Part shown: positions 1 to 64,000 of the stretch, piece by piece
How the letters are laid out: the number at the start of each line of letters is the position of its first letter
Numbering within the stretch: the first letter of the stretch is position 1
Assembly: GCA_018671515.1 (NCBI GenBank)
Contig: JABHHN010000080.1
Span: 21,695 to 85,694 of the forward strand
Length of the DNA stretch: 64,000 nucleotides
Direction: 5' to 3'
Source of the DNA: an archaeon
GTDB taxonomy: Archaea > Nanobdellota > Nanobdellia > Woesearchaeales > GW2011-AR15
Made by a program: the position numbers and the translations under genes
Notes under the pieces: model-generated
Database searches by the model: none
Seen by the model: only the letters and a program-made list of their open reading frames with translations
Told to the model about the DNA's origin: nothing

Positions 1-332
1 GCAATTATTCCAAGATAACCACCAAAACTATTTCCATAAATAAATATTTTCGAAAATTTATTTTTTATATGTGACATAATGTTATCTATATCTGACAATA
101 TTCTTGACGTACTAATTTTATTAATGTCTTCTTCGCTTTTCCCATGACCTATATAATCAAATGAGATAGTAGAAATATTATTTTTAATTAAATTATTTTT
201 AATTAATTTAGAATTTGAATTATCTATAGAATCAAATAACCCATAAAAAAATAATACTGCTGTTTTTGACTCTCCTTCTATTTCAGTATAAATTCTTCCA
301 TGTTTTGATTTAACCCATAATATTTCTTTCAT
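1..332 (-). CDS. alpha/beta-fold hydrolase (N-terminal part; gene runs off the window start)
   Basis: Hand-translated minus-strand ORF with ATG at 332-330: MKEILWVKSKHGRIY...DYIGHGKSE...IFIYGNSFGGYLGII. It has a G-x-S-x-G nucleophile elbow (GNSFG) and an HG-x-S motif. It is absent from the ORF track because it is truncated. Confidence 0.6.
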   Translation of the reverse strand, partial: MKEILWVKSKHGRIYTEIEGESKTAVLFFYGLFDSIDNSNSKLIKNNLIKNNISTISFDYIGHGKSEEDINKISTSRILSDIDNIMSHIKNKFSKIFIYGNSFGGYLGII

Positions 333-435
333 TATTTCAAAAATAAAACTTTAATTTATTTTTTAAACTTTGTATATCTTTAATTTCTAATTTATTTAAT
401 AAAACTTAAAATAAATACAAATATTCAAAATTAAT

Positions 436-936
436 ATGGATTTATTATATCATGGGATAATTGGTTATATCATTTCAGATTTATTATATGATAAAGTTTT
501 TCTTCATATAATATTTGTAGCTATGATGCCAGACCTTATTGGAACAACATATTTTCAATATTTAGTAATAAAAAATTCATGTAAAAAAACATTTAAAATA
601 TTCTTAAAAGATATAATAAAACATTCAAATAAATGTATATTTTTCTCAAAAAAAGACAAAATTATTTACAGAACAACGCATAGTCTAATTACATTATCAA
701 TATTTATGATTGTCATATATGTTAAAAATATAGAATCTTTTTTTGGAATTTTTTTAGCATATTTATCACATATAATAATAGATATTTTCACACACAATAA
801 TGAATTTTCTACTAGAATTTTGTTTCCTTTTTCAGATTTTCATATAGAAGGAAAATTTTGGCTAAAAAATAAAAAAATGTTTATTAATATTTGGTTAATT
901 ACAATAATAATTTTTATTTTTGTAATATTAAGCTAA
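436..936 (+). CDS. membrane-bound metal-dependent hydrolase-like protein (YdjM/DUF457-like)
   Basis: 166 aa and multi-TM, with His/Asp motifs typical of the family (MPDLIG, RTTHSL, LSHIIIDIFTH). Confidence 0.5.
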   Translation: MDLLYHGIIGYIISDLLYDKVFLHIIFVAMMPDLIGTTYFQYLVIKNSCKKTFKIFLKDIIKHSNKCIFFSKKDKIIYRTTHSLITLSIFMIVIYVKNIESFFGIFLAYLSHIIIDIFTHNNEFSTRILFPFSDFHIEGKFWLKNKKMFINIWLITIIIFIFVILS

Positions 937-941
937 TTATC

Positions 942-2006
942 TCAATAATTTAGTTTGTATCTTAAGAAAACTGCCAACCCACCAAGACCATCAAGTTTTT
1001 TTCCACCCTCGTGTTCAGAGCTTATTAAATGTATTTTTCCATCATTTAAGTCAACTTTTTTCATTAATTTTTCTATTTCAAAAAAGGTGTCTTCCTGTCT
1101 TCTTTTTTGTATTAAACCATCTGTTATGAGAAGTTCTGATGATGCACCACAATCTATTGATTCTTTTACTTTTACAAATCCATACTCTGCCTTTCCCTGT
1201 TTTGATATTTCCATCAATAAACTTTCAACTTTTTGTGTCTCTTTTGCAAATCTTTCTTGTTTTAAAACTGATTGTACTTCTGGCCGTCTTATTACTTCAT
1301 TTACTCCATTTTCACCAACTGATGAACATGTTGCTAAGACTACTTTTTTCTTTATTTTTTCATCTTTAATTTTTTTTACAAGATATTCTTTCCAGAATGT
1401 CGGACTTGCAATAATTATATTTGAAAAATTGTGTCTTGTATCTAATTCAATAATTTTTTTATATAATTCTGAATAAAAGTCTTTTGTATTAACATTAATT
1501 TCAGCCTTTTTTGAAACGCTTCCAGAAATCTTGAAAATAACTTCATACCCATATTTCTTTAAAAGTGCAAAAATGCCATCTTCTCTATCATGAACACATA
1601 TCAAAACTTTTGACTTTTCCTCAATTGATGCTTCATCAATCTTTTCTAATTGATATTTTAAAAATTTGTCTTTTACTATCTCAAATTTTGTCCCTATTTC
1701 AATATTTATAGTATGATAACTTCCAATTGGAACCTCATCATGTCCTTTTATTACTTTTCCAGATACTCTTAAAATATCAGAATATTTATGGAATTCAACT
1801 TTTTCAGCTTTTAGTGTTAAATAAATCTCTTTTTTTATTATTTTGACATTTCTCTGATCCCCATCTCCTAATTTAATTTTTCTAATAGTTTTAGAACTAA
1901 TTAAATCTCCTGTATCTATAATATAACTTGTATACCATAAATCATCAAGATTCTCTATTTCTAACTTTATTGTATTTTTATTAATGTCTTTAAATAATAT
2001 TTTCAT
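942..2006 (-). CDS. pelA: mRNA surveillance protein Pelota (Dom34 homolog)
   Basis: 354 aa. The N-terminus MKIL...DDLW.., the length and the eRF1-like three-domain pattern match archaeal Pelota. Confidence 0.85.
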   Translation of the reverse strand: MKILFKDINKNTIKLEIENLDDLWYTSYIIDTGDLISSKTIRKIKLGDGDQRNVKIIKKEIYLTLKAEKVEFHKYSDILRVSGKVIKGHDEVPIGSYHTINIEIGTKFEIVKDKFLKYQLEKIDEASIEEKSKVLICVHDREDGIFALLKKYGYEVIFKISGSVSKKAEINVNTKDFYSELYKKIIELDTRHNFSNIIIASPTFWKEYLVKKIKDEKIKKKVVLATCSSVGENGVNEVIRRPEVQSVLKQERFAKETQKVESLLMEISKQGKAEYGFVKVKESIDCGASSELLITDGLIQKRRQEDTFFEIEKLMKKVDLNDGKIHLISSEHEGGKKLDGLGGLAVFLRYKLNY

Positions 2007-2113
2007 AATATAAAAGAAAAAGAAATCATATAATATGTTTTTGGTAAAATATGATAAAATTGAGTCATTAGAAATCGTAAACTATATATATGTAAAGATT
2101 TGTAATATGGACT

Positions 2114-3307
2114 ATGAGAAAACGAGGGCAAGTAACTCCACCTGTCACATTTACTTCAACATTAATAGCTATCATTGGTGCTGCAATAATTGTTTATATC
2201 TTAATGCTCCCTCCTACAGATAGGGCAGCATTCCTTGGACAAAATGAAACAAACCTTAATGATCCAAATTATAAAGATAATATAACCATTCTTCTTGAAG
2301 AAGAACCAGGAACACTTGAATTTATAGAAAATGATGAAATTGAAATTGATTTTCCCTCTTTTAATCTATATACACGTACTGATGCCATAGTAATTGCTCC
2401 ATTTGACTCTGTTTATATAAAAAGGACATTATTCAATAAAGAAACCGTAAATTTGACATTTAAAGTTGATGATTTAAAATTTACAGATAATATATTACTT
2501 TCATTTTTTGCAAGAAAATTTGATGGACGTTTAACAATAAAACTAAATGAAGACATAGTTTTCAATAGAGAACTCCAAACTTCTAGTCCTACACCAATAC
2601 AAATTCCAAAAGAATTATTAAAAAAAGACCTAAATGTATTAATATTTGAAATCTCAGGTCCTGGACTTGAATTCTGGAAATCTAATGAAGCACTATTAGA
2701 AGATATTAAAATAACTGCAGACCTTACAGATATAAGCGGACAAGAAAATAAACAAATATTCATATTAACTGAAAAAGAAAAAAGATTGTTGGAAACTGCA
2801 GAATTGACTATTGTTCCAGATTGTGTACAAACAGATGTAGCTCCACTTGAAATCTATCTAAATAAAAAACTTATTTTTTCTAGTGTACCTGACTGTGGTA
2901 TCAAAATGCCTATACCTCAAATAACTGCTGATAAATTAAAAGATGGCGAAAATTTTATAAGATTTAGAAGTGATAAAGGAAATTATCTAATTTATGGTGT
3001 AAAATTAACTCTTGATTTAGAAGAACCAATTTACCCAACTTATTATTTTAAACTTGAACCAAACCAATTCAAAAACGCTGAAAAAGGAAATGCAGATATG
3101 AACATTACATTAGTATTCCCAAATAAGATTGATTATAAAAAAGGAATCATTTTGATAAATGAAGATATTATAGAGATTGAAACAAAAGATAATGAATATG
3201 TAAGAGATATAAGTTCTAGTATCAGAGAAGGAAATAATGCTGTCGAAATAAGACCAAAATCTGATAGTCTTGATATATTAGAATTAGAAGTTCTTTACGC
3301 AGAATAA
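2114..3307 (+). CDS. hypothetical N-terminally anchored surface protein (possible prepilin-like class III signal)
   Basis: 397 aa. The N-terminus MRKRGQVTPPVTFTSTLIAIIGAAIIVYILML is a basic stretch plus one TM, and the rest is beta-rich. It is the first gene of a co-directional cluster. Confidence 0.6.
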   Translation: MRKRGQVTPPVTFTSTLIAIIGAAIIVYILMLPPTDRAAFLGQNETNLNDPNYKDNITILLEEEPGTLEFIENDEIEIDFPSFNLYTRTDAIVIAPFDSVYIKRTLFNKETVNLTFKVDDLKFTDNILLSFFARKFDGRLTIKLNEDIVFNRELQTSSPTPIQIPKELLKKDLNVLIFEISGPGLEFWKSNEALLEDIKITADLTDISGQENKQIFILTEKEKRLLETAELTIVPDCVQTDVAPLEIYLNKKLIFSSVPDCGIKMPIPQITADKLKDGENFIRFRSDKGNYLIYGVKLTLDLEEPIYPTYYFKLEPNQFKNAEKGNADMNITLVFPNKIDYKKGIILINEDIIEIETKDNEYVRDISSSIREGNNAVEIRPKSDSLDILELEVLYAE

Positions 3308-3358
3308 TAATATAATAATCCAAAAGATTTAAATTCTTTAGAGTTAAATAAATAAAAC

Positions 3359-4891
3359 ATGGCAGAAGGAGATCAAGGATCTAATAGACTTTTAATTATG
3401 TTTTATTTCTTTTTTGGTGTTACAATGCATTTAATTGATGCTTTGGTATGGCAATTTGATAGAGGTAATTTCAATTATTCTGGGTCTGCACTATTTGTGT
3501 ATATTTTTATGGGTTTTTTATATTCTCTACTTAGAGTAAATGATGACCCATTAATAAAAAGATTAGTCATAAATTCAGTAAAATCTGTTTTTCTTTGGGC
3601 TCTTCCAATATTATTATTATGGTTTGCTAAATTTCTTCCTTCTACTATTCAATTTCAATTTGCAACAAAACTTGTTGCTTTTTTAGTTCTTACACCTACA
3701 TGGCTTTGGATGGCTTCAGATTTTTATGCACAAATACCACCATTAGAATTTTTATGGACTGCATATTTATTTTTTTGGGTTGGAATAATTGTACTTTCAG
3801 GAATATTTGCATTTCAAAATAAATTAACACAAATAGCTGATCCCATGAAAGCTCCAGTTGCACAATCTCTGGCATTAATAAGAGATTGGATAGTACAACT
3901 ATGGAAGAATATTAAAAGTACAATGATAGCTCTACCTAAAGCAGTATCTACCGCATTTAACACTCAATTAAATACTGCCGTAGGTGATGAATACTATGTC
4001 GGGACTGTTGAAGATAATGAAAATGGACCACTTGGTGTATATTTTACAAATACCCGTATGACAAATTATGAAATATTTGAAGGAGATGAAGCTTCTGCCT
4101 GGGTTGATATTACTGCAAAAACTCTTGATGAACCAATTACTATTTCTGTTAATTGCCATGCTATAGATTACGACGGAAATAAATTTCAAGGAGACATGTC
4201 TCAAAATTCAGGTGGTTTAACTGAAACAATATATGTAGACTCATTTAGTGAAGAATTTTTAATTTGTAAATTTGGAAAAACTCAACTTCCTCCAGGATCA
4301 TATCAATTAATTATTTCGGCAAGTTTCAATTTTGAGACTTGGGCATATTTAAGAACTTATTTAATGGACCTAGAACGATTAAAAGGAGATATGAAATCAT
4401 TAATGGATAAAGGAGGTATTGGAGATAAAAATAGTGTTCTCTCTGAAATTTATAATATCCCAGATACAAATCCAGTTGCTAGATATACAAGTGGTCCTGT
4501 TGCTATAGGAATTGAAACAAATACTCAACCAGTTGGAATTGCTGGAGATGGAAGCACTAAACCATTATTTGGTGTAACAATTGAAAATTTGTGGGAAGGA
4601 AAAATAACTAAAGTTAATTCACTAAAAATGGAAACTATCCCTGGATTACAAATAAATACCGGTAGTTGTGACCATTCAACAAATGGAGGAAATAATATTT
4701 ATACAATATCAAATATCAAAGGAGAAATTGAATTTTATAAATCATTTAGATGTAAAATGCAAGCTTCAAAAAGTGCACTTGATTCCACCCCAGTCACAAT
4801 AAGAAATTTAAAAGCTACTGCTAAATATCAATATGTTATTGAAGATGAATTATATTTTGATGTGGAGGAATATGATTTTGGTGAAATCTAA
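3359..4891 (+). CDS. hypothetical polytopic membrane protein with large extracytoplasmic C-terminal domain
   Basis: 510 aa. The first ~190 aa contain several hydrophobic segments and the remaining ~320 aa are soluble and beta-rich. I recognise no family. Confidence 0.6.
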   Translation: MAEGDQGSNRLLIMFYFFFGVTMHLIDALVWQFDRGNFNYSGSALFVYIFMGFLYSLLRVNDDPLIKRLVINSVKSVFLWALPILLLWFAKFLPSTIQFQFATKLVAFLVLTPTWLWMASDFYAQIPPLEFLWTAYLFFWVGIIVLSGIFAFQNKLTQIADPMKAPVAQSLALIRDWIVQLWKNIKSTMIALPKAVSTAFNTQLNTAVGDEYYVGTVEDNENGPLGVYFTNTRMTNYEIFEGDEASAWVDITAKTLDEPITISVNCHAIDYDGNKFQGDMSQNSGGLTETIYVDSFSEEFLICKFGKTQLPPGSYQLIISASFNFETWAYLRTYLMDLERLKGDMKSLMDKGGIGDKNSVLSEIYNIPDTNPVARYTSGPVAIGIETNTQPVGIAGDGSTKPLFGVTIENLWEGKITKVNSLKMETIPGLQINTGSCDHSTNGGNNIYTISNIKGEIEFYKSFRCKMQASKSALDSTPVTIRNLKATAKYQYVIEDELYFDVEEYDFGEI

Positions 4892-5825
4892 TAAATTTTT
4901 GTTGATGTACCTAATTTCATTAATTGTTTTAATTAATTCATGCACTGGCTCTGGAAATTCTCCCAGTATAACCAATCCTGATCTGTATAAAGGTACACAA
5001 GGATTAGAAATTGAAGTAATAAGTAATCTTCCAGAAAGAATATTTGAAAATGAACCTTTTGAATATGTTGTAAAATTAACAAATAATGGTGTATACGATA
5101 TAAAAAATGGTGTACTTACCTTAAATGTAGAAAAAGATTATTTAAGTGTTGATGGAAAAAATATTAAAAAAGAAAATATTAACCTTCAAGGAAAAGAAAT
5201 TTTTCAAACACTTGATGATTTTGAAATAAAACAATTTACAATAAAATCGGGTAATTTAGATCAAACAAGCCAAACTCATGAAACGTTGATATTAACTAGT
5301 GCATGTTATGATTTTATGGCAAAAGCTTTTGCTGATATATGCATAGACTCTGACCCACATGATATTAACCCTACTGAAAAAGAATGTAAAACAAAAAAAA
5401 TAGATCTTAGCAAAGGTCAAGGTGGTCCTGTCTTGATTTCTCTTATTGAACCAAGAATGATAATGGATGATAATTATCTTCGACCACAATTCAAAATACA
5501 TGTCAAAAATTCTGGAAGAGGTACTGTCCTTCAACATGGAAGAGAAGATACATTCTGTTCATCAGGTAATATTGCAAGAGAACAATATAATAAAGTAATT
5601 TTGTCTGAATTATCTTTTTCAACATTTAAAAAAAATGATTTTGATTGTAGTCCTGAACCCCTTAGGCTCAAAGGAAATGAAGATGTAATTACATGTACAT
5701 TAAAAACAGGAAAAATATCAAAAGACATTACAAACTATTTAACACCTATTACTTTAGAATTAAAATATGGATATTTGATTTCAAATTCAGATATGGTAAA
5801 AATAGAAAAGATTTTAACTTCATAA
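4872..5825 (+). CDS. secreted lipoprotein-like protein, 6-Cys family, paralog 1
   Basis: ATG 4872 is preceded by a GGAGGA SD (4864-4869) and overlaps the upstream gene by 20 nt. The signal peptide MILVKSNKFLLMYLISLIVLINSC ends in a lipobox-like Cys. It is collinear with the next two genes. Confidence 0.65.
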   Translation: MILVKSNKFLLMYLISLIVLINSCTGSGNSPSITNPDLYKGTQGLEIEVISNLPERIFENEPFEYVVKLTNNGVYDIKNGVLTLNVEKDYLSVDGKNIKKENINLQGKEIFQTLDDFEIKQFTIKSGNLDQTSQTHETLILTSACYDFMAKAFADICIDSDPHDINPTEKECKTKKIDLSKGQGGPVLISLIEPRMIMDDNYLRPQFKIHVKNSGRGTVLQHGREDTFCSSGNIAREQYNKVILSELSFSTFKKNDFDCSPEPLRLKGNEDVITCTLKTGKISKDITNYLTPITLELKYGYLISNSDMVKIEKILTS

Positions 5826-5840
5826 AATTAAATTAATAAA

Positions 5841-6758
5841 ATGAATAAAAAATACATATTATTATTATTGACATTTGTTATTATATTCTCTAGTTGTGAA
5901 AGTGGAAATTCTGAAGGATCCACCTCTACAACAAACACAGGTGAAAAATATAGAACTGGAACTCAAGGATTGTTGATTTCCTTTGTACCAGGTGTACCAC
6001 CCGCTAAAGTATTTTCAGATTCTGAAATAGGTGCAATATTTGAAATTAAAAATAAAGGATCAACAGATATTGATGGCGCAAAATTATACTTAACAGGATA
6101 TGATAAAAAATATTTATTTGGAACTAGTGAACAAGAACAAGAATTTGCTTTAGGTGGTAAATCACCATATAATCCTAATGGAGAATTAATTGAATTAATT
6201 GATTTCAATACTAAAGTACAAAGATTACCTGACGGTATAGATAAATTTACTCAAACTTTTAAAGGGTCACTATGTTATCCTTATGAAACATTAGCAAGTC
6301 CTTCAATATGTATAAATCCAGATATTCATAGTGCACAGGCAACTGAAAGTGTTTGTACTGTCAAACCAATAACCCTTTCTGGTGGACAAGGAGCCCCAAT
6401 ATCAATAGATAAAGTTGAATATGATTCTATTGGTAGTCAATTAGTATTAAAAATCTATATTTCAAATCATGGTAAAGGAATTCCATATATTAAACCAATT
6501 GAAGATTGTCATAAATCATTAAGATACAATGAAGTAGGTCTTATAAATATTGAATCTGTTTCCTTTTCTGATTATGATTTAACTTCTAATTGTAAACCAA
6601 ATCCTGTAAGGTTAGTTAATAACAAAGGTTTTGTAGTTTGTACAATTGAATCAAACGATAATTTTGGATCATCATCATATGTAACTCCGCTAAACATAAA
6701 ATTATCATATAATTATAGAGAATCCATCAAAAAAAGTTTTGAAATCATCCAGATTTGA
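5841..6758 (+). CDS. secreted lipoprotein-like protein, 6-Cys family, paralog 2
   Basis: Signal peptide MNKKYILLLLTFVIIFSSC. It shares the motifs GTQGL-I-F, IKNKG, LCYPY, ICINPD, GGQGAP and SNHGKG with its neighbours. Confidence 0.65.
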   Translation: MNKKYILLLLTFVIIFSSCESGNSEGSTSTTNTGEKYRTGTQGLLISFVPGVPPAKVFSDSEIGAIFEIKNKGSTDIDGAKLYLTGYDKKYLFGTSEQEQEFALGGKSPYNPNGELIELIDFNTKVQRLPDGIDKFTQTFKGSLCYPYETLASPSICINPDIHSAQATESVCTVKPITLSGGQGAPISIDKVEYDSIGSQLVLKIYISNHGKGIPYIKPIEDCHKSLRYNEVGLINIESVSFSDYDLTSNCKPNPVRLVNNKGFVVCTIESNDNFGSSSYVTPLNIKLSYNYRESIKKSFEIIQI

Positions 6759-6798
6759 AAAAGAAAGATTTATATATATTCATAGCTAAGGAGAGAAT

Positions 6799-7740
6799 AT
6801 GAAAAAAAGAATAATTTTACTCTTAATTTTTGCATTAACATTATCAGTTGCACAAAATGAATGTGGTGGTGGAGGAGAGAGTGGACCAACCATAACAGAT
6901 CCATTTATAGGTGGAACAGGTGGTGTAACAATAAATTTTGAAGAAGGATTTCCTCCTGAATTTATTTTTGATTCTAGTCAAACACCATTTGATGTGATTG
7001 TCAAACTTGAAAATGTTGGTGAATGGTTAGTTCCAAAAAATGATGTAATGGTAAAGATTGAAGGAATAAGACCTGAACAATTTGGAAAGACCTCATCTGA
7101 TTTCATAAAAATTGGTGTAGAAGAAGATTTATTACAAACAAAAAAAAATTCTGAAAATGATATTATCGAAGGAATACCTGTATATGTAGATTATGAAAAT
7201 CTTGCATTTAATGAAAAAATAGAAGGCAACTTCAATCCTCCAATTAGAGCTTCTGTCTGTTATAAATATGGTACAAGAGCTGTATCGAACATTTGTATTG
7301 TTCCTGATTTATTACAACCTGCAGATGATAATGATTTATGTAAAATCAATGAAAACAAACAAGTTTTCAATTCTGCTGGACCTATACAAGTTACTGAATT
7401 CAAAGAAATTGCAAGATCAACTGATGCGATATCATTTACTTTCAAATTAAAACATAAAGGATCTGGATTATTTTATTCTCCAGAAACTCGTTGTGGTGGG
7501 GAAACAGCAAGCAGATTAAAAAATAAAGTCAAAATAAATGTAGATAGTGGACTTGATGGATTAACATGCACTGGACAAGATTCGGATGGAAATATTTTGC
7601 TTCAAGGTGGAGAAAGACCAATAACATGTATCCAAAGAGTAACAAGTCAAACTGCTTATGAAAATAGAGTAAATATTGAAATAACATATGACTATCTTGA
7701 AGATGCAACCCAATATTTATTGATAAAACATTCAGAATAA
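6799..7740 (+). CDS. secreted lipoprotein-like protein, 6-Cys family, paralog 3
   Basis: An AAGGAGAG SD lies upstream. Signal MKKRIILLLIFALTLSVAQNEC followed by a GGGGESG linker. It has the same motif order (GGTGGV-I-F, LENVG, VCYKY, ICIVPD, SAGP, KHKGSG). Confidence 0.65.
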   Translation: MKKRIILLLIFALTLSVAQNECGGGGESGPTITDPFIGGTGGVTINFEEGFPPEFIFDSSQTPFDVIVKLENVGEWLVPKNDVMVKIEGIRPEQFGKTSSDFIKIGVEEDLLQTKKNSENDIIEGIPVYVDYENLAFNEKIEGNFNPPIRASVCYKYGTRAVSNICIVPDLLQPADDNDLCKINENKQVFNSAGPIQVTEFKEIARSTDAISFTFKLKHKGSGLFYSPETRCGGETASRLKNKVKINVDSGLDGLTCTGQDSDGNILLQGGERPITCIQRVTSQTAYENRVNIEITYDYLEDATQYLLIKHSE

Positions 7741-7746
7741 TTAATT

Positions 7747-8802
7747 TTATTTATTTTTTTCAAAAAAAATCTTTGCTTTCTGGAAAGCTTCTGATTTTTC
7801 AATTACTGCTTTATTATATAAATTATAATATTTTTCAATATCTTTTTTTAAAGTCACAATCCTTGAATTCAATTCTAATTCTTTTTGAAGATGATCTTTA
7901 GTTACTTTTTCTATTGAATTTTTTCTTCGTGATTTTTCTTTCTCTATTTTTTCTTTATAATACAAACTTTGTTCTGATATGTATTTATTAATATTTTTAA
8001 CAATTTTTTTAAGCTTAATATTTTCTTGTTCTTTATATTTTAATTCTTTAGAAAATCTTTTAGCTGCAACAAGGTATTTATTATATTTTCTATCATTCGA
8101 CTCTGAAAGTACTTTATAATATTCTAATTTTTTCTTATCTCTTAAAACTTCTTCTTCGAATTTTGAAACAAATTCTTTTATTTCTATTCTTTTCTTATTT
8201 TCTGTATGTTTTATCACATAATCTAATTTTTTTCTTGTTTCTAATAATTCCTTTCTAAAAGTATCATTTTTAATTTGTTTCTCTATTGATTTTAATTTTA
8301 AAGAAAGATTCTTTGATGCAGTAAAATAATAATCATATTTTTTTTCATATTTTTTTGATTTTTCATAATAATGTTTTAGTTCTTCTGTCAATTTTGAAAT
8401 TACTTTATCAGTCTCATTTTTATTTTTTAATTTTATATTTTCAGAAATAAGAAATTTGTTCTCCTTTTCTTTTAATAATATATTTTTTTTTAAATTATTA
8501 TTATCTTCTTTAAGTTTTTCTAATGATAATTGATCATTTTTTTTCAAGAGTAAAGCTAATTTTTTAGAAATTGTATAATATTTTTCATATTTTCTTATAT
8601 AATTTTCTCGTGATGTATGAAGATGTGTAATCATCCTCTCTAGTTTTTCTATTTTTTTACCATAATCATCTAAAAAATATTCTTTAGATTTTGATTTAAG
8701 TTCATTTATTTCCAGAAGAAGAGAAGATAATATTTTTTCAGTATTGTAGAGTTTACTATCTATTGTTCCCTCTTTTTTTACTTTCCCTTGTACCATATTC
8801 AT
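7747..8802 (-). CDS. Lys/Glu-rich coiled-coil protein with internal repeats
   Basis: 351 aa. A module (K/R)KY(E/D/N)KY..x(S/A)K.L...LK recurs 4-5 times. Its start overlaps the rfcS stop by 4 nt. Confidence 0.6.
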   Translation of the reverse strand: MNMVQGKVKKEGTIDSKLYNTEKILSSLLLEINELKSKSKEYFLDDYGKKIEKLERMITHLHTSRENYIRKYEKYYTISKKLALLLKKNDQLSLEKLKEDNNNLKKNILLKEKENKFLISENIKLKNKNETDKVISKLTEELKHYYEKSKKYEKKYDYYFTASKNLSLKLKSIEKQIKNDTFRKELLETRKKLDYVIKHTENKKRIEIKEFVSKFEEEVLRDKKKLEYYKVLSESNDRKYNKYLVAAKRFSKELKYKEQENIKLKKIVKNINKYISEQSLYYKEKIEKEKSRRKNSIEKVTKDHLQKELELNSRIVTLKKDIEKYYNLYNKAVIEKSEAFQKAKIFFEKNK

Positions 8803-9761
8803 TGGTTTACTAATGAAATCCCTGATAGGAGTGCTTCTAATTGTATAAATTCATCACTTCCTTCTACTAATCTAAATTCAATTTCACCACATAATTTAGT
8901 CATCTCTAGTTTATTTTTATCTGATGTGTCTAAATTCCATATTTCTTTTTGAATCTGTCTTATAATATCTAATCCTGATAATCCATTCTCAAGCATAGAA
9001 TTTAGTAATTTTTTTCTGGATTCTAAAAATTTCCCTTCTACTGCAAATTTAAGTATTTCATTTACTTCTTTTGGAAGAGCATGTGAAGAAATAGAATATA
9101 TTGCTTTTTCATCAATATTATTTGAAATTGAAATTGACGCCTGTAAAATATTTTCTACTTTTCTACAATCACCTCTTGAAATTTCAAATATTGCTGTTTT
9201 TGCTTCATTTGAAATTGTAAATGATTCTTTTTTTGATAATTCATCAATCAATTCAAATATATCTTCTTTTGAAAGTGGTTTGAATTTAAAAATTGCACAT
9301 CTTGATTGTATTGGATCAAGTATTTTTGAAGAGTAATTACAACTTAATATGAATCTTGCCGTTCTAGTATAATTTTCCATTGTTCTTCTCAAAGCTTGCT
9401 GTGCTTCTCTAGTCAATGCGTCACATTCATCTAAGAATAAAATTTTAAATGGAACATTACCAATTGCTTTTGTTCTTGCAAAATCTTTTACTTTTACTCT
9501 AACTATATCTATTCCTCTCTCATCTGATGCATTTAATTCTAAAAAATTAGTTCCCCATGTATCTCCAAATAATTCTTTTGCAATAACTAACGCTAAAGTA
9601 GATTTCCCAACTCCAGCTGGCCCTGCAAACAATATGTGAGGCATATTTTTTTTTTCAACAAATGCTTTTACTCTTGAAACTATGTTTTTTTGACCTTTTA
9701 TTTCTGAAAATTTTTGAGGTCTATATTTCTCAGTCCATATGCTTTGGATTATTTCTGTCAT
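8799..9761 (-). CDS. rfcS: replication factor C small subunit
   Basis: WTEKYRP, Walker A GPAGVGKST, LFLDECDALT and the SRC motif (IQSRCAIFKF). Confidence 0.92.
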   Translation of the reverse strand: MTEIIQSIWTEKYRPQKFSEIKGQKNIVSRVKAFVEKKNMPHILFAGPAGVGKSTLALVIAKELFGDTWGTNFLELNASDERGIDIVRVKVKDFARTKAIGNVPFKILFLDECDALTREAQQALRRTMENYTRTARFILSCNYSSKILDPIQSRCAIFKFKPLSKEDIFELIDELSKKESFTISNEAKTAIFEISRGDCRKVENILQASISISNNIDEKAIYSISSHALPKEVNEILKFAVEGKFLESRKKLLNSMLENGLSGLDIIRQIQKEIWNLDTSDKNKLEMTKLCGEIEFRLVEGSDEFIQLEALLSGISLVNQ

Positions 9762-9860
9762 ATAAGTTAAAAGAAAGATATTTAATTTAAATAATTAGTC
9801 ATTAAGTGTATAAATAAATAATCAGTAATGTTTTTAATATGTAATCTAATATCTCTAAAC

Positions 9861-10943
9861 ATGAAAATAATATTTGCTATCAATTCCAATGGACTTGGAC
9901 ATGCAACTAGATGTATTCCATTAATATCTGAATGTATTAAAAAAGGAATGAAAGTGTATATAATTAGCAATTATAGAGCAATGGATTTTCTAAAAGATGA
10001 ATTTAAAAATACTGTTGAAAAATATTTTATTCTTCCTGATTATTCTTTCTCAAAAAAAGTATTTGGTAAAAAAAAAGTTTCTGTGGAAAAATTTCTAATG
10101 TATTTACCTATGTATCTTAATGAATTTAGAAATGAACATAAAAAATTTAAAAAAATTCAAAAAAAATATACCTTTGATATAATTATATCTGATGCTAGAC
10201 CAGGAATATACGATTCAGAAGTTCCTTCATATCTAATAAATCATCATATAAAAATTCCTCTTCAAGGATTCTTGAAATCTAGTAAGTATATTACTGAATT
10301 TGCTTTTTTTGCACTAAAAAATAAATATAAAAAAATACTTATTCCTGATTTTGAAACAAATTCTTTAGCTGGTGAATATACACATGATTTTAATTATTTA
10401 AATGAAGAAGATTATGAATACCTAGGTCTTATTTCTATGATAAATAAAAAACAAAATAAAAAAAAAGACATAGATTATTTTTTCTCTATTTCTGGACCTG
10501 AACCTCAAAGAACAGTGTTTGAAAAAAAAATCATGACAAATATCAAAAAAATACAAGGTAAAATAGTTATTACATTAGGAAAACCTGAAAAATATTTTAA
10601 AAAAAAAGAAGGAAATGTAGAAATATATAGTTTTCTTGATAAAAAAAAACAATCTGAAATGATGTCTCGTGCAAAATTAGTTATAACAAGATCTGGATAT
10701 ACAACTTTAATGGACTTAGCTCAAATAGGACAAAAAGCACTTCTCATACCTACAAAAGGTCAACCAGAACAAGAATATTTAGCAAAATATCATCTTAAAC
10801 AAGGAAATTACTATTTTTCTGAACTTGATGACCTAAACATCCCAAAAGATCTTGAAATAGCAGAAAGGTTCCTTGGATATAAAACTAAGAAAAAAACTAA
10901 AGATGCAACTAAAAAATTTATGGATATAATTCTCAAAAAATAA
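9861..10943 (+). CDS. glycosyltransferase (GT28/MurG-like, UDP-sugar dependent)
   Basis: MKIIFAINSNGLGHATRCIPL N-terminus and a C-terminal ITRSGYTTLMD...P...EQ motif. I prefer ATG 9861 over the track start at 9828. Confidence 0.55.
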   Translation: MKIIFAINSNGLGHATRCIPLISECIKKGMKVYIISNYRAMDFLKDEFKNTVEKYFILPDYSFSKKVFGKKKVSVEKFLMYLPMYLNEFRNEHKKFKKIQKKYTFDIIISDARPGIYDSEVPSYLINHHIKIPLQGFLKSSKYITEFAFFALKNKYKKILIPDFETNSLAGEYTHDFNYLNEEDYEYLGLISMINKKQNKKKDIDYFFSISGPEPQRTVFEKKIMTNIKKIQGKIVITLGKPEKYFKKKEGNVEIYSFLDKKKQSEMMSRAKLVITRSGYTTLMDLAQIGQKALLIPTKGQPEQEYLAKYHLKQGNYYFSELDDLNIPKDLEIAERFLGYKTKKKTKDATKKFMDIILKK

Positions 10944-10969
10944 ATTAGAATAAAATCAATTAAAAAAAA

Positions 10970-11236
10970 CTAAATAATATCTTCTTCAGCTATAACCATA
11001 AAGTCGCCAACTGCAATAACTGCGCTAAATGGTATTAAAATATTGTCTTGTTTATCTTTTTCAAGTTCTAGTTTCATTGTATATGCTGTTGGATTTTTGA
11101 CAGCCATATGAATTAATTCACCAGATCTTGTCTCAAATACAATGTCACCAACCTCTCCAAATCTCTTACCATTTTTGGATACAATTGTTTTTCCTATAAG
11201 CTGTTTTGAAAATTTTTTGTTATCTTCTTCTGACAT
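10970..11236 (-). CDS. PRC-barrel domain protein
   Basis: LIGKTIVSKNGKRFGEVGDIVFETRSGELIHM pattern. ATG 11236 is preceded by an AGGTGAGGG SD, so the track's upstream start falls inside the SD. Confidence 0.6.
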   Translation of the reverse strand: MSEEDNKKFSKQLIGKTIVSKNGKRFGEVGDIVFETRSGELIHMAVKNPTAYTMKLELEKDKQDNILIPFSAVIAVGDFMVIAEEDII

Positions 11237-11328
11237 AGTAACCCTCACCTTTAATAATTTTTATTTTAATATTTTACTCAATGTTTTAGTATATATAAAT
11301 TAACTACTCATTTAAATAATTAGCTTTT

Positions 11329-12144
11329 TTACAGAGAATGGCATTTTTGTTTTAGTTCACAAGAAATACATTTATTTTTATCTTCTACATAGTCTGGAAT
11401 AATTTTAGAATTTAGTAAATTATGTGTCTTATCTTTGATTTCAATTATTTCATCTCTAAAAAAAGGATTCATGTGAACTTTCCTTTTTTCTCCATAATCT
11501 AAATATTTTATATAACCATAATCGATATTTGTATTCATTTTTTCATTTAACATCAACATATATGCTCCAATCTGATATTTATGTCCTAACCAGACTCCTT
11601 CTTGTGGCATTTTTCCTGTTTTTAATTCAATTGGTATCTGTAAACCTTTTTCATGAACTTCTATTTGATCAACTATTCCTCTAAGGCTCAAATTAGTAGA
11701 AAAAATTCTTTTTTCAGATTTTATTTTAGGAGTTAGATTATCCCAAAGAGTTTCTCCAAAATATCCTGTTTTATTTTTATATAAATAAATTTCTTGAGAT
11801 CTATTTATTGATTCTTTTTCTATATATTTCCAATTCAGATTAAATGTGTCTACAAGACCTAAATTTACAGATTTTAAACTTTTTTTATTCTTTTTTACTA
11901 CTTCTTTTAGAAGTGCAAAGTATTTGTATTTGTATTTTTTAAAAATTGAATTCTGAGTTTCATTATTTTGTATGCTTTTTATCAGACTTTCTTCTTCATT
12001 AATTATTGCGTCATATGCATGATGCCTTATTGTTCCTTTAATCATTGCTGCTTTTGGAAATTTCGAAAATTTCAAAACTCTCTCAAGATATAATTTCCTC
12101 GGACAGTATATGTATGAAGACAGCATTGTTACAGATAACATCAT
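11329..12144 (-). CDS. Cas4/RecB-like PD-(D/E)XK nuclease with 4-Cys cluster (stand-alone)
   Basis: N-terminal YCPRKLYL Cys, a D..E.K core (VDQIEV...IELKTGK), a QIGAYMLML (QxxxY) motif and a C-terminal CISCELKQKC. Confidence 0.65.
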   Translation of the reverse strand: MMLSVTMLSSYIYCPRKLYLERVLKFSKFPKAAMIKGTIRHHAYDAIINEEESLIKSIQNNETQNSIFKKYKYKYFALLKEVVKKNKKSLKSVNLGLVDTFNLNWKYIEKESINRSQEIYLYKNKTGYFGETLWDNLTPKIKSEKRIFSTNLSLRGIVDQIEVHEKGLQIPIELKTGKMPQEGVWLGHKYQIGAYMLMLNEKMNTNIDYGYIKYLDYGEKRKVHMNPFFRDEIIEIKDKTHNLLNSKIIPDYVEDKNKCISCELKQKCHSL

Positions 12145-12250
12145 TTTAGTTAATTAAAATAAAAAATTCTATTTAAATAGGTTGGGTTAGAATGTCCAGT
12201 GGTTGGAAGCTATCATAAAAATTAAATAATCAAACATTAATCTATTTAAT

Positions 12251-12544
12251 ATGAAATTAGAATTATTTAAACCAACTAAATCTAAAACAATTATTACTCT
12301 TATCGTACTTGTTCTATGGTATTTTATTATTGGTGTGTTTTTTCGTCCAATGTGTAAATGTGCAGTTGGAGGTTTTGAAGGTTGTGTAAATTATGATTAT
12401 TTGGCATTAGTTCATCCTCATTGTCATTGTTCATGTATTAGTTTAAGTACTGCAATATTTTCAAATATAATATTTATCTTGCCTCCTATTTTATTTTACA
12501 TCATTTATTCATTTATTGAATATAATAAAACAAAGAAAAATTAA
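12251..12544 (+). CDS. small Cys-rich membrane protein
   Basis: 97 aa with TM segments at both ends and a central CKCAVGGFEGC...HPHCHCSC. No recognised family. Confidence 0.4.
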   Translation: MKLELFKPTKSKTIITLIVLVLWYFIIGVFFRPMCKCAVGGFEGCVNYDYLALVHPHCHCSCISLSTAIFSNIIFILPPILFYIIYSFIEYNKTKKN

Positions 12545-12569
12545 TATTATTTTTATCAAATAAAAAAAA

Positions 12570-13112
12570 TTACTTTGTGGGCAAAGCACCATATAACATT
12601 TTAATTGTTTCTCTAATAACTTTAATTTGTTTTTCTGGAGATTCATGACCTTCTCCTGAAAATTTCAAGTTATTTATTATAAATCCATAAGTTGTAGGTT
12701 CAAATCTATTATAATCTATATTTAAGCCAAAACAAATATTTTTTTCTTCTCTTTCATTATCTAATTGTTTTCCATTGTATATTATTTGCATTCCTGATAT
12801 TTGATAACTTACTTTGATCTCACCTATCTTTCTTGCTTTATTTTCAGATCTTGAACTTTCATACAAATCAAATAAAAAATATTTCATATTTTCCCCTGAA
12901 TTGTCTCGTCTAGCACCATCTATTAAATTTACTAAACCTTGTTTTTCAGATGATTCATATAAAACAGGGGCCTCATATTTCTGTACTTTTCCATCAATGG
13001 GTTCTTGCTCTATTAATCCGAAAGAAAATTTATAAGGCTTATCTTCTGAAACACTTAATATATCTTCTAAAAAATATCCAATTGCTTCTTTTACAGGAAC
13101 TTTATCTGTCAT
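12570..13112 (-). CDS. hypothetical protein
   Basis: 180-aa ORF with normal, non-low-complexity composition. No family recognised. Confidence 0.5.
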   Translation of the reverse strand: MTDKVPVKEAIGYFLEDILSVSEDKPYKFSFGLIEQEPIDGKVQKYEAPVLYESSEKQGLVNLIDGARRDNSGENMKYFLFDLYESSRSENKARKIGEIKVSYQISGMQIIYNGKQLDNEREEKNICFGLNIDYNRFEPTTYGFIINNLKFSGEGHESPEKQIKVIRETIKMLYGALPTK

Positions 13113-13237
13113 AAAAAAAGAATAAAAATAATATATTTAAATATTTACTATTTTACAGTAATGAATTTATCCTTCAATAATTAAAATATTGTATACAAAA
13201 TTAAAAATAGAATTTAAGATTTATTCTCCCACGTTAA

Positions 13238-13248
13238 TTTTATATATA
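13238..13248 (+). promoter_or_regulatory. TATA-like box for a leaderless transcript starting at the leader ORF
   Basis: TTTATATATAA is centred about 28 nt upstream of ATG 13271. cdc6 shows the same geometry (TTTTTAAACC about 27 nt before ATG 47789). Confidence 0.3.
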
Positions 13249-13270
13249 ACTTAACAATTACATAAACCCT

Positions 13271-13360
13271 ATGTATAGCAATATCGAGCATATGAACTTG
13301 AATTTTGAGAATAAGTTAGATGCATTTACATTTTGGTTTACATATTTCTTTTTTTATTAA
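13271..13360 (+). CDS. candidate aromatic-rich leader peptide (29 aa) of the aromatic amino-acid operon
   Basis: Hand translation gives MYSNIEHMNLNFENKLDAFTFWFTYFFFY-stop. Nine of the last 11 codons are Phe/Trp/Tyr. It lies in a ~380-bp gap 5' of the first pathway gene. Confidence 0.4.
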   Translation: MYSNIEHMNLNFENKLDAFTFWFTYFFFY

Positions 13361-13432
13361 CGGTCTGGTTAAGATTAACAAAAATCTTGCAAGATGTTAA
13401 AAATTTAAATTTTTAATTTCTAAACCGGACCG
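13361..13432 (+). promoter_or_regulatory. stem-loop immediately 3' of the leader ORF stop
   Basis: CGGTCTGGTT (13361-13370) pairs with AACCGGACCG (13423-13432) as 10 bp with 6 G-C pairs and 1 G.U. It is the only GC-rich element in the gap and encloses mutually exclusive small AT hairpins. Confidence 0.45.
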
Positions 13433-13491
13433 ACGCAACGATATTAGTTATTCTAAATTTTATAAAAAAATAAGAACACTTGGGTGAAAAA

Positions 13492-14511
13492 ATGATAATT
13501 GTAATGAAACCAAATACAGTAAAAGAAAACATAGATAAAGTAATCAAAAAAATTGAAGACAATGGACTTAAATCAGTTCCATTATTCGGTACTGAAAAGA
13601 CAGTCATAGCAGTCATTGGAGATTCTAGAAAATATGCAGTTGAAGGATGGAAAGCAATGATTGGTGTTGAGAGTGTCACAAAAATCCTAAAACCATACAA
13701 ACTTGCAAGTAGAAGCCATAATCCAAAAGGTACAATTATAAAAGTTGATGATGTAGAAATTGGAAATGGTAAATTTATAGTCATGGCAGGACCATGTTCA
13801 ATTGAAAGTGAAGAACAAATTATGGAATCTGCAAAAATATTAAAAGATCGAGGAATAAAAATACTTCGAGCTTCTGCATTCAAACCAAGATCTTCTCCTT
13901 ATGCTTTTCAAGGAATGGGTATTGAAGGTCTAAAATTATTAAAAAAAGTAAAAGATGAAACTGGATTAATTGTTGAAACAGAAGTTATGGATGTTCGTGA
14001 TGTAAAGATTGCTGCTGAATATGTTGACATATTAAGAGTTGGTGCAAGAAATATGCAGAATTTTGATCTTCTAAAAGAACTAGGAAGAATAAAAAAACCT
14101 GTAATCTTAAAACGTGGATTAAGTGCTACAATTGATGAATTCATAATGGCTGCAGAATATATACTTTCTGAAGGGAATCCAAATGTCATATTCTGTGAAA
14201 GAGGAATTAGAACTTTTGAGACAAAAGCATATAGAAATACAATGGATATTGCTGCTGTACCTGTACTAAAAAAATTAACACATTTACCAGTAATTGTTGA
14301 TCCAAGTCATGCTGCAGGAAATAGAGAATTAGTATTACCTCTTAGTAAAGCTGCTGCTGCAATTGGTGCTGATGGAATTTTAGTTGAAGTACATCCTAAT
14401 CCTGCACAAGCAATAAGTGATGGAGCGCAAAGCTTATATCCTGAACAGTTTGATGAATTATTAGAAGGTATAAAACCAATATGTAAAGCTGTAGGAAAAG
14501 AGATATCATGA
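13492..14511 (+). CDS. aroF: 3-deoxy-7-phosphoheptulonate (DAHP) synthase, type I-beta with N-terminal regulatory domain
   Basis: N-terminal ferredoxin-like/ACT-like domain (MIIVMKPNT...) followed by a KDO8PS-like barrel (MAGPCSIES, KPRSSPYAFQG, GARNMQNF, DPSHA). ATG 13492 follows a GGTGA SD. Confidence 0.85.
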   Translation: MIIVMKPNTVKENIDKVIKKIEDNGLKSVPLFGTEKTVIAVIGDSRKYAVEGWKAMIGVESVTKILKPYKLASRSHNPKGTIIKVDDVEIGNGKFIVMAGPCSIESEEQIMESAKILKDRGIKILRASAFKPRSSPYAFQGMGIEGLKLLKKVKDETGLIVETEVMDVRDVKIAAEYVDILRVGARNMQNFDLLKELGRIKKPVILKRGLSATIDEFIMAAEYILSEGNPNVIFCERGIRTFETKAYRNTMDIAAVPVLKKLTHLPVIVDPSHAAGNRELVLPLSKAAAAIGADGILVEVHPNPAQAISDGAQSLYPEQFDELLEGIKPICKAVGKEIS

Positions 14512-15611
14512 AAATAAAAGTTGACTTAAAAAAAGAAATTGATGATTCCTATAATATAAGTATAGGAAAAAATCTTTTTTCTCAAATTTTATCTTTTTTA
14601 AAAGAGAGAAAAGAAATTGGAAAGATAGCTATAATTACTGATGACAATGTAAAAAAATTACATGGAATACAATTAAAAGAAAATTTAGAAAAAGAAGGAA
14701 TTTTATGTTATCTAATTTCTTTTAATCATGGAGAAAAAAACAAAAATAGAAAAACAAAACAAAAACTAGAAGATTCGCTTCTTGATTTGGGTTTTGGACG
14801 TGACTCTCTTTTGATTTCTCTAGGTGGAGGAGTTGTTGGTGATATGACTGGATTTGTTGCTTCAACACTAAATAGAGGAATTCCATATATACAGATTCCA
14901 ACAACATTACTTTCAATGATTGATAGTTCTGTTGGTGGAAAAACAGGAGTTGACACAAAACAGGGGAAAAACCTTATTGGGACATTCCATCAACCAGAAG
15001 CAGTATTCATAGATATCAATTATTTAAACACTTTACCACAAAAAGAATTCATAAATGGAATGGCAGAACAAATAAAACATTCTATAATCTCTGATTTAGA
15101 TTTGTTTAGTTTCATAGAACAAAATTTGGATTCTATATTAAAAAAAGAAGAAAAAACATTGTTGAAATGCATAACCAAAAGTTGTAAAATAAAATCTAAA
15201 ATAGTTAATCTAGATGAAAAAGAATCTGATGGAATAAGACAAATATTAAATTTTGGTCACACAATTGGTCATGTTATTGAAAAAGAATCTAAATTTAAAA
15301 TACCACATGGATTTGCAATATCTATAGGTATGTCAGTAGAAGCAAAAATTGCAAATGAATTAGGATTAATTGATAAATTAAGTATTGAAAAAATTGATTC
15401 GTTATTGAAAAGAACAAGACTTTTTATTAAAGTTCCAAAAGAAATTTCTACAAATAATATTATGAAGAGTCTATCTCTTGATAAAAAATCTAAAAAAGGT
15501 ATCCCTAAATTTATTCTAATAAGTGGAATAGGAAAAGTAAAAAATAAACCTAATTATTCACATTTTGTAGATGAAAAAATAATAATTAAATCAATAAATG
15601 ATTCAAAATGA
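14508..15611 (+). CDS. aroB: 3-dehydroquinate synthase
   Basis: GGGVVGDMTGFVAST...IQIPTTLLSMIDSSVGGKTGV. ATGA overlap with the upstream gene. Confidence 0.9.
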   Translation: MKIKVDLKKEIDDSYNISIGKNLFSQILSFLKERKEIGKIAIITDDNVKKLHGIQLKENLEKEGILCYLISFNHGEKNKNRKTKQKLEDSLLDLGFGRDSLLISLGGGVVGDMTGFVASTLNRGIPYIQIPTTLLSMIDSSVGGKTGVDTKQGKNLIGTFHQPEAVFIDINYLNTLPQKEFINGMAEQIKHSIISDLDLFSFIEQNLDSILKKEEKTLLKCITKSCKIKSKIVNLDEKESDGIRQILNFGHTIGHVIEKESKFKIPHGFAISIGMSVEAKIANELGLIDKLSIEKIDSLLKRTRLFIKVPKEISTNNIMKSLSLDKKSKKGIPKFILISGIGKVKNKPNYSHFVDEKIIIKSINDSK

Positions 15612-16891
15612 AAACTTACGAAATAATTCCAATAAAAGAATTGAATGCTGAAATAGAAATACCTGGAAATAAATATATTGCTAATAGGTTATTGATAATT
15701 GCTTCTCTTGCAAAAGGAAAATCAATCTTGAAAAATCTTCCTGACAACCAAGACATAAATAATGCCATTAATGTAATACAAAAATTTGGAATCAAAATTG
15801 AAAAAAATGGAAATGACTTAGTGATTTATGGTAACGGCGGTGAATTAAAAACACCTAATGAAGAAGTAAATGTAGGTGAATCTGGGACTTTCATGAGATT
15901 CATAACTGGTTTTTCAACTCTAATCAAAGGAAATGTTAAAATTACTGGTGAAAATAAGATTAAAGAAAGACCAATTAAAGAATTATTAGATGCATTCTGT
16001 GATTTAGGTGTTAATGCAAAATCTTTAAATGATATATACCCACCTATTGAAATAAATAGTAATGGACTTGCTGGTGGAAAAATAAAAATTCCTGGAAACA
16101 TTTCCAGTCAATATATCAGTTCAATTCTTTTAGTTGCACCATATGCAAATTCAGATGTAGAAATTGAAATTACAATTCCACTTGTATCAAAAAAGTTTGT
16201 TGATTTGACAATCGATTGTATGGAAAAATTTGGTGTAGTTGTAGAAGAAAAAGAGGATTATAAAAAATTTATAATCAAATCTGGCCAAAGATACAAACCA
16301 AAAGAATATACAATACCTTCAGACTGGGCTTCTGCAAGCTATTTCTTTGCATTAGCTGCTATTTTACCTGGTTCAATAAAAGTTATGAATCTTGATTTAA
16401 AATCTCCGCAAGGAGAATCTGAATTTCCAGATCTTCTTGTAAATATGGGTTGCATGTATAGAAGAAATCATAAATGGCTTCAAATAACAGGTCTTGGAAA
16501 TCTTAGAGGAATAAATATTGATATGTCTGATATGCCTGATGTAGTCCAAACTCTAACAATCGTTGCTGCTTTTTGTAAAGGAACTACCACTATAAGAAAT
16601 ATTGAACATTTAAAATATAAAGAAAGCGATAGAGTAAAAGATACTGCAGAAGAATTAAAAAAATTAGGTATTGATGTAGAATATAATGAAAATGAAATAA
16701 AAATTACTGGTGGAAATATTTCTCCTACAATTATTGATTCTCATAATGATCATAGAATGGCTATGTCTTTTGCTATCGCTGGACTAAAAGTTCCTGGAAT
16801 TAAAATCACGAATCCTGATTGTGTTTCAAAATCATTTCCTGGATTCTGGAATAAATTAAAAGAAATTGGAGCTGAAATAAAAAGTGTCTAA
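15608..16891 (+). CDS. aroA: 3-phosphoshikimate 1-carboxyvinyltransferase (EPSP synthase)
   Basis: 427 aa with IANRLLIIASLAKG, ESGTFMRF and DHRMAMSFAIAGL motifs. Confidence 0.9.
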   Translation: MKTYEIIPIKELNAEIEIPGNKYIANRLLIIASLAKGKSILKNLPDNQDINNAINVIQKFGIKIEKNGNDLVIYGNGGELKTPNEEVNVGESGTFMRFITGFSTLIKGNVKITGENKIKERPIKELLDAFCDLGVNAKSLNDIYPPIEINSNGLAGGKIKIPGNISSQYISSILLVAPYANSDVEIEITIPLVSKKFVDLTIDCMEKFGVVVEEKEDYKKFIIKSGQRYKPKEYTIPSDWASASYFFALAAILPGSIKVMNLDLKSPQGESEFPDLLVNMGCMYRRNHKWLQITGLGNLRGINIDMSDMPDVVQTLTIVAAFCKGTTTIRNIEHLKYKESDRVKDTAEELKKLGIDVEYNENEIKITGGNISPTIIDSHNDHRMAMSFAIAGLKVPGIKITNPDCVSKSFPGFWNKLKEIGAEIKSV

Positions 16892-16895
16892 AGAA

Positions 16896-17372
16896 ATGGC
16901 AAATGCCATAATAAAAAAAGGCGATAAAATACTTATCATAAAAAGAAGTGATATTCCGATTTGGGAATTTCCATCTGGAAAAAAAGAAAATAATGAAACA
17001 TTCAAACAAGCAGCAATTAGAGAAACAAAAGAAGAAACAGGACTTGTTGTAGAAATTGAATATGAACTTGGAAAATATGAAAATAAATTATTATTTAGAA
17101 ATGTCATAAGTAAAACATTTGTATGCAAAATAAAAAGTGGAAAAATAACAAAAAATAGAGAAGTTATAGATTTCAAATTTGTAGATCCAAAAAAATTACC
17201 AAGTGATTTTGGATTTTGGTTAAAATCTACAACTAATGATTTTATAAAAAATAAAAAAAATGTTAATATAAAACAAAAATTTGGATTAATCACATGTTTT
17301 AAGTTCTTAATAAAAAATCCTCATTTTAGTTTTTATCCATTTTCAATATTAAAAAATTTAATCCGAAACTAA
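16896..17372 (+). CDS. NUDIX hydrolase
   Basis: Nudix box GKKENNETFKQAAIRETKEETGL. The start is ATG 16896, or alternatively GTG 16884. Confidence 0.75.
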   Translation: MANAIIKKGDKILIIKRSDIPIWEFPSGKKENNETFKQAAIRETKEETGLVVEIEYELGKYENKLLFRNVISKTFVCKIKSGKITKNREVIDFKFVDPKKLPSDFGFWLKSTTNDFIKNKKNVNIKQKFGLITCFKFLIKNPHFSFYPFSILKNLIRN

Positions 17373-17374
17373 AA

Positions 17375-17884
17375 ATGAAAAATATTTATTTAATAGGGTA
17401 TAGAGCAACTGGAAAATCTACTGTCTCTAATATAATAAAAGAAAAACTAGGAAAAGAAGTCATACATATGGATGATGAATTAATAAAAAAGATTGGAGAA
17501 ATAGGTAAATTTGTATCTATTAATGGATGGGATGCATTTAGAGATGAAGAATCAAAATTATTGAAAGAAATATCAAAAAAAAACAATATAATTATTGATT
17601 GTGGTGGAGGTATAATTGTCAGAGATAAAAATATTGAACTGATTAAAAAAACAGGAATTTGTTTTTGGTTAAAAGCATCAGCATCTACCATTGCTAAAAG
17701 ATTAAAATCTGATAAAAAAATTATCAGACCTTCATTAACACAAACAAAATCAACAATAGATGAAATTAAAGAAGTATTGAATAAAAGAATTCCTCTATAT
17801 GAAAAAACATCAAATTATCAAATTGATACTGAAAATAAAAGTATTGGAAAAATTACTGATGAAATTATGGAGTTGCTAAAATGA
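17375..17884 (+). CDS. aroK: shikimate kinase, bacterial P-loop (AroK/AroL) type
   Basis: MKNIYLIGYRATGKSTV Walker A, ~170 aa, CGGG motif (IIDCGGGII). Confidence 0.85.
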   Translation: MKNIYLIGYRATGKSTVSNIIKEKLGKEVIHMDDELIKKIGEIGKFVSINGWDAFRDEESKLLKEISKKNNIIIDCGGGIIVRDKNIELIKKTGICFWLKASASTIAKRLKSDKKIIRPSLTQTKSTIDEIKEVLNKRIPLYEKTSNYQIDTENKSIGKITDEIMELLK

Positions 17885-19368
17885 CAAGAATTTGTATTCC
17901 TATTGTAGCAGAAACTATAGATAATTTCATAAAAGATATAAAAAAGGCAGAAATTTTAAGTGACTTAATTGAACTAAGAATTGATTATATTAAAGATTTT
18001 AAAATTGATAAACTTGAAAAACTGATTAAAAATTGTACTAAAGATTTTATTATTACTTGTAGACCAAAAAATAATGGTGGTAAATTTGAAGGTAATGAAA
18101 AAGAAAGAATTTCTATTCTTGAAAAAGCAATTGATTTAGAATGTCCATTTATTGATTTAGAAATAGAAACTGAAAATAAAACTATATTAAACTTAATCAA
18201 TAAAAAACAGAAAACAAAAATTATCCTATCTTACCATGATTTCAAAAAAACTAATTCTCTCAAAAAACTAAAGATAAAATATGATGAAATGAACTCTTAT
18301 TTTCCTGATTTTTTAAAAATTGTAACTTATGCAAATTCTATAAATGATAATTTTAATATATTTAGTTTGTTAAATGAAAAATCAAATCTAATATCTTTCT
18401 GTATGGGAATAAGAGGTCATATTTCAAGAATATTAACTGCAAAATATGGTTCATATATTTCATATGTTTGTTTAGAAGAAGGAAAGGAATCTGCAGATGG
18501 ACAGATAAGTGCAAAATATATTGAAGATGTATATAATTTTTCATCTATTAATAAAGAAACAAAAGTTCTTGGTGTGTTAGGTAGTGTTGCAGAAAACTCA
18601 AAATCTAAATTCATGCATAATGCTAATTTCAAAAAGAAGAAACTAAATTTTATTTATATACCATTTAAAGTAAGAAAAGAAGAATTAAAAGAACTTATTA
18701 AAAATTTTAAAATTTTTGAATTCAGAGGTGGAGCTGTCACTATTCCACATAAAGAAGACATTATGCAATATTTTAATAATATTGATAATACTGCAAAAAT
18801 TATTGGAGCTACAAATACTTTTGTAAATGATAATAGTATTTTTAGTGGACATAATACTGATTATTATGGAGCAGAACATGCACTAAAAGAAATCACAAAA
18901 TTAAAAGATAAAAAAATTCTTGTAATAGGTGCAGGTGGAGCTGCAAGATCTTTATGTTATGTTCTAAATAAAGAAAAATCAAATTTTACAATAATAAACA
19001 GAACATACGAAAAAGCTAAATTACTTGCAGATGAATTCAATGGTTCTTGTTCTAAATTTAAAGAATTAAAAAAAGAAATTAATAATAATGATATAATAAT
19101 TAATACAACTAGTGTTGGGATGAATCCAAACAATAATGAATGTATTATTGAGGAGAAAATATTTCCAAAAAATAAAATAATAATGGATATGGTTTACAAT
19201 CCTATTGAAACTGTCCTTATTAAATTAGCAAATAAAAATAATTGTACAATTATTACCGGAGATAGAATGCTTGCTTATCAAGCAATTGGACAATTCAAAC
19301 TTTGGACAGGAGTTGATCCTGATTTTGATTTAATGCAAAAGGCTTTGCTGGAGCATTTAGATGAATGA
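17881..19368 (+). CDS. bifunctional type I 3-dehydroquinate dehydratase / shikimate 5-dehydrogenase (AroD-AroE fusion)
   Basis: 495 aa. The N-terminal half is AroD-like (ELRIDY..., SYHDF). The C-terminal half is AroE-like (VLGSVAENSKS, NTD..G, VIGAGGAARS Rossmann, MVYNP). Confidence 0.85.
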   Translation: MTRICIPIVAETIDNFIKDIKKAEILSDLIELRIDYIKDFKIDKLEKLIKNCTKDFIITCRPKNNGGKFEGNEKERISILEKAIDLECPFIDLEIETENKTILNLINKKQKTKIILSYHDFKKTNSLKKLKIKYDEMNSYFPDFLKIVTYANSINDNFNIFSLLNEKSNLISFCMGIRGHISRILTAKYGSYISYVCLEEGKESADGQISAKYIEDVYNFSSINKETKVLGVLGSVAENSKSKFMHNANFKKKKLNFIYIPFKVRKEELKELIKNFKIFEFRGGAVTIPHKEDIMQYFNNIDNTAKIIGATNTFVNDNSIFSGHNTDYYGAEHALKEITKLKDKKILVIGAGGAARSLCYVLNKEKSNFTIINRTYEKAKLLADEFNGSCSKFKELKKEINNNDIIINTTSVGMNPNNNECIIEEKIFPKNKIIMDMVYNPIETVLIKLANKNNCTIITGDRMLAYQAIGQFKLWTGVDPDFDLMQKALLEHLDE

Positions 19369-20239
19369 TTTAATTGGAGTCGGACTAGGAATACTAAGTG
19401 GACTATTAGATGCGACAAAAAATGCATTATTTAGGTATTCTAAAAACAAAGTCGATCCTTTAACTTTTGGTCTTTACGGTGTATTTATTGCAACATTGAT
19501 TATGCTACCAATTCTTTTGTTTCATGGAATTGTTATTTTAAATGTAAATTTCTGGTATTCACTTATTGCTGTCACATTTTTAGATGGGATTTCATCTCTT
19601 ATGTATATCAAGGCAATTCAGATTTCTGGATTAAGTAACACTGTTCCACTTATAACTATAACACCAATATTTATTGTAATAATTGAATTTTTTATTTTAG
19701 GAGATATTCCTTCAAAATTAGGATTCTTAGGAATATTTTTGATTGTCATAGGTGCTTATTTACTTAATTTCAAAAAAAAGAATAAAAATTATTTGGAACC
19801 TTTTAAAAGTTTAATGAATGATAAAGGATCCAAGACAATGCTAATTGTATCTTTTTTGTTTGCTGTCGTTGCAATTTTATATAAGACTGGAATAAATGCT
19901 TCAGATGAAATAACTTTTTTTTCATTTGCTGTATTTTCTATCTTTATTTTCTATTTTTTTATTGCATTATTTAAAATAGATTGGAAAACATTTGTTAAAG
20001 CTAGAAAGTACTTTAAAATATTTTTTTTTACTTCAATCATTGGAACTATTGGTTCATTATTGACTACATTTGTTATGAAAATAATATATGTTAGTTATGC
20101 AATATCTTTAAAGAGACTTTCAGTTTTATTTAGTGTATTAATTGGATTTTTGATATTTAAAGAAAAAAATTTCAAAGAAAAAATAATAGGAAGTATCATT
20201 ATGGTAATAGGAGTATTAATAATAGGTTTATATGGGTGA
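19361..20239 (+). CDS. EamA/DMT-family transporter
   Basis: 292 aa with ~10 TM and a two-EamA-repeat pattern. Confidence 0.65.
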   Translation: MNDLIGVGLGILSGLLDATKNALFRYSKNKVDPLTFGLYGVFIATLIMLPILLFHGIVILNVNFWYSLIAVTFLDGISSLMYIKAIQISGLSNTVPLITITPIFIVIIEFFILGDIPSKLGFLGIFLIVIGAYLLNFKKKNKNYLEPFKSLMNDKGSKTMLIVSFLFAVVAILYKTGINASDEITFFSFAVFSIFIFYFFIALFKIDWKTFVKARKYFKIFFFTSIIGTIGSLLTTFVMKIIYVSYAISLKRLSVLFSVLIGFLIFKEKNFKEKIIGSIIMVIGVLIIGLYG

Positions 20240-20245
20240 GAAAAT

Positions 20246-21337
20246 ATGTCAGGAGATTCATTTGGGAAATTATTCAAAGTAACAAATTGGGGAGAAAGTC
20301 ATGGAAAAGCAATAGGTATAATTATTGAAGGGTGTCCTCCTCTTCTTAACATTACTGAAAAAGAAATTCAAAAAGAGCTTAATAGAAGGACACCGGGCCA
20401 AAGTAAAATAACTACTCAGAGAAAAGAACCAGATAAAGTTGAAATCATTTCTGGAGTGTTTAATGGAAAAACCACTGGAACTCCTATATCTATGATAATC
20501 CATAATACTGATTTCAAAAAAGAAGATTATAAAGAAATAAAAACAAAATATAGACCAAGTCATGCTGATTTTACTTATGATAAAAAATATGGAATAAGAG
20601 ACCCATCAGGTGGTGGAAGAACATCTGCTAGGATGACTGCTGGAAATGTTGCTGCAGGAGTAATCGCTAAAAAAATATTAAAAGAAAAATTCAAAATTGA
20701 AATAATTGCATATGTTAAAACAGTAAGGAAAATTGTTGCAGATATAGATCCATATGATGTTACTAGAGAAGAAGTTGAACAAAACATTATAAGATGTCCA
20801 GATAATAAAAAAGCAATAGCTATGCAAAGATTGATTTCTCGAGAATTAAGCTATGGTGATTCCTTAGGAGGAATTATTGAATGTGTTATAAGAAATGTGC
20901 CTATTGGATTAGGTGAACCAATATTTGATAAAATAGATGCAGATTTAGCAAAAGCAATGTTATCAATAAATGCAACAAAAGGTTTTGAAATTGGAAGTGG
21001 TTTTTCTGGAACAAAAATGCTTGGTAGTGAACATAATGATCCATTTGTGATAGAAAAAGGAAAAGTTGTAACTGAAACAAATAATTCTGGTGGAGTGCAA
21101 GGTGGAATCACCAATGGTATGCCTATTATTTTTAGAGTAGCATTCAAACCTACATCTACAATAAGTCAAAAACAAGATACTATTGATAATAAAAATAAAG
21201 AAGTTGTTATTGAAGGAAAAGGAAGACATGATCCTTGTGTACTTCCTAGAGCTGTTCCTATTGTTGAAGCAATGTCTGCATTGGTGTTATGTGATCATTA
21301 TATGAGACATATTGCACAATGTGGTGATATAAAATGA
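20246..21337 (+). CDS. aroC: chorismate synthase
   Basis: [27 protein letters not shown] and GRHDPCV motifs. Confidence 0.92.
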
Positions 21338-21606
21338 ATCTTGAAGATGCAAGAAAAAAAATTGATGATATAGATACTAATATTATAGATCTTCTTTCAA
21401 AAAGACTTTCGTTTGTAAGTGTAATTGCAAGATACAAATTAAAGCATAATATTGATAGAAAAGATGAAAAAAGAGAAGAAGAAATATTAAAAAATAAAAC
21501 ATATTTAGGAGCTAAAAAAGGGCTTGATGATAAATACATAATAGATTTATATAAAAGAATTATTCTGGAAAGTCATATTATTGAAAAAAAAATCATGAAA
21601 AGGTGA
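21334..21606 (+). CDS. chorismate mutase (AroQ class)
   Basis: 90 aa with [20 protein letters not shown] helix 1. ATGA overlap with aroC. Confidence 0.8.
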
Positions 21607-21612
21607 ATTAAA

Positions 21613-22740
21613 ATGGAAGTTAGAAAAGATATATCTGAAATTAAACTTACAATTAGAAAAATAACTGAAATTGCTAAAGCAAAAAATAATTGTATCAGAT
21701 TTGATATTGGACAACCAGATTTTGATACACCTCAACATATAAAGGACGCTACAAATAAAGCACTTATGGATGGAAAGACAGGATATGGTCCTGTTCGTGG
21801 AGTGGATGAACTAAGAATTGCTATTGCTGAATATGAATCTCAAAAAGATGGACTTGATTTTGATGAATCAAATATAATCGTGACTACCGGTGGTATGCAT
21901 GCTTTATTTTCAGTATGTCTTGCATTTTTAGAAAAGGGAGACGAAGTAATAATTCCTGACCCTTATTGGGCCGCATATAATCTAATTATAAAATCTGTTG
22001 GTGGTGTTCCTGTTCCAGTACATTATGTCGATGATTCAAAACTTTTAATTGAAGAATTAGAACGTGCAATAACTTCAAAAACTAAATTCATATTTGTGAA
22101 TTCTCCTTCAAATCCAACAGGAGAAATATTAATAGATGAAGATCTTAAAAAAATTGCAGATTTAGCAGAAGAAAAAGACATAATAATAATTTCTGATGAA
22201 GTATATGAAAGAATGCTTTTTGGTGAGCATAAATTTTCAAGTATCGCTAAATATGCTCCTAAAAGAACATTAAGAATAAATTCTACTTCTAAGACATATG
22301 CAATGACTGGTTGGAGAATTGGATGGCTTACTGGAGATAAAGATTTGATTATACAAATTGCAAAATGTATTAGAGCAACTATTGCATGTGTAACTAATTT
22401 CATTCAATATGGTGCAGTTGCTGCATTAAATGGTCCTCAAGATGAAGCAATGAATATGAAAAAAGAATATGAAAAAAGATATGTTGCATTCAAAGAAAGA
22501 GTTGATAAGATTGGATGGACTTATTTAACACCAAAAGGAACTTTTTACATGTTTGTTGATACAAAAGAAGATTCATGGCCATTCTGCCTTAAGATGATAG
22601 AAGAAATAGGCGTTTCATCTGTTCCAGGGGCTGCTTTTGGTGATTTTGGAAAAACATATGCAAGATTCTGTTATGGAAGTGTTAGTGTTGATAAAATAAA
22701 TGAAGCATTTGATAGAATTGAAAAATGGTTAAAAAAATAG
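21613..22740 (+). CDS. class I/II pyridoxal-phosphate aminotransferase (aspartate/aromatic)
   Basis: NPSNPTG and SKTYAMTGWRIGW (PLP lysine) motifs. An AGGTGA SD lies upstream. Confidence 0.85.
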   Translation: MEVRKDISEIKLTIRKITEIAKAKNNCIRFDIGQPDFDTPQHIKDATNKALMDGKTGYGPVRGVDELRIAIAEYESQKDGLDFDESNIIVTTGGMHALFSVCLAFLEKGDEVIIPDPYWAAYNLIIKSVGGVPVPVHYVDDSKLLIEELERAITSKTKFIFVNSPSNPTGEILIDEDLKKIADLAEEKDIIIISDEVYERMLFGEHKFSSIAKYAPKRTLRINSTSKTYAMTGWRIGWLTGDKDLIIQIAKCIRATIACVTNFIQYGAVAALNGPQDEAMNMKKEYEKRYVAFKERVDKIGWTYLTPKGTFYMFVDTKEDSWPFCLKMIEEIGVSSVPGAAFGDFGKTYARFCYGSVSVDKINEAFDRIEKWLKK

Positions 22741-22741
22741 A

Positions 22742-23992
22742 ATGAAAACTAAAACCAATAATATTGAAGTCATGTCGCCTGCAGGATCATATGAAGCACT
22801 TCATGCTGCAATAAAAGCAGGTGCAAATTCTGTATATTTTGGTGTAACTCAATTAAATATGCGTTCTAGATCTTCTAAAAATTTCACATTAGAAGATCTT
22901 AAAAAAATAGCTAAAATATGTTCTGACAATGATGTAAAATCATACTTAACACTAAATACTGTAATGTATGAACACGATATGACATTGATGAAAAAAATAT
23001 GTGATACTGCAAAAAAATCAGGAGTGACTGCATTAATAATTTCAGATATTTCAGCAATGATGTATGCACATTCAATTGGCATAGAAATACATATTTCAAC
23101 ACAGGCAAACGTCTCTAATTTTGAAACTGTAAAATTCTATTCTCAGTTTGCAGATGTAATTGTACTTGCAAGAGAGCTTACATTATCACAAGTAAAAGAA
23201 ATTGTTAAAAAAATAAAAAAAGAAAAAATAGAAGGACCAAATAGAGAATTAGTCCAGATTGAACTTTTTGCTCATGGAGCAATGTGTATAGCAATTTCTG
23301 GAAAATGCTATATGAGTTTATCAACATATAATTCATCTGCTAATAGAGGTGCATGTCTTCAAAACTGTAGAAGATCATACAAAGTGACAGATTTAGAAAC
23401 TGGAGATGAGCTTGAAATTGATAATGAATATGTAATGTCTCCAAAAGATATGTGCACAATTGGTTTTATCGATAAAATGATTGAATCAGGTTCTGTTGTT
23501 CTAAAATTAGAAGGAAGAGGAAAAGCACCTGAATATGTATATACAGTTACAAAATGTTATCGTGAAGCTGTTGATTCATATTATAATGGAACTTATACTA
23601 AAAAGAAAATAAAAAAATTGACTGATGAATTAAAAACTGTATATAATAGAGGATTTTGGGATGGATATTATAGAGGGAAAAAATTAGATATGTGGGCAGG
23701 CGAATATGGCTCACAGGCAACTAAAGAAAAAATATATGTAGGACGTGCAGAAAATTATTATAAAAAATTAGGTATTGCACAATTCGGCCTTGATGCTAAT
23801 TCAATAAGAAAAGGAGACGATTTAATAATAACTGGACCAACTACCGGAATATTAAAACAAAAAGCAAAATCATTATTTATTAATGAAAAAGAAGTTGATA
23901 TCGCACCTAAAGGAAGTGTTGTTACATTTCCAATAAAAGAAATTGTAAGAAAAAATGATAAATTGTTCATTTACAAAGACATAAAAAAGTAA
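22742..23992 (+). CDS. peptidase-U32-family protein (TrhP/RlhA/UbiU-like putative Fe-S hydroxylase)
   Basis: N-terminus EVMSPAGSYEALHAAIKAGANSVYFG. Four Cys are spaced C-x6-C-x15-C-x3-C (CIAISGKCYMSLSTYNSSANRGACLQNC, about nt 23284-23370). Confidence 0.8.
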   Translation: MKTKTNNIEVMSPAGSYEALHAAIKAGANSVYFGVTQLNMRSRSSKNFTLEDLKKIAKICSDNDVKSYLTLNTVMYEHDMTLMKKICDTAKKSGVTALIISDISAMMYAHSIGIEIHISTQANVSNFETVKFYSQFADVIVLARELTLSQVKEIVKKIKKEKIEGPNRELVQIELFAHGAMCIAISGKCYMSLSTYNSSANRGACLQNCRRSYKVTDLETGDELEIDNEYVMSPKDMCTIGFIDKMIESGSVVLKLEGRGKAPEYVYTVTKCYREAVDSYYNGTYTKKKIKKLTDELKTVYNRGFWDGYYRGKKLDMWAGEYGSQATKEKIYVGRAENYYKKLGIAQFGLDANSIRKGDDLIITGPTTGILKQKAKSLFINEKEVDIAPKGSVVTFPIKEIVRKNDKLFIYKDIKK

Positions 23993-24157
23993 TGGTGAAT
24001 TGGAAATAAACTTACTAAAAGTTAGTAGATTTAATTTTTAATAAAAAAATGAAAATAAACTCACTAATGGTTCGTACTTTCCATTTTTTAATAAAAAAAT
24101 GAAAATAAACTCACTAATGGTTCGTACTTTCCATTTTTTAATAAAAAAATGAAAATA
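23991..24157 (+). repeat. 50-bp tandem repeat, ~3.3 copies (one degenerate, two identical, one partial that merges into the fdx start)
   Basis: Units 24041-24090 and 24091-24140 are identical (ATAAAAAAATGAAAATAAACTCACTAATGGTTCGTACTTTCCATTTTTTA). 24001-24040 is a diverged copy. 24141-24157 repeats the first 17 nt. Confidence 0.9.
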
Positions 24158-24370
24158 TCACATCAAAGAGATAAATGTATTGGATGCAATTCATGTGTTG
24201 AAGATGCTTCAGAATACTGGAAAATTTCCAAAGAAGACGGAAAAGCAGATTTATTAGGTTCAATAAAAAAAGGTAATTTTTATATCTTAGAAACTTCAAA
24301 TATTGACATTGAAAAAAACAAAAAAGCAGCAGAAATTTGCCCAGTAAATATTATAAAAATTTATGAGTGA
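24149..24370 (+). CDS. small mono-cluster ferredoxin
   Basis: 73 aa with CIGCNSC...CP (CPVNIIK), the pattern of single-cluster ferredoxins. Confidence 0.7.
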   Translation: MKISHQRDKCIGCNSCVEDASEYWKISKEDGKADLLGSIKKGNFYILETSNIDIEKNKKAAEICPVNIIKIYE

Positions 24371-24375
24371 TAATT

Positions 24376-25167
24376 ATGAAAATAGGTTTATTAGGTCCAG
24401 CAGGAACATTTACGGAAACAGCTTTAAATAAATATAATAAAATTGCTAAAAAAGTATTTTTAAAAAGCCATTTTGATGTATTTGATGCTGTTAATAATGG
24501 TCTAGTTGATAATGGAATTATTGCTATTGAAAATCAAATAAATGGTTTTGTTTTAGCAAATATTGATCTTTTTCTAAATACTAATATGAATATAATTCAA
24601 GAAATAATAATACCAATACATCATTGTCTTGCAATACCTATTGGTTGTAAAAAAATTAAAAACATTATTTCTCATCCACAAGCTCTTGCTCAATGTCAGG
24701 ATTATATTATAAAAAAATATCCAGGTGCCAGAAAAATTCCATCTGAAAGCACAGCTCGAGGAATGGAAGAAACTAAAATTATTAGTAATTCTGCAGGAAT
24801 TGGGCCTACGCTGGCTGCAGAAATGAATGATTTGAATATTATTGATAAAAATATTGAAGATTATAAAAAAAATGAAACAAGATTTTTTATAATAACAAAA
24901 AAAAAAACTATTAATAATAAAGGTAAAAAAACTAGTATAGTATTCATCTGTAAGCATGAACCTGGATCATTATATAATAGTCTAAAAGTATTTGCTAAAA
25001 ATAAAGTAAATCTACTTAATATTTTTTCAAGACCAATAAAAAATAAATCATGGGAATATTCATTTTATATTGAATTAGAAGGAAATGTCAATGGAAAAAA
25101 AATTATTGAATCTATTAAAAAATTAAAAGATCAAAGTTTAAAAGTAAATATTTTGGGATCATATTGA
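24376..25167 (+). CDS. pheA: prephenate dehydratase with C-terminal ACT domain
   Basis: MKIGLLGPAGTFTE, NETRFFIIT (TRF motif) and an ACT segment GSLYNSLKVFAKNKVNLLNIFSRP. Confidence 0.88.
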   Translation: MKIGLLGPAGTFTETALNKYNKIAKKVFLKSHFDVFDAVNNGLVDNGIIAIENQINGFVLANIDLFLNTNMNIIQEIIIPIHHCLAIPIGCKKIKNIISHPQALAQCQDYIIKKYPGARKIPSESTARGMEETKIISNSAGIGPTLAAEMNDLNIIDKNIEDYKKNETRFFIITKKKTINNKGKKTSIVFICKHEPGSLYNSLKVFAKNKVNLLNIFSRPIKNKSWEYSFYIELEGNVNGKKIIESIKKLKDQSLKVNILGSY

Positions 25168-25179
25168 TTTTTGATAAAT

Positions 25180-25189
25180 TTTAAATATA
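25180..25189 (+). promoter_or_regulatory. TATA-like box upstream of the Tyr-rich leader ORF
   Basis: TTTAAATATA is centred about 29 nt upstream of ATG 25214. Confidence 0.3.
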
Positions 25190-25213
25190 ACATACTACTA
25201 ACTTCAACGAATT

Positions 25214-25288
25214 ATGTCAAGAGATAAATCAAATATGGACTATGCAAAAGATTTATCTAGTGTAAACTTCTATTATTATTATCTATAG
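25214..25288 (+). CDS. candidate Tyr-rich leader peptide (24 aa) upstream of tyrA
   Basis: Hand translation gives MSRDKSNMDYAKDLSSVNFYYYYL-stop, with four consecutive TAT codons preceded by TTC. It lies in the 202-bp gap between pheA and tyrA. Confidence 0.35.
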   Translation: MSRDKSNMDYAKDLSSVNFYYYYL

Positions 25289-25318
25289 ATTTGATCTTAT
25301 TAATTTTAGGTCAAATCT
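25287..25318 (+). promoter_or_regulatory. hairpin overlapping the leader ORF stop codon
   Basis: AGATTTGATC (25287-25296) pairs with GGTCAAATCT (25309-25318) as 10 bp including one G.U, with a 12-nt loop. Confidence 0.4.
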
Positions 25319-25369
25319 CATATTGATAAAATAATTATAATTTATAAAAAAATTAATTATGGTGATAAT

Positions 25370-26200
25370 ATGAAAAATAAAATTGGAATAATAGGCGGAA
25401 ATGGCAGTATGGGCAAATGGTTTAGTAATTTTTTTTCTAATCTCGGTCATGATGTAATTATAAGTGATTTAGGAACTAAACTCAGCAATAAAGATGTTGT
25501 TGAACAATCTGATGTAATAATTATTTCTCTCCCTATGCAAATTGCACCAAAAATTGTTAAAGAAATTTCTAAATTTACTAAAGAAAATCAATTAATTATT
25601 GATATAACTGCATTAAAAGAAGAAATTGTAGAAAAACTTCTAAAAACTAAATCTGAAATTGTAAGTATCCATCCATTATATGGTCCATCATTAAAATCCA
25701 TATCTGGACAGACTGTTGTTGTATGTGATGTAAGAACAGATAAATGGAATGGATGGATTGAAAAAATTCTAAAAAAAGAAGGTGCTAAGATAAAAGAAGC
25801 AACACCAAAAAAACATGATAAAATGATGTCTGTAATTCAAGGTCTCACACATTTTAGTCTTATAAGTCTTGGTCATGCATTAAAAGAACTTGATATTGAT
25901 ATTGACGAGAGTCTGCAATACACAAGTCCGATATATAAAATAAGATTAGAAATGGTAGGAAGGATTTTGAATCAAAATCCTGTTGTATATTCAGATATAG
26001 CTATAAATAATAAAAATAGTAAAGACATCTTAAGTGTTATGATGAAATCTATGGATGAACTTAAAAAAATAATAAACAATAAAGATAGTGAAGGTTTTAT
26101 TGATTATTTCAACAAAGCATCAAATCATTTTGGTGAATTTAAAAAAGAAGCAATGATAGAAAGTGATAAAATGATAAAGGCGGTAAGTGAAGATGAATGA
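25370..26200 (+). CDS. tyrA: prephenate dehydrogenase
   Basis: GIIGGNGSMGKWF Rossmann fold, SIHPLYGP and HDKMMSVIQGLTHF. GGTGA SD at 25361-25365. Confidence 0.85.
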   Translation: MKNKIGIIGGNGSMGKWFSNFFSNLGHDVIISDLGTKLSNKDVVEQSDVIIISLPMQIAPKIVKEISKFTKENQLIIDITALKEEIVEKLLKTKSEIVSIHPLYGPSLKSISGQTVVVCDVRTDKWNGWIEKILKKEGAKIKEATPKKHDKMMSVIQGLTHFSLISLGHALKELDIDIDESLQYTSPIYKIRLEMVGRILNQNPVVYSDIAINNKNSKDILSVMMKSMDELKKIINNKDSEGFIDYFNKASNHFGEFKKEAMIESDKMIKAVSEDE

Positions 26201-27254
26201 AAAAATAATTGATGTAAATGTCTCAAATTATGAAAAAGTAATTGCTCCTTCAAAATTAAAAGAAGAAATGCCTCTTAATGAAGCAGGATCATTAATAGTT
26301 AAAAAAGCAAGAGAAAATATCAAAAATATAATGTCAGGAAAAGACAAAAGAAAGATAATAATAACAGGTCCTTGTTCAATTCATGACACAAAACAAGCAA
26401 AAGAATATGCTCAAAAACTTTCAAAATTATCAAAAAAAGTTAATGATAAGTTTGTAATAATAATGAGAGCTTATTTTGAAAAACCTAGAACTACAATTGG
26501 TTGGAAAGGTCTAATTAATGATCCAAATATTAATGGAACATACGATACAAATTTAGGATTAAAACTAGCAAGAAAAGTTTTACTTGATGCAATATCATTA
26601 GGAATCCCTTGTGGAACTGAATTTTTAGAACCATTCACACCACAATTCATTGATGATTTAATCTCTTGGGTAGGTATAGGTGCAAGAACTTCTGAATCTC
26701 CAACCCATAGACAATTAGCTTCTGGACTTTCATCTCCTGTTGGTTTTAAGAATAGTACAAATGGTGATGTCAAAGTAGCAATAAATGCAATAAAATCTGC
26801 TAGTGCTCCACAAGCTTTTTTTGGAATGGATGATGAAGGTATGGTTTGTAATGTTTCAACTAAAGGAAATAAATTTGGTCATATAATTCTTCGTGGTGGA
26901 AAAAATCCTAATTATTTCAAAGAAGATATTAAAAATATTCAAAATATGTTAAATGATACTAATCTAAATGATTCTATAATTGTTGATTGCAGTCATGGAA
27001 ATTCAGGTAAAGATCATAAAAAACAGTCTGATGTGTTTAATGATATAATAAATCAAATAAATAACGGAAATGACAAAATAATTGGAATAATGATCGAATC
27101 AAATATAAATGAAGGAAATCAAAAAATTCCAAATGATTTAACCGAATTTGATAGATTAAATCTTATACATGGGGTATCAATTACAGATGGTTGTGTTGAT
27201 TGGAATACAACTGAAAAAATGATACTTAATAATTATGATAAATTAAAAATATAA
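26193..27254 (+). CDS. aroG: DAHP synthase, type I-alpha (E. coli AroG/F/H-like)
   Basis: Near-collinear with E. coli AroG as I recall it: ITGPCSIHD, YFEKPRTTIGWKGLINDP, GARTSESPTHRQLASGLS, PVGFKN, IILRGG. The start is ATG 26193, or alternatively GTG 26187. Confidence 0.88.
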   Translation: MNEKIIDVNVSNYEKVIAPSKLKEEMPLNEAGSLIVKKARENIKNIMSGKDKRKIIITGPCSIHDTKQAKEYAQKLSKLSKKVNDKFVIIMRAYFEKPRTTIGWKGLINDPNINGTYDTNLGLKLARKVLLDAISLGIPCGTEFLEPFTPQFIDDLISWVGIGARTSESPTHRQLASGLSSPVGFKNSTNGDVKVAINAIKSASAPQAFFGMDDEGMVCNVSTKGNKFGHIILRGGKNPNYFKEDIKNIQNMLNDTNLNDSIIVDCSHGNSGKDHKKQSDVFNDIINQINNGNDKIIGIMIESNINEGNQKIPNDLTEFDRLNLIHGVSITDGCVDWNTTEKMILNNYDKLKI

Positions 27255-27321
27255 ATTGATTTAAAATGAAAGATATTATTAAAAATAATAAAAATATTCA
27301 AAGGATGAAGTTGATGACAAA

Positions 27322-27999
27322 ATGATAGGAACTATAGTAAATGTGATTGCAATAATTATAGGTTCTTTAATTGGTATTCTTTTTAATAAATTTATTCCTA
27401 AAAGAGTAAAAGAAATAATATTTCAGGCATTAGGGTTATCAACTATTTTAATTGGAATGCAATTAGCATTAAAAACTGAAAATGTATTGTTAGTCATTTT
27501 TAGTTTAATAATTGGTGGAATAATTGGAGAATTGATACATATAGAAAAAAAATTAAAAAAATTTGGAATTTCATTAAAAAAAAAATTAAAATCAAAAGAT
27601 TCTAAATTTGTAGAAGGATTTGTTACAACAAGTCTTCTTTTCTGTGTTGGTGCAATGGCAATTGTAGGCTCAATTGAAGACGGAATAAATAATAACCCTT
27701 CAATATTATTAACAAAATCCCTCTTAGATGGTTTTGCATCAATTGCTTTTGCAAGTGCTTTGGGTTTTGGTGTTATGTTTTCAGCAATCCCAATTTTAAT
27801 TTATCAGGGTGGTCTAACTTTGTTAGCTGTTTATATTAAACAATATTTGACTCCTTCTGCAATAACTGAAATGAGTGCTGTTGGTGGATTGTTAATTATT
27901 GGAATTGGATTAAGTCTTTTAAATATCAAAAAAATAAAAATTGGAAATCTGCTTCCTTCTGTTTTGGTAGCAGCCATATTAGCTATAATATTTATGTAG
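27322..27999 (+). CDS. DUF554-family membrane protein
   Basis: MIGTIVNVIAIIIGSLIGILF N-terminus, ~225 aa, multi-TM. Confidence 0.6.
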   Translation: MIGTIVNVIAIIIGSLIGILFNKFIPKRVKEIIFQALGLSTILIGMQLALKTENVLLVIFSLIIGGIIGELIHIEKKLKKFGISLKKKLKSKDSKFVEGFVTTSLLFCVGAMAIVGSIEDGINNNPSILLTKSLLDGFASIAFASALGFGVMFSAIPILIYQGGLTLLAVYIKQYLTPSAITEMSAVGGLLIIGIGLSLLNIKKIKIGNLLPSVLVAAILAIIFM

Positions 28000-28009
28000 G
28001 TGAAATAAA

Positions 28010-29095
28010 ATGAATGTTAATGAAAGATTAAAATTAATTAAAGAAGTTGGTGAAGAAATAGTCACCAATGATGAACTTAAAGCGCTTTTAAATGAAAAAG
28101 AAAAATTTGTTGCCTATGATGGTTTTGAACCAAGTGGAACAGATATTCACATTGCACAAGGTCTTCTTAGAGCTATAAATGTTAATAAGATGACAAAAGC
28201 AGGTGCACATTTTAAGATGTGGGTTGCAGATTGGCATGCATGGGCTAATAATAAGATGGGTGGAGACCTTGAAAAAATCCAATATGTAGGAAATTATTAT
28301 ATTGAAGTATGGAAAGCTTGTGGAATGGATTTAGATAATGTTGAATTTATCTGGGCAAGTGAAGCAATGGGTAAAAAAGAATATTGGAAAATTGTCATGA
28401 ATATTGCAAGAACATCATCACTAAATAGAATTATCAGATGTGGACAAATCATGGGAAGAAGTGAAAAAGATAATTTATCAGCATCACAAATTTTCTATCC
28501 TTGTATGCAAGCTGCAGATATATTCTACTTAAAGGCAGATGTAACACAGTTAGGAGTAGATCAAAGAAAAGTAAATGTTCTTGCTCGTGAAGTCGGCCCT
28601 AAACTTGGTTTTTGGAAACCTATAATTGTAAGTCATCATATGTTAATGGGATTAAATGAACCTCCAAAAGATTCAAAAGATATGGATGCAAAAGACAGAA
28701 CTATTGAATTAAAAATGTCAAAATCAAAACCAGATACTGCAATATTTATGACTGATTCTGAAAAAGATATCAAAAGAAAGATGAATAAAGCATGGTGTCC
28801 TCAAGGTCAGGTAGATGAAAATCCAATAATGGAATATTTTAAATATATAATTTTTGAAAAATATGATAAAATTGATATAAAAAGACCTGAAAAATTTGGT
28901 GGAGATTTAAATATTGGTAGTTATGATGAGCTTACAGAAATGTTTTCAAGTGGAAAAGTTCATCCAATGGATCTTAAAAATACTGCTGGTAATTATATCA
29001 ATGAACTTATTGATCCAATAAGAGAAAAATTACTAAATGATCCGAAAATAAAAGAAATGAGAGAGAAAATTCAGACATTTAAGGTGACTAGGTAA
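28010..29095 (+). CDS. tyrS: tyrosine--tRNA ligase (long archaeal form)
   Basis: YDGFEPSG..HIAQG, VADWHAW.NNKMGGDLEKIQ and a KMSKS motif (LKMSKSKP). Confidence 0.85.
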   Translation: MNVNERLKLIKEVGEEIVTNDELKALLNEKEKFVAYDGFEPSGTDIHIAQGLLRAINVNKMTKAGAHFKMWVADWHAWANNKMGGDLEKIQYVGNYYIEVWKACGMDLDNVEFIWASEAMGKKEYWKIVMNIARTSSLNRIIRCGQIMGRSEKDNLSASQIFYPCMQAADIFYLKADVTQLGVDQRKVNVLAREVGPKLGFWKPIIVSHHMLMGLNEPPKDSKDMDAKDRTIELKMSKSKPDTAIFMTDSEKDIKRKMNKAWCPQGQVDENPIMEYFKYIIFEKYDKIDIKRPEKFGGDLNIGSYDELTEMFSSGKVHPMDLKNTAGNYINELIDPIREKLLNDPKIKEMREKIQTFKVTR

Positions 29096-29178
29096 TTTTT
29101 TACTTTTTAATTATTTTTTTAATATTATATTCTAATTATAGAAAAGTTTTTATCTGTTTTTCATGTTTAATCTTTTTC

Positions 29179-29547
29179 ATGAGAATACCAAAAAGATATG
29201 GACAATCAAAAATTGCAGAATGTCCTTTTTGTGGAAAACAAGCAATTGCAAAAAATACTCAAGGGTTAAATGTATGTCAATATCATAAAGATAATAATAT
29301 TCCAGATATCAAGTGTACATGTGGTTCCTGGCTTGATTTAAAATCAGGAAAATTTGGACCTTATTTTATATGTATTAATTGTGGGAATATAAACCTAAAA
29401 AAAGGTTTAGAAATGATGGAAATACTCTCTAATAAAACTAATATAAATAATGCATCAAAAAAAAATATTGAAAAAAAAGATACAAGAAAAAAAGAAATTA
29501 AAAACAAAGAAAACCTATACCCTGGTTTTGATTATGGAATTAATTAA
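29179..29547 (+). CDS. zinc-ribbon protein (topoisomerase-type C4 finger-like) with Lys-rich tail
   Basis: CPFCGK...C..H and CTCGSW...GKFGPYFICINCG patterns. Confidence 0.45.
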   Translation: MRIPKRYGQSKIAECPFCGKQAIAKNTQGLNVCQYHKDNNIPDIKCTCGSWLDLKSGKFGPYFICINCGNINLKKGLEMMEILSNKTNINNASKKNIEKKDTRKKEIKNKENLYPGFDYGIN

Positions 29548-29624
29548 TAGTTTTCTTTTCTATTAATATATATTTTTTAAACTCTACAAAAAGTATTTAT
29601 ATCATTCACTCATCTAGAAATAAA

Positions 29625-30965
29625 ATGGAAGAAATTGTTAAAAAAGCTATGTCTCTTGGATGTAGTTTTGCAGAAGCAAAAACAATTGATTCAAAAAAAA
29701 ATACTATCTCTACATCAAATAATAAAATAAATGAAATTTCATCAGGAACTAATAAGATTTTTTCTATAAGAGTCTTATATGATGGACGATGGGGGAATGC
29801 TTTTTCAAAAGAACCAAATTCAAAATTAATTTATAATGCAATTAAAAATGCAAAATTTACAGATAAAAAAGTAGAAATTGATATATTGAAACCTATTAAA
29901 AAAAAAGTTAAAACAAAAACAAAAATTTCTCTTAAAGATATTTCTCTTGATGAAAAAAAAGATATGTTATCAAAAATTGAAAAAAATAAGCCAGAAATAA
30001 ACAATCTTTCATTAAAATATATTGATAGTATTACAAAATCAGAATATGTAAATTCTGAAGGATCTAATCTTAACTGGGATGATTCACTAATATTAATGGT
30101 TGCTTCTTCATATGCTAAAAAAAACGATAGATTTGAATCATTCTATGATGTTATTGCAAAACATGGTGGATTTGAAGAATCAATTGCTTTTGAAAAAAAG
30201 GCAGATAATGTCATGAAAAAATCAATTGAACTTCTTGATGCAAAGGCAATAAAAGGAGGATTTTTTCCAACTTTAATTGATCCTCATCTTGCAGGTGTTT
30301 TTGCTCACGAATGTATAGGACATGCATGTGAAGCAGATCTTGTTTTAAATGGAACATCAATACTAAAAGATAAGATGAATAAAAAAATTGGACCAGATTA
30401 TCTGAATATTTATGACAATGGTGAATTATCTCATAAATGGGGTTGGTTGCCATATGATTCTGAAGGTGTTCCTGGAAAAAATACTACTTTAATAAAAAAT
30501 GGAAAACTAAATTCATATATGCATACAAGAGAGTCTGCTAAAGAATTCAATGTCGAACCAACTGGAAATGGAAGAGCACAAAACCTAGATAATAAAATAA
30601 TCCCTAGAATGTCTAATACTTATATTGGAAAAGGAGAAAATTCTAAAGAAGAAATACTTGAATCAATAAAAAAAGGATATTATTTAATTGGAAGTATGGG
30701 TGGACAAGTTGATCCTGCTTCAGGAGAATTCTTATTTAATGCAATGGAGGCATTTAGTATAGAAAAAGGAGAAATAAAAGAAAGAGTCATGGGTGCATCC
30801 TTATCTGGAAATGTTATGCAATCCCTTAATAGTATAAGTATGATTGGAAAAGATATTGAAGTATCTGGAACAGGATTTTGTGGAAAAAGTGGACAATATG
30901 TTCCTGTTGGAGATGGTGGACCACATTTCAAATTTGAAAAAATAAAAATTGGTGGTAAAAATTAG
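29625..30965 (+). CDS. tldD: TldD-family metalloprotease
   Basis: HExxxH motif (AHECIGHACEAD) and a C-terminal GG...P pattern. Paired with a PmbA-like gene. Confidence 0.8.
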   Translation: MEEIVKKAMSLGCSFAEAKTIDSKKNTISTSNNKINEISSGTNKIFSIRVLYDGRWGNAFSKEPNSKLIYNAIKNAKFTDKKVEIDILKPIKKKVKTKTKISLKDISLDEKKDMLSKIEKNKPEINNLSLKYIDSITKSEYVNSEGSNLNWDDSLILMVASSYAKKNDRFESFYDVIAKHGGFEESIAFEKKADNVMKKSIELLDAKAIKGGFFPTLIDPHLAGVFAHECIGHACEADLVLNGTSILKDKMNKKIGPDYLNIYDNGELSHKWGWLPYDSEGVPGKNTTLIKNGKLNSYMHTRESAKEFNVEPTGNGRAQNLDNKIIPRMSNTYIGKGENSKEEILESIKKGYYLIGSMGGQVDPASGEFLFNAMEAFSIEKGEIKERVMGASLSGNVMQSLNSISMIGKDIEVSGTGFCGKSGQYVPVGDGGPHFKFEKIKIGGKN

Positions 30966-32280
30966 TGATTTTCAAAATTATTTAAAATCTAAAAAGATAG
31001 ATTCTTGGGAAGTATATCTTGATGAAAGCAAAAGTACATCAATTGAAATAAACAAATCTGATGTGGAATATATCTTAAGTGGAGAAAAGACAGGTTTTGG
31101 TGTGCGTGTTGCAAAAAACAAAAAATTAGGTTTTTCATATACAAATGACATTAAAAAATTTAAAGAGTGTATAGATACTGCAATAACTATATCAAAATTA
31201 AATAATAAAGATGATGATTTTGAATCTTTTGCTAAAACAAAAAAAGAATATCCTAAAGTTAAAACATATGATAAAGACCTAGAACATTTTGATGTTAAGG
31301 ATTTTCATGAATATATGAATGAATTTAGAAATATAATAGAAAAACAAGATAAAAATATAGTGACAGGAAATGGAGTTTATAGAAAAAACATAACAAACAA
31401 AAACATAATAAATTCAGAAGGTATTGATATAAAAGAAAAAAGTAGTAGTAATTCTGTTTTTTTTGATGGATTAAGATTAGAAAATGGTAATGAAAATATC
31501 AATTTAGAACTTGGAGATGCAGATATTGGAATACTTAACCCAAATGTTGCAAATGAATTTGGAAAAAGACTTGTATCTATGAAAAATAAAAAAGATATTG
31601 CAACTAAAAAAACATCAATATTATTTCATCCTGAATGTTTTGGCGCAATTATGGATGAATTTATTAATAATTCATTTAGTGCTGAAAATATACAAAAAAA
31701 TAAATCAATTCTATGTGAAAAAGAAAACAAAAAAATGTTTGATGAAAAATTATCAATCTCTGATGATGCTACTATTAATGGATTATATGATAGTAGAGTA
31801 GCTGATGATGAAGGTATCCCTTCACAAAAAACAACTTTAATAGAAAAAGGAATTGTCCAAAATTTCATATATGATTCTTATACTTCTAATAAGGAAAAAA
31901 AAGAATCAACAGGAAATGCTTCAAGAACATATTTTTCAAAACCATCAATTTGTACTTCAAATATTTTAATAGAAGAAGGAAGAAGAAAAAATCTAATTTC
32001 TGAAATTGATGAAGGTATTTATCTAAAAGGATTAATGGGTATTCACACAATGAATCACTCTACTGGAGATTTTTCACTTAGTGTATATGAAGGACATAAT
32101 ATAAAAAAAGGTGAAATTATATCTCCATTAAAAGATACAATGATTTCAGGAAACATAATTAATATTCTAAACAACATCATAGGAATAGGTAAAGGTAAAG
32201 GTAAATATTTATGGGGCGAAGGTTCTGTTTATACTCCTGAAATACTTGTTTCAAATGTTCAGGTGATAGGATCAAAATGA
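30949..32280 (+). CDS. pmbA: PmbA/TldE-family protein
   Basis: 443 aa, TldD/PmbA fold pattern without HExxxH. TTG/GTG start overlapping the tldD end. Confidence 0.7.
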   Translation: MVVKISDFQNYLKSKKIDSWEVYLDESKSTSIEINKSDVEYILSGEKTGFGVRVAKNKKLGFSYTNDIKKFKECIDTAITISKLNNKDDDFESFAKTKKEYPKVKTYDKDLEHFDVKDFHEYMNEFRNIIEKQDKNIVTGNGVYRKNITNKNIINSEGIDIKEKSSSNSVFFDGLRLENGNENINLELGDADIGILNPNVANEFGKRLVSMKNKKDIATKKTSILFHPECFGAIMDEFINNSFSAENIQKNKSILCEKENKKMFDEKLSISDDATINGLYDSRVADDEGIPSQKTTLIEKGIVQNFIYDSYTSNKEKKESTGNASRTYFSKPSICTSNILIEEGRRKNLISEIDEGIYLKGLMGIHTMNHSTGDFSLSVYEGHNIKKGEIISPLKDTMISGNIINILNNIIGIGKGKGKYLWGEGSVYTPEILVSNVQVIGSK

Positions 32281-33749
32281 AATTAAAAATTCCTCGTGCA
32301 ATGTCTACACAACATCCTGATAATGTAAAACAGCCATTTTTTGTAAATAATTCGGTTATATCTGGTGATGATGAAATAAAAGAAGCATTCTATGCTTTTT
32401 CACATCTTAAAATTAATGAACAATTATGGGATTGTGAAGGAAAAGAAGTTGATAATTATGTTGTCGAAAAATTACTTACTAGATATGAAGATTATTTTCT
32501 AAAAAATAAATTAGGAGAAGATATTTTCATTACTTTAAGATCTCCAAATCCACGTGTTGAAAAAAATCAAGGTAAAATCCTTCTTGAAACTTTAGAATCA
32601 ATTCCTAGAAATTTTGATGTTGCAGAAAAATTTTATGGAACAGGTATTGCACCAATATTTGAAGTTGCAATCCCAATGACTTCATCATCTGAGGAAATAT
32701 TTAGAGTAAAAGATTATTATAATAAACAAACAATTGGTAAAGAAAATAATGTTATAGATGATATATCAATTAAAAACTGGGTTGGTGAATTTAAACCAAA
32801 AGACATTAATGTAATTCCTTTAATTGAAGATAAGACAAGTATGCTTCGAGCAGATAAAATAATTGAAGAATATATCGAAAAAGCTAAAATTCAAGAACAT
32901 CAAAGAGTATGGCTTGCAAGAAGCGATCCTGCACTTAATTATGGAAATCTATCTGCAATTTTAATAAATAAAATTTCATTACAAAAAATTCATCATCTAG
33001 AAGAAAAATCTTCAGTTGATTTGTATCCAATTATTGGATGTGGTTCGGCACCTTTTAGAGGTAATTTTAGACCAACTAAAATGGATAATATTTTAAAATC
33101 ATACCCTAGCGTCCAAACTTTCACTATGCAATCTGCTTTCAAATATGATTATTCTGAAGAACAAGTAAGAGAATCTGTTAATTTATTAGAAAATACAAAA
33201 GTAAAAAATCCAATGCAGATTGATGAAAATTTAGGATTAAAAGTAATTGAAAAAGTTTCTTCAAAATATCAAGAACAAATATATCATATTGCACCTTTAG
33301 TAAATAAAATTTCTAACTATATACCTCAAAGAAGAAAAAGAAAACTTCATATTGGTCTTTTAGGGTATTCCAGAAAAAGTGGAACAATTAAACTTCCAAG
33401 AGCAATAAAATTCTGTGCTTCATTATATTCTTTAGGGCTTCCCCCTGAAATACTCGGTCTTTCATCTCTTAACGATAAGGATTTTGATTTTATTGATGAA
33501 TCAACTGCTTCATTTAATGAAGATACAATGGATGCTTTAAAATTTTTAAATATTGATAATCTTGATTTGTTTCCTTTAAAATTACAAGATGAAGTAAAAG
33601 AAACATTAAAAAGATTTGATGGTTATGAAATAAATAAAAAACATAAAAAAATCACAGACATAATTGCAAATAATTTTAAAAAAAATAATCTTCTTAGTGT
33701 TTCTGAAGATATAGAACGTGCTGCATCAATAAGGAATTTTTTAGGATGA
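32277..33749 (+). CDS. ppcA: archaeal-type phosphoenolpyruvate carboxylase
   Basis: N-terminal IPRAMSTQHPDN signature, ~490 aa. Confidence 0.85.
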   Translation: MKLKIPRAMSTQHPDNVKQPFFVNNSVISGDDEIKEAFYAFSHLKINEQLWDCEGKEVDNYVVEKLLTRYEDYFLKNKLGEDIFITLRSPNPRVEKNQGKILLETLESIPRNFDVAEKFYGTGIAPIFEVAIPMTSSSEEIFRVKDYYNKQTIGKENNVIDDISIKNWVGEFKPKDINVIPLIEDKTSMLRADKIIEEYIEKAKIQEHQRVWLARSDPALNYGNLSAILINKISLQKIHHLEEKSSVDLYPIIGCGSAPFRGNFRPTKMDNILKSYPSVQTFTMQSAFKYDYSEEQVRESVNLLENTKVKNPMQIDENLGLKVIEKVSSKYQEQIYHIAPLVNKISNYIPQRRKRKLHIGLLGYSRKSGTIKLPRAIKFCASLYSLGLPPEILGLSSLNDKDFDFIDESTASFNEDTMDALKFLNIDNLDLFPLKLQDEVKETLKRFDGYEINKKHKKITDIIANNFKKNNLLSVSEDIERAASIRNFLG

Positions 33750-34810
33750 ATATAAAAAAATTACAAAAAAAATTAAGAGAAAATAATATTGATTTTGCTA
33801 TATTTTATAATCCTGATGAATCAGCTAATTCAAATGTAGTTTACTTCTCTAATTATCATGGTGAAGGATTTCTTGTTGTTCCAAAAAACAAAGAACCTTT
33901 CCTTATATCAAACAGACGTGATTATGAACTTGCATTAAACACAGGAATTAAGACAATAAATAGAAGTAAAGAAAAAACTATTAAAAATATAATAAATGAA
34001 GAAGTATCAGATTATCATATTGTTGGTATAGATAAACCAAATCTTTCTGTTTATTTATTTGAAAAAATCAAAAAAAAAATCAAAGGTAAGTATAAAGATA
34101 TTTCAACCATTTGTAAAGAAATTAGAAAATATAAAACAGATAAAGAAATAAAAGAAATAAAAAAAGCCTGTCAAATAACTGATAAAATTTTTGAAAAAAT
34201 TATTTCTAATTTTTCATTTAAAACTGAAAATGATATAAAATTATTTATTGAATTTGAAATTAAAAAATTAGGATGTGAACTTGCATTCCCTCCAATTGCT
34301 GCTAATGAAAAAAATGCAGCAATTCCGCATTATACTGGAAATTCAAAAATAAAATCTGGTTTTTTACTTCTAGATTTTGGAGCAAAATATAATGGATATT
34401 GCTCTGATATGACAAGAATGTTATATATTGATAAACCAAAAATTGAAGAAATCTCTAAATATGAAAAATTAAGAAAAATACAACAAAAAACTATTGAAAA
34501 TTGTTCTATAAGGGATAGTTTTTCAAATATTTCCAAAAAATGCAGAAAACTTCTAGGTGAAGATGATGAATTCTTCATACATACCTTAGGACATTCTCTT
34601 GGTATGGACATACATGAATATCCTACAGTTCATACTGGTGCAAAAGAAAAAATTGAAAATAATATTATTTTTACAATTGAACCAGGTGTATATTATAAAA
34701 ATAAATATGGAATCAGAATTGAAGACACAGTTGTATTTATTGATGATAAATTAGAAATTCTTACAAAGTCAAAGAAAGATTTAGTAATAATCAAAAAAAG
34801 AAAAAATTAA
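33746..34810 (+). CDS. M24-family Xaa-Pro peptidase
   Basis: LLDFGAKYNGYCSDMTR, HSLGMDIHEYP, EPGVY and IRIEDT motifs. Confidence 0.85.
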   Translation: MNIKKLQKKLRENNIDFAIFYNPDESANSNVVYFSNYHGEGFLVVPKNKEPFLISNRRDYELALNTGIKTINRSKEKTIKNIINEEVSDYHIVGIDKPNLSVYLFEKIKKKIKGKYKDISTICKEIRKYKTDKEIKEIKKACQITDKIFEKIISNFSFKTENDIKLFIEFEIKKLGCELAFPPIAANEKNAAIPHYTGNSKIKSGFLLLDFGAKYNGYCSDMTRMLYIDKPKIEEISKYEKLRKIQQKTIENCSIRDSFSNISKKCRKLLGEDDEFFIHTLGHSLGMDIHEYPTVHTGAKEKIENNIIFTIEPGVYYKNKYGIRIEDTVVFIDDKLEILTKSKKDLVIIKKRKN

Positions 34811-34980
34811 ATCTTAATGTTGGTGGAGATTTATTTCTTAATCTATTTACTCCAAAACCAACTAATGTTTTATGATCCATTTAAACCACCTCAAAAATTA
34901 TTTAGGAGAATATAGATTTAATTACTAGGTTTAATCATTCAATCCAAAAGTATTTATATCATTTTAATTTATAGTCTTAA

Positions 34981-36723
34981 ATGAGATATAATCAAAATTC
35001 ATGGGTTTCTGAAGTAAATTATTATAAAAGAAAATTAAAAAAATTAAATCCTAAAAATATATTCATATATGGAAAAATTTCAAAGAAAGCTTTTTTTTCT
35101 CTTGCTCCATTATCATGTGCAACAAATGAGTTAGGTATTGAAATGTGTGTCAAGTTAGATTCAAGTTCTAACCAAGAATATCTATTTGATTTTTGGGATG
35201 TTTTTGACAAATATAAAAAAAAGGTCAAAAATAAAAAAACTGTAGCATTATCAAATTTTATTGATCAATTAGATAAGAAATCAAATAAAATAAAAAAATA
35301 TTTTAAAAGACCAGATTTAATATTAAAAATAAAAAAAGAAAGTTTTGGAAACATATTAGAATATAAAACCTCTTGGATAAAATATTTCATGTGGAATAAA
35401 TTAAAAAAAACTGCAGATTCTATAATAAAAAATGTATATAATCTAAAAAAAAAAGATAACTTTGGTATTGGATTTGAATTTGTATTAAAGAAAAAAAACC
35501 TTGATGTTCCACTTCAAGATTATCTTGATTCTTATTTCATATGTTATTCAAAATATTTATCTGCTATAAAAATTACTAATAAGATTTCCATGTCTGCATC
35601 TACAAGAAAAATGTCAAGTCTTGATATGCCAAATCTGACTACTGAACTAATAACAACATTAATTGGGCTTGAACTAAGTAAAAATATAGATGAACCAATT
35701 TTCAAAAAATATAATATTTTATCAAAAGAATTGAATCTTAATAGAATCAAAATAAATTCTGCAACTTTTGCAATATCTGGAAAAGGATATCCTGGAAAAC
35801 ATTTATTTGGTCAAATGATTGGATACCCTACACCAAATAAAAAAACAAGATGGTCTTCTCCAAGTGGAATAATATACAAGTTCTCTTGGTATCCTCAATC
35901 TCATGAAGAGAGTAGAGATCCAATGAATAGAATCTCTTTTACACAAACTGTACCAATTGATATTTATATAAAAAGTACATTAATAGATTATAATTTGATG
36001 AGAAAAAGAAACAAAAAAATTTCAAACCTTCTAGAAAAATGTGATACTGTTTTTGTAAAAAGTAATATAAAAAATGGTTGTAATTTTGAAGTCGGACTCA
36101 TTAAAAAAGATGGAACTAGAAGAATGATAAAGGGCAGTGATTCTGATACAAGAAAAATAATAAATCCAAATCATAAAGATAAAAACTTTGGAATGATGGC
36201 AAATATCCCAGGAGGAGAAGCTTTCACAACACCTGAATATATAAAAGGAAAAATAGTAGGAGATGTAGTAATTGAAATAGATAGATCTTATCCTTTGTCT
36301 TCAAAAAAACCATTTATTGTAGAATGTAATATGAAAGGATATAAAGTAATTAGTGGTCCTAAAAAAGTAATTGATGCATTTAATAGAAAAAAAAAAGAAG
36401 CTTGGATTAGAATAAAAAATCAAGAAAAAAGTAAAAGTATTCCATCCAAACTTATTAAATTAAAAAAAGATAATTTCAATAAAATAGGTGAATTTGCAAT
36501 TAATACAAATCCAAATGCAAAATTATGTGATTATCTTATTATAAATGAAAAAATTGCCAATATGATTCATGTAGCTTTTGGTTCAGGATTTGAGCCAGAT
36601 AAGGCAACAGAGTATCATATGGATGTTGTTATTGATTCACCAAGACAGAAGCTTGATATATTTGGTATTGATAAAAACAAAAAAGAAATCTGGATAATAA
36701 AGAAAGGAAAATTTGTGATTTGA
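34981..36723 (+). CDS. hypothetical protein with C-terminal M29 (AmpS/PepS)-like aminopeptidase region
   Basis: 580 aa. The C-terminal part has IPGGEAFTTPE, GEFAINTNPNA, IHVAFGSG and EYHMDVVI, resembling peptidase M29. The N-terminal ~350 aa are unassigned. Confidence 0.5.
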   Translation: MRYNQNSWVSEVNYYKRKLKKLNPKNIFIYGKISKKAFFSLAPLSCATNELGIEMCVKLDSSSNQEYLFDFWDVFDKYKKKVKNKKTVALSNFIDQLDKKSNKIKKYFKRPDLILKIKKESFGNILEYKTSWIKYFMWNKLKKTADSIIKNVYNLKKKDNFGIGFEFVLKKKNLDVPLQDYLDSYFICYSKYLSAIKITNKISMSASTRKMSSLDMPNLTTELITTLIGLELSKNIDEPIFKKYNILSKELNLNRIKINSATFAISGKGYPGKHLFGQMIGYPTPNKKTRWSSPSGIIYKFSWYPQSHEESRDPMNRISFTQTVPIDIYIKSTLIDYNLMRKRNKKISNLLEKCDTVFVKSNIKNGCNFEVGLIKKDGTRRMIKGSDSDTRKIINPNHKDKNFGMMANIPGGEAFTTPEYIKGKIVGDVVIEIDRSYPLSSKKPFIVECNMKGYKVISGPKKVIDAFNRKKKEAWIRIKNQEKSKSIPSKLIKLKKDNFNKIGEFAINTNPNAKLCDYLIINEKIANMIHVAFGSGFEPDKATEYHMDVVIDSPRQKLDIFGIDKNKKEIWIIKKGKFVI

Positions 36724-36795
36724 TTTAGATATTTGAAACTTCTTATAAACTTATCCCACAATCTTTAAAAATAAAATTTCCTTCCAAAGAATTGA

Positions 36796-37935
36796 ATGAA
36801 TAGTGACAAAGAATTAGCCAGCATCATGTTTTCTTATACATCAAATATTAATGAATTAGAAGAAGAAAATAGATTGTTAAATGAAACTGTAACACGTCTT
36901 AGAAATGAACTAGAGAGATATAAGACTCCACCTCTAATGGTATGTGAAATAAAAGAAATACTAGAAAATAATGCAATAATCAGAGTTCCAAATGGAAATC
37001 TATTCTTTGTATGTGTTTCTGAAAGTTGTGAAAATTTATCAACGGGTGATTCAGTTCTTGTTGATCAAAAAAATCTTAATGTAATTAGAAAATTCATAAA
37101 AACAAAAAACTTCAATGTAGAACAATTTGTTATAATGCAAAATCCAAAAGAAAATTTTAATGATGTGGGTGGACTTGCAAAACAAATAAATGAAATTGAA
37201 GAAGTTGTAACATTGCCTATGCAAAAACCTGAATTATTTAAAAGAATAGGTATTGAACCACCAAAAGGTATATTACTTTATGGTCCTCCTGGAACTGGAA
37301 AAACACTTCTTGCAAAAGCTGTTGCAAATTCATCAAGTAGTACATTTATACAAGTAGTTGGTTCTGAACTGGTTCAAAAATTCATTGGTGAAGGTGCAAA
37401 ATTAGTAAAAGAGATTTTCCAGCTTGCTAGAGAAAAAGCTCCATCAATTGTTTTCATTGATGAACTTGATGCACTAGCTTCAAGAAGAGTTGAAATTGGA
37501 ACTTCTGGTGAAAGAGAAGTTCAAAGAACATTTATGCAGCTTTTGGCTGAGATAGATGGTTTTAAACCATTAGGAAATATAAAAATAATTGGATGTACAA
37601 ATAGAAAAGACATTCTCGATTCTGCAATTACAAGACCTGGAAGACTTGATAGAATGATACTTGTCCCACTTCCAGATAAAGATGGATTACAACAGATTTT
37701 TAAGATTCATACTAAAAATATGAAACTTGATTCAGATGTCGATACTGATAAGATAATTATTCAAATGGAAGGATTCTCTGGTGCTGAAACTAAAGCCGTG
37801 TGTACTGAAGCAGGATATTTTGCAATAAGACAGAATAGAGAGACTATAAAATTAGAAGATTTCTATAAAGCAGTAAATAAAGTTAAATTAGAAGAAGAAA
37901 CAGAAGGAAAAGATTTCATGAATATGTTCGGATAG
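36796..37935 (+). CDS. pan: proteasome-activating nucleotidase (AAA+ ATPase)
   Basis: N-terminal coiled coil, OB region, Walker A GPPGTGKT, Walker [10 protein letters not shown] and GRLDR. Confidence 0.9.
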
Positions 37936-37970
37936 TTCTAAAAAAATCTTTGATAATATTTTAAAAAAAT

Positions 37971-38043
37971 TGCGCGCTCAGTAGTTACTCCTTTCTTCAT
38001 CGGCCTTTGGCCTTAGTTGGTGTTCACTTCTTCATTGCACGCA
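37971..38043 (-). ncRNA. candidate C/D-box sRNA (2'-O-methylation guide)
   Basis: The minus strand reads: stem TGCGTGC, C box AATGAAGA, 12-nt guide AGTGAACACCAA, D' CTAA, GGCC-AAA-GGCC hairpin, C' GATGAAGA, 12-nt guide AAGGAGTAACTA, D CTGA, stem GCGCGCA. A TATA-like TTATAAATAAA (38061-38071) lies upstream and a T7 run (37963-37969) lies immediately downstream. Confidence 0.6.
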
Positions 38044-38130
38044 TATTTTAGGAAAAAGTGTTTATTTATAACTATGTCTTATATTTTAGCTCCAATATCT
38101 TTAAATAAGAATAAATAATGTTTACACTCT

Positions 38131-39096
38131 ATGGTAGATGCAGATTCTGTTCTTGATTTTGTTAAAAAAAGTGGCCCCGTTATTCCAAGATATGTTGTAA
38201 AAGAATTAGGAGCTGATACATTTATTGTTGGAGCTATTTTATCTACTCTTGTCAATGAAAATAAATTAAAATTAACAAATACTAAATTTGGTGGTACTCC
38301 TATGTACTATGCCCAATCACAAGAAGAAAAAATTCAAGTTCTCTATAAATTTCTACATGAAAAAGAAAAGAAAGCATTTGATATGTTAAAAGAAAAAAAA
38401 ATAATCAGAGATGGCGGTCTTTCTCCTGTTTTTAGAGTTGCTCTTAGAAATATAAAAGATTTCGCAAGACCATTAGAAGTTAATATAAAAGGTGAAAAAG
38501 AGTTATTCTGGAAATGGTATATGCTCCCTACAAATGAAGCTGGACCTATTATAAAAAAATTAATTTCCACTACAAGTATTAGCACAGGAAACAAAGAAGA
38601 AAATAAGGAAATTCCTGTTAAACCCATTCAAGAAGAAAAAATAAAAAAAGAACCTATAGAAGAAAAAAAAGAAATTCCAATTGAAAGAAAAGAACAAATA
38701 AAAGAAAGTGTTGAAATAGAAAAAGAAGAACCTAAAGAAGTCAAAGAAGAGCAAAAAACTATTAAAAAAATAGAAACCACTGAAGATGAATTCTTAATAA
38801 AAATCAGAAATGAATTTAATAATAATAAAATCGAAATAATTGAAGAAGAAATTATTAAAAAAAATTCAGAAATAGATATTATTATTTCATTTGATAGTCC
38901 AGTTGGGAAATTGAAATTTTTTTGTAAAGCAAGAAAAAAGAAAAAAATAAATGATAAAGATATAAGTTCGGCAATGATTACAGCTAATAATAAAAAACTC
39001 CCTCTACTTTTTGCAACTACTGGAGATCTGGCAAAAAAAACAATAAAGATGCTAGAAAATGAATTTAAAGGAACATATGTATATTATTTCAAATGA
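38131..39096 (+). CDS. hypothetical protein: N-terminal winged-helix-like region, Glu/Lys-rich linker, small C-terminal domain
   Basis: 321 aa. The central segment EENKEIPVKPIQEEKIKKEPIEEKKEIPIERKEQIKE is low-complexity. No confident family. Confidence 0.5.
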   Translation: MVDADSVLDFVKKSGPVIPRYVVKELGADTFIVGAILSTLVNENKLKLTNTKFGGTPMYYAQSQEEKIQVLYKFLHEKEKKAFDMLKEKKIIRDGGLSPVFRVALRNIKDFARPLEVNIKGEKELFWKWYMLPTNEAGPIIKKLISTTSISTGNKEENKEIPVKPIQEEKIKKEPIEEKKEIPIERKEQIKESVEIEKEEPKEVKEEQKTIKKIETTEDEFLIKIRNEFNNNKIEIIEEEIIKKNSEIDIIISFDSPVGKLKFFCKARKKKKINDKDISSAMITANNKKLPLLFATTGDLAKKTIKMLENEFKGTYVYYFK

Positions 39097-39176
39097 TTTC
39101 TAATTATAATTATACAATAAAAAATTACTCAAAATAAAAAAATTATATATATGATGCTTTCTTTCAAAACAATGTA

Positions 39177-40202
39177 ATGGGAACAAAATTATCTAATCTT
39201 TTAATCACTAAAGAAATTACTATAAATTCATTGATGAATAAAAAATTAGCAGTAGACGCATATAATCAATTATACCAATATCTTAGTACTATCAGACAAA
39301 GTGATGGTTCCCCTCTTAAAAATTCTAAAGGCAAAATTACAAGTCACATTTCTGGCCTATTTTTCAGGACAGTAAATCTTATGGAAAAAGGTATAAAATT
39401 AGCATTCATATATGATGGTGTTGCACCTGATCTAAAAAAAAAAGAAAAAGATAGAAGAAGAGCAATAAAAGAAGAAGCAGTTAAATTATATGAAAAGGCA
39501 ACTAAAGATCAAGATATTGAATCAATGAATAAATATGCTAAAAGAACTTCAAGACTTACTAGTGAAATGATTGAAGAATCAAAAGAACTACTTTCTGCTT
39601 TAGGAATACCACATTTTACTGCGCCAAGCGAAGGTGAAGCACAAGCTGCTTATATGGTAAAAAAAGGAGAATTCTATGGTATTATTTCACAAGATACAGA
39701 TTCTTTATTATTTGGTGCAACAAGAGTTATAAAAAATTTAACAATATCAAAAAAGAAAAGATTTCCTGGTTCTCCTGCATATAAAAAAAATGAACCTGAA
39801 ATAATTAATTTAAAAGATAATCTAAACAATCTTGGTATTGATATTGAACAACTTATTGCGTTAAGTATGCTTGTTGGTACTGATTTTAATATTGGTGGAA
39901 TAAAAGGAATTGGACCAAAAAAAGGCATTACATTAATTAAAGAATATAAAAACAATTTTGAAGAATTATTCAAAGAAGTCAAATGGAATGAATATTTTGA
40001 TTATCCTTGGACTGATGTATATTATACTATAAAAAATATGCCTGTTCAAGAGGAATATTCATTAAAATGGAATCCTCCAAATATAAATAAAGTCAAAGAA
40101 ATTCTTGTAGATAAATTTGAGTTTTCAGAAAATAGAATAGAAAGTACAATAAAAAAAATAAATATAAGTCAATCTCAAAAAGGACTAGGTGATTTTTTTT
40201 AA
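39177..40202 (+). CDS. fen: flap endonuclease 1
   Basis: LAVDAYNQLYQYL, ITSHISGLFFRT, APSEGEAQAAYM and QDTDSLLFG motifs. Confidence 0.92.
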   Translation: MGTKLSNLLITKEITINSLMNKKLAVDAYNQLYQYLSTIRQSDGSPLKNSKGKITSHISGLFFRTVNLMEKGIKLAFIYDGVAPDLKKKEKDRRRAIKEEAVKLYEKATKDQDIESMNKYAKRTSRLTSEMIEESKELLSALGIPHFTAPSEGEAQAAYMVKKGEFYGIISQDTDSLLFGATRVIKNLTISKKKRFPGSPAYKKNEPEIINLKDNLNNLGIDIEQLIALSMLVGTDFNIGGIKGIGPKKGITLIKEYKNNFEELFKEVKWNEYFDYPWTDVYYTIKNMPVQEEYSLKWNPPNINKVKEILVDKFEFSENRIESTIKKINISQSQKGLGDFF

Positions 40203-40203
40203 A

Positions 40204-41070
40204 ATGATTTGGCATTATTTAATATTAGGAAGTGCAATGGTAAAGACATGCCATGATTTTATTTTAAAAAAAATACTAAAGAAAGAATTTTCATCTGAAG
40301 CATTTTTAAACATATCTCTTTTAACTCTTCCTTTTTTTATTTTTTTTATATATGACATAAATTTTGATATTCCAACCAATATTTATTTACTAATTATAAT
40401 AAGATCTTTTTTTGTTGTTGCTGGAGGAATATTGTTCAATCTTGCATTAAAAAATTCTGATCTATCTGTTGTAGCCCCTTTCTACAATCTAAGTCCAATT
40501 TTTGTAATAATAGTAAGTTCAATTCTTTTAGGTGAAAGATTAATATTAATAGAATATTTTGGGATTGCTTTAATGATTTTAGGATCTCTTCTTCTAAAAA
40601 ATGAAGATGTATCAATAAATGATCATAATAAATTTGTAAAATCAAAATATTTTGCATATGTGATTGTTTGTCTTGTATTATGGGCAATTTCTGCAACTCT
40701 TACAAAGCCAATCGTAAATGTTATATCTTCAATAAATGCTCTTTTTTTTTCAATGTTATTTTCAGTAATTTTCCTTTTATTATTTCAAGTAATAAAACAT
40801 AATAATTTTTTAAAAATTGTAAAAGATTTAAAGAAAGATTGGAAAATTGTTTCAATTGCTGCCGTTACAAATTTCATTTATTCAATTCTTTATTTTATGG
40901 CTTTAAGTCATCCTAGTGCAAAAGTTAGTATAATTATTCCTTTATTTAGATTCTATGTGTTTCTTGAAGTGTTAATAGGTGGAGAGATACTAAAAGAAAA
41001 ACATTTCTTTAAAAAATTGTCTGCATCAGCAATCATGTTAATTGGTGTAATTGTAATGGTTCTCACCTAA
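40204..41070 (+). CDS. EamA/DMT-family transporter
   Basis: ~290 aa with ~10 TM. ATG 40204 lies just after the fen stop. Confidence 0.6.
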   Translation: MIWHYLILGSAMVKTCHDFILKKILKKEFSSEAFLNISLLTLPFFIFFIYDINFDIPTNIYLLIIIRSFFVVAGGILFNLALKNSDLSVVAPFYNLSPIFVIIVSSILLGERLILIEYFGIALMILGSLLLKNEDVSINDHNKFVKSKYFAYVIVCLVLWAISATLTKPIVNVISSINALFFSMLFSVIFLLLFQVIKHNNFLKIVKDLKKDWKIVSIAAVTNFIYSILYFMALSHPSAKVSIIIPLFRFYVFLEVLIGGEILKEKHFFKKLSASAIMLIGVIVMVLT

Positions 41071-41103
41071 AATTTTTAAATTATCCTTTTCTTCTTAATC
41101 TAT

Positions 41104-42108
41104 ATGAATACTATAAAATGTAATTTGAAATCTGCACAAAAGACAAAAAAACTATTGATTGAAAATAATCTCCTTGATAGACTTCATATTCCAATCAAAG
41201 AAAATAGTTTTATTTTCTTTCCTATTAATTCTTTTAAAAAAACAAAAATGATTTTTAAAAATGGAATTTTTGAAAAAAAAGAATTAGATAAAGTTAAAAA
41301 AAAAGATTTTAAATCGTTATTACCTAAAAATATTGATGTTCCTTCTTCTTTTGATGTAATTGGAGATATTATAATTATAGAAATAAAAGAAAATATGATC
41401 AAAAACGAAAAAAAAATTGCAAAAGCATTACTTAAAACATATAAAAATACAAAAACCATCCTTAAAAAAGCAGGAGAACACTCTGGTGAATTCAGGACAC
41501 AAGCTTTAAAATATTTAGCAGGAATTAATAAAAAAGAAACAGCGTATAAGGAAAATAATACCAAAATTTCCCTTGATGTAGAAAAAATATATTTCTCTTC
41601 CAGATTAAGTACCGAAAGAAAAAGAATTTTCAAAAAAATAAAAAAAGGAGAAAAAGTTCTAGTAATGTTTGCTGGTTGTGGTCCATATCCTTTGACTATT
41701 TCTAAAAATACTAATGCTAAAAAAATTATTGGTGTCGAAAAAAATCCAATTGCATCAGAATATTTTAATAAAAATATTATTCTTAATAAAATAAACAATA
41801 TTGAAGCAATTAATGGAGATGTTAAAAAAATTGTTCCAAAATTAGATGAAAAATTTGATAGAATAATCATGCCTTTGCCTAAAGATGCTGCAGAATTTCT
41901 TTATTTGGCATTTCATGTATCTAAAAAAGGAACAATAATTCATTTATATGGGTTTGAACATGAAAAAGAATTTAATATTGCATTAAAAAAAGTAGATGAT
42001 GTATGCAGAAAACATAATATCAAATATAAATTAATAGAATTGGTAAAATGTGGTCAATATTCTCCTGGAAAATTCAGAATTTGTGTTGATTTTAAGATTT
42101 TATCCTAA
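41104..42108 (+). CDS. trm5: tRNA (guanine37-N1)-methyltransferase Trm5/Taw22-like (Met-10+ family)
   Basis: FDVIGDIIII, YFSSRLSTER and a SAM motif VLVMFAGCGPYPL. Confidence 0.8.
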   Translation: MNTIKCNLKSAQKTKKLLIENNLLDRLHIPIKENSFIFFPINSFKKTKMIFKNGIFEKKELDKVKKKDFKSLLPKNIDVPSSFDVIGDIIIIEIKENMIKNEKKIAKALLKTYKNTKTILKKAGEHSGEFRTQALKYLAGINKKETAYKENNTKISLDVEKIYFSSRLSTERKRIFKKIKKGEKVLVMFAGCGPYPLTISKNTNAKKIIGVEKNPIASEYFNKNIILNKINNIEAINGDVKKIVPKLDEKFDRIIMPLPKDAAEFLYLAFHVSKKGTIIHLYGFEHEKEFNIALKKVDDVCRKHNIKYKLIELVKCGQYSPGKFRICVDFKILS

Positions 42109-42113
42109 TACAT

Positions 42114-42653
42114 TTATGGCTTAGTCCACTTAACTTCATAATAAGTTACATCTTCTTCATCATCTACAATTCCCAAAAGAAGTTTCTTTTTTGTTGAATG
42201 AGCAACCCTGTTTTTTGCTGAAAAATCATACCATGTCAAATAAGAACTCTCATGTACAGGGAAAACAACCCATTTTGCGTGATCTTCTCCTGGTTTTATG
42301 CCCCTATCATAGACTCTGAAATCTGCTCCAAATTTAAGCGCAGTCTTTACTATGTAACCTCTATTTCTAAGATCTTTATACACTGAATATCTAATTCCAA
42401 AATTTTTATCATTTTTTTTTGCTTTTTTATAAAATCTTTCTTCAGAAAAAGGACTATTTCTTCCATCTAAAATTTCTAATTTTTTATTTTCTAATAAAAA
42501 GAGAGATTCAAGCATAGATAATTTTACTCTTTCATTTTTTAGAATTAATCCAAACCTACTCTGATTATATAACATCTTAGCAGCATCGCTATTCTCTGTC
42601 AATACTGAATTTTCTCTAAGTATTGCCTTTATTGTCTCTTCTTTATTTGACAT
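42114..42653 (-). CDS. endA: tRNA-splicing endonuclease
   Basis: YKDLRNRGYIVKTALKFGADFRVY...HAKWVV catalytic-domain pattern, 179 aa. Confidence 0.85.
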   Translation of the reverse strand: MSNKEETIKAILRENSVLTENSDAAKMLYNQSRFGLILKNERVKLSMLESLFLLENKKLEILDGRNSPFSEERFYKKAKKNDKNFGIRYSVYKDLRNRGYIVKTALKFGADFRVYDRGIKPGEDHAKWVVFPVHESSYLTWYDFSAKNRVAHSTKKKLLLGIVDDEEDVTYYEVKWTKP

Positions 42654-42807
42654 TTTATTTTTATGAAGTTAGATTTTCTATATATATTCTTTCTTTTTAT
42701 GTATATTATTCTAAAATTATAAGTAAGAGTTATAATTATTATTATTATTTTCTATATAGAAAATTATTAACAAAACAATTAAAAATAGAAGTAGAATACG
42801 AAAAGAT

Positions 42808-43698
42808 ATGGAAATCACCTTTTTAGGAACTGGATGTATGTCTCCTACAAAAAAAAGGAACCATCAAGCTATGTTTTTGAAATATAGAGACGAAGGACTA
42901 TTATTTGATTGTGGAGAAGGTACTCAGAGGCAATTCTTGTTTGCCAATATAAAAATGACAAAAATTACAAAAATATTCATAAGTCATTGGCACGGAGACC
43001 ATGTTCTTGGAATTGTTGGCTTACTACAAACATTAAATAATTCTGAATATAATAAAAAACTTGAAATATATGGGCCTTATGGCACAAAAAAAAAAATGAC
43101 TGGTCTTTTCAAATTATATGATTTTAATTTATCTTTTGATTACAATATTTTTGATATAAAGGAAGGAATAATTGTTGAAGAAAAAGATTTTAAAATAATG
43201 GCTGTGGAGTTGGATCATGGAATTCCATGTTTTGGGTTTTCTTTTTTAGAAAACGATAAAAGAAAAATAAATATGTCTTTCATAAGAAAGAAAAAAATTC
43301 CAAATGGTCCTTTACTTGGAAAACTACAAAATAACAAAGATATAGAATGGAATGGAGAAAAAATATCTGCAAAAAAAGCTACATCTCTTGTTTCTGGTAA
43401 AAAAATATCATTTATCATGGATACTATTTTGTGTGATGGGTGTTCTACTTTAGCAAAAAATTCAAATGTTTTAATATGTGAATCTTCTTTTACTGATGAA
43501 TTTGAAAATAAAGCAAAAGAGTTTAAACATATGACTGCAAAACAAGCAGGTATACTAGCAAAAAAAAACAATGTTAAAAAATTAGTCCTGATTCATTTTT
43601 CTCAAAGATTTAAATCCACAAACCCTATTTGTGATGAAGCTAAAAAACATCATAAAAACACTATATGCGCAGAAGATTTGTTTATTCTTAAAATATAA
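42808..43698 (+). CDS. rnz: ribonuclease Z
   Basis: MEITFLGTG, FDCGEGTQRQ and HxHxDH (SHWHGDH). Confidence 0.9.
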   Translation: MEITFLGTGCMSPTKKRNHQAMFLKYRDEGLLFDCGEGTQRQFLFANIKMTKITKIFISHWHGDHVLGIVGLLQTLNNSEYNKKLEIYGPYGTKKKMTGLFKLYDFNLSFDYNIFDIKEGIIVEEKDFKIMAVELDHGIPCFGFSFLENDKRKINMSFIRKKKIPNGPLLGKLQNNKDIEWNGEKISAKKATSLVSGKKISFIMDTILCDGCSTLAKNSNVLICESSFTDEFENKAKEFKHMTAKQAGILAKKNNVKKLVLIHFSQRFKSTNPICDEAKKHHKNTICAEDLFILKI

Positions 43699-43753
43699 TT
43701 TCATAGTCAAATCAAGGAAATATTTATTAATCTTGATTCTCTAAATTTTATAG

Positions 43754-44917
43754 ATGGAAAATTTATATCTTATTTATCCTGCAATGCTTCTTTTATTTGG
43801 GACACTTGTTAGTGCTCTAGCAAGTAAATTAGAAATATCAAATGCTTTTTTTCTTTATTTTACTGGAATGATTTTAGGTGCCTTTGGTTTAGTAAATTTT
43901 CCAACCGAAACCATAATAGGAATTAGTAGTCTTGCTGTTGTTTTTGTTGTATTTGAAAGTACGGTAAAATTAAAATTCAAAGATATTAATAAATTCACAA
44001 AATATAGTTTAAATATTGTTGTGGTTTCTTTTATACTGCATATTTGCACAATAACTCCTCTCGTGTATTTTATGTTTCCTATATCTGATGACCCATTTAT
44101 CTCTTTTATTTTATCTCTTGTTTTTTCTTCAATTGTTTATGGTATTGATCATGATATAACTTTAACTAAAAAACTTAAAAAAAATCATAAATTAGTTAAA
44201 ATTCTTGAGGTTGAATCCTTAATAAATAGAATCCTTACTATAGTAATTCCTCTATTATTATTAAAATATATAACGGCTTTAATTACTACTTCTGTATTAC
44301 CTGGGTTTGAAGTCTTTCTTTTTTTCAAACAAGTATTATTTGGTATAATTATTGGTGTTGTAATAGGATTTTTTGTATTAATTGTTTTAAATACAAAAAT
44401 AGTTGAGGAAATAGCTTATCTAATTGTTATTACTTCGTCTATTGTTACTTTTTCAATTACAGAATTTTTTGGATTAAATGGCGTTCTTTCTTTAACCTTT
44501 TTTTCTTTAATTTTTGGTAATTATCATGTAAAACATAAAAAACAACTAGAAAAAATTACTTTCTTATTTGGTCATATTTTCAATATATTTGTTTTTATCT
44601 TAATTGGTACAAAAATGCTTATTAGTTTTGATTACTTTTTTTTTGGTACTTTACTTTTTTTAGTTTATATTTTCGTTCGTTTTGTTTCTGTATTTATCTC
44701 TCTAAAAACGAAAAAATTTTCCTTTAAAGAAATTATTTTAGTTTCTTTTAATGTACCAAAAGGAATTGATGTAGCAATAATAATACTCCTTATGATGACA
44801 CAATATAATTATATAAATGGAATAGAAAATATTGTCAATTTATGTCTTTTATTCTCATTATATTCAATTACATTATCTAATGTGTTGGGATTGTTTTCAA
44901 AAAATTTAACTTCTTAA
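43754..44917 (+). CDS. cation/proton antiporter-like membrane protein
   Basis: 387 aa with ~11 TM and a Na+/H+ exchanger-like topology. Assignment made by eye only. Confidence 0.5.
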   Translation: MENLYLIYPAMLLLFGTLVSALASKLEISNAFFLYFTGMILGAFGLVNFPTETIIGISSLAVVFVVFESTVKLKFKDINKFTKYSLNIVVVSFILHICTITPLVYFMFPISDDPFISFILSLVFSSIVYGIDHDITLTKKLKKNHKLVKILEVESLINRILTIVIPLLLLKYITALITTSVLPGFEVFLFFKQVLFGIIIGVVIGFFVLIVLNTKIVEEIAYLIVITSSIVTFSITEFFGLNGVLSLTFFSLIFGNYHVKHKKQLEKITFLFGHIFNIFVFILIGTKMLISFDYFFFGTLLFLVYIFVRFVSVFISLKTKKFSFKEIILVSFNVPKGIDVAIIILLMMTQYNYINGIENIVNLCLLFSLYSITLSNVLGLFSKNLTS

Positions 44918-45126
44918 AAGGATTTTTTTGCTAATTTTATATCTTCTTTTTTTATCGTCTTTCTTCCTGCGTGTTTGGAAAAAATTATTGCTTGATGAGA
45001 TATTTTCCCACCAATCTCTTCAAGAATTTCTCTAAGTTCTTCTTTTGCTTTTTCAGAAACTCTTTGTGCACCTGCTGCCTTCATAATTTTTTCCATCGAA
45101 TGTAATGAGATTATTTTTTTTGTCAT
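44914..45126 (-). CDS. archaeal histone (HMf-type histone fold)
   Basis: 70 aa: ...MKAAGAQRVSEKAKEELREILEEIGGKISHQAIIFSKHAGRKTIKKEDIKLA. Confidence 0.88.
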   Translation of the reverse strand: MTKKIISLHSMEKIMKAAGAQRVSEKAKEELREILEEIGGKISHQAIIFSKHAGRKTIKKEDIKLAKKSF

Positions 45127-45178
45127 ATATATTCTAAATATAAAAAGACTTAAAAATCTTGTTCATTGATTTTTAAAC

Positions 45179-45568
45179 ATGTCAAAAAGAAAAGGATCTA
45201 TTGGAGAAAGACAATTAATAAATCTTTTTTGGGCAGCAGGATGGGCAGCAATACGGTCTGCGGGTTCTGGTTCTACTTCTTTTCCCTCTCCAGATCTTCT
45301 AGTTGGAAATAAATCAAGAGTACTTGCTATTGAAGCTAAAGTTACAAAAGAGAAAAAAAAATATTTTCCCAAAGAAGAAGTAAAACAATTAATAAATTTT
45401 TCAAAATATTTTGGTGCAGAAAATTGGTTTGCTATAAAATTTCATAGGGTTGATTGGATCTTTTTTTCTCCAGAAGACCTTATTGAAAAAGAAAATTCCT
45501 TTGTTGCTAGTCTAGAATTATCAGAAATCAAAGGAGTCTCTTTTAGTGATTTAATCCAATCTTACTAA
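45179..45568 (+). CDS. hjc: Holliday junction resolvase Hjc
   Basis: KGSIGERQLINLFWAAGWAAIRSAGSG...DLL...AIEAKV catalytic pattern. Confidence 0.9.
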   Translation: MSKRKGSIGERQLINLFWAAGWAAIRSAGSGSTSFPSPDLLVGNKSRVLAIEAKVTKEKKKYFPKEEVKQLINFSKYFGAENWFAIKFHRVDWIFFSPEDLIEKENSFVASLELSEIKGVSFSDLIQSY

Positions 45569-46353
45569 AGGTCTTTATTTTTTAACCAAGAATTATAATG
45601 TAATGCTTCATAATAAAAATGATGTGATTGGTGTATTCCCAATTCACTTATTATGCCAGATATACTTTTATTTTTTATTTTTTCATAATGTTTTTCAAAT
45701 TCTTTGTCCTTTATTGCATTATGAGCGTCTAAATAAAATGAAGATGCACACACATAGGTTGGTTTATGAAATTTATTAGCTATCTCTATACACATATTTG
45801 TTCCTTTTTTACAAATTGTGTGATTTTTTGAAATTTTGTCTGCTCCTATCAAAATCATGTTTGATTCTTTAATTGCATAATACATGTCTAAATCTTCAAC
45901 ATATTTTATGCCTTCTCCAAGATATTGCCAATTTTCATATATTGGTGTCAATTTTGGTGCAATAACTTCTATATTTTTGTTTTTCTTTAATTTATCTAAA
46001 GAATAAGACAGAAGCGTATTTATACCGTGAACATATATTTTTTTATTTGTTGTTGTTTTATGTTTTATGTGTTTGTGAACTTTTCTTTTATTATCTAAAA
46101 ATAATAAAAATAATTGATTTTTATTGTCATTTAATTGTCTATGTGTATTTGTTTTTTTTAAATTATGAATTAAATATTTTAGAGAATTTTTAACAACAAC
46201 ATTATCTTTGAATTGATTAATCATTGCTCTTTTAGTAAAGAGAATTTCGCTTGAATCCTTTTCTTGAGAAATCTCACAAATTGAGTGAGAAACCGCTTTA
46301 GCAAAAAGTTCCTTGTCATGGAGTTTCTTATTCATAACAAGGTGTTGTATCAT
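45565..46353 (-). CDS. divergent eIF-2B alpha/beta/delta-family (IF-2B fold) protein
   Basis: The C-terminal half MILIGADKISKNHTICKKGTNMCIEIANKFHKPTYVCASSFYLD fits the family pattern VLVGAD.v..nG...NK.GT..lA..A....P.yV.a. Confidence 0.45.
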   Translation of the reverse strand: MIQHLVMNKKLHDKELFAKAVSHSICEISQEKDSSEILFTKRAMINQFKDNVVVKNSLKYLIHNLKKTNTHRQLNDNKNQLFLLFLDNKRKVHKHIKHKTTTNKKIYVHGINTLLSYSLDKLKKNKNIEVIAPKLTPIYENWQYLGEGIKYVEDLDMYYAIKESNMILIGADKISKNHTICKKGTNMCIEIANKFHKPTYVCASSFYLDAHNAIKDKEFEKHYEKIKNKSISGIISELGIHQSHHFYYEALHYNSWLKNKDL

Positions 46354-46556
46354 CTTCTTTTCAACGCTTTTTCTATTTTTAATTCTTCCTGTTCTATTTT
46401 TATTTCTTCTTTTGCGATTTTCATTGCCATTTTTTCAATATTTTCGTCCATTCTAGCTATCCTTCGTTCTAAAAGAACCAAGATTCTTAGACTATACACT
46501 ATAGCAGCTGTTGTTCCGACAATTATTGATAATATCGCTTGTTCTATGGTAAGCAT
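46350..46556 (-). CDS. small protein with an N-terminal TM helix and a charged coiled-coil tail
   Basis: 68 aa. 4-nt overlap with the downstream gene. No family recognised. Confidence 0.45.
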   Translation of the reverse strand: MLTIEQAILSIIVGTTAAIVYSLRILVLLERRIARMDENIEKMAMKIAKEEIKIEQEELKIEKALKRR

Positions 46557-46695
46557 AGGTACACCTCTTTTGTTATTGTAATTTCAATATTAAAAATATA
46601 ACAGAATAAATATATAAAATTATTGTTTATCAAAAAACATTTTATTGTTCTTTAATATTTTAAATGTTTTAAAAAAAATATTTAAAAAATTAAAA

Positions 46696-47472
46696 TTAGA
46701 ACCCAAAAGCATCAGAAATCGCACCGCTAAAATGTGGTGTATTTACCCACACACAGGTTTCATAACTTGGGTGTGTTTCTTCGTCATTTGTTAAAAAAAA
46801 TGCTGCTTCTCTATTATCTATAACACAAAATCTTGTTTTTGGTTTTGTAATTTGTGTATAGTAAATGTTTTCTTTAATTTTTGAAAATTCTTTCATTGTT
46901 GCTTCTTTATCTGGTGTAGAAATTTTTATGTTTACTCCTCTTTCTGCTGCTTTTTTTAATACTCTTTGTAAATGTTTTCCTTTTCTTTTTGCGCCTTCTG
47001 TTGTTGTAAGAATATTTATACTTTCTTTTGCGCCCTTTATCATTGTTTCCATATGATTATAAATGTTTTCTCTTCCTTTAACGCTTCCCGCTAAATCGGA
47101 GGGTTCAACCAAATCTATTCCTTGTGTATGTAATTGATTCAGTTCTTTCATTGCTGGGCTTTCTCTTAGTTCTTCTAACATTTTTTGACTTTCTTCTGCT
47201 TCTATAACTACTTTTTTCTTAACTCTTTCTATTACTTCGCCCGGCGGAACCGCTAAATATTTTATTGGTTTTCCTATTTTCATAATTATAAATCCTTTTT
47301 TTTCGAGACTTTCTAATACATCGTATGTTCTAGATCTTGGAACATTTGCTACGTCTGAAAGTTCTCCGGCAGTTGCTACACCCATAGAAAGCAACGCGGT
47401 CCATAGTTTACTTTCATATATATTTAATCCAAATTCCTTTAATTTTAATAATAAACTTTTTTGAACTATCAT
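46696..47472 (-). CDS. TrmB-family transcriptional regulator
   Basis: N-terminal wHTH LKEFGLNIYESKLWTALLSMGVATAGELSDVANVPRSRTYDVLESLEKKGF. Confidence 0.85.
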   Translation of the reverse strand: MIVQKSLLLKLKEFGLNIYESKLWTALLSMGVATAGELSDVANVPRSRTYDVLESLEKKGFIIMKIGKPIKYLAVPPGEVIERVKKKVVIEAEESQKMLEELRESPAMKELNQLHTQGIDLVEPSDLAGSVKGRENIYNHMETMIKGAKESINILTTTEGAKRKGKHLQRVLKKAAERGVNIKISTPDKEATMKEFSKIKENIYYTQITKPKTRFCVIDNREAAFFLTNDEETHPSYETCVWVNTPHFSGAISDAFGF

Positions 47473-47567
47473 TTTTGTCTCCTTTCTATTTATTTGTGAT
47501 TGAATAGGGGTAAATGTAATTTATATATAAATGTATTTGTTTTTATTATTTAAGAGTGACAACTAAC

Positions 47568-47596
47568 TCCCTCTGTCCTTTGTTTCCTATGGAACT
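47568..47596 (-). other. origin recognition box (ORB), inverted copy
   Basis: The reverse complement AGTTCCATAGGAAACAAAGGACAGAGGGA has a TTCCATAGGAA dyad plus a G-rich tail. Confidence 0.6.
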
Positions 47597-47704
47597 TATT
47601 TATAAACAAAAACTCTCTTATTATTATTATTTATTTTCTATATAGAAATAAATAAATAAATAAATAAATAAACCTCTTTAAAAACAAACAACAACAACAA
47701 CAGG
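47597..47704. other. AT-rich duplex-unwinding region between the ORBs
   Basis: Contains (TTA)n, the 14-bp palindrome TTTCTATATAGAAA (47635-47648), (AAAT)6 at 47646-47669 and (AAC)4 at 47690-47701. Confidence 0.55.
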
Positions 47705-47733
47705 AGTTCCATAGGAAAAGAAGGGGACAGGGA
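47705..47733 (+). other. origin recognition box (ORB)
   Basis: AGTTCCATAGGAAAAGAAGGGGACAGGGA. Its first 14 nt are identical to the inverted copy. It lies 56 nt upstream of cdc6. Confidence 0.6.
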
Positions 47734-47788
47734 CAACATAAAACAAAAAAACTAAATCTTTTTAAACCTATATTTCTTTTGGAACTAT

Positions 47789-49009
47789 ATGAAAGAGAAA
47801 CATTTAACGTCTTTTTTTGAAAGATATATTGAAGAAAACAAAGTATTTAAAGAAAAAAAAGCGTTACAATCAAATTATACTCCAGAAAAAATACCCCATA
47901 GAGAAATACAAATAGAACAAATAGCAAACATTTTGGGGCCCGCGCTTAGAAACGAGCTCCCCTCCAATTTATTTATTTATGGTAAAACAGGAACCGGAAA
48001 AACGGTTAGTATAAAACATGTTACAAACACCATGAAAGAACTTGGGAAAGAAAGGGGTCTTGCAATAAAGATAATTTATGTTAATTGTAAATTAAAAAGA
48101 GTTGCGGACACAGAATATCGACTTATTTCTCGACTTATTAGAGATTTAGGAACAGACGTTCCGTCTACCGGGCTTCCAACAGATGAAATTTATAATATTT
48201 TTTATGCGTTAGTTGAAAAAGAAAAAAAAACATTTATTTTAATTTTGGATGAAATTGATCAACTTATAAAGAAGGCGGGAGACGAAATAATATATAATTT
48301 GACGAGAATAAATTCAGAACTTAAACAATCAAAAATAGCGATGGTTGGAATAAGCAATAGTCTTACTTTTACATCAGATTTAGAACCAAGAGTTAGATCT
48401 TCTCTTAGTCAAGAAGAATTGGTTTTTCCGCCATATAATGCGGTTCAAATTCAAGATATTTTGAGAAATAGATCTTTTGAAGCTTTTAAAGAGAACGCAC
48501 TAACTCCTGGAGTTATTGAAAAATGTGCAGCATATGCGGCAAGAGAACATGGAGATGCAAGAAGAGCACTTGAACTTTTAAGGGTGGCAGGAGAACTTGT
48601 AGATAGAGACAAAAGAGAAAAAGTTGAAATTCAAGATTTAGATAAAGCAGAAGAAAAAATAGAAAAAGATAGAGTAATCGAAACAGTTTCTACACAACCA
48701 AAACAATCACAAGCATCTCTTTATTGTATATTGGTATTATTTGAAGAAAGTGAAGGAAAAATATATACGGGAGACGTATATGATGTATATAAGAAAATTT
48801 GTCCAATGACAGATCTTCGTCCTTTGACACAAAGAAGGATTTCTGACATAATTGCAGAGCTTGATATGTTGGGGATAATTAATGCAAGGGTTGTTTCAAA
48901 AGGAAGATATGGTAGGACAAAAGAACTGACAATGGGTCTTTCATCACATATGTATAAAAAAATCAAAAAACTTCTCGAAAAAGATCTCGAACTTAAGCAA
49001 AATGAATGA
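47789..49009 (+). CDS. cdc6: Orc1/Cdc6 replication initiator
   Basis: Walker A GKTGTGKT, Walker B LILDEID, GDARRALELL and a C-terminal winged helix. Confidence 0.92.
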   Translation: MKEKHLTSFFERYIEENKVFKEKKALQSNYTPEKIPHREIQIEQIANILGPALRNELPSNLFIYGKTGTGKTVSIKHVTNTMKELGKERGLAIKIIYVNCKLKRVADTEYRLISRLIRDLGTDVPSTGLPTDEIYNIFYALVEKEKKTFILILDEIDQLIKKAGDEIIYNLTRINSELKQSKIAMVGISNSLTFTSDLEPRVRSSLSQEELVFPPYNAVQIQDILRNRSFEAFKENALTPGVIEKCAAYAAREHGDARRALELLRVAGELVDRDKREKVEIQDLDKAEEKIEKDRVIETVSTQPKQSQASLYCILVLFEESEGKIYTGDVYDVYKKICPMTDLRPLTQRRISDIIAELDMLGIINARVVSKGRYGRTKELTMGLSSHMYKKIKKLLEKDLELKQNE

Positions 49010-50480
49010 TGAAGATAAAAAAAAATTAATTAAGGAATGCCTAAGCAAGGGTCTTTTATTTAGTCCGGAACTTGGCCAGAAGTCAGAAGAAAAAGAAAAC
49101 ATATTTTATTTTGAAAATACAAAAAAAATAAATTTATCAATTCAAGAAAATAAAGAAAGTGCTGAGATAGAAAACACAGAAGAATTCTTGAATAAAGACG
49201 TAGAAATTTTAACATCATATGGTGAAAAATGGAAAAAAAAGACAATAAAGGATTTCTTTAATCATTATTCTTCTAGGTTTAAGACACTTTCACAGATGTT
49301 AAGAAGAAGAGAAGAACTTAAGGGTGCAACAGCCATAAAAAGAATTTCTTTAAGGAATCAAAACGAGAGTGTTGCAACAATAGGTATGGTAAAATCTAAA
49401 AGAATTACAAAGAACGACCACATACTTTTAGTAATAGAAGATTTAACCGGAGAGACAAGTGTTTTAATTAGTAAAAATAAAAATACTAAAGAAGAAGGAA
49501 AAGATAAAAGCTTGTATGAAGAAGCAAAAGATATTTGTCTTGATGAAGTTATAGGTGTTTTAGGAAATAAAGGAGAATCAGATATAATTTTTGCATCTGG
49601 TCTTGTTTGGCCAGATCTTCCAAGAGGAATGGAATTTAAGAAAAGTCCAGTAGAAGAATATGCGGTTTTTATAGGAGACACACATTTTGGTTCTAAACAC
49701 TTTTTACATAAGGAATTTAATTTATTTTTAAATTGGATAACGGGAAAAATAGGAAGCCCCGCACAGAAGGAGATGGCAAAAAAAATAAAATATCTTTTTT
49801 TGGTTGGTGATTTAATAGAAGGTGCAGGAATTTATCCAAACCAAGAAGATGATTTAGAAGTGAAAGACATCTATAAACAATATGAAATATTTTCTTCTTT
49901 TTTAAAAAAAATACCAGAATCAATTAGTATAATTATTTGCCCAGGAAATCACGACCCGGTTAGAGTGCATGAGCCACAACCACCAATACCACAAGAATAT
50001 GCTAAAGACATTTATGCGTTAAAAAACACATATTTTGTATCAAGTCCGGCATCAGTTAGGATAGGAAAAAAAGACAATTTTAAAGGGTTGGACGTATTAT
50101 TATATCATGGATATTCTTTTCCATTTTATGCAGATAGTGTAGAGTCAATAAGACAAGTAGGTGGGCTTGAAAGAGTAGATAAAATTTTAGAATATTTACT
50201 AAAAAGAAGACATTTTGCACCACAACACGGATCAACACAATTTGTTCCAGATTATGAAGAAGACTCTTTAATTATCAAAAACATACCAGATATTTTAGTT
50301 ACTGGTCATATACACAGATCTACGACTACAATATATAAAAATATAACTCTTTTGAATTGTTCATGTTGGATTGGACAAACAGAATACCAAGAAAAAAGAG
50401 GATTAAAACCCCAACCAGCAAAAGCAACAGTAATAAATCTTAAGACAAGAGAAACAAAAATATTGAGTTTTGCAAAATGA
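49002..50480 (+). CDS. dp1: DNA polymerase D small subunit (DP1, 3'-5' exonuclease)
   Basis: OB region plus calcineurin-like phosphoesterase motifs (GDTHFGS, VGDLIEG, PGNHD, GHIH). Confidence 0.9.
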   Translation: MNDEDKKKLIKECLSKGLLFSPELGQKSEEKENIFYFENTKKINLSIQENKESAEIENTEEFLNKDVEILTSYGEKWKKKTIKDFFNHYSSRFKTLSQMLRRREELKGATAIKRISLRNQNESVATIGMVKSKRITKNDHILLVIEDLTGETSVLISKNKNTKEEGKDKSLYEEAKDICLDEVIGVLGNKGESDIIFASGLVWPDLPRGMEFKKSPVEEYAVFIGDTHFGSKHFLHKEFNLFLNWITGKIGSPAQKEMAKKIKYLFLVGDLIEGAGIYPNQEDDLEVKDIYKQYEIFSSFLKKIPESISIIICPGNHDPVRVHEPQPPIPQEYAKDIYALKNTYFVSSPASVRIGKKDNFKGLDVLLYHGYSFPFYADSVESIRQVGGLERVDKILEYLLKRRHFAPQHGSTQFVPDYEEDSLIIKNIPDILVTGHIHRSTTTIYKNITLLNCSCWIGQTEYQEKRGLKPQPAKATVINLKTRETKILSFAK

Positions 50481-53400
50481 TAGAAAAATATTTTGAGGAA
50501 ATTGAAAAAAACGTAAGAAAAGAATATGACTTCTGTCAAAAAGCAAGAAAAAAAGGTTATGATCCAGAAGAAAAAGTTGATATACCAATTGCAAAAGGAA
50601 TTTCTGAAAGAGTTGAAGGTTTGATAAGTGCAGTATATCCAGATATTTTAGGAAGCGGAGTTGCAAATAGAATTAAAGCTCTTGAAAAAAAATACGGTAT
50701 GCTTGATTGGAGAGTATCATTAACAATAGCAGAAGAAGTTGCAAAACAAAAATTTTGCAAATTTAAAACAAAAAAAGAAGCTATGGAGACAGCAATAAGA
50801 GTTGGACTTGCATATACAACATTAGGTGTTATTTCAGCACCATTAGAAGGATTTATTGAATTAAAAATAAGAAAAAGAAAAGATGGCAAGGAATATTTGG
50901 CTGCATGTTTTGCTGGTCCAATTAGAGCGGCAGGCGGAACGGCGGCAGCAGTGTCTTTGTTAATTACAGATTATGTCAGAATAAAAATGGGATACTCTCC
51001 TTTTGATCCTTCTGAGAATGAAATAAGAAGATATGCTATGGAAATAAGAGATTATCATGAGAGAGCAACAAATTTACAATATTTTCCCTCAGAGGAAGAA
51101 TTAGAATTTTTAGTAAAAAATTTACCAATTCAAATTGATGGGGATCCAACAGAACAAATAGAAGTATCAAATTATAAAGATCTTGAAAGAATAGAGACTA
51201 ACAGAATTAGGGGAGGAATGTGTCTTGTCTTGGCAGAGGGTCTTGCACAGAAAGCAAAAAAATTAGCTAAAAAATTAAATAAATGGAGTAAAGAGATGGA
51301 ATTAGATTGGGATTTCATTAATGAATTTTTGAAGATACAAAAAAAAATAAAATCAAAAGGAGAGACAAAAAAAGAATCAAAGGAACAAAAATTATCACCT
51401 AATTATACATATATTTCGGATTTAGTTGCAGGAAGGCCTGTGTTTTCTTTACCACTTAAAACCGGAGGATTTAGGTTAAGATATGGTAGGACAAGAACGA
51501 CAGGTCTTGCGTGCGCAGCAATTCATCCAGCATCAATGCACATATTAAATGATTACATTGCAACAGGAACACAACTAAAAGTAGAAAGACCGGGAAAGGC
51601 CGCAGCAATTGTCCCTTGTGATGATATAGATGGGCCTATAGTTTTATTGATAGACGGCACAGTAAAAAAATTAGACACACCAAAAGAAGCGAAAGAAGTA
51701 AAAAACAAAATAAAAAATATATTATACCTTGGAGATATATTATTTAATTATGGTGATTTTTATGAAAACAATCATAAGATAGTTCCAGCAGGATATTGTC
51801 AGGAATGGTGGATTCAAGAATTTGAAAATTCAATCATAAATTATTTTGGAAGTTTAGACTTAGAAAAAGCATCTAAATTTTTAAGAATAAATCAAGAAAA
51901 ATTAGAACAAATTTTTTCTAAACCAACAAAAACAAAAATATCATTTAGATTAGCACATAAAATTTCAACTATATTTAATATTCCTCTACATTCAGATTAT
52001 ACTTATTATTGGAAAAATTCACAAGTGAGTGATTTAAAAAAATTATTTTTAGAAATAAAAAATTCTAAGATTACTAAAGATGAAAAAGAAAAAGTAGTTA
52101 AGATAATAATAAAAGAAAAAGAAGAATTAAAATCTATTTTAGAAAAGATTGGACTTCCTCATCTTTTCATAAATAAAGAATTTATAGTAATTGAAAAACC
52201 GCATTCAGAATTATTTTTTAATTTGATAAATAATAAGAATAATTTAGAAATAAATGAATCTGAAAATCAACTTGATTATGTTTCAAGATTATTAAATATT
52301 AAAATAAGAGATAAATCAGGAACTTTTATTGGCACAAGAATGGGGAGACCAGAAAAGGCAAAACAAAGAAAGCTTTTAGGAAGCCCACATGTTATCTTTC
52401 CAGTTGGTGAAGAAGGGGGAAGAATGAGAAGTTTTCAATCTGCATTAGAAGCAAAAAGTATAACCGCAGAGTTTGCACATTTCTTTTGTAAAAAATGCAA
52501 TAAAGAGACTATATTTTCAATATGTGAAAATTGTGAATCAAAAACAGAAATATTTTCTAAAAAGGGAACAGGATATTATAATTCAGAATCGACATTCGCA
52601 AGAAAAAAAATAGATATAAACCATTATTTTTCAAAATCATTGAAAAAAATAGGTACAACAATATATCCTGATTTAATTAAAGGAGTTAAAGAGACATCAA
52701 ATAAAGAGCATATTCCTGAGAATTTAGTAAAAGGAATATTAAGGGCTAAAAATAATATATATGTGAATAAAGACGGAACAACAAGATATGATATGATTGA
52801 ACTTCCAATAACACATTTTATGCCAAAGGAAATCAGAACGTCTGTAGAAAAATTAAAAGAGCTTGGGTATGAAACAGATATTCATGGAAGAGAATTAATT
52901 GATAATGCACAAATGATTGAATTATTTCCACAAGATCTTATACTTCCAAATTGTAATGATTCGCCAGATGAGAAATGTGAAAATGTTTTGTTTAATGTTG
53001 GGAACTTTATTGACGATGTTTTAGAAAAATTATATGATAAAGAAAAATATTATAATTTTAAGTCACCAAAAGATGTTATTGGACAATTAGTAATAGGTCT
53101 TGCACCACACACCTCTGCAGGAATAGTAGGTAGGATTATAGGATTTTCAAAAACACAAGGTATGTTTACACATCCATTATATCATGCAGCAATGAGAAGG
53201 AACTGTGATGGTGATGAGGCATGTGTATTATTATTGATGGATGGATTATTAAATTTTTCAAGATCTTATCTTCCAGATAGAAGAGGTTCAAGAACAATGG
53301 ATGCACCGTTAGTATTAACATATAAATTGGTTCCCGCAGAAGTTGATTCAGAAGTACATGCAATTGATATGTTGTGGAGATATCCATTAGAATTTTATGA

Positions 53401-53956
53401 AGCAGGAGAGGAATTCAAAAATATATGGGATGTAGATATATTAAAAGTAGAAGATGTATTACAAACAGAAAGGCAATATCAAAAATATACATTTACACAT
53501 AGTGTAACAGATATGAATTTTGGTGTTACATGCTCATCATATAAAACACTTCCCAGTATGAAAGATAAATTAATGGGCCAGATGGATTTAGCAGAAAAAA
53601 TTGTTGCAGTAGATTCATCAATGGTTGCATCTTTAGTTATTACAAAACATTTTCTAAAAGATATAAAAGGGAATTTAAGGAAATATTCAATGCAGAAATT
53701 TAGATGTGTCGCATGTAATGAAAAATATAGAAGGCCTCCTTTGATTGGTAAGTGTACTGTATGTGGAGGAAAAGTTATTTTTACAATATCTCATGGTTCT
53801 GTTATAAAATATTTAGAACCAAGTATTTCTTTAGCAACTAAATATAATGTTTCAACTTATTTAAAACAGACTTTAGAAATTTTAGATAAGACAGTATTGT
53901 CTGCATTAGGTCAAGAAAAAGAGAGACAAGAAGGATTAGGTCAATGGTTTGGATAA
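50477..53956 (+). CDS. dp2: DNA polymerase D large subunit (DP2), no intein evident
   Basis: 1159 aa, a continuous ORF. C-terminal zinc module CVACNEKYRRPPLIGKCTVCGG. ATGA-type overlap with dp1. Confidence 0.92.
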   Translation: MIEKYFEEIEKNVRKEYDFCQKARKKGYDPEEKVDIPIAKGISERVEGLISAVYPDILGSGVANRIKALEKKYGMLDWRVSLTIAEEVAKQKFCKFKTKKEAMETAIRVGLAYTTLGVISAPLEGFIELKIRKRKDGKEYLAACFAGPIRAAGGTAAAVSLLITDYVRIKMGYSPFDPSENEIRRYAMEIRDYHERATNLQYFPSEEELEFLVKNLPIQIDGDPTEQIEVSNYKDLERIETNRIRGGMCLVLAEGLAQKAKKLAKKLNKWSKEMELDWDFINEFLKIQKKIKSKGETKKESKEQKLSPNYTYISDLVAGRPVFSLPLKTGGFRLRYGRTRTTGLACAAIHPASMHILNDYIATGTQLKVERPGKAAAIVPCDDIDGPIVLLIDGTVKKLDTPKEAKEVKNKIKNILYLGDILFNYGDFYENNHKIVPAGYCQEWWIQEFENSIINYFGSLDLEKASKFLRINQEKLEQIFSKPTKTKISFRLAHKISTIFNIPLHSDYTYYWKNSQVSDLKKLFLEIKNSKITKDEKEKVVKIIIKEKEELKSILEKIGLPHLFINKEFIVIEKPHSELFFNLINNKNNLEINESENQLDYVSRLLNIKIRDKSGTFIGTRMGRPEKAKQRKLLGSPHVIFPVGEEGGRMRSFQSALEAKSITAEFAHFFCKKCNKETIFSICENCESKTEIFSKKGTGYYNSESTFARKKIDINHYFSKSLKKIGTTIYPDLIKGVKETSNKEHIPENLVKGILRAKNNIYVNKDGTTRYDMIELPITHFMPKEIRTSVEKLKELGYETDIHGRELIDNAQMIELFPQDLILPNCNDSPDEKCENVLFNVGNFIDDVLEKLYDKEKYYNFKSPKDVIGQLVIGLAPHTSAGIVGRIIGFSKTQGMFTHPLYHAAMRRNCDGDEACVLLLMDGLLNFSRSYLPDRRGSRTMDAPLVLTYKLVPAEVDSEVHAIDMLWRYPLEFYEAGEEFKNIWDVDILKVEDVLQTERQYQKYTFTHSVTDMNFGVTCSSYKTLPSMKDKLMGQMDLAEKIVAVDSSMVASLVITKHFLKDIKGNLRKYSMQKFRCVACNEKYRRPPLIGKCTVCGGKVIFTISHGSVIKYLEPSISLATKYNVSTYLKQTLEILDKTVLSALGQEKERQEGLGQWFG

Positions 53957-53967
53957 TTTAATTAAAG

Positions 53968-54375
53968 TTATTTTATTGTAATAACAGGATATTTTGCACC
54001 ACACGCAGTGCATTTAAAGAAAGAAATTCTATTTTCTTTTGTTATTTTTGAATCTGGTTTTCCACAGTCTTTGCAAATTACATATGTATCTGCATATTTT
54101 TTTATTTTTTCATTTATCCTTATTGATGATACTTTACTACCCATGATTAAAAGATTATTTTTCATATCTCCAGGTGTTGCTAGCTCTCTTAAAATATATT
54201 TAAGGACAATATCAATATCTCTTCTTAATGTATCACATATTTGAGTAAAATTAGAAATTATAGTTTTGTTTCCTTGGACATGGCCCATAACTTTTGGAAT
54301 GTTAAATCTCTCAGATTCTTTTACTGATTCAGGTAAATTTTCATATCCTCGTGCTAATAGCTTATCATAATCCAT
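53968..54375 (-). CDS. translation initiation factor aIF-2 beta subunit
   Basis: 135 aa with a C-terminal C2-C2 ribbon (CKDCGKPD...CTACG). Confidence 0.88.
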   Translation of the reverse strand: MDYDKLLARGYENLPESVKESERFNIPKVMGHVQGNKTIISNFTQICDTLRRDIDIVLKYILRELATPGDMKNNLLIMGSKVSSIRINEKIKKYADTYVICKDCGKPDSKITKENRISFFKCTACGAKYPVITIK

Positions 54376-54464
54376 TGAGCTTGGAAAAAGAGGATTATAT
54401 ATAAAATTAATTGATGAAATAATTTTCAGAAAGTTTTAAATAGAGACAAACCAAATTATCATCT

Positions 54465-55337
54465 ATGGTTCTAGAATCTCTGATTAATTCTATAAAAGCA
54501 GAAGAACATCCAGGAAAGATGTTCTTTTATGGATTTGTTTATTTTTCTATTGCAGTGGTTTTAAGCATGTGGATATTTCCAGATCAATCATCTTTACTAG
54601 CAGTATTTTTTACAACTATTGCCGCAGTTCCATTGATGTATAACACAATAAGATTTGAAGAAAAAAAAGATTTATCAGATATGGGTGAAGGACAGTTACT
54701 TAAAGAGCATAAAAAAGCAATTTCTTTGTATTTATTTATGTTTTTAGGTATTGTAATTGCAACTGCAATTTGGTTTATTTTTTTACCTGAAAATATTATA
54801 TATTCTTTATTTAAAGTTCAATCCCAAACAATCACGGAAATAAATTCAAACGTAGAAGGAAATGTATTTAAATCTTTTTCCACAATGTTTCCAGTATTTA
54901 CAAAAATTTTATCAAATAATCTTAAAGTATTGATATTTTGTATTTTATTTTCTTTTTTATATGGTGTAGGTGCACTTTTTATATTGACTTGGAATGCATC
55001 AGTTATTGGAGTAGCCATAGGATCATCGATAAAAACAGCAATTTCAAAATTAGTATCTTCAACAGGAACAGTTACAGCAATAAAATATTTTGAAGTTTAT
55101 TCAATTGGATTTTTAAAGTATTCTATTCATGGTATTCCTGAAATTTTATCATATCTTGTTGCAGCTCTTGCAGGAGGAATAATATCTGTTGCAGTAATTA
55201 AACATGATTTAGGCTCAGACAAATTTGAAAAAATAATACTTGATTCATCTACATTAATACTTATTAGTTTAATTTTTGTATTAGTTGCAGCATTTTTAGA
55301 AGTGTATGTGACACCATATGTTTTTTATGGGGCTTAA
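54465..55337 (+). CDS. SpoIIM/DUF95-like membrane protein
   Basis: NNLKVLIFCILFSFLYGVGALFILTWNASVIG and HGIPEILSYLVAALAGG patterns. Confidence 0.65.
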   Translation: MVLESLINSIKAEEHPGKMFFYGFVYFSIAVVLSMWIFPDQSSLLAVFFTTIAAVPLMYNTIRFEEKKDLSDMGEGQLLKEHKKAISLYLFMFLGIVIATAIWFIFLPENIIYSLFKVQSQTITEINSNVEGNVFKSFSTMFPVFTKILSNNLKVLIFCILFSFLYGVGALFILTWNASVIGVAIGSSIKTAISKLVSSTGTVTAIKYFEVYSIGFLKYSIHGIPEILSYLVAALAGGIISVAVIKHDLGSDKFEKIILDSSTLILISLIFVLVAAFLEVYVTPYVFYGA

Positions 55338-55993
55338 TCCAATACTTTTATTTTTCCAGGACTTATTTGAAATAATTCTCCTTCATTTATTAGATTTGAA
55401 ATAAATTTTTCACAACCATTTATATTGGATTTTGAAATAATTTCTTCCATTTCTGCACCTTTTCCTTGATCAAGTTCCATTATTATTTTAATGATTTTTT
55501 GAGCAGGTGTTTTTGTGAAATCTTCTTTTTTCCCTTCAAATATTTCTTTTTTTTCTTCTTGAATTTGTTCTACTATTTCTTTTTTTATATCAATAGAGAT
55601 TTCTTTTTTTTTAATAGGAAAGTCAAAATCAACTTCTTTTTTCCATACTAAAAACCAATCTTTATTTTTAACTTTTTTAATTATTTCTGGAACAATATAT
55701 TTCTCATCATTCCACATTCTTGGTTTTCCTATAAGAAGTATTACATCGCCAATATCAATACTTGATTTTTTCTTTTCTTCAAAGAATCTTGCTTCAATAT
55801 TTCCGCTTCCATCATCTATGATAATTCTAGTATCATCAATATAAATTAAGAGACCAATAATATTTATTCTTGTTATTCTTTTTTCATTATGTAGTATATA
55901 ACTTGGTTCCCAACCTTCTTTTTTTACATATTCACCTATTAGAAGATCTTTTATCTTTACTTTATATGCAATTTGTCTTTTAAGATTCTGCAT
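55334..55993 (-). CDS. RPA32/Stn1-like OB-fold protein with C-terminal winged helix
   Basis: An OB core (ITRINIIGLL...IIIDDGSGNIEARFF...GDVILLIGKPR) and a C-terminal wH (IIKIIMELDQGKGAEMEEII...). It sits 1 nt downstream of mcm. Confidence 0.5.
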   Translation of the reverse strand: MQNLKRQIAYKVKIKDLLIGEYVKKEGWEPSYILHNEKRITRINIIGLLIYIDDTRIIIDDGSGNIEARFFEEKKKSSIDIGDVILLIGKPRMWNDEKYIVPEIIKKVKNKDWFLVWKKEVDFDFPIKKKEISIDIKKEIVEQIQEEKKEIFEGKKEDFTKTPAQKIIKIIMELDQGKGAEMEEIISKSNINGCEKFISNLINEGELFQISPGKIKVLD

Positions 55994-55994
55994 T

Positions 55995-58019
55995 TTACTT
56001 TATCCTAGAAATTTGTCCTCTTTTAGGTTCAAATATATCACCAGATCTTTTTAATTTTTCAATAACTTCAATAACTCCATCTTCAGAGACTTTTTTCTCT
56101 GATGCTGCAATTAATATATTTTCAAGTGGAATCATATCACCAAATTCTTTTTCAAGAGTTCTTAGTATTTCTTTTATTGTACTAATATGACTTCTTTCTG
56201 AAGCAGTTACACCACTTACAATTCTATCAATATCTACTTTTCCTGTTTCTGGATCAAGACCAATTTGACGCAGACAGTAATCTAAAAGACCAATTGCTCT
56301 TTGAGAATCTTCTTTTGTTACTATTTTTGAAAGTCTTATTTTAGCAGAAGCTTCAGATAATCTTACTAAAGCTTCAAGTTGTCTTGGAGAAATTGGTATA
56401 CTCTGAACTACACCATCTTCTGACATTCCAGATGTTCTCATTTTAACATAATAATCTTTTATTGCAAGAAGTGCATCTTCAGATAATATAGGTTTTGAAG
56501 TTTGTCTTGCATAAGCAAAATATTTTCTTAATGTTTCTGTTTCAAGATCTGCCTTTTCCTCATCAGTGTTTTGATGTAATTTTAATACAAAACCTGCTAA
56601 TTTATCATCTATTTCTTTATTCGGTAAGTCTTTTATAGAAAATATTAAATCAAATCTATTAATTAAAGTACTAGGAAGTTCAATTTGTTTTGCAACAGTT
56701 TCATAAGGGTCAAATCTTCCGAATTTTGGATTTGCAGCAGCAAGAACACTTGTTTCCGATCTTAGGGTTGCTTGAATGTTTGCTTTTGAAATTGTAACAG
56801 TTTGCTGTTCTAGAGCTTCATGCATTGCACTTCTGTCTTCTTTTGACATTTTATCAAACTCATCAAGACAAGCAAGACCTTTATTTGCTAAAACCAAAAG
56901 ACCGGCTTCAAGAGCCCATCCACGAATAAATTCATCTTTTACAACAGTTGCAGTAAGTCCTGCACCACTTGCTCCTTTTCCACTTACAAATCTAGATTTT
57001 GGTGCAACGATAGATGCTCTTTTTAATAACTGCGATTTACCTGCACCAGGATCACCTACAAGCAAAACATGGATATCTCCTCTTGTTATACTACCACTTT
57101 CTCTTACTTTTCTAACTCCTCCAAATAATTGCAAAACAAGAGCTTCTTTTATTTTATCATGTCCAAAAATATTTGGTGCAAATGAATTGATAAGTTTTTG
57201 ATATATTTTTTTATCTTTAGAAAGTTCCATTATTTCTTCTTTCTCTTCGTCTGATATGTTTATTTGAGTAAAGTCTTCTTCTACTGGCTGCGCAAAATTA
57301 GCTTCAACCATTAAATCATATCTAGTTAATTTTCCACCATCTTTAGCAGGGATAGGAACTTCTTTTAATATACCATTTATAATTATTTTACTTCCTGGAT
57401 TTGTAGTTCTTTCTGATATTGGAGACACTAAATCATTTTTTAAAAATACATTAAGTCTTTTTGGTTGGTCGCTTCCTTCCAATTCTTCTGGTGCTTCTTC
57501 AAGAACTATTTTTTGTGCATCGACAAGTTCTTTACTTACAAGTCTGAACTTTCCTTTTCTTCCACATCCACATCTTGATGGTTCTTTGAATTTTTCATCT
57601 AATTGGAGTACAGTAAGTATGTTTCCACAACTTGGACATTCAAATCTTGCGCTTGTTACAAGAGGCCTGACATCACTTTTTTGTCTAACAATACCCATTA
57701 TAGAAATAAATTTTCCAATATGATTGCTTCTTACATTTCTAATAAGAATTTTTTGGCTTTCGGGCATCTCAGATACTCGTAATTTAAAACCTTTTATTTC
57801 ACCAAATGATTCGAAATTTTCAACAGCTATTTCTCCTGCACGTAATGTATCATCAGGAGATTCAAGAAGTTCTTCTGAAAGAGCAGGGTCAAATTTAGAA
57901 AGTTCTGAAAAAGATATTACAAAATGCCGTTGTCCTCCACGAATAGCAGTAGCTATTTCGTCTAGATAGGCTTTTTCTAGAAATTCCTGAAAACTCTTAA
58001 TCATTAATGCTGCTTCCAT
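55995..58019 (-). CDS. mcm: MCM replicative helicase
   Basis: Zn motif CPSCGN...CGCG, Walker A GDPGAGKSQ, Walker B ACLDEFDKM and arginine-finger NRFDLIF. Confidence 0.95.
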   Translation of the reverse strand: MEAALMIKSFQEFLEKAYLDEIATAIRGGQRHFVISFSELSKFDPALSEELLESPDDTLRAGEIAVENFESFGEIKGFKLRVSEMPESQKILIRNVRSNHIGKFISIMGIVRQKSDVRPLVTSARFECPSCGNILTVLQLDEKFKEPSRCGCGRKGKFRLVSKELVDAQKIVLEEAPEELEGSDQPKRLNVFLKNDLVSPISERTTNPGSKIIINGILKEVPIPAKDGGKLTRYDLMVEANFAQPVEEDFTQINISDEEKEEIMELSKDKKIYQKLINSFAPNIFGHDKIKEALVLQLFGGVRKVRESGSITRGDIHVLLVGDPGAGKSQLLKRASIVAPKSRFVSGKGASGAGLTATVVKDEFIRGWALEAGLLVLANKGLACLDEFDKMSKEDRSAMHEALEQQTVTISKANIQATLRSETSVLAAANPKFGRFDPYETVAKQIELPSTLINRFDLIFSIKDLPNKEIDDKLAGFVLKLHQNTDEEKADLETETLRKYFAYARQTSKPILSEDALLAIKDYYVKMRTSGMSEDGVVQSIPISPRQLEALVRLSEASAKIRLSKIVTKEDSQRAIGLLDYCLRQIGLDPETGKVDIDRIVSGVTASERSHISTIKEILRTLEKEFGDMIPLENILIAASEKKVSEDGVIEVIEKLKRSGDIFEPKRGQISRIK

Positions 58020-58064
58020 TTTTTAGATAGGGTTTTTTATATGGTATTATTTAACATGATAGGT

Positions 58065-58089
58065 AAAATAAAATAAAATAAAATAAAAT
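58065..58089. repeat. (AAAAT)5 microsatellite
   Basis: Five perfect pentamers between the mcm start and the tbp stop. Confidence 0.9.
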
Positions 58090-58688
58090 TATTTCATTAC
58101 TTTTTTAAGGTTCTCGATTAACATATCAAGAGCAGAGTATACTTCATTTTCACTCTTTGTTCCTGTGCACACAATCTTTCCATTACTAAATAATAAGAAT
58201 GTTGCTTTTGCTTCATCAAGTTTGTAAACAAGTCCTGGGAATTGTTCAGGTTCATATTCTGTATTTTCTAATTTCATTGCTAGAACATTTAAATTAAGAG
58301 GAAAACCTACACTTCCAGACGCGACAATATTTTGTATGTTTATGATTGGTTTGATTGTTATTGTAATTCCAATTTTTTTTAGGCTTGCAATTATTTTTAC
58401 AATGGATTCTTCTACTTTTTGAATGGTTCTTGCACCGGTACATACTACTTTTCCAGAACTAAATATCAAAGCAGATGTTTTAGGTTCTTTTATTCTTATT
58501 ACAAGTCCCGGGAACTGTTCAGGATTATATTCTGTGTTGCTTAATGTAGCAGCCATTTTTTCTAATGGTATATCATGTTCAAGGCTTGTAGAAACAACAA
58601 TGTTAACAACTCTAATATTTTTTTCTGATTGTTCAACATCTTTTCCTGATTTTTTAACTTCTTTTTCTGATTTTTTACTATCTTTCAT
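58089..58688 (-). CDS. tbp: TATA-box binding protein with Lys/Glu/Ser-rich N-terminal extension
   Basis: Two direct repeats (NPEQFPGLVIRIKEP...FSSGKVVCTGA and EPEQFPGLVYKLDEA...FSNGKIVCTGT). Confidence 0.93.
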   Translation of the reverse strand: MKDSKKSEKEVKKSGKDVEQSEKNIRVVNIVVSTSLEHDIPLEKMAATLSNTEYNPEQFPGLVIRIKEPKTSALIFSSGKVVCTGARTIQKVEESIVKIIASLKKIGITITIKPIINIQNIVASGSVGFPLNLNVLAMKLENTEYEPEQFPGLVYKLDEAKATFLLFSNGKIVCTGTKSENEVYSALDMLIENLKKVMK

Positions 58689-58852
58689 AAAAATTACACC
58701 CCCTGTGCGAAAATCTATTTATAAATGGATATACGACTTATTTATAAATACTTTTGTTTTCCTAAAAAGTAATTTTCAGACGAACAGTATTTAAATAAAA
58801 ATCTGGAAAATATAAATATTAATTATAGTGATAAAATATTATAAAAAATACA

Positions 58853-59047
58853 ATGAAAATTCATATAGATAAAACAAACGAAGAAGTAGAAAAGAAGTTT
58901 GAAGGTACAGTAAAAAGGCTTCTTGAAACACTGAACATAAACTCTGAAGAAGTTTTAGTAATTAGAGACGATACTTTGATAACTGAAGATGTAGAATTAT
59001 CTGATAATGATACTATAAATATTTTAAGTGTTGTTAGTGGTGGATAA
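58853..59047 (+). CDS. ThiS/MoaD-type ubiquitin-like sulfur-carrier/modifier ending in Gly-Gly
   Basis: 64 aa with the C-terminus ...ILSVVSGG-stop. It lies directly upstream of a TtuA/Ncs6-type gene. Confidence 0.65.
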   Translation: MKIHIDKTNEEVEKKFEGTVKRLLETLNINSEEVLVIRDDTLITEDVELSDNDTINILSVVSGG

Positions 59048-59049
59048 TT

Positions 59050-59958
59050 TTGGAATGTGTAAAATGTGATAAAAAAGCGATATTTTTAGAACCAACTTTT
59101 TGTAAAGATCATTTTATAAAATATTTTGAAGATAAAGTACTTAATACAATAAAAAAATATGATTTAATAGATAAAGATGATAAGATTGTAGTTGCAGTTT
59201 CTGGAGGAAAAGATTCACTAGTTCTTTTATATATTTTAAATAATAATTTTGAAAATGTTGAAGCTCTTTGTATTGATGAAGGGATACAAGGATATCGAGA
59301 TAAGACAATAAAAATACTAAAAGATTTCTGTAGTAAACACAATGTTAATTTAAATATTAAAAAATTTCAAAAAGAATTTGGAAAACCACTTGATATAATT
59401 CTTAAAGAAAATAAAATAAAACCTTGTACAGTATGTGGGGTTTTTAGAAGAAAACTGATGAATAAATATTCTAAAGAATATGATGTTATAGCTACAGGGC
59501 ATAATAGAGATGATATTTCACAAGCAATATTGATGGATCTTTTAAAATATAATCTCTCATTATTATCAAGACTTAGTCCAGTTAGCGGAACAAAAACAAG
59601 AAAAGGATTCACAAAAAAGATAAAACCATTATATTTTATTTCAGAAAAAGAAGTTATGGCTTATTCAATCATATTAGGAATAAGAACAGGTTTTGAAGAA
59701 TGTCCAAATGTAGAAGATGCTTATAGGCTTAAAGTAAGGGATGAATTAAATAGATATGAGATAAAACATTTAGGAACAAAAAAGAATATAGTTGATTGGT
59801 ATATTAAAAATCATATAGATATAAAAGAAAAAATAAAAAATTCAGAATTAGTATTGAGGAGTTGCAATAGGTGTGGCGAACCAACATCAAGAGAAATATG
59901 TAATTCATGTACAATGGAACAAAAAATATTATCAAAAGATACACTAAAGGTATTATGA
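59050..59958 (+). CDS. tRNA 2-thiolation PP-loop ATPase (TtuA/NcsA family)
   Basis: N-terminal CxxC..C..H, PP-loop VAVSGGKDS, CTVCG and a C-terminal CNRCG...CNSC. TTG start. Confidence 0.8.
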   Translation: MECVKCDKKAIFLEPTFCKDHFIKYFEDKVLNTIKKYDLIDKDDKIVVAVSGGKDSLVLLYILNNNFENVEALCIDEGIQGYRDKTIKILKDFCSKHNVNLNIKKFQKEFGKPLDIILKENKIKPCTVCGVFRRKLMNKYSKEYDVIATGHNRDDISQAILMDLLKYNLSLLSRLSPVSGTKTRKGFTKKIKPLYFISEKEVMAYSIILGIRTGFEECPNVEDAYRLKVRDELNRYEIKHLGTKKNIVDWYIKNHIDIKEKIKNSELVLRSCNRCGEPTSREICNSCTMEQKILSKDTLKVL

Positions 59959-60572
59959 TGGAATCAATAGAAATCTGCTATCCTAAAAATAATGAAGGTG
60001 AATTCATTGAGATTGCAAAAAAATTAGGAATAAAAAATCTAATAATGATATATTCTGATTATCAGACTCTTCTTAAAAATAAAAACAAAAATATAAAAAA
60101 TAAATTAAAGTTATTTTATGGATTAGAATCAAGTAAGACGATAAAAAATAGAATTGATATAGGGATAAATATAATCATCTCTCCTTCATGCACGAGAGGA
60201 GATATAGAAAATAAATTTATTAATCTTCATTATAATTTTGAAAATATTTTAGGAAAAGATAAGATTCATTTTAGAAGATCAGGAATCAATCAGGTGATTG
60301 CAAATATACTTCTTCAAAAAAATAAAATTGTTGGGGTTTCCGTGCAGAATCTTTTGGACTTATCAAAGCAAAAAAAATTAGGAAGAATAAAACAAAATTT
60401 TAAGATATTAAGAAAATATAATGTTCCAATATATATGTCTTCTTTTGCGAATAAGCGATATAATCTAAGATCTTTATCTTGTATAAATTCACTTGGAAAA
60501 ACATTGGGTCTAACAGATCAACAAATAATAAAAGGTAATGAAAAATTAATTAGTATATTAAAAAACAAATGA
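59955..60572 (+). CDS. RNase P protein component 3 (Rpp30)-like
   Basis: ~205 aa. The pattern ...SGINQVIANILLQKNKIVGVSVQNLL...ILRKYNVPIYMSSFA...R....SLG..LGL resembles Pyrococcus Rpp30 as I recall it. ATGA overlap with the upstream gene. Confidence 0.45.
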   Translation: MMESIEICYPKNNEGEFIEIAKKLGIKNLIMIYSDYQTLLKNKNKNIKNKLKLFYGLESSKTIKNRIDIGINIIISPSCTRGDIENKFINLHYNFENILGKDKIHFRRSGINQVIANILLQKNKIVGVSVQNLLDLSKQKKLGRIKQNFKILRKYNVPIYMSSFANKRYNLRSLSCINSLGKTLGLTDQQIIKGNEKLISILKNK

Positions 60573-60713
60573 AATTTGTAATTATTTTATTATTTGTTGA
60601 TTATTAGGGATGCAAATAATTAAAAAAACTTTTTGTGATGAGTATATAATTTTTAAAAAATATTGATTGTTCTACGAAACTTTTTTAAACATCCCGCTTA
60701 TTTATTTTATTAT

Positions 60714-61880
60714 ATGGGTAGTATCGAAACAGGCGTGGATAGATTGGTGAATTTTATTACAGAATTCAAAAAAATATCTATTCAAGATGCAGCAAAAAAA
60801 TTAGGCGTAGGAACAGTAGTTGTTCAGGAATGGGCAGATTTTTTAGATGAAGAAAAAGTTATAAGTATAGAATATAAATTTTCAAAGACAATACTTATGG
60901 AAAGAGAGCTTTCCAAAAAAGAGATAAAACAAAAAACAGTAGAATTTGATTCTAATAAAGATGCATTTATCAGAAAAGTAGAGACAAGTATGAAGACATT
61001 AGATACTGAAACTATTGGGCTTGAAAAAATTAAAAAAGAATTTGATAAGCTTAAAAGAGAAATAGGTGAAGAAATAAGTAGTGTAAAAAAAGAAGTAGAA
61101 GAGCTTGAAAGATATGAAGGCCTAAAAAAAAATCTTGATACAGATATAAAAAAACAACAAGACGAGTTTAAACAAATGATAAATAGTGCTCATATTGATA
61201 TAAAAAATTCTGAAAAAAGTTATAATTCATTATTAGAAAAAATAGGTTTGGAAAAAAGAGATTTAGCAATAAAAGAAAGTAAACTTTCAAAATTAGACGA
61301 AAAGGAACATCATATTCTTGAGCAAGAAGAAGAATTAAAACAGAGAATAAAAGCAATTTATGAATTAGCAGAGACAGTAAAGGAAAAAGTTGAAGATGAA
61401 GGTAAAGAAATACAAATTGAAGAAGGTCATATTAAAAAATTAGAAAAGATAGCTCAAGAGTTAGAAAATGAAGTAGATTCAAAAAAGAAAAAATTAATTC
61501 CTTTAGTAGATCTTGCTAAAGAGCATGAAAAAAAGATTATAAAAATACAAGAAGATATTTACTCAAAAGTATTAAAAAAATCTTCCCAAATAAAAGCACA
61601 AGTCCATGAAAGCGAAACAGTAATTTCGAAATTTAATAAATTTTTCGATAGAAAAAGTGATGTCGAAGAATTATTATCTAAGATTGAGAAAGATAGAGAA
61701 GATTTGAAAAAAGAATTAGAGATTTTGACAAAAAAAGCAATAGCTTTTGAAGTCTTGAAAAAATCTTCAAATATCAAAGACCATATTAAGACTTTACAGA
61801 AAGAATTTTCAAAAATTGATAAAAAGAGAAACATATTTAAAAAGGAAATAGATAAATTAGTATCATTAGTTAAAGGATAG
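60714..61880 (+). CDS. wHTH plus long coiled-coil protein preceding the pilus-type ATPase
   Basis: N-terminus ISIQDAAKKLGVGTVVVQEWADFLDEEKVISIEY, then ~300 aa of heptad-like K/E-rich sequence. ATG 60714 has TTTTTTAAAC about 28 nt upstream. Confidence 0.6.
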   Translation: MGSIETGVDRLVNFITEFKKISIQDAAKKLGVGTVVVQEWADFLDEEKVISIEYKFSKTILMERELSKKEIKQKTVEFDSNKDAFIRKVETSMKTLDTETIGLEKIKKEFDKLKREIGEEISSVKKEVEELERYEGLKKNLDTDIKKQQDEFKQMINSAHIDIKNSEKSYNSLLEKIGLEKRDLAIKESKLSKLDEKEHHILEQEEELKQRIKAIYELAETVKEKVEDEGKEIQIEEGHIKKLEKIAQELENEVDSKKKKLIPLVDLAKEHEKKIIKIQEDIYSKVLKKSSQIKAQVHESETVISKFNKFFDRKSDVEELLSKIEKDREDLKKELEILTKKAIAFEVLKKSSNIKDHIKTLQKEFSKIDKKRNIFKKEIDKLVSLVKG

Positions 61881-61881
61881 A

Positions 61882-63525
61882 ATGAAACCGAGTAAAACGG
61901 GGAAAAAGAGGGTGAATATTAGTTCTAAGAAGGTTGTTAAAACACGTACATCTAATAAGCATTCCAAAACACATACTTCTCATAAATCTCTAAAAAAACA
62001 TGTTAGTATTAAGACTAAATCTGCAGAAACAGCTATTGGTGAAAAGAAAAAAGATGAGATCATAGATTCTTATAATTATGATTCAAAAAAGATTCCAATT
62101 ATTATAACTATTAAAAATACAAATGAAGAATATGTTCCAATATACGAAGTATCTATTTCTCAAATAAGTAAGACAACAGAATTGATTCTCGAAAAGATTA
62201 GACAGCAGCTTATAAAACAGGTCAATCTTGGAATTATAGAAATAACAGACACAAAAAAGACTGATGTCATTGAAGAGAAATTTAGAGCAACAATTATTGT
62301 TCTTGTAAATAAATATTTTCCAGATATTGATGATAATATCAAGGATTTTTTGATTTCATATCTTATTCAGAAAAGTCTTGGCCTTGGAAGTCTTGAAATA
62401 TTGATGGATGATAAGCAATTAGAAGAAATAGTAATTAATAGTGCAACAGAACCTGTCTGGGTATTTCATAAAAAGCATGGATGGTTAAAAACAACCATCA
62501 CAATACCTGAAGAAGATCAGACAAGACATTATGCAACAATGATAGGTAGAAAGATTGGTAGGCAGATTACAGTCCTAGAACCATTATTAGATGCGCATCT
62601 TGATGCAGGAGACAGAGTCAATGCGACACTTATGCCTATTTCAACACACGGAAATACAATTACATTTAGAAAATTCTCAAGAGATCCTATGACTATAACT
62701 CATTTCTTGAGATATGGTACGCTTACTCCTTATGCTGCAGCACTTATCTGGACAGCGATGCAATTTGAGATGTCTGCAATAATTGCAGGAGGTACTGCTT
62801 CCGGAAAGACATCAACATTAAATGTTCTTGCAACATTTTTCCCACCAAATCAAAGAATAATTTCAATTGAGGACACAAGAGAAATAAGACTTCCAAAATT
62901 TTTACACTGGGTTCCAATGTCAACAAGGCTTCCAAATTCAGAAGGTAAAGGAGAAGTTTCGATGGAACATCTTTTAGTTAATTCGCTTAGAATGAGGCCA
63001 GATAGGATATTAGTTGGAGAAGTAAGAAGAAAAAGAGAGGCAGAGACACTTTTTGAAGCGATACATACAGGACATAGTGTATATGCAACATTCCATTCAA
63101 ATACTGCAGAAGAAACAGTAAAAAGACTTACAAATCCACCAATAAATGTTCCAAGAATGATGCTTCCAGCCATATCAATGATTATTATGCAATTTAGGAA
63201 CAGAAGGACTGGAACGAGAAGGACATTTCAGATTGCAGAAATACTTCCAAATGCTGAGGCAAATGTCCTTTTACAATATGATGCAAAAAAAGATCGTCTT
63301 GTACAAGCAAATAAATCCAAATCACTTCTTTCAACATTAAAATTATTTACTGGATTCACCGATGCAGAAATTCACAAGACATTACAAGAAAAGGAAAAAG
63401 TTTTGAAATATCTTGTAGATATGGGAATAGACACAGTAGACAGTGTAGGTCATGTCATAGCAGAATTCTATACAAATAAAAGTAATCTGATGAAACATAT
63501 CAGTGCAAAAAAGAGACTTGGGTGA
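61882..63525 (+). CDS. type II/IV secretion-family ATPase (FlaI/ArlI-PilB-like) with basic N-terminal extension
   Basis: Walker A GGTASGKTSTLN, IEDTREI and LVGEVRRKRE. The first ~60 aa are K/S/H/T-rich. Confidence 0.88.
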   Translation: MKPSKTGKKRVNISSKKVVKTRTSNKHSKTHTSHKSLKKHVSIKTKSAETAIGEKKKDEIIDSYNYDSKKIPIIITIKNTNEEYVPIYEVSISQISKTTELILEKIRQQLIKQVNLGIIEITDTKKTDVIEEKFRATIIVLVNKYFPDIDDNIKDFLISYLIQKSLGLGSLEILMDDKQLEEIVINSATEPVWVFHKKHGWLKTTITIPEEDQTRHYATMIGRKIGRQITVLEPLLDAHLDAGDRVNATLMPISTHGNTITFRKFSRDPMTITHFLRYGTLTPYAAALIWTAMQFEMSAIIAGGTASGKTSTLNVLATFFPPNQRIISIEDTREIRLPKFLHWVPMSTRLPNSEGKGEVSMEHLLVNSLRMRPDRILVGEVRRKREAETLFEAIHTGHSVYATFHSNTAEETVKRLTNPPINVPRMMLPAISMIIMQFRNRRTGTRRTFQIAEILPNAEANVLLQYDAKKDRLVQANKSKSLLSTLKLFTGFTDAEIHKTLQEKEKVLKYLVDMGIDTVDSVGHVIAEFYTNKSNLMKHISAKKRLG

Positions 63526-63530
63526 GTAAG

Positions 63531-64000
63531 ATGAACATAGTTCATATTATTGCTTCAAAAAATAAGGGCTTAAGATTACAATTGCGTCAAGCAAATATGC
63601 TCTATACACCAGAAGAATTCATTAAAAGAACTATGGTGTCTGCATTCTATATGGCATTTATGGTAATTTTTATCATTTTTTTACTTATGGCAAAGTCAGC
63701 TGAAAAAATGACAGTTGCATTAACGTTAATAATTGCATTTCCTATTTGTATAATTTTCATGTATTTTTATTTTATGCAGCTTCCGATGGTTAAAATAAAT
63801 AGATTAAATAGAGAGATAAGTAAAGAAATAGTATTTGCTGGAAGATTCATGATAATAGAATTAGAATCTGGTGTTTCATTATTTAAAACACTTGAAAATA
63901 TTGGAGCAAGCTATAAGGCAGTAGGTGCGTATTTTAGAGAAATCATTGAAAAAGTAAAGATTGGAACTTCACTGGAACAGGCGGTAAATGAAGCAGTTGA
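63531..64000 (+). CDS. FlaJ/TadC-like (T2SS-F domain) membrane protein, 5' part
   Basis: Hand-translated MNIVHIIASKNKGLRLQLRQANMLYTPEEF...TM...FAGRFMIIELESGVSLFKTLENIG. Truncated by the window end. Confidence 0.7.
   Translation, partial: MNIVHIIASKNKGLRLQLRQANMLYTPEEFIKRTMVSAFYMAFMVIFIIFLLMAKSAEKMTVALTLIIAFPICIIFMYFYFMQLPMVKINRLNREISKEIVFAGRFMIIELESGVSLFKTLENIGASYKAVGAYFREIIEKVKIGTSLEQAVNEAV

Follow-up and report, generated by a model that had tools for sequence, protein, structure and literature searches.

In a 64 kb stretch of archaeal DNA (hereafter, the window), two short ORFs that end in runs of aromatic codons lie on the same strand as, and directly 5' of, operons for amino acid biosynthesis, one (13271-13360) before the DAHP synthase gene aroF and the other (25214-25288) before the prephenate dehydrogenase gene tyrA. 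We consider it probable that both ORFs encode the leader peptides of ribosome-mediated attenuators. We propose that the first, the aro leader, senses phenylalanine, tyrosine and tryptophan and controls the common pathway, and that the second, the Tyr leader, senses tyrosine and controls the tyrosine branch. Overall, we regard the element as a known type of leader-peptide attenuator that occurs in a domain of life new to it and is wired in the archaeal way. Leader-peptide attenuation, a textbook form of control by coupled transcription and translation, is usually credited to bacteria; in archaea, too, transcription and translation are coupled. The literature that we searched, outside which many subscription papers fall, contained no report of such attenuation in archaea, in line with an initial annotation of this DNA, according to which it had not been demonstrated there.

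Genomic setting and the two leader ORFs

The window has a GC content of 26% and comes from an archaeon of a DPANN lineage. It encodes aRF1, PolD DP2 and an archaeal MCM, and the DAHP synthases nearest to that of its aroF gene belong to Woesearchaeota and Nanoarchaeota MAGs. A search of the window for tRNA genes found none. The shikimate operon has the order aroF-aroB-aroA-nudix-aroK-aroD/E-EamA-aroC-chorismate mutase-aminotransferase-U32 peptidase and ends at 23992. A second DAHP synthase gene and the genes of a DUF554 protein and a class Ib (Trp/Tyr) tRNA synthetase lie 3' of tyrA. The gap 5' of aroF (13113-13491) measures 379 nt and contains the aro leader, in which Phe, Trp and Tyr make up 9 of the final 11 residues. 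The Tyr leader shows the same layout upstream of the prephenate dehydrogenase gene. The coordinates of all of these features are given in Table 1.

Table 1. Position of the leader ORFs, their promoters, the RNA elements and the genes that follow them in the window
Feature	Position	Strand	Remarks
TATA box of the aro leader, TTTATATA	13239..13246	+	first base 32 nt before the leader ATG
aro leader ORF, 29 codons plus stop, MYSNIEHMNLNFENKLDAFTFWFTYFFFY	13271..13360	+	upstream of aroF
Aromatic codon run, F T F W F T Y F F F Y	13325..13357	+	only TGG codon inside
P1 5' arm, CGGTCTGGTT	13361..13370	+	begins at the first base 3' of the stop
P1 3' arm, AACCGGACCG	13423..13432	+	z = -6.7 for 13358-13436
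P2, inner hairpin AAGATT/AATCTT	13371..13388	+	with 13389-13391 also forms strand b (5') of P4
P3, inner A/U hairpin	13392..13421	+	T5 run at 13407-13411; TTTCT just before the P1 3' arm
b', 3' strand of the alternative helix P4	13434..13455	+	pairs with 13371-13391
TATA-like element, TTTATAAA	13459..13466	+	33 nt before the aroF ATG; not conserved in most relatives
Shine-Dalgarno GGGTGA of the DAHP synthase gene	13482..13487	+	such motifs mark internal cistrons here
DAHP synthase gene (aroF; type with an N-terminal ferredoxin-like domain)	13492..14511	+	first gene of the operon
TATA box of the Tyr leader, TTTAAATA	25180..25187	+	34 nt before the leader ATG
Tyr leader ORF, MSRDKSNMDYAKDLSSVNFYYYYL plus stop (tail NFYYYYL)	25214..25288	+	four consecutive Tyr codons at 25271-25282
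Stem-loop AGATTTGATCT/AGGTCAAATCT, 8-nt loop	25287..25318	+	overlaps the Tyr leader stop; z = -4.2
Prephenate dehydrogenase gene (tyrA)	25370..26200	+	Shine-Dalgarno GGTGAT at 25361-25366

In this genome, a TATA box without a Shine-Dalgarno (SD) motif marks the first gene of a transcription unit, and internal genes carry an SD motif (20 genes showed a TATA box only, 8 an SD motif only and 5 both). A perfect TATA 8-mer stands 30-34 nt 5' of only 16 ATGs when both strands of the whole window are considered, and these include the starts of six long ORFs, which we took as genes, as well as those of the aro leader and of the leader at 25214. No SD motif occurs between the TATA box and the ATG of the aro leader. 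Because the TATA box is placed 30-34 nt before the ATG and an SD motif is absent, the leaders are predicted to be leaderless, and the aro leader would thus begin its own mRNA. Both aroF and tyrA carry a strong SD motif, as is typical of internal cistrons in this genome, which supports the prediction that each gene is co-transcribed with its leader.

The composition of the DNA calls for caution in reading the aromatic run. In the six frames of the window, 10 segments contain at least 9 F/W/Y in 11 codons, and most of them are antisense to genes. Because the GC content is so low, the run alone is weak evidence; comparison with relatives is decisive. The initial annotation had described a gap of about 380 bp with a 29-codon ORF, an aromatic tail of 9 in 11 and a stem, and all of its coordinates proved correct; the TATA-like box that it placed before the ATG is a perfect TATA element, and its caveat that aromatic runs arise easily in AT-rich DNA was well founded.

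Conservation in archaeal relatives and RNA folding at the stop codon

The archaeal set comprised 16 aroF loci with at least 200 nt of upstream DNA, the window included, and two tyrA loci, which together provided 18 leaders. An ORF of 15-29 codons that ends in a Phe/Tyr/Trp run was present at every one of the 16 aroF loci; at L004 and L005, where the gene lies inside an operon, the leader is absent. Over the 18 leaders, F, W and Y account for 58% of the last 12 codons in frame, compared with 14% and 28% in the other two frames, and for 7% of the N-terminal parts. A TGG codon occurs in 13 of the 16 ORFs, at GC contents of 23-32%. All 18 leaders have a TATA box, either perfect or matching at 7 of 8 positions, with its first base 30-34 nt before the ATG, and none has an SD-like motif within the 16 nt that precede the ATG. 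The aro leader of the window shares with the leaders of L002, L161 and L164 a K/R-L-D-x-F motif that precedes the aromatic run; in L166, the motif takes the form K-L-D-I-S-F.

The second leader is conserved as well. A homologous leader with the tail SANFFYYYR precedes tyrA at L169 and keeps the stem of the Tyr leader with a compensatory change from U-A to C-G. The aromatic residues are specific to the gene that follows: YYYY in the window or YYY in L169 before tyrA, and a mixture of F, Y and W before DAHP synthase. L170 had no usable upstream DNA, its contig starting 27 nt before tyrA, and at L171 tyrA is internal to an operon and has no leader. The initial annotation had read the region before the shikimate operon as a leaderless aromatic sensor ORF with a stem at its stop codon, and had named as the point to examine whether relatives keep the ORF with its aromatic codons and also the stem, the latter through compensatory changes. 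This core reading is supported by the comparison.

In the window, the two arms of P1 form 10 bp, one of them G.U, and close a three-way junction with the hairpins P2 (13371-76/13383-88) and P3. The minimum free energy of the P1 region is -24.3 kcal/mol (z = -6.7), and none of 200 shuffled sequences folded as well. At -17.7 kcal/mol, the stop-anchored duplex surpasses those at all of the 2351 other positions tested within 6 kb. The 10-bp stem right after the stop had been part of the initial annotation, which had also advised folding the leader region, and is borne out by these results. An alternative helix, P4, reaches -11.6 kcal/mol (z = -2.8), with 1.7% of shuffles as good; by prediction, P4 and P1 would exclude each other. 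The tract just 5' of the P1 3' arm is T-rich, at 49% T versus 31% in spacers in a post hoc comparison. A T7 run created by Phe codons of the ORF, to which the initial annotation had drawn attention, is present at 13349-13355 but is not conserved: six leaders that end in FYFWQ (class B) use TTC, TAT and TGG codons, and their longest T run is T3. We dropped the run as a candidate terminator, class B leaders having no such T run.

A stem that starts 0-1 nt from the stop was found at 9 of the 16 aroF loci, with arms that differ in sequence and still pair, and the start of P1 falls -3 to 0 nt from the stop at 11 loci. Because the loops of class A loci do not align, we used an alignment-free test of anchored duplexes, in which the best stop-anchored duplex ranked in the top 5% of local positions for 11 leaders (Fisher combined p for all 18 = 4e-11). 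MAFFT and RNAalifold applied to five class A loci recovered P1 only partly. The z-scores of the stems range from -1.9 to -6.7, and the arm sequences vary by locus (CGGTCTGGTT, GCTCAGGGTTT, GCCCGGATTT, GTCCTGGGA, ATCCTTGG, TTCCTTCC, AAACCTTTTGG). The G.U pairs and the covariation of the arms point to an RNA structure, and a DNA operator in its place appears unlikely, since the sequence itself is not kept.

The elements around P1 are less uniform. Helices equivalent to P4 were found in the window, L161 (z = -5.5), L163, L002 and L164 (p ≤0.027 against shuffles); P4 is absent from 6 of the 11 class A loci and was not found in short-loop loci or in class B. At 10 of the 11 class A loci, no T run of at least 5 follows P1, and in some of class B, T5-T6 comes after a hairpin. 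The six class B leaders form a different hairpin, which spans the stop codon, and no significant downstream partner of their post-stop strand was found; because of these two differences, one mechanism may not fit all of the loci. By eye, class B leaders also contain short repeats shared with a second hairpin, and these differ from locus to locus.

Proposed mechanism and competing explanations

A terminator scan found no hairpin-plus-T-run terminator between either leader and its gene, as the initial annotation had already concluded for the classical bacterial form. Neither inspection by eye nor constrained folding revealed a region 4, able to pair with the 3' arm of P1. Rfam includes Trp, Phe, His, Leu, Thr and Leu/Phe leader families, and cmscan with all Rfam families gave no match at the gathering threshold in the window, whether to a leader family, a riboswitch or a T-box. 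At E ≤10, a scan of 13000-13600 returned only a chance snoRNA match, and the scan of 20 related loci gave no match except a 5S rRNA.

The ORFs with their codon bias, the promoter geometry, the covarying stems and the predicted exclusivity of P1 and P4 could work together as follows. Transcription would start about 26 nt past the TATA centre, which is at or next to the ATG, and translation of the ORF would be leaderless, with the ORF as first cistron. With charged aromatic tRNAs in good supply, the ribosome would reach the stop codon, and its footprint would extend over the next ~12 nt; because the 5' arm of P1 starts right after the stop, a ribosome at the stop should cover it. If the ribosome were still at the stop while RNA polymerase made the 3' arm, P1 could not form, and at loci with long loops P4 would form instead, between the 5' part of the loop and the segment just 3' of P1. 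When charged aromatic tRNA is scarce, the ribosome would stall 4-11 codons before the stop, in the aromatic run that we take as the stalling zone, and the 5' arm would be free, so that P1 could form. This stall geometry would be that of region 2:3 in bacterial attenuators. We infer that the SD-led genes downstream can be expressed while P1 is formed and that their expression falls in the alternative state.

The read-out is the least certain step. Most likely, it would consist of premature 3'-end formation or termination without a bacterial hairpin-plus-U terminator. FttA/aCPSF1-dependent termination could act on a polymerase that has become uncoupled, or P4 could block the landing zone of the ribosome, with polarity as the consequence. 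Two further couplings, a ribosome that pushes the polymerase through the T-rich tract and a larger stretch of naked RNA available to FttA during stalling, would, in simple physical models, give control in the wrong direction. As no bacterial intrinsic terminator was found, the output would pass through archaeal machinery, such as FttA/aCPSF1-dependent termination or polarity. On balance, and by a modest degree of belief, we favour a scenario for DPANN archaea of the Woesearchaeota/Nanoarchaeota type in which leaderless ORFs sense the charging of Phe, Tyr and Trp tRNAs, a stop-anchored RNA switch sets the shikimate and tyrosine operons, and the archaeal machinery delivers the output.

It is unlikely, in our estimate, that the element is instead an attenuator of translation, of the kind known from the leaderless Cys-sORFs of mycobacteria or from erm, in which the U-rich aromatic codons or a neighbouring segment would pair with the A-rich SD/AUG region, a stalled ribosome would unmask it, and transcription would not be the controlled step. 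This explanation has a mycobacterial precedent (10.1101/834739), and the modelled accessibility of SD/AUG was lower without a ribosome than with a stalled one at 11 of 18 loci (0.31 versus 0.65 for the aroF leader of the window). However, partition function calculations with the ribosome masked gave no consistent shift between a ribosome that is stalled and one at the stop. The complementarity of the leader tail to the start of its gene was no better than that to 55 other gene starts of the window (49th percentile for the aroF leader and 20th for the tyrA leader). A hairpin in the tyrA spacer (25318-25373, z = -2.6) includes both SD and AUG but is not seen in L169. At L167, a hairpin abuts the SD motif and its 3' arm, AAGACTA, repeats the post-stop sequence, as judged by eye. 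Translational masking would also leave unexplained why P1 starts exactly at the stop.

We give still less credence to the idea that the ORF encodes a functional small aromatic-rich peptide, such as a membrane or regulatory micro-protein, with the stem ending or stabilising a short transcript that is the ORF's own and the pathway genes being transcribed separately. The K/R-L-D-x-F motif is conserved in class A leaders, and such motifs are usually not conserved in pure codon-sensor leader peptides. In addition, the TATA-like TTTATAAA before aroF may be a weak internal promoter, a similar element (TTTATAAAAAAAT) lies 29 nt before the tyrA ATG, and AT-rich TATA-like 8-mers were noted by eye at about -28 to -32 in L166, L161 and L162; elements of this kind, some 30 nt before the two genes, could permit leader-independent transcription. 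However, L163, L164, L165 and L001, in which no more than 37-53 nt lie 3' of P1, do not have the internal TATA-like element, and the SD motifs of aroF and tyrA are those of internal cistrons. The amino acid content of the leaders tracks the branch that they precede, and the aromatic tail keeps its composition while its sequence changes. No T run, which is the archaeal termination signal, follows the stem, and the bacterial counterparts are clearly attenuators. Finally, a chance ORF in an AT-rich spacer, next to some structured element unrelated to it, for instance an RNA that binds protein or a DNA inverted repeat, is scarcely credible: aromatic-dense segments abound in this genome, 10 of them in the window at the threshold of the initial annotation, and T-rich DNA easily gives Phe and Tyr codons, but the comparative data contradict chance through the presence of the ORF at all archaeal aroF loci, the frame-specific aromatic enrichment, the recurrent TGG codon, the exact TATA spacing in every leader and the stop-anchored stem at 11 loci with differing arms, and high-GC Acidobacteria carry the same kind of leader, in which it cannot be put down to AT-richness.

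Relation to known attenuators and significance

In bacterial attenuators such as trpL, pheL-pheA and hisL, codons are clustered in the leader, the stop is placed such that region 2 is masked, and the RNA adopts exclusive folds. The archaeal leaders resemble these E. coli systems in having a short ORF with clustered end-product codons before a biosynthetic operon, a stop from which a terminating ribosome would mask the 5' strand of a helix (region 2), and, at five loci, predicted folds that would exclude each other; for the features of the bacterial type we draw in part on PMC11802643. They differ from the E. coli type in their archaeal host, in the predicted leaderless start, with no SD motif and a TATA box 30-34 nt upstream, and in having no region 3:4 hairpin with a U run. 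In addition, P1 and P4 would exclude each other by topology, unlike the folds of the E. coli type, which compete for a shared strand. An experimental precedent in bacteria is the attenuator at aroR-aroF of C. glutamicum, reportedly described by Neshat et al. in 2014. According to the summary in PMC11802643, aroR (Phe-Tyr-Phe) controls aroF, and expression rises when the ribosome stalls. Common to both is a mixed aromatic leader directly upstream of a DAHP synthase operon; aroR has a bacterial promoter and termination, and the archaeal runs are longer, with 6-9 aromatic residues in the last 12 and usually including Trp.

Similar leaders are found before bacterial DAHP synthase genes. An aromatic-rich upstream ORF was present on the sense strand of 74 of 154 DAHP synthase loci, compared with 8 of 154 on the control strand, and leaders precede orthologous DAHP synthases in Acidobacteria, Clostridia, Geobacter and other bacteria, with no Rfam family. 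The downstream gene belongs to the same family (50-58% identity). Bacterial tails such as SFRFWYWFSA at the stop, or FWYFYFY, resemble the archaeal SFRFSYFYFWQ, and a helix occurs at the stop in both. The stop-anchored helix of the Acidobacteria serves as antiterminator to a terminator of the classical type. The bacterial leaders have a clear terminator, AACCCACUCgaaaGAGUGGGUUUUU, whose 5' arm pairs with the post-stop strand, whereas the archaeal leaders have none and possess an archaeal promoter and translation start. The element may have come in along with aro genes of bacterial type and later been adapted to leaderless translation and a TATA promoter.

Mycobacteria possess leaderless polycysteine sORF attenuators in which a stalled ribosome blocks a duplex that conceals the following gene's ribosome-binding site (Canestrari et al., 10.1101/834739). 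The archaeal leaders share with them a sensor ORF that is predicted to be leaderless and the first cistron, a run of pathway codons and a fold of the mRNA that would change on stalling, but specific complementarity for such a duplex was not found in them. Leader-peptide attenuation at mgtL-mgtA and tnaC of enterobacteria is Rho dependent. In archaea, termination can depend on FttA/aCPSF1 (PMC11616081, PMC8716108). By pure analogy, the position of the ribosome could in all of these cases pick the fold that decides the access of a factor, with no intrinsic terminator needed; the T-rich tract before the P1 3' arm is the only hint of this in the archaeal leaders.

DPANN archaea are usually seen as metabolically dependent. 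The leaders described here suggest that some of them both keep and regulate a full aromatic amino acid pathway. They also provide a search rule for further attenuators in archaea: a TATA box that starts 30-34 nt before the ATG of a short ORF, with a codon run in the ORF and a stem at its stop. With 18 examples and two amino acid specificities, attenuation in archaea becomes testable, and, as the element has no bacterial terminator, it could reveal how the position of a ribosome reaches the archaeal, eukaryote-like polymerase and its termination factor.

Leader ORFs before two aromatic amino acid genes

The initial annotation described a leader ORF rich in aromatic codons, with a 10-bp stem directly after its stop, in a long gap of about 380 bp 5' of the first pathway gene. 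Re-examination of the sequence showed all of its coordinates to be correct: the gap before aroF (DAHP synthase) measures 379 nt, the ORF is present, and the stem, here P1, has 10 pairs, one of them G.U, and encloses two inner hairpins in a three-way junction (MFE -24.3 kcal/mol, z = -6.7). The initial annotation cautioned that T-rich sequence gives Phe codons easily in an AT-rich genome; ten segments with at least 9 of 11 codons for F, W or Y occur in the six frames of the window (GC about 26%). On its own, the aromatic run counts for little in this genome, but together with the other features it is not weak evidence. A perfect TATA 8-mer beginning 30-34 nt upstream was found for just 16 ATGs of the window, namely six long ORF starts taken as genes, a few intragenic sites, the aro leader and a second short ORF, the Tyr leader.

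The Tyr leader lies within the 202-nt gap before the gene for prephenate dehydrogenase (tyrA), a tyrosine-branch enzyme, and its stop codon overlaps an 11-bp stem (z = -4.2). Four Tyr codons in a row thus precede a Tyr-branch gene, and a Phe/Tyr/Trp mix precedes a common-pathway gene; this match of both leaders to their own pathway branch is as expected of sensor peptides. At L169 (L numbers denote orthologous loci in other genomes or metagenomes), a tyrA relative with 58% identity, a leader ending in SANFFYYYR has the same location and follows an ORF whose C-terminal sequence resembles the window's prephenate dehydratase. The region before the window's pheA showed no clear Phe leader.

The window is archaeal, because aRF1, the DNA polymerase D large subunit and archaeal MCM are encoded there. 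The nearest DAHP synthases come from MAGs of Woesearchaeota, Nanoarchaeota and Nanoarchaeia (62-79% identity), followed by bacterial ones (50-58%). The aro leader is followed by genes for DAHP synthase (with an N-terminal ferredoxin-like domain), aroB, aroA, a Nudix protein, aroK, a fused aroD/aroE, an EamA transporter, aroC, chorismate mutase, an aminotransferase and a U32 peptidase. Farther downstream lie the prephenate dehydratase gene and, headed by the Tyr leader, an apparent operon for prephenate dehydrogenase, a second DAHP synthase, a DUF554 membrane protein and a class Ib (Trp/Tyr) tRNA synthetase. There are thus two DAHP synthases, of different families, each 3' of its own leader. 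Two further observations concern the neighbourhood: a perfect tandem repeat duplicates the start region of a Cys-rich ORF directly 5' of prephenate dehydratase, each full copy carrying ATG AAA ATA..., and a perfect TATA box lies 34 nt before a short ORF in the gap preceding a PD-(D/E)XK/Cas4-like gene, a combination that is probably a chance match.

Positions of leaders, their elements and other features (in the window unless a locus is named; peptides up to the stop)
Feature	Position	Strand	Remarks
aro leader ORF	13271-13360		29 codons; MYSNIEHMNLNFENKLDAFTFWFTYFFFY
[KR]-L-D-x-F motif	13313-13321
P1	13361-13370/13423-13432
P4	13371-13391/13434-13455
Tract before P1 3' arm	13415-13422
Motif TTTATAAAAAAAT	13458-13470; 25342-25354		before aroF; before tyrA
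aroF	13492-14511
Tyr leader ORF	25214-25288	+	MSRDKSNMDYAKDLSSVNFYYYYL
Tyr-leader operon	25370-29095
Second DAHP synthase	26193-27254
Tandem repeat	24035-24157		period 50, 2.5 copies, 100% identity; full copies encode MKINSLMVRTFHFLIKK
Cys-rich ORF	24149-24370		73 codons, ferredoxin-like
Prephenate dehydratase	24376-25167
Short ORF with TATA box	12187-12237	-	MFDYLIFMIASNHWTF
PD-(D/E)XK/Cas4-like gene	11329-12144
5S rRNA gene	L162:821-936		Rfam, 79 bits
Class B inserts/motif	L083:1860-1960; L084:1810-1960; L085:1815-1940; L085:1490-1580

Conservation of the leaders and of the stem at the stop codon

Orthologous loci were retrieved by exact look-up of proteins and from collections of genomes and metagenomes. 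The ORF and its aromatic codons proved to be conserved: all archaeal aroF loci with 200 nt or more of upstream sequence (16 of 16, window included) have a short ORF with an aromatic run at its end. Class A leaders, with P1 anchored at the stop, encode MTSLATTNKLWFKLDSFFYYFFS, MASLTSIKKSFWLGYFTFFYFFS, MTNLIEIKNVSSWLDYFAYFYFYFS, MTSLAKTNKFWSFKLDSFAYFFYYFG, MLNLAKLQKSSFKLDISFYFSYFFA, MTTFDAAKSVDFRLDVFFFRYFFR, MNTLTCSKLFESELEIFFYRFFGYYFW and MKSAGIRKSMVFLAVSFFSFFGYYFFYW; the six of class B share the tail SYFYFWQ and have a hairpin spanning the stop, and one unclassed leader encodes MSAIKAPQFYFRFYF. Operon-internal copies of the gene (L004, L005, L171) are without a leader. Across 18 archaeal leaders (16 before aroF, two before tyrA), F, W and Y take up 58% of the final 12 codons when these are read in frame, versus 14% and 28% in the other frames, and 7% of the N-terminal parts. 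TGG occurs in 13 of the 16 aroF leaders, and ORF GC is 23-32%.

Class A leaders also have in common a non-aromatic motif, [KR]-L-D-x-F, just 5' of the aromatic run, which is encoded by a conserved RTTAGAT, was noted for the window, L002, L161, L163, L164, L165 (as the variant E-L-E-I-F) and L166, and may act at the peptide level (stalling/exit tunnel) or the RNA level. At L162, about 75 nt separate a 5S rRNA gene from the aro leader ATG downstream of it.

An alignment-free test compared the best duplex of the 16 nt around the first post-stop base with the next 84 nt against every fifth position of the same locus. The duplex ranked in the best 5% of positions for 11 leaders (nine aroF and both tyrA), that of the window's aro leader beat all 2351 other positions, and the Fisher combined p for all 18 was 4e-11. 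The P1 5' arm begins -3 to 0 nt from the stop, and its arms are unrelated in sequence from locus to locus. Compensatory changes were found as well: the two tyrA leaders differ by U-A to C-G and A-U to G.U. The G.U pairs and this covariation indicate that P1 is an RNA structure and not a DNA operator.

In class B, an invariant 28-nt block, TTCTATTTCTGGCAGTAAGCCAGACCAC, folds into a hairpin whose loop contains the stop codon; four aligned loci have the block unchanged, and L167 and L168 show 1 and 3 differences from it. A second, covarying hairpin follows, with a T5-T6 tract next in most loci. Between leader and aroF, three class B loci (L083, L084, L085) contain GC-rich inserts, about 100-150 nt long, that fold strongly, match no Rfam family and may represent a mobile or structured RNA element; the motif GGGGGTTGTCCC recurs after the leader in L084 and before it in L085.

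The leaderless-mRNA geometry proposed for the aro leader extends to all 18 leaders, in which a TATA box (TTTATATA, TTTAAATA or TTTAAAAA) begins 30-34 nt before the ATG, in some preceded by a BRE-like cgaaag, and no Shine-Dalgarno (SD)-like motif lies between box and ATG. In archaea the centre of the TATA box lies some 26-27 nt ahead of the start site, so the 5' end is predicted to coincide with the ATG or to fall no more than about 3 nt from it, and the leader ORFs would therefore be leaderless. Among the window's own genes, 20 first genes combine a TATA box at -29 to -35 with the lack of an SD, and 8 internal genes have SD motifs; the strong SDs of both aroF and tyrA argue that these would be internal cistrons of a transcript starting with the leader. 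In the window, TTTATAAA lies about 30 nt upstream of both genes, and the TATA-like element there may be a weak internal promoter; such an element is absent in L163, L164, L165 and L001 and not conserved in most relatives. The motif TTTATAAAAAAAT, about 20-25 nt before both SDs, is placed as a TATA box at -33 or -29 would be and may thus be an internal promoter, or else part of the read-out.

Comparison with bacterial leaders and the proposed switch

We surveyed the best short upstream ORF at 154 DAHP synthase loci; it had at least five F/W/Y in eight codons at 74 loci on the sense strand versus 8 for the reverse-strand control. High-GC Acidobacteria (...NSFRFWYWFSA) are among the 74, so AT-richness is not the cause of their leaders. 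In the bacterial loci (L006-L160), from Acidobacteria, Clostridia, Geobacter and others, about half of the 154 sampled have an aromatic-rich leader before this DAHP synthase family. An aromatic leader of this kind, C. glutamicum aroR-aroF, has been studied experimentally (PMC11802643). No Rfam family matched the bacterial aromatic leaders in nine loci scanned, and the survey points to a widespread, uncatalogued bacterial attenuator class.

The bacterial leaders are textbook attenuators, in which the strand starting at the stop pairs with the 5' arm of a hairpin-plus-U terminator. Archaeal P1 corresponds in position and geometry to the bacterial antiterminator (region 2:3); however, there is no terminator for it to oppose, the lack of a classical one, remarked on initially for the gap before aroF, holding for the archaeal loci, where neither P1 nor P4 is followed by a T run.

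The footprint of a ribosome at the stop should extend some 12 nt past it, over the P1 5' arm, and a ribosome stalled at the first aromatic codons, 4-11 codons before the stop, would leave this arm free. Judged geometrically from footprint sizes known in bacteria, P1 should report stalling, because ribosome position would mask or free its 5' arm. An alternative helix, P4, pairs the segment after the P1 5' arm with that after the 3' arm in the window (-11.6 kcal/mol), L161 (-20.1 kcal/mol), L163, L002 and L164. Since the connecting segments are only 0-3 nt, P1 and P4 are predicted to be mutually exclusive, which would make a two-state switch.

Confidence in any particular read-out is low. Archaeal termination involves U tracts and aCPSF1/FttA (PMC8716108). 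FttA binds single-stranded nascent RNA, of which 17 nt contact it in the solved complex and about 36 nt in all extend from the polymerase active centre through FttA, and is thought to target polymerases uncoupled from the ribosome (PMC11616081). This mode, together with the negative SD/AUG, pairing and T-run results, leads us to favour, tentatively, a factor-dependent or polarity-type read-out. Most class A loci have a T-rich or pyrimidine-rich tract (TTTCT, TTTT) in the 8 nt 5' of the P1 3' arm (49% T versus 31% in spacers, p = 5e-4, post hoc). A translational read-out ranks second and is unlikely, modelled SD/AUG accessibility being the same in both ribosome states. A read-out in which the U-rich codons pair with the A-rich start region was rejected, as this complementarity is generic.

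The aro and tyrA leaders are real and conserved and are best explained as leader-peptide attenuators, and the window's aro leader is probably a functional amino-acid-sensing leader. No report of archaeal leader-peptide attenuation was found in the full-text literature, where subscription papers are incompletely covered, which is absence of evidence only. The type of attenuator is known; new here are its occurrence in the archaeal domain, the predicted leaderless ORF and the absence of a canonical terminator.

Follow-up and report, generated by a model that had tools for sequence, protein, structure and literature searches.

A U32-family Fe-S protein and a small ferredoxin, encoded side by side within the aromatic-pathway (aro) operon of an archaeon, probably constitute an O2-independent hydroxylase which would use prephenate, made by chorismate mutase (CM), as its oxygen donor, with RNA as its most likely target. 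We favour this reading because in related genomes the U32-ferredoxin pair either is linked to CM or has been inherited together with it. The locus lies in a window of 64,000 nucleotides (the whole stretch of DNA analysed here), in which the first-pass annotation had pointed to a candidate prephenate-linked hydroxylase of this kind, and that proposal is now supported by cassettes containing CM, by the co-occurrence of U32 with orphan CMs and by recurrent ferredoxin adjacency. Among known U32 enzymes, the prephenate dependence of TrhP, RlhA and UbiU/UbiV is established by published genetics (PMC6599085, PMC5727448, PMC10990095). The role of prephenate as U32 oxygen donor rests on genetics in E. 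coli and B. subtilis, the electron acceptor is still being sought, and hydroxylase activity in vitro has so far been shown directly for no U32 protein (PMC10990095, PMC11574389).

All genes of the locus are on the forward (+) strand. An AroQ-type CM of 90 aa, the putative prephenate maker (21334..21606; PF01817 CM_2, E 3.3e-18), is followed by a class I/II aminotransferase of 375 aa, probably an aromatic aminotransferase (21613..22740; PF00155, E 5.6e-71), by the U32 protein of 416 aa, our candidate prephenate-dependent hydroxylase (22742..23992; PF01136), by the 73-aa ferredoxin (24149..24370), by the prephenate dehydratase PheA, with PDT and ACT domains (24367..25167; PF00800, E 2.8e-52; NF008865, 239 bits against a cut-off of 219), and by the prephenate dehydrogenase TyrA (25370..26200; PDH_N and PDH_C). 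These profile matches confirm the gene order originally read from the sequence, with U32 and ferredoxin between CM and aminotransferase on one side and PheA and TyrA on the other. The window CM conserves the catalytic residues R11, R28, K39, D48, R51, E52 and S84 when compared with the CM domain of E. coli PheA. The aminotransferase stop and the U32 start are 1 nt apart, the ferredoxin stop is overlapped by the PheA start, and a scan of the locus found no terminator-like sites between any of the six genes; the accompanying promoter scan was based on sigma-70 and is not meaningful for an archaeal host. Reading of the spacer between U32 and ferredoxin (23993..24148, + strand) revealed two identical 50-bp tandem units, at 24041-24090 and 24091-24140, which duplicate the start region of the ferredoxin gene; in six related contigs it is a CM gene that fills this position. 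The host is a tiny uncultured DPANN archaeon; other genes in the window encode the PolD large subunit, PAN and an archaeal-type PEPC, and the nearest homologues of the U32 protein carry the names Woese-, Pace- and Nanoarchaeota.

The U32 protein matches PF01136 (Peptidase_U32) with 220.9 bits against a gathering cut-off of 22.4 (E 1.9e-65) and contains the four cysteines C182-x6-C189-x15-C205-x3-C209 (CIAISGKCYMSLSTYNSSANRGACLQNC), together with a PROSITE-type E-x-F-x2-G-A-M-C signature. The CX6CX15CX3C motif noticed in the first-pass annotation is kept in 153 of the 155 full-length members of the clade, and is therefore not a chance feature. As the CX6CX15CX3/4C motif of U32 proteins binds a [4Fe-4S] cluster (Pelosi 2019, PMC6747719), the window protein is predicted to be a [4Fe-4S] protein. 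A PDB sequence search with this protein found nothing, and only a fold search was informative. Its AF2 model (pLDDT 79, pTM 0.81) matched the U32 barrel of 5D88 in Foldseek (E 4.8e-7, TMt 0.59), and the modelled C-terminal domain superposed on the U32 C-terminal domain of 4HE5/4HE6 (TM 0.89, rmsd 1.0 A). The Pfam U32_C model does not match the window protein itself but does match two close orthologues (62-66% identity). The model thus predicts a TIM barrel with a cluster loop and, at the C-terminus, a U32_C beta-barrel, as in TrhP.

Database entries name such proteins 'collagenase-like protease' or 'U32 family peptidase', and a true collagenase-type peptidase, secreted or cellular, would be the literal interpretation. 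We consider it scarcely credible, given the near-universal retention of the Fe-S motif, the dedicated ferredoxin and CM partner, a genomic context of cytoplasmic metabolism and a sequence in which no signal peptide is evident. The first-pass annotation had named a clustering with cysteine-less collagenase-type proteins as grounds for refutation; that case does not arise, because the clade retains the motif, its Bacteroidota members included.

The neighbouring ferredoxin has a CxxCxxC...CP arrangement and matches Fer4_15 (E 9.6e-10) and Fer4_13 (E 2.2e-7), which bears out its description as a small mono-cluster protein. Same-strand homologues lie directly downstream of type-A U32 genes at 26 of 56 Bacteroidota, all four CPR-like and nine of 28 archaeal loci, so that adjacency is found at about half of type-A loci, in two domains, and at many metagenome loci besides; next to type-B U32 relatives a ferredoxin occurs once in 60. 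Only this adjacency is meaningful, since the ferredoxin family is a generic one (55 of 151 genomes) which does not co-vary with U32, being present in 23 of 74 U32-bearing and 32 of 77 U32-less genomes. Lauhon is said to have found in 2019 that E. coli TrhP needs the ferredoxin YfhL, a requirement which the first-pass annotation had also mentioned. The pairing as such recurs in DPANN, CPR and Bacteroidota, but the window ferredoxin has one cluster and no detectable similarity to the two-cluster YfhL, and a tblastn search of the genome with YfhL gave no real match. From its sequence and position, the window ferredoxin is probably the electron partner of U32.

The connection with prephenate finds independent support in gene neighbourhoods outside the window. 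On the six archaeal contigs already mentioned, U32, CM and ferredoxin form cassettes of overlapping genes with no other aro genes; in genome G148 a CM abuts U32, and in the sister genus G006 a CM lies directly upstream of U32, inside an aro operon. The CMs of the cassettes and of these two genomes all keep R11, R28, K39, D48, R51 and E52. We also surveyed 151 genomes of the window organism's order, of which 74 carry U32 and 77 do not, and found that U32 and CM co-occur (odds ratio 8.8, p = 1.8e-8). Chorismate synthase is missing from 122 of these genomes, 23 of which have an orphan CM; U32 was present in 21 of the 23 (p = 1.9e-7), although some low-completeness 'orphan CM' genomes do have other shikimate genes; with high-quality genomes only, the figure was 13 of 14 (p = 4e-5). 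For PDT, taken as a control gene, the odds ratio with U32 was 3 (p = 0.09); the RlhA-like paralogue, used as a positive control, was accompanied by CM in 16 of 18 cases. The cassettes and the co-occurrence with orphan CMs support a tie between U32 and prephenate, judged from genome sequences.

This tie is not without exceptions. Searches with the Pfam profiles CM_2 and CM_1 and with a custom profile detected no CM in 31 of the 74 U32-bearing genomes of the order (42%), and CM_2 was likewise absent from four CPR-like genomes in which U32 and ferredoxin are paired. The AroH-type enzyme (PF07736) was absent from all 151 genomes, the yeast/plant-type long CM added a single genome and the custom profile added none; since the additional profiles contribute almost nothing, carriers of U32 without CM are genuine as far as MAG completeness allows, and an endogenous prephenate supply is not universal. 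Such carriers, those among CPR included, would fit a self-contained U32-ferredoxin cassette, acting as an RNA hydroxylase or otherwise, whose donor and chemistry do not involve prephenate and which entered the aro operon by chance. The same reading draws on the rarity of the arrangement, as U32 is embedded in an aro operon only in the window genome and in G006 among more than 240 loci, and on family f1, whose other members carry a type-B U32 elsewhere, so that the copy in the operon seems to have been transferred as part of a block. We nevertheless regard chance insertion as unlikely: six independent cassettes place CM between U32 and ferredoxin, orphan CM tracks U32, all characterised U32 hydroxylases are prephenate-dependent, and in G035, a complete genome without chorismate synthase, U32 adjoins a PDH_N-PDT fusion in a different gene order. 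The first-pass annotation's view that the position inside the prephenate operon is functional therefore holds as far as the tie to prephenate is concerned, on the strength of the cassettes and of orphan-CM co-occurrence, but embedding in the aro operon is itself rare; among the relatives, in which a linkage to pheA was to be sought, U32 shares an operon with PheA in G006 and adjoins the fusion in G035.

The window, G006 and the loci L207/L208 have aminotransferases of three different lineages, with 28-31% mutual identity, immediately beside U32, a recurrence which likewise supports the link to prephenate. Pairs of this type and the U32-CM-ferredoxin cassettes occur without PDT, and 14 genomes have both CM and U32 while lacking chorismate synthase as well as PDT. 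Together with the position of U32 between CM/aminotransferase and PheA/TyrA, and with the fact that the half-reaction proposed for U32 enzymes already turns prephenate into phenylpyruvate (PMC10990095), this arrangement could suggest that U32 is itself an aromatic-pathway enzyme, that is, an Fe-S enzyme coupled to the ferredoxin which acts as prephenate dehydratase/decarboxylase or dehydrogenase, has no RNA substrate and yields phenylpyruvate or 4-hydroxyphenylpyruvate. Such a role seems improbable to us, as the operon that holds U32 also contains canonical PheA and TyrA genes, both in the window and in G006, and as PDH_N-PDT accompanies U32 in G035. The clade is, moreover, common among Bacteroidota, whose control genome, B. 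thetaiotaomicron, encodes PDT as well as CM and chorismate synthase; the 31 U32-bearing genomes without any CM, and a U32_C beta-barrel common to the tRNA enzyme TrhP, also argue against it. Type-B relatives adjoin Dph2-like and eIF-1A genes, a translation context which points the same way. Apart from the ferredoxin, conserved neighbours are lineage-specific, with a Dph2-like gene beside type B, and RsgA and a selenouridine-synthase-like gene beside U32 in Bacteroidales.

For the prephenate-dependent hydroxylase that we prefer, we adopt the mechanism proposed for UbiU/UbiV, with phenylpyruvate as by-product (PMC10990095). The substrate would lose two electrons to the U32 cluster and from there to the ferredoxin, while prephenate would decarboxylate and release its C4 hydroxyl, giving phenylpyruvate, which the adjacent aminotransferase may convert into phenylalanine. 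The operon position would then be the site at which the co-substrate is made and the by-product used, and might also make U32 expression follow aromatic-pathway flux. The domain build, the cysteine motif, the synteny and the phyletic patterns are direct observations; that prephenate is used, that electrons pass to the ferredoxin and that RNA is the target, we infer. Our best guess for the substrate is an RNA of the translation apparatus, with the tRNA wobble uridine (a modification of the ho5U34 type) as leading candidate. An RNA target is suggested by the TrhP-like build, by an additional, RlhA-like paralogue which the genome encodes separately and by the survival of the protein in minimal DPANN and CPR genomes, which are not known to make quinones. 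Because tblastn with E. coli CmoA, CmoB and TrhO gave no real match in the window genome, nothing ties U32 specifically to xo5U, and the 16 tRNAs detected by aragorn in this 120-contig MAG are too few to judge wobble decoding.

A more far-reaching and tentative reading, which we consider possible though doubtful as a whole, is that DPANN archaea without a shikimate pathway retain a stand-alone CM solely to feed the U32 hydroxylase, in some cases as a three-gene cassette. It would explain why genome-reduced symbionts keep an otherwise useless CM, and it would imply that these archaea import chorismate from their hosts, that archaeal RNA contains a bacterial-type hydroxylated nucleoside such as ho5U34, that the one-cluster ferredoxin is the long-sought electron acceptor of U32 hydroxylases, that neighbouring aminotransferases salvage phenylpyruvate and that the Bacteroidota 'PrtC collagenase' subfamily is the same enzyme. 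More generally, the clade offers independent comparative evidence that the catalyst, the CM which makes its co-substrate and a one-cluster ferredoxin evolve together as one set. Prephenate-dependent U32 chemistry would then reach archaea as well as a fourth subfamily of U32, uncharacterised so far, which is widespread in Bacteroidota and usually annotated as collagenase, and the compact two- or three-gene sets of small genomes lend themselves to reconstitution.

With respect to subfamily placement, the window U32 is 25-31% identical to characterised U32 proteins and falls far below every NCBIfam cut-off, with the best score for the TrhP model (NF011996; 178.7 bits against 534), the second-best for UbiU (151.7 against 440) and 52.1 against 275 for UbiV. 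In the tree it belongs to a separate clade (98% SH-aLRT), outside the reference branch; the members of this clade, of approximately 410 aa, are common to DPANN, CPR and Bacteroidota. The window U32 is not a member of TrhP, RlhA or UbiU/UbiV, among which the first-pass annotation had suggested placing it.

The second-best score for UbiU recalls a possibility raised earlier, namely that U32 hydroxylates a quinone or another small cofactor in the manner of UbiU/UbiV. UbiU and UbiV are indeed Fe-S U32 proteins, which act as anaerobic ubiquinone hydroxylases with prephenate as oxygen donor (Pelosi 2019, PMC6747719; Kazemzadeh Ferizhendi 2024, PMC10990095). They are shorter U32 proteins which pair as a heterodimer and go together with UbiT, whereas the window U32 is a single protein with a U32_C domain, which UbiU (331 aa) lacks; no second U32 gene, such as a UbiV-type partner, and no SCP2 (ubiT-like) gene is adjacent to it. 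The UbiU/UbiV system is limited to quinone-making Pseudomonadota, unlike the window host, which has no known quinones, and U32 is kept by DPANN and CPR organisms whose genomes measure 0.6-1.3 Mb and are not known to encode quinone biosynthesis. We consider a quinone-type substrate very unlikely.

RlhA (YdcP), the 23S rRNA ho5C2501 synthase for which prephenate and Fe-S dependence have been reported (Kimura 2017, PMC5727448), shares with the window U32 the U32 domain, the cysteine motif and 31% identity over the barrel, but has in addition DUF3656 and extra C-terminal cysteines. A Pfam search of the window U32 found no match to DUF3656 (PF12392), while the RlhA-like paralogue of the same genome (734 aa) has a borderline one (22.0 bits against a cut-off of 22.1).

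The closest counterpart in build is TrhP (YegQ), which carries out prephenate-dependent hydroxylation of tRNA U34 to ho5U in E. coli (Sakai 2019, PMC6599085). Both are single-subunit proteins with a U32 TIM barrel, CX6CX15CX3C and a C-terminal U32_C beta-barrel, yet they share 25% identity, belong to different clades and differ in host, that of the window protein being an archaeon; the prephenate tie comes from genetics for TrhP and from gene context for the window U32, and the E. coli partner YfhL has 86 aa and two clusters where the window ferredoxin has 73 aa and one. The PepU32#4 subfamily, finally, includes the P. gingivalis 'collagenase' PrtC (Kimura 2017, PMC5727448), is a group to which no substrate is assigned, and is represented in Pelosi 2019 (PMC6747719) by a euryarchaeal sequence, H1YXA1_9EURY. 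Like the window clade, PepU32#4 carries the CX6CX15CX3/4C motif and has yet to be characterised as a hydroxylase, and because both are spread over Bacteroidota and archaea, it is probably the home of the window U32.

The U32 protein (416 aa, window 22742-23992, forward strand) is encoded in a co-directional aromatic operon with the order aroA-Nudix-aroK-aroDE-EamA-aroC-chorismate mutase (CM)-aminotransferase-U32-ferredoxin-pheA-tyrA-DAHP synthase-DUF554-TyrRS. The window, which has a GC content of 26%, is archaeal: among its genes are those for the PolD large subunit, PAN and an archaeal-type PEP carboxylase, and the closest U32 homologues carry the names Woese-, Pace- and Nanoarchaeota. Only 16 tRNA genes were detected by aragorn in the window's own genome, a 1.88-Mb, 90%-complete MAG, which suggests that intron-containing or split tRNA genes were missed at standard settings. 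The first-pass annotation had described a U32 protein with a cysteine motif and a 73-aa mono-cluster ferredoxin between CM and aminotransferase on one side and pheA and tyrA on the other, and was right in all details. The U32 gene (PF01136, E 1.9e-65) is preceded by aroC (20246-21337), CM (21334-21606) and the aminotransferase gene (21613-22740), whose stop lies 1 nt from the U32 ORF, and followed by the gene for the one-cluster ferredoxin (24149-24370; Fer4_15/Fer4_13, CxxCxxC...CP), whose stop is overlapped by pheA (24367-25167), and by tyrA (25370-26200). A scan of these genes found no terminator-like sites between them. The U32-ferredoxin spacer is filled by two identical 50-bp tandem units (24041-24140) with a diverged copy ahead of them; each unit, a copy of the ferredoxin start region (aataaaaaaatgaaaata...), contains a mini-ORF, and related contigs have a CM gene at that position.

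The U32 protein falls outside the TrhP, RlhA and UbiU/V subfamilies, among which the first-pass annotation had suggested placing it. Its best NCBIfam score, for TrhP, was 178.7 bits against a cut-off of 534, and UbiU scored 151.7 bits (cut-off 440), which rules it out as an equivalog of either. Relative to the E. coli K-12 proteins, it shares 25% identity with TrhP end to end, and 31% with RlhA and 29% with UbiU over the barrel. The cysteine motif is C182-x6-C189-x15-C205-x3-C209, and a domain search did not find DUF3656. The AlphaFold model (pLDDT 79) consists of a TIM barrel and a C-terminal beta-barrel, with the Cys loop disordered, as expected given that the cluster is absent from the model. 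Foldseek matched the model to the U32 barrel 5D88, and its C-terminal 80 residues to the U32 C-terminal domain 4HE5/4HE6 (TM 0.89, rmsd 1.0 A); Pfam U32_C, present in E. coli TrhP, is also matched by close orthologues of the window protein. The protein thus has the predicted build of TrhP while belonging to another lineage. A second U32 protein, encoded on a different contig of the same genome (L002:148-2352, reverse strand; 734 aa), has the same Cys motif and, judging from a borderline DUF3656 match, is an RlhA-like paralogue.

Homologues of the window protein are abundant in DPANN at 60-73% identity and, at 53-60%, occur throughout Bacteroidota and also in CPR, Lentisphaerae, Fibrobacterota and others. 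A maximum-likelihood tree places all of these ~410-aa proteins together in a single group (98% SH-aLRT), separate from E. coli TrhP, UbiU and RlhA and from the RlhA-like paralogue, with the Cys motif conserved in 153/155 clade members. This clade probably corresponds to the PepU32#4 subfamily, to which Porphyromonas gingivalis PrtC was assigned (Kimura 2017, PMC5727448) and whose reference sequence is euryarchaeal (Pelosi 2019, PMC6747719). The window protein belongs to a type A clade (97%), composed of a DPANN/CPR and a Bacteroidota subclade. In the same order, the form found in most DPANN is type B, which is more basal and shares 41-49% identity with the window protein. Within the window's own family, six genomes have type B, and type A occurs only in the window genome and in that of the sister genus (G006), in both cases inside the aro operon, so a block that included the operon copy probably moved. 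In Bacteroidales, sequence inspection revealed tRNA 2-selenouridine synthase-like (rhodanese + P-loop) and RsgA-like genes near U32 in 9-10 loci (e.g. L120:11262-12293 and L099:15302-16228, both reverse strand), which may be inherited synteny only.

A prephenate-linked hydroxylase had been proposed from the operon position, which by itself is weak support, as it recurs, among the loci compared, only in G006 (aroC-CM-U32-aminotransferase-tyrA-pheA, with no ferredoxin gene). Other neighbourhoods give the proposal a firmer basis. U32, an AroQ CM (76-81 aa; merely CM-like in L046 and L211) and a ferredoxin form cassettes of overlapping or almost abutting genes in six archaeal type-A contigs (L209, L216, L235, L044, L046 and L211), and in genome G148 a CM lies 9 nt from U32. 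These CMs conserve R11, R28, K39, D48, R51 and E52, with S84 and Q88 variable. No other aro genes were found among the annotated neighbours of the L209 cassette; directly upstream of it lies a DUF523/2-thiouracil desulfurase family gene (PF04463, L209:5539-5955). In G035, a complete 1.3-Mb genome without chorismate synthase, the U32 gene is followed directly on the same strand by those for a radical-SAM protein (332 aa) and a 435-aa fusion of prephenate dehydrogenase (PDH_N) and prephenate dehydratase (PDT) domains (L025:6339-9930, reverse strand), with genes for an EamA transporter, DUF6390 and an FXD-domain DAHP synthase just upstream. The EamA/DMT transporters of this locus (L025:11524-12453) and of the window operon (19361-20239) might transport aromatic intermediates, for instance chorismate or prephenate. 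Moreover, aminotransferases of three lineages (28-31% mutual identity) abut U32 in the window, in G006 and in L207/L208, which would fit phenylpyruvate recycling, as this compound is the predicted by-product of the mechanism proposed for UbiU/V (PMC10990095). The main alternative, that the enzyme merely processes prephenate as a metabolic step, is weakened by the canonical PheA and TyrA encoded in the same operon.

The phyletic pattern also bears on the link to prephenate. Among 151 genomes of the order, almost one per family, 74 carry U32 of this type, 29 chorismate synthase, 52 CM and 41 PDT, and CM is present in all 29 with the shikimate pathway. U32 occurs in 21 of the 23 genomes with CM but without chorismate synthase (odds ratio 22, p = 1.9e-7 in Fisher tests that take families as independent and ignore kinship), in 13/14 when only genomes at least 90% complete are considered (p = 4e-5), and in 14 of the 15 that also lack PDT; some orphan-CM genomes of low completeness have other shikimate genes. 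PDT, which served to control for genomes that are simply richer in metabolism, gave an odds ratio of 3 (p = 0.09). A useful positive control is the RlhA-like paralogue, whose family is known to need prephenate (PMC5727448): of 18 genomes with homologues, 16 have CM. Only seven CM-bearing genomes lack any U32, five of them with the full pathway. Orphan CMs in high-quality genomes are 83-98 aa long and lie in unrelated surroundings. Longer CM-like proteins (196-237 aa) matching the plant/yeast-type TIGR01802 (E 2.8e-12) are encoded in two DPANN genomes without chorismate synthase, G035 (L201:4474-5187) and G149 (L198:4117-4707), both on the reverse strand. Against the proposal, 31 of the 74 carriers yielded no CM with Pfam CM_2, CM_1, a yeast-type query or a custom profile, and none was found in four CPR-like carriers; such organisms would need to import prephenate or use a different donor. 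On balance, it is more likely than not that the window protein is an Fe-S hydroxylase that uses prephenate and is partnered by a ferredoxin.

RNA is the favoured candidate substrate, given the TrhP-like build, the persistence of the enzyme in 0.6-1.3-Mb DPANN/CPR genomes, the paralogue that already covers the RlhA-like role and the translation context of type B. In 25 DPANN-order loci (including L181:1811-2458 and L038:10636-11265) a Dph2-like gene lies directly upstream of type-B U32 on the same strand, encoding a ~215-aa protein (PF01866, E 2.5e-42, profile positions 64-279) without the N-terminal domain, and eIF-1A is close by in some loci. tRNA U34 can be named only tentatively as the target; cmoA, cmoB and trhO were not found in the window's own genome, which counts against a specific xo5U pathway.

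When the operon proteins were searched by tblastn against 80 genome, 80 DPANN-order and 84 metagenome loci, the ferredoxin was the only widely conserved neighbour of U32. Counted within 700 nt downstream on the same strand, it is adjacent in 26/56 Bacteroidota, 4/4 CPR-like and 5/11 other archaeal loci, and in 4/17 type-A and 1/60 type-B loci of the order. E. coli TrhP reportedly depends on the small ferredoxin YfhL, a two-cluster protein to which the one-cluster ferredoxin of the window has no detectable similarity. Since the ferredoxin family is also generic, being present in 55/151 genomes of the order with no co-variation with U32, the partnership is a feature of the type-A cassette, analogous and not homologous to that of E. 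coli.

A full-text literature search found no relevant paper combining chorismate mutase, U32 and ferredoxin. Prephenate-dependent U32 Fe-S proteins were already known from genetics, namely TrhP, RlhA and UbiU/V (PMC6599085, PMC5727448, PMC10990095). To these the present system adds a separate, uncharacterised U32 clade, an archaeal host for this kind of system, a dedicated one-cluster ferredoxin, and chorismate mutase as both a cassette member and a phyletic partner of U32.

Follow-up and report, generated by a model that had tools for sequence, protein, structure and literature searches.

A putative tyrosine-sensing leader peptide upstream of tyrA in a DPANN archaeon

Introduction

Between the pheA and tyrA genes of an uncultured DPANN (Woese/Nanoarchaeota-like) archaeon lies a gap that holds a small open reading frame (ORF) with a run of tyrosine codons at its end. 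The locus raises the question of whether this gap senses tyrosine on behalf of the genes behind it, or whether the ORF is an accident of AT-rich DNA between two transcripts. To our knowledge, archaeal gene regulation after transcription initiation is barely documented, and literature searches for leader-peptide attenuation in Archaea returned no report. Here, we analyze the whole stretch of DNA in which the locus was found (64 kb, 26% GC; hereafter the window), together with other tyrA loci and the starts of common-pathway aro operons.

Results

Architecture of the pheA-tyrA gap

The features of the locus are collected in Table 1. Sequence reading from the pheA stop codon (25165-25167) to the tyrA ATG (25370) gives 202 nt, as an earlier note on this DNA had reported. 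The 24-codon ORF with TTC and four TAT codons near its stop, the TATA-like box upstream of its ATG (TTTAAATATA at 25180-25189, of which the 8-mer starts 34 nt 5' of the leader ATG) and a GGTGA Shine-Dalgarno sequence belonging to tyrA itself were likewise found as described there. A hairpin is indeed present at the stop codon, with a stem of 11 bp (25287-25297 with 25308-25318) instead of the 10 bp given before. The distance from the leader ORF to tyrA is 81 nt. When upstream sequences were read by eye, GGTGA-like Shine-Dalgarno sequences were seen on several internal cistrons in the window, and most first cistrons show none.

The leader, tyrA, the AroFGH-type DAHP synthase gene, the DUF554 gene and tyrS presumably form one transcription unit. 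The DUF554 gene also adjoins tyrA in a further locus (L007), and tyrS lies downstream of tyrA both there and in L030, one of the two comparison loci described below. No leader is present before tyrS in L005.

Table 1. Features of the tyrA locus and of its sister element in the window
Feature	Position	Strand	Remarks
Sister element	13240-13432	+	TATA TTATATAT at 13240; leader ORF 13271-13360, MYSNIEHMNLNFENKLDAFTFWFTYFFFY, then stop
pheA (prephenate dehydratase)	24376-25167	+	Last gene before the element; Pfam PDT and ACT; NCBIfam NF008865, 238.7 bits (cutoff 219)
T5 run	25168-25172	+	Directly after the pheA stop; may act as a weak archaeal terminator for the upstream aro transcript; not conserved in L008
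BRE/TATA-like promoter	25173-25190	+	GATAAA-T-TTTAAATATAA; perfect TTTAAATA begins 34 nt before the leader ATG
Predicted transcription start	25208-25213	+	Placed about 26 nt past the TATA centre and by analogy with other, leaderless first genes
Leader ORF	25214-25288	+	MSRDKSNMDYAKDLSSVNFYYYYL, then stop; ATG 25214, TAG 25286-25288, 24 sense codons
Regulatory codons (predicted role)	25268-25282	+	TTC 25268-25270, four TAT 25271-25282 (F-Y-Y-Y-Y); one codon before the stop
Hairpin	25287-25318	+	11 bp including one U.G, 10-nt loop; starts inside the stop codon
Spacer	25319-25360	+	A/T-rich, poorly conserved; opens with CAUAUUG
Shine-Dalgarno of tyrA	25361-25365	+	GGTGA
tyrA (prephenate dehydrogenase)	25370-26200	+	Pfam PDH_N and PDH_C; homologues named prephenate/arogenate dehydrogenase
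AroF/G/H-type (class I-alpha) DAHP synthase	26187-27254	+	Overlaps the tyrA end; TIGR00034 aroFGH, 458.6 bits
DUF554 membrane protein	27322-27999	+	Pfam PF04474
tyrS (tyrosine-tRNA ligase)	28010-29095	+	NCBIfam NF006330, 386.6 bits (cutoff 220); last in the presumed Tyr unit
T6, T5 and T7 runs	29096-29122	+	Probable terminator of the Tyr unit

Conservation in other tyrA loci

The element recurs in two other genomes. In L008 (TyrA 58% identical), an in-frame leader ORF at 523-600 encodes MALKKKLITDKKELLVSANFFYYYR and ends in NFFYYYR, with the codons TTC TTT TAT TAT TAT one codon before the stop. In L030 (TyrA 45% identical, 50% GC), the ORF at 9901-9957 encodes MSIAASTASALSARYYYL and ends in ARYYYL, with TAT TAC TAT one codon before the stop. 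The C-terminal runs are thus FYYYYL (window), FFYYYR (L008) and RYYYL (L030), comprising 4, 3 and 3 consecutive Tyr codons. The peptides are 24, 25 and 18 aa long, respectively, and their N-terminal halves are unrelated, as expected for a leader peptide. The last nine codons and the hairpin are identical at 49 of 59 nt between the window and L008, a comparison in which the flanking pheA and tyrA genes reach only 48-53% at third codon positions and neither the N-terminal half of the leader nor the spacer is conserved.

The ORF, its frame, the stop-adjacent Tyr run, the TATA spacing and the hairpin are kept in both L008 and L030, which is the outcome of the conservation check that the earlier note had proposed. 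Since L030 has 50% GC and reads TAT TAC TAT, AT-rich low complexity cannot explain the element. The number of tyrA-type examples is three (window, L008 and L030), and in the two AT-rich ones the TAT codons are unchanged; L004, being an identical copy, adds no comparative information.

Of the tyrA loci read, only L008 and L030 share with the window an empty gap behind a co-directional gene. In the remaining 14 with a readable upstream gene, the gap spans at most 21 nt or is taken up by a chorismate mutase gene or by a tyrA reading frame extended at its 5' end. A metagenome scan with the TyrA alignment yielded 16 loci, none with the element, and tyrA abuts the upstream gene in nearly all of them; these loci serve as background only. 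A scan of genome contigs for closer relatives gave distant matches only, and a profile search with the TyrA N-terminus, meant to recover genes truncated on short contigs, gave nothing nearer than L008. Horizontal transfer from bacteria was considered and rejected; the single bacterial homologue whose context was read (Spirochaetota, L031) has neither gap nor leader.

Promoter geometry

Of 32 first genes of the window genome, 14 have the same TATA box at -28 to -36, compared with 12 of 149 intergenic ATGs, and the promoter geometry of the leader ORF matches that of real leaderless first genes in this genome. The promoter is conserved in L008 as G[AG]TAAA[TC][TC]TTAAATATAAC. Relative to the leader ATG, the TATA box is positioned at -34 in the window, -32 in L008 and -31 in L030, all within the -28 to -36 of real first genes. 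This conserved spacing and its fit to first-gene geometry support the proposal that the Tyr leader has a TATA promoter of its own. From the same geometry, we infer that the leader mRNA is leaderless or near-leaderless.

The hairpin at the stop codon

The hairpin has a predicted stability of -11.5 kcal/mol (z = -4.1; matched by none of 200 shuffles), which ranks it in the top 0.26% of 40-nt windows, yet this stability is equalled at about 30 other places. Because of its G.U pairs, it is specific to the + strand. Its start lies within -2 to +1 nt of the stop codon in the window, L008 and L030. The stems of the window and L008 differ by a compensatory change of U-A to C-G and by a change of A-U to G-U, and the hairpin of L030 occupies the same place with an entirely different stem sequence.

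A terminator scan of 25000-25500 detected no bacterial-type terminator, i.e. no hairpin followed by a T-run. In the window the hairpin is followed by CUCAUAUUGAUAAAA; no T-run follows it there or in L030, and L030 has no U-run anywhere before the tyrA Shine-Dalgarno. Gene ends in the window typically carry T5-T8 runs without hairpins. In agreement with this, archaeal RNA polymerase stops at oligo-U independently of hairpins and is not known to require them. Taken together, the gene ends and the polymerase make a role of the hairpin as terminator doubtful.

Only the stop-codon hairpin is conserved: upstream stems exist in the window and L008, but their sequences differ, and no conserved competitor for an alternative, antiterminator-type pairing was found among the two or three sequences available, a comparison of low power. 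A classical four-segment model found no support. An upstream stem in the window does have a 3' arm (25250-25258) similar to the 5' arm of the hairpin, a likeness that was taken as coincidence because L008 has nothing comparable. Sequestration of the Shine-Dalgarno was rejected: partition-function folding of nine leaders, with the footprint of a stalled ribosome masked or unmasked, gave no consistent opening, and masking left the unpaired probability of the tyrA Shine-Dalgarno/AUG unchanged (0.21 versus 0.22 in the window and 0.32 versus 0.29 in L008). A UAUUAUC-GAUAAUA pairing near the tyrA Shine-Dalgarno, seen by eye in the window, is not conserved in L008, and the UCAUUG that follows the hairpins does not consistently, across loci, either open a further small ORF or pair with the 5' end of the mRNA; both were dropped. 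The CAUAUUG motif that opens the spacer is also found after several of the related hairpins.

Rfam gave no match at gathering thresholds across the whole window and nothing relevant at E up to 10 in 25100-25450. Neither the T-box (RF00230) nor the Trp, His, Thr, Leu, Phe and leu/phe leader families produced a covariance-model match.

Related leaders before common-pathway aro operons

The leader at 13271 is followed, right after its stop, by a branched stem-loop (outer stem 13361-13432; -24.3 kcal/mol, z = -5.7). The most probable start of the DAHP synthase behind this element is ATG 13492, which has a GGTGA Shine-Dalgarno; an in-frame TTG at 13480 is the first start codon in the ORF listing. 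A Phe/Tyr/Trp-rich leader ORF with a hairpin at its stop was found in all seven common-pathway aro operon starts that were read, so that the parallel drawn earlier between the tyrA leader and the mixed aromatic leader at 13271 extends to a shared architecture.

The contents of these seven operons include tyrA, pheA and pheST, and the leaders before them are Phe/Tyr(/Trp) mixtures (7/7). The leader before tyrA-DAHPS-tyrS is dominated by Tyr, and one or two Phe codons directly precede its Tyr run. Judged by these codons, leader content tracks operon content. Among the aro-type leaders of L026, L027 and L029, the differences by codon position amount to 1/1/8, 4/4/11 and 5/3/6 and include exchanges between TTC and TTT and between TAT and TAC. 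This third-position bias therefore indicates translation and selection for aromatic codons. A trmB gene adjoins several of the related aro operons.

Null model

The + strand of the 64-kb window has five runs of (TAT/ATT/TTA)4. Among the 51 ATG-initiated ORFs of 8-60 aa in its intergenic DNA (about 5.5 kb), three have an aromatic C-terminal run of at least 4: those at 13271, 25214 and 47589-47645. The last is a YYYY ORF inside the replication origin and is a chance case. Because of this ORF, the element in the window alone is not beyond chance; within the window the observation is suggestive only, and what makes it significant is that the element is conserved in other genomes.

The composite signature of an aromatic C-terminus and a hairpin at the stop was found 12 times among 2810 small ORFs (722 kb, both strands), and 10 of these 12 matches are the tyrA-type and aro-type leaders. 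This combination is nearly exclusive to the leader sites; a null model had been among the tests named in the earlier note.

Alternative explanations

The alternative that survives best, although we consider it unlikely, holds that the gap punctuates two transcripts: the hairpin and T5 would end the aro-pheA transcript, the TATA box would start the tyrA transcript, and the ORF would be incidental, overlapping DNA and RNA signals. The T5 run is placed right after the pheA stop, the TATA box is conserved, and a second TATA-like box (TTTATAAA at 25342) is found some 28 nt upstream of the tyrA ATG. Moreover, the Tyr run shows no synonymous changes between the window and L008, and AAC TTC is retained despite the AT-rich codon bias, a hint of constraint at the nucleotide level. 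In L030, however, no co-directional gene ends nearby upstream (AspRS ends 570 nt away), yet the ORF-hairpin-tyrA arrangement is present, and gene ends in the window genome lack hairpins. TATA-ATG spacing, frame, stop and stop-adjacent Tyr run are also kept in three genomes, and the aro-type leaders, with their third-position substitution bias, follow divergent genes or trmB.

An RNA element that is not translated is less probable again. Here, the UAU repeat and the hairpin would bind a Tyr-responsive protein in a TRAP-like manner, or tRNA-Tyr, and the ribosome would have no role. TRAP in Bacillus binds (G/U)AG repeats. The triplet repeat and the hairpin are the best-conserved nucleotides, and no alternative-structure logic was found for a ribosome-driven switch, both of which this explanation accommodates. 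It does not sit well with the lack of an Rfam match, T-box and known leader families included, nor with a repeat that is always in frame with an ATG at leaderless distance from the TATA box and 0-1 codon from the stop. The changes seen in the repeat, UAU to UUU in L008 and UAU to UAC in L030, are aromatic or synonymous rather than random, and the sister leaders are non-repetitive F/Y mixtures with synonymous variation.

That the ORF encodes a Tyr-rich micropeptide with a function other than sensing, such as a peptide bound to an enzyme or a membrane, ranks just below this as a further improbable explanation. It would agree with an ORF conserved in frame and with the 31-aa aro-type peptide, which is conserved over its whole length in L026, L027 and L029. 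The tyrA-type peptides, however, share the aromatic C-terminus only and differ in length and N-terminal half, residue composition follows the downstream pathway branch, and a hairpin strictly abutting the stop codon has no explanation under a protein function.

Chance, i.e. a (TAT)4 low-complexity run that happens to fall inside an ATG ORF in AT-rich intergenic DNA, is effectively refuted: the five trinucleotide runs per 64 kb and the unrelated YYYY ORF of the origin region speak for it, and against it stand a conservation in L008 far above neutral expectation, the presence of the element in a 50%-GC genome and a composite signature specific to leader sites.

Discussion

Conservation in L008 and L030, the seven aro leaders and the null model all support the original interpretation of a Tyr-specific leader ORF with a hairpin. 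We propose, with a probability of roughly 0.6, that the 202-nt gap is a Tyr-sensing leader-peptide element on a leaderless mRNA, heading its own transcription unit. The archaeal BRE/TATA promoter would give rise to a leaderless mRNA from about 25210, and the 24-codon ORF would be translated directly from the mRNA 5' end. When charged tRNA-Tyr is scarce, the ribosome would stall within the run of four UAU codons, located 1-4 codons upstream of the stop, where its leading edge (about 12 nt past the A site) would cover the 5' arm of the hairpin. With the hairpin blocked, expression of tyrA, the DAHP synthase gene and tyrS would stay high. When Tyr is plentiful, the ribosome would terminate and leave, the hairpin would fold and downstream expression would fall. 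A ribosome that has reached the stop codon would cover the 5' arm as well, so that the stalled and terminating states would differ only in dwell time. The hairpin would most likely act through premature 3'-end formation before tyrA, by termination or cleavage, and an effect on translation or mRNA stability is the alternative.

More broadly, we lean, if only slightly, towards an undescribed archaeal system in which ribosomes sense aromatic aminoacyl-tRNA on leaderless mRNAs and a stop-abutting hairpin serves as effector. The switch would differ from the bacterial terminator/antiterminator type, and archaeal termination or cleavage factors may act on the exposed RNA. In such an aromatic 'ribulon' of DPANN archaea, control of the common pathway along with pheA, tyrA and pheST would fall to Phe/Tyr/Trp-rich leaders, and that of tyrA, DAHP synthase and tyrS to the Tyr-only leader.

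The element resembles bacterial attenuators (E. coli trpL, pheL, hisL and thrL; the Trp, Phe, His, Thr and Leu leaders of Rfam) in its short ORF just before an amino-acid biosynthetic operon, in the cognate codon run close to the stop combined with an N-terminal part that is free to vary, and in a hairpin whose 5' arm is within reach of a stalled ribosome. Unlike those attenuators, it belongs to an archaeal host with a TATA promoter and a predicted leaderless mRNA, and it shows no GC hairpin with U-run terminator, no detected antiterminator/anti-antiterminator alternative and no Rfam match.

In mycobacteria, leaderless polycysteine short ORFs act as attenuators in a 'Cys ribulon' (Canestrari et al., bioRxiv 10.1101/834739). 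Both systems have a short ORF with consecutive cognate codons, which is leaderless and the first cistron there and predicted to be so here, and both provide several operons of one pathway with a sensory ORF each, which here would be the common-pathway and Tyr-branch leaders. In contrast to the mycobacterial case, the host belongs to the domain Archaea, no Shine-Dalgarno-sequestering duplex is predicted or conserved, and a local hairpin abuts the stop codon.

The logic of sensing tRNA-Tyr charging in cis for tyrS and Tyr biosynthesis would be shared with the T-box riboswitches of Firmicutes (tyrS and aromatic genes). A T-box, however, binds uncharged tRNA through a specifier codon and the T-box sequence without translation, and no such structure is present here. 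In E. coli, a DAHP synthase isozyme and prephenate dehydrogenase, the pair that also occurs here, are co-regulated as aroF-tyrA under TyrR, and the trmB genes beside several related aro operons provide a link to archaeal factors of the TrpY/TrmB type. Those regulators are DNA-binding proteins at the promoter, whereas the element described here is a predicted transcribed ORF with an RNA hairpin.

Our observations suggest that ribosome-stalling leader-peptide control, so far known only from bacteria, is used by archaea too. If true, the sensing of amino acids by stalled ribosomes extends to a second domain, in which polymerase and ribosome are archaeal and the mRNAs leaderless, and the coupling of archaeal translation to transcription or RNA fate, along with the roles of RNA hairpins, would become directly testable. 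The signature of TATA, about 30 nt, ATG, cognate codon run, stop and hairpin can be used to search for more such sensors. Working elements of this kind would also mean that DPANN archaea, with their reduced genomes, keep active control over one of the few biosynthetic pathways left to them.

Architecture of the tyrosine leader

The gap between pheA and tyrA contains the features listed below. The earlier note had described the leader ORF, its promoter box, the Tyr codons, a hairpin and the GGTGA sequence of tyrA, and all of these are present in the window. The stem at the leader stop was also found as claimed, although with 11 bp instead of 10 bp; its first paired base is position 2 of the leader TAG.

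Features of the tyrosine leader locus in the window
Feature	Position	Strand	Remarks
pheA	24376-25167	+	ends with TGA, T5 run next (read from the sequence)
Archaeal-type box TTTAAATA	25180-25187	+	perfect match; preceded by GATAAA
Leader ORF, 24 codons, MSRDKSNMDYAKDLSSVNFYYYYL	ATG 25214, TAG 25286-25288	+	
TTC TAT TAT TAT TAT, leader codons 19-23	25268-25282	+	followed by CTA, then TAG
Hairpin, 11 bp, 10-nt loop	25287-25297 paired with 25308-25318	+	-11.5 kcal/mol, z = -4.1
tyrA	start 25370	+	GGTGA at 25361-25365

Most first genes of transcription units in the window lack a Shine-Dalgarno sequence, and many have a TTTAAATA-like box starting ~30 nt before the ATG. Allowing ≤ 1 mismatch, 14 of 32 first genes have this box within -28 to -36, versus 12 of 149 intergenic ATGs. 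From this geometry, transcription is predicted to begin with the ATG or a few nt ahead of it, and the mRNAs would be leaderless. The two leader ORFs in the window fit this geometry (-34 and -32). GGTGA Shine-Dalgarno sequences are found on tyrA, the first DAHP synthase and several internal cistrons; on the former two, this fits a predicted second-cistron position behind the leaders.

Downstream genes and host

The element is followed by tyrA, an AroF/G/H-type DAHP synthase (TIGR00034, 459 bits), a DUF554 membrane protein and tyrosine-tRNA ligase (tyrS; NF006330, 387 bits versus a cutoff of 220), with T6, T5 and T7 runs directly 3' of tyrS. Based on this gene content and the terminal T runs, these four genes are read as a coherent tyrosine unit. 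The window has a G+C content of 23-32% and encodes orc1/cdc6 and a family-D DNA polymerase, both identified by reading the sequences. The identical TyrA sequence is on deposit under the name 'archaeon', and its homologues carry the names Nanoarchaeota or Woesearchaeota, which identifies the host as a DPANN archaeon and not a bacterium.

The surrounding aro operon (13480-29095) encodes two different DAHP synthases, namely a type I-beta enzyme with an FXD domain, encoded at the operon head, and the type I-alpha AroFGH enzyme behind tyrA. Compared to the related loci L007 and L025-L029, it comprises extra inserted genes (Nudix protein, EamA transporter, aminotransferase, U32 peptidase and ferredoxin). 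A 73-aa ferredoxin-like ORF (24149-24370) is inserted between the U32 peptidase gene and pheA. Here, in the operon's other long gap, lies a perfect 50-bp tandem repeat of 2.5 copies (24035-24157), by which the region ahead of this ORF and its initial codons (ATGAAAATA...) are duplicated. On the - strand, 11329-12144 encodes a nuclease of the Cas4/PD-(D/E)XK type (Pfam Cas_Cas4, PDDEXK_1).

Conservation of the element upstream of tyrA

The TyrA closest to that of the window, P0002 (58% identical; all others ≤ 51%), is encoded on the 1.6-kb contig L008; a targeted search for closer, truncated N-terminal TyrA fragments found none. The gap before tyrA in L008 is 193 nt long and contains the box GGTAAACCTTAAATATAAC (versus GATAAATTTTAAATATAAC in the window), a leader ATG 32 nt past this box that opens the ORF MALKKKLITDKKELLVSANFFYYYR, and a hairpin that begins at the last base of the leader TAG. 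From the last nine leader codons through the hairpin end, 49 of 59 nt are identical to the window; for the flanking third codon positions, identity is 53% in pheA and 48% in tyrA, and neither the N-terminal half of the leader nor the spacer ahead of tyrA can be aligned. Despite a double change from U-A to C-G and a single one from A-U to G-U, the stem remains paired. On the opposite strand, its G.U pairs would turn into A.C mismatches, which assigns the structure to RNA of the + strand.

The locus L030 is a third and more distant example (TyrA 45% identical, 50% G+C), where TTTATATT is located 31 nt upstream of the ATG of the leader MSIAASTASALSARYYYL. A G+C-rich hairpin (GUCCGCG...CGaCGGAC), which has no stem sequence in common with that of the window, starts right after the leader TGA and is followed by GGAGGT, tyrA and tyrS. 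The Tyr run is encoded by TAT TAC TAT and, given the 50% G+C of this genome, cannot be low-complexity DNA. The Tyr run beside the stop is kept in frame in both L008 and L030; conservation of frame and Tyr codons was among the tests named in the earlier note. At L030 9470-9880, a promoter-like CCTACTTGTCCG...TTTATAT occurs twice and brackets ~350 nt with repeated GTTCGC...GCGAAC palindromes. This segment just upstream of the Tyr leader may be an insertion (a MITE, for example, or a structured RNA).

Of the remaining tyrA loci, the 14 with a readable upstream gene show a gap of ≤ 21 nt, a chorismate mutase gene in the gap or a 5' extension of the tyrA frame. Where a real, empty gap precedes tyrA, the element is present in every locus read, except in L010, in which ~300 nt upstream of tyrA lack a leader and no co-directional upstream gene is readable.

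Chance occurrence versus signal

Taken alone, the Tyr-codon ORF and hairpin of the window are hardly more than chance. The earlier note's caveat was that (TAT)4 may be simple low-complexity DNA; the window has five (TAT/ATT/TTA)4 runs on its + strand. An aromatic run of ≥ 4 at the C-terminus was found in 3 of 51 small ATG ORFs in the intergenic DNA (~5.5 kb), namely the two aro-linked leaders and MELIYKQKLSYYYYLFSI at 47589. The latter, a clear chance example, is located in the A/T-rich core of a probable replication origin (47473-47788) that lies directly upstream of orc1/cdc6 (47789-49009). The ORF sits between the inverted ORB-like repeats of this origin (29 nt each, 47568-47596 and 47705-47733), which enclose an (AAATA)n-rich stretch; the small and large subunit genes of DNA polymerase D (49002-53956) come after orc1/cdc6. 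The Tyr-leader hairpin belongs to the top 0.26% of 40-nt windows in stability, with ~30 other places in the window equally stable.

A blind scan of all sequence collected (361 kb, both strands) covered 2810 ATG ORFs of 12-45 codons and required an aromatic C-terminus together with a hairpin that begins at the stop and is at least as stable as -8 kcal/mol. Twelve ORFs passed, ten of which are the tyrA-type and aro-type leaders; the remaining two are antisense within genes and lack a TATA box. With regard to the null model suggested in the earlier note, an aromatic run also arises by chance, as at the origin, but its combination with a stop hairpin is nearly confined to the leaders.

Leaders of the common pathway

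All aro-operon starts within reach (n = 7) were surveyed. Each has a short ORF with aromatic codons 0-1 codon from the stop and a hairpin at the stop, an architecture that supports the proposed parallel between the Tyr leader and the aromatic leader at 13271. The hairpins (about -9 to -16 kcal/mol) begin from 2 nt inside to 3 nt past the stop; the window aro leader has a longer, branched stem-loop (-24 kcal/mol). A TATA box ~30-39 nt before the leader ATG is present in six of the seven, L028 having no clear one. Up to the stop, the peptides read MYSNIEHMNLNFENKLDAFTFWFTYFFFY (window), MAHEKALNKDFFLVPYFYF (L006), ...DEFFLDRSCYFYFW (L025), ...NEFFLDKSFFYFYFR (L028), ...FKYFFFYFKY (L026, L027) and ...FKYFFFYFKF (L029). 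The stem sequences of L006, L025 and L028 are unrelated to one another.

Differences between the L026, L027 and L029 leaders are dominated by third codon positions (1/1/8, 4/4/11 and 5/3/6 by codon position), and in seven codons all changes are synonymous (TTC<->TTT and TAT<->TAC among them). These three leaders are read as translated ORFs: this substitution pattern is the signature expected of selection for aromatic codons and not for a nucleotide string. The surveyed operons contain tyrA, pheA and often pheS/pheT, and their leaders are rich in Phe/Tyr, in some cases with Trp. Tyr dominates the leader before tyrA-DAHPS-tyrS, where Phe is limited to one or two codons immediately ahead of the Tyr run.

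A conserved structured spacer separates the aro leader hairpin from DAHP synthase in L026 (2625-2826) and L029 (3418-3604) and is absent from L027. Its helices are compensatory (GGCTT..AAGCC versus GGTAAAAATC..GATTTTTACC; GTTGCgaaGCAAC versus GTTCCgaaGGAAC); it contains an AUGAUGA C-box-like motif, and its sole Rfam match is a weak C/D-box (sR5, 16 bits). (U)CAUUG or CAUAUUG directly follows the stop hairpin in five leaders (window 25319-25325, L008 630-637, L025, L026 and L029), with UCAUUU in L027.

Proposed mechanism

The distance from the end of the last aromatic codon to the 5' arm of the hairpin is constant (4-7 nt). Given the general size of a ribosome footprint, a ribosome whose A site holds one of the last Tyr codons would occlude or melt several bases of this arm. 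After termination and departure of the ribosome, the hairpin would be free to fold. Based on this geometry, the hairpin is proposed as an 'off' element: at low charged tRNA-Tyr, stalling on the Tyr codons would keep it from forming. We estimate the probability of this ribosome-stalling reading as a whole at roughly 0.6.

A terminator scan found no hairpin-plus-U-run terminator at the Tyr leader, and no T-run follows the leader hairpin in either the window or L030. Gene ends in this genome have T5-T8 runs without hairpins. No conserved competing helix is visible among the few sequences compared, and masking the stalled-ribosome footprint in folding did not reproducibly expose the tyrA Shine-Dalgarno sequence. 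As the effector step, an archaeal factor may cause 3' ends to form prematurely; alternatively, translation or the stability of the mRNA may be controlled. Phe codon runs create T6-T7 tracts in the window (13343-13357), L006 (92-120) and the leader ORFs of L027 and L029; the Tyr leader has no tract of this type. As these tracts are the same kind of signal as ordinary gene ends here, regulatory Phe codons could double as oligo-U termination signals in archaea.

Relation to known systems

The Tyr leader shares its logic and ORF design with the bacterial leader peptides trpL, pheL and hisL, whereas the terminator/antiterminator apparatus that defines these was sought and not found. None of the Rfam leader families matches the element, and T-boxes on tyrS are analogues in function only. 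The nearest described system consists of mycobacterial polycysteine leaderless short ORFs, which unmask the following gene's ribosome-binding site (bioRxiv 10.1101/834739). A leaderless first cistron and several operons sensing one amino acid are shared, but the unmasking is unsupported for the archaeal leader.

The literature covered, which is incomplete, contained no account of leader-peptide attenuation for Archaea, and an earlier description may exist. Ribosome profiling in Haloferax revealed upstream ORFs, and small ORFs were called not well characterised in Archaea (PMC7261190); a 2021 paper gives promoter recruitment as the sole regulatory target known in archaea (PMC8448881). The comparative tests proposed in the earlier note support its reading of a leader ORF before tyrA, with good evidence for a real, selected, tyrosine-specific cis-element that is probably translated. 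Leader-peptide control in a new, archaeal variant is the description that suits this element best.
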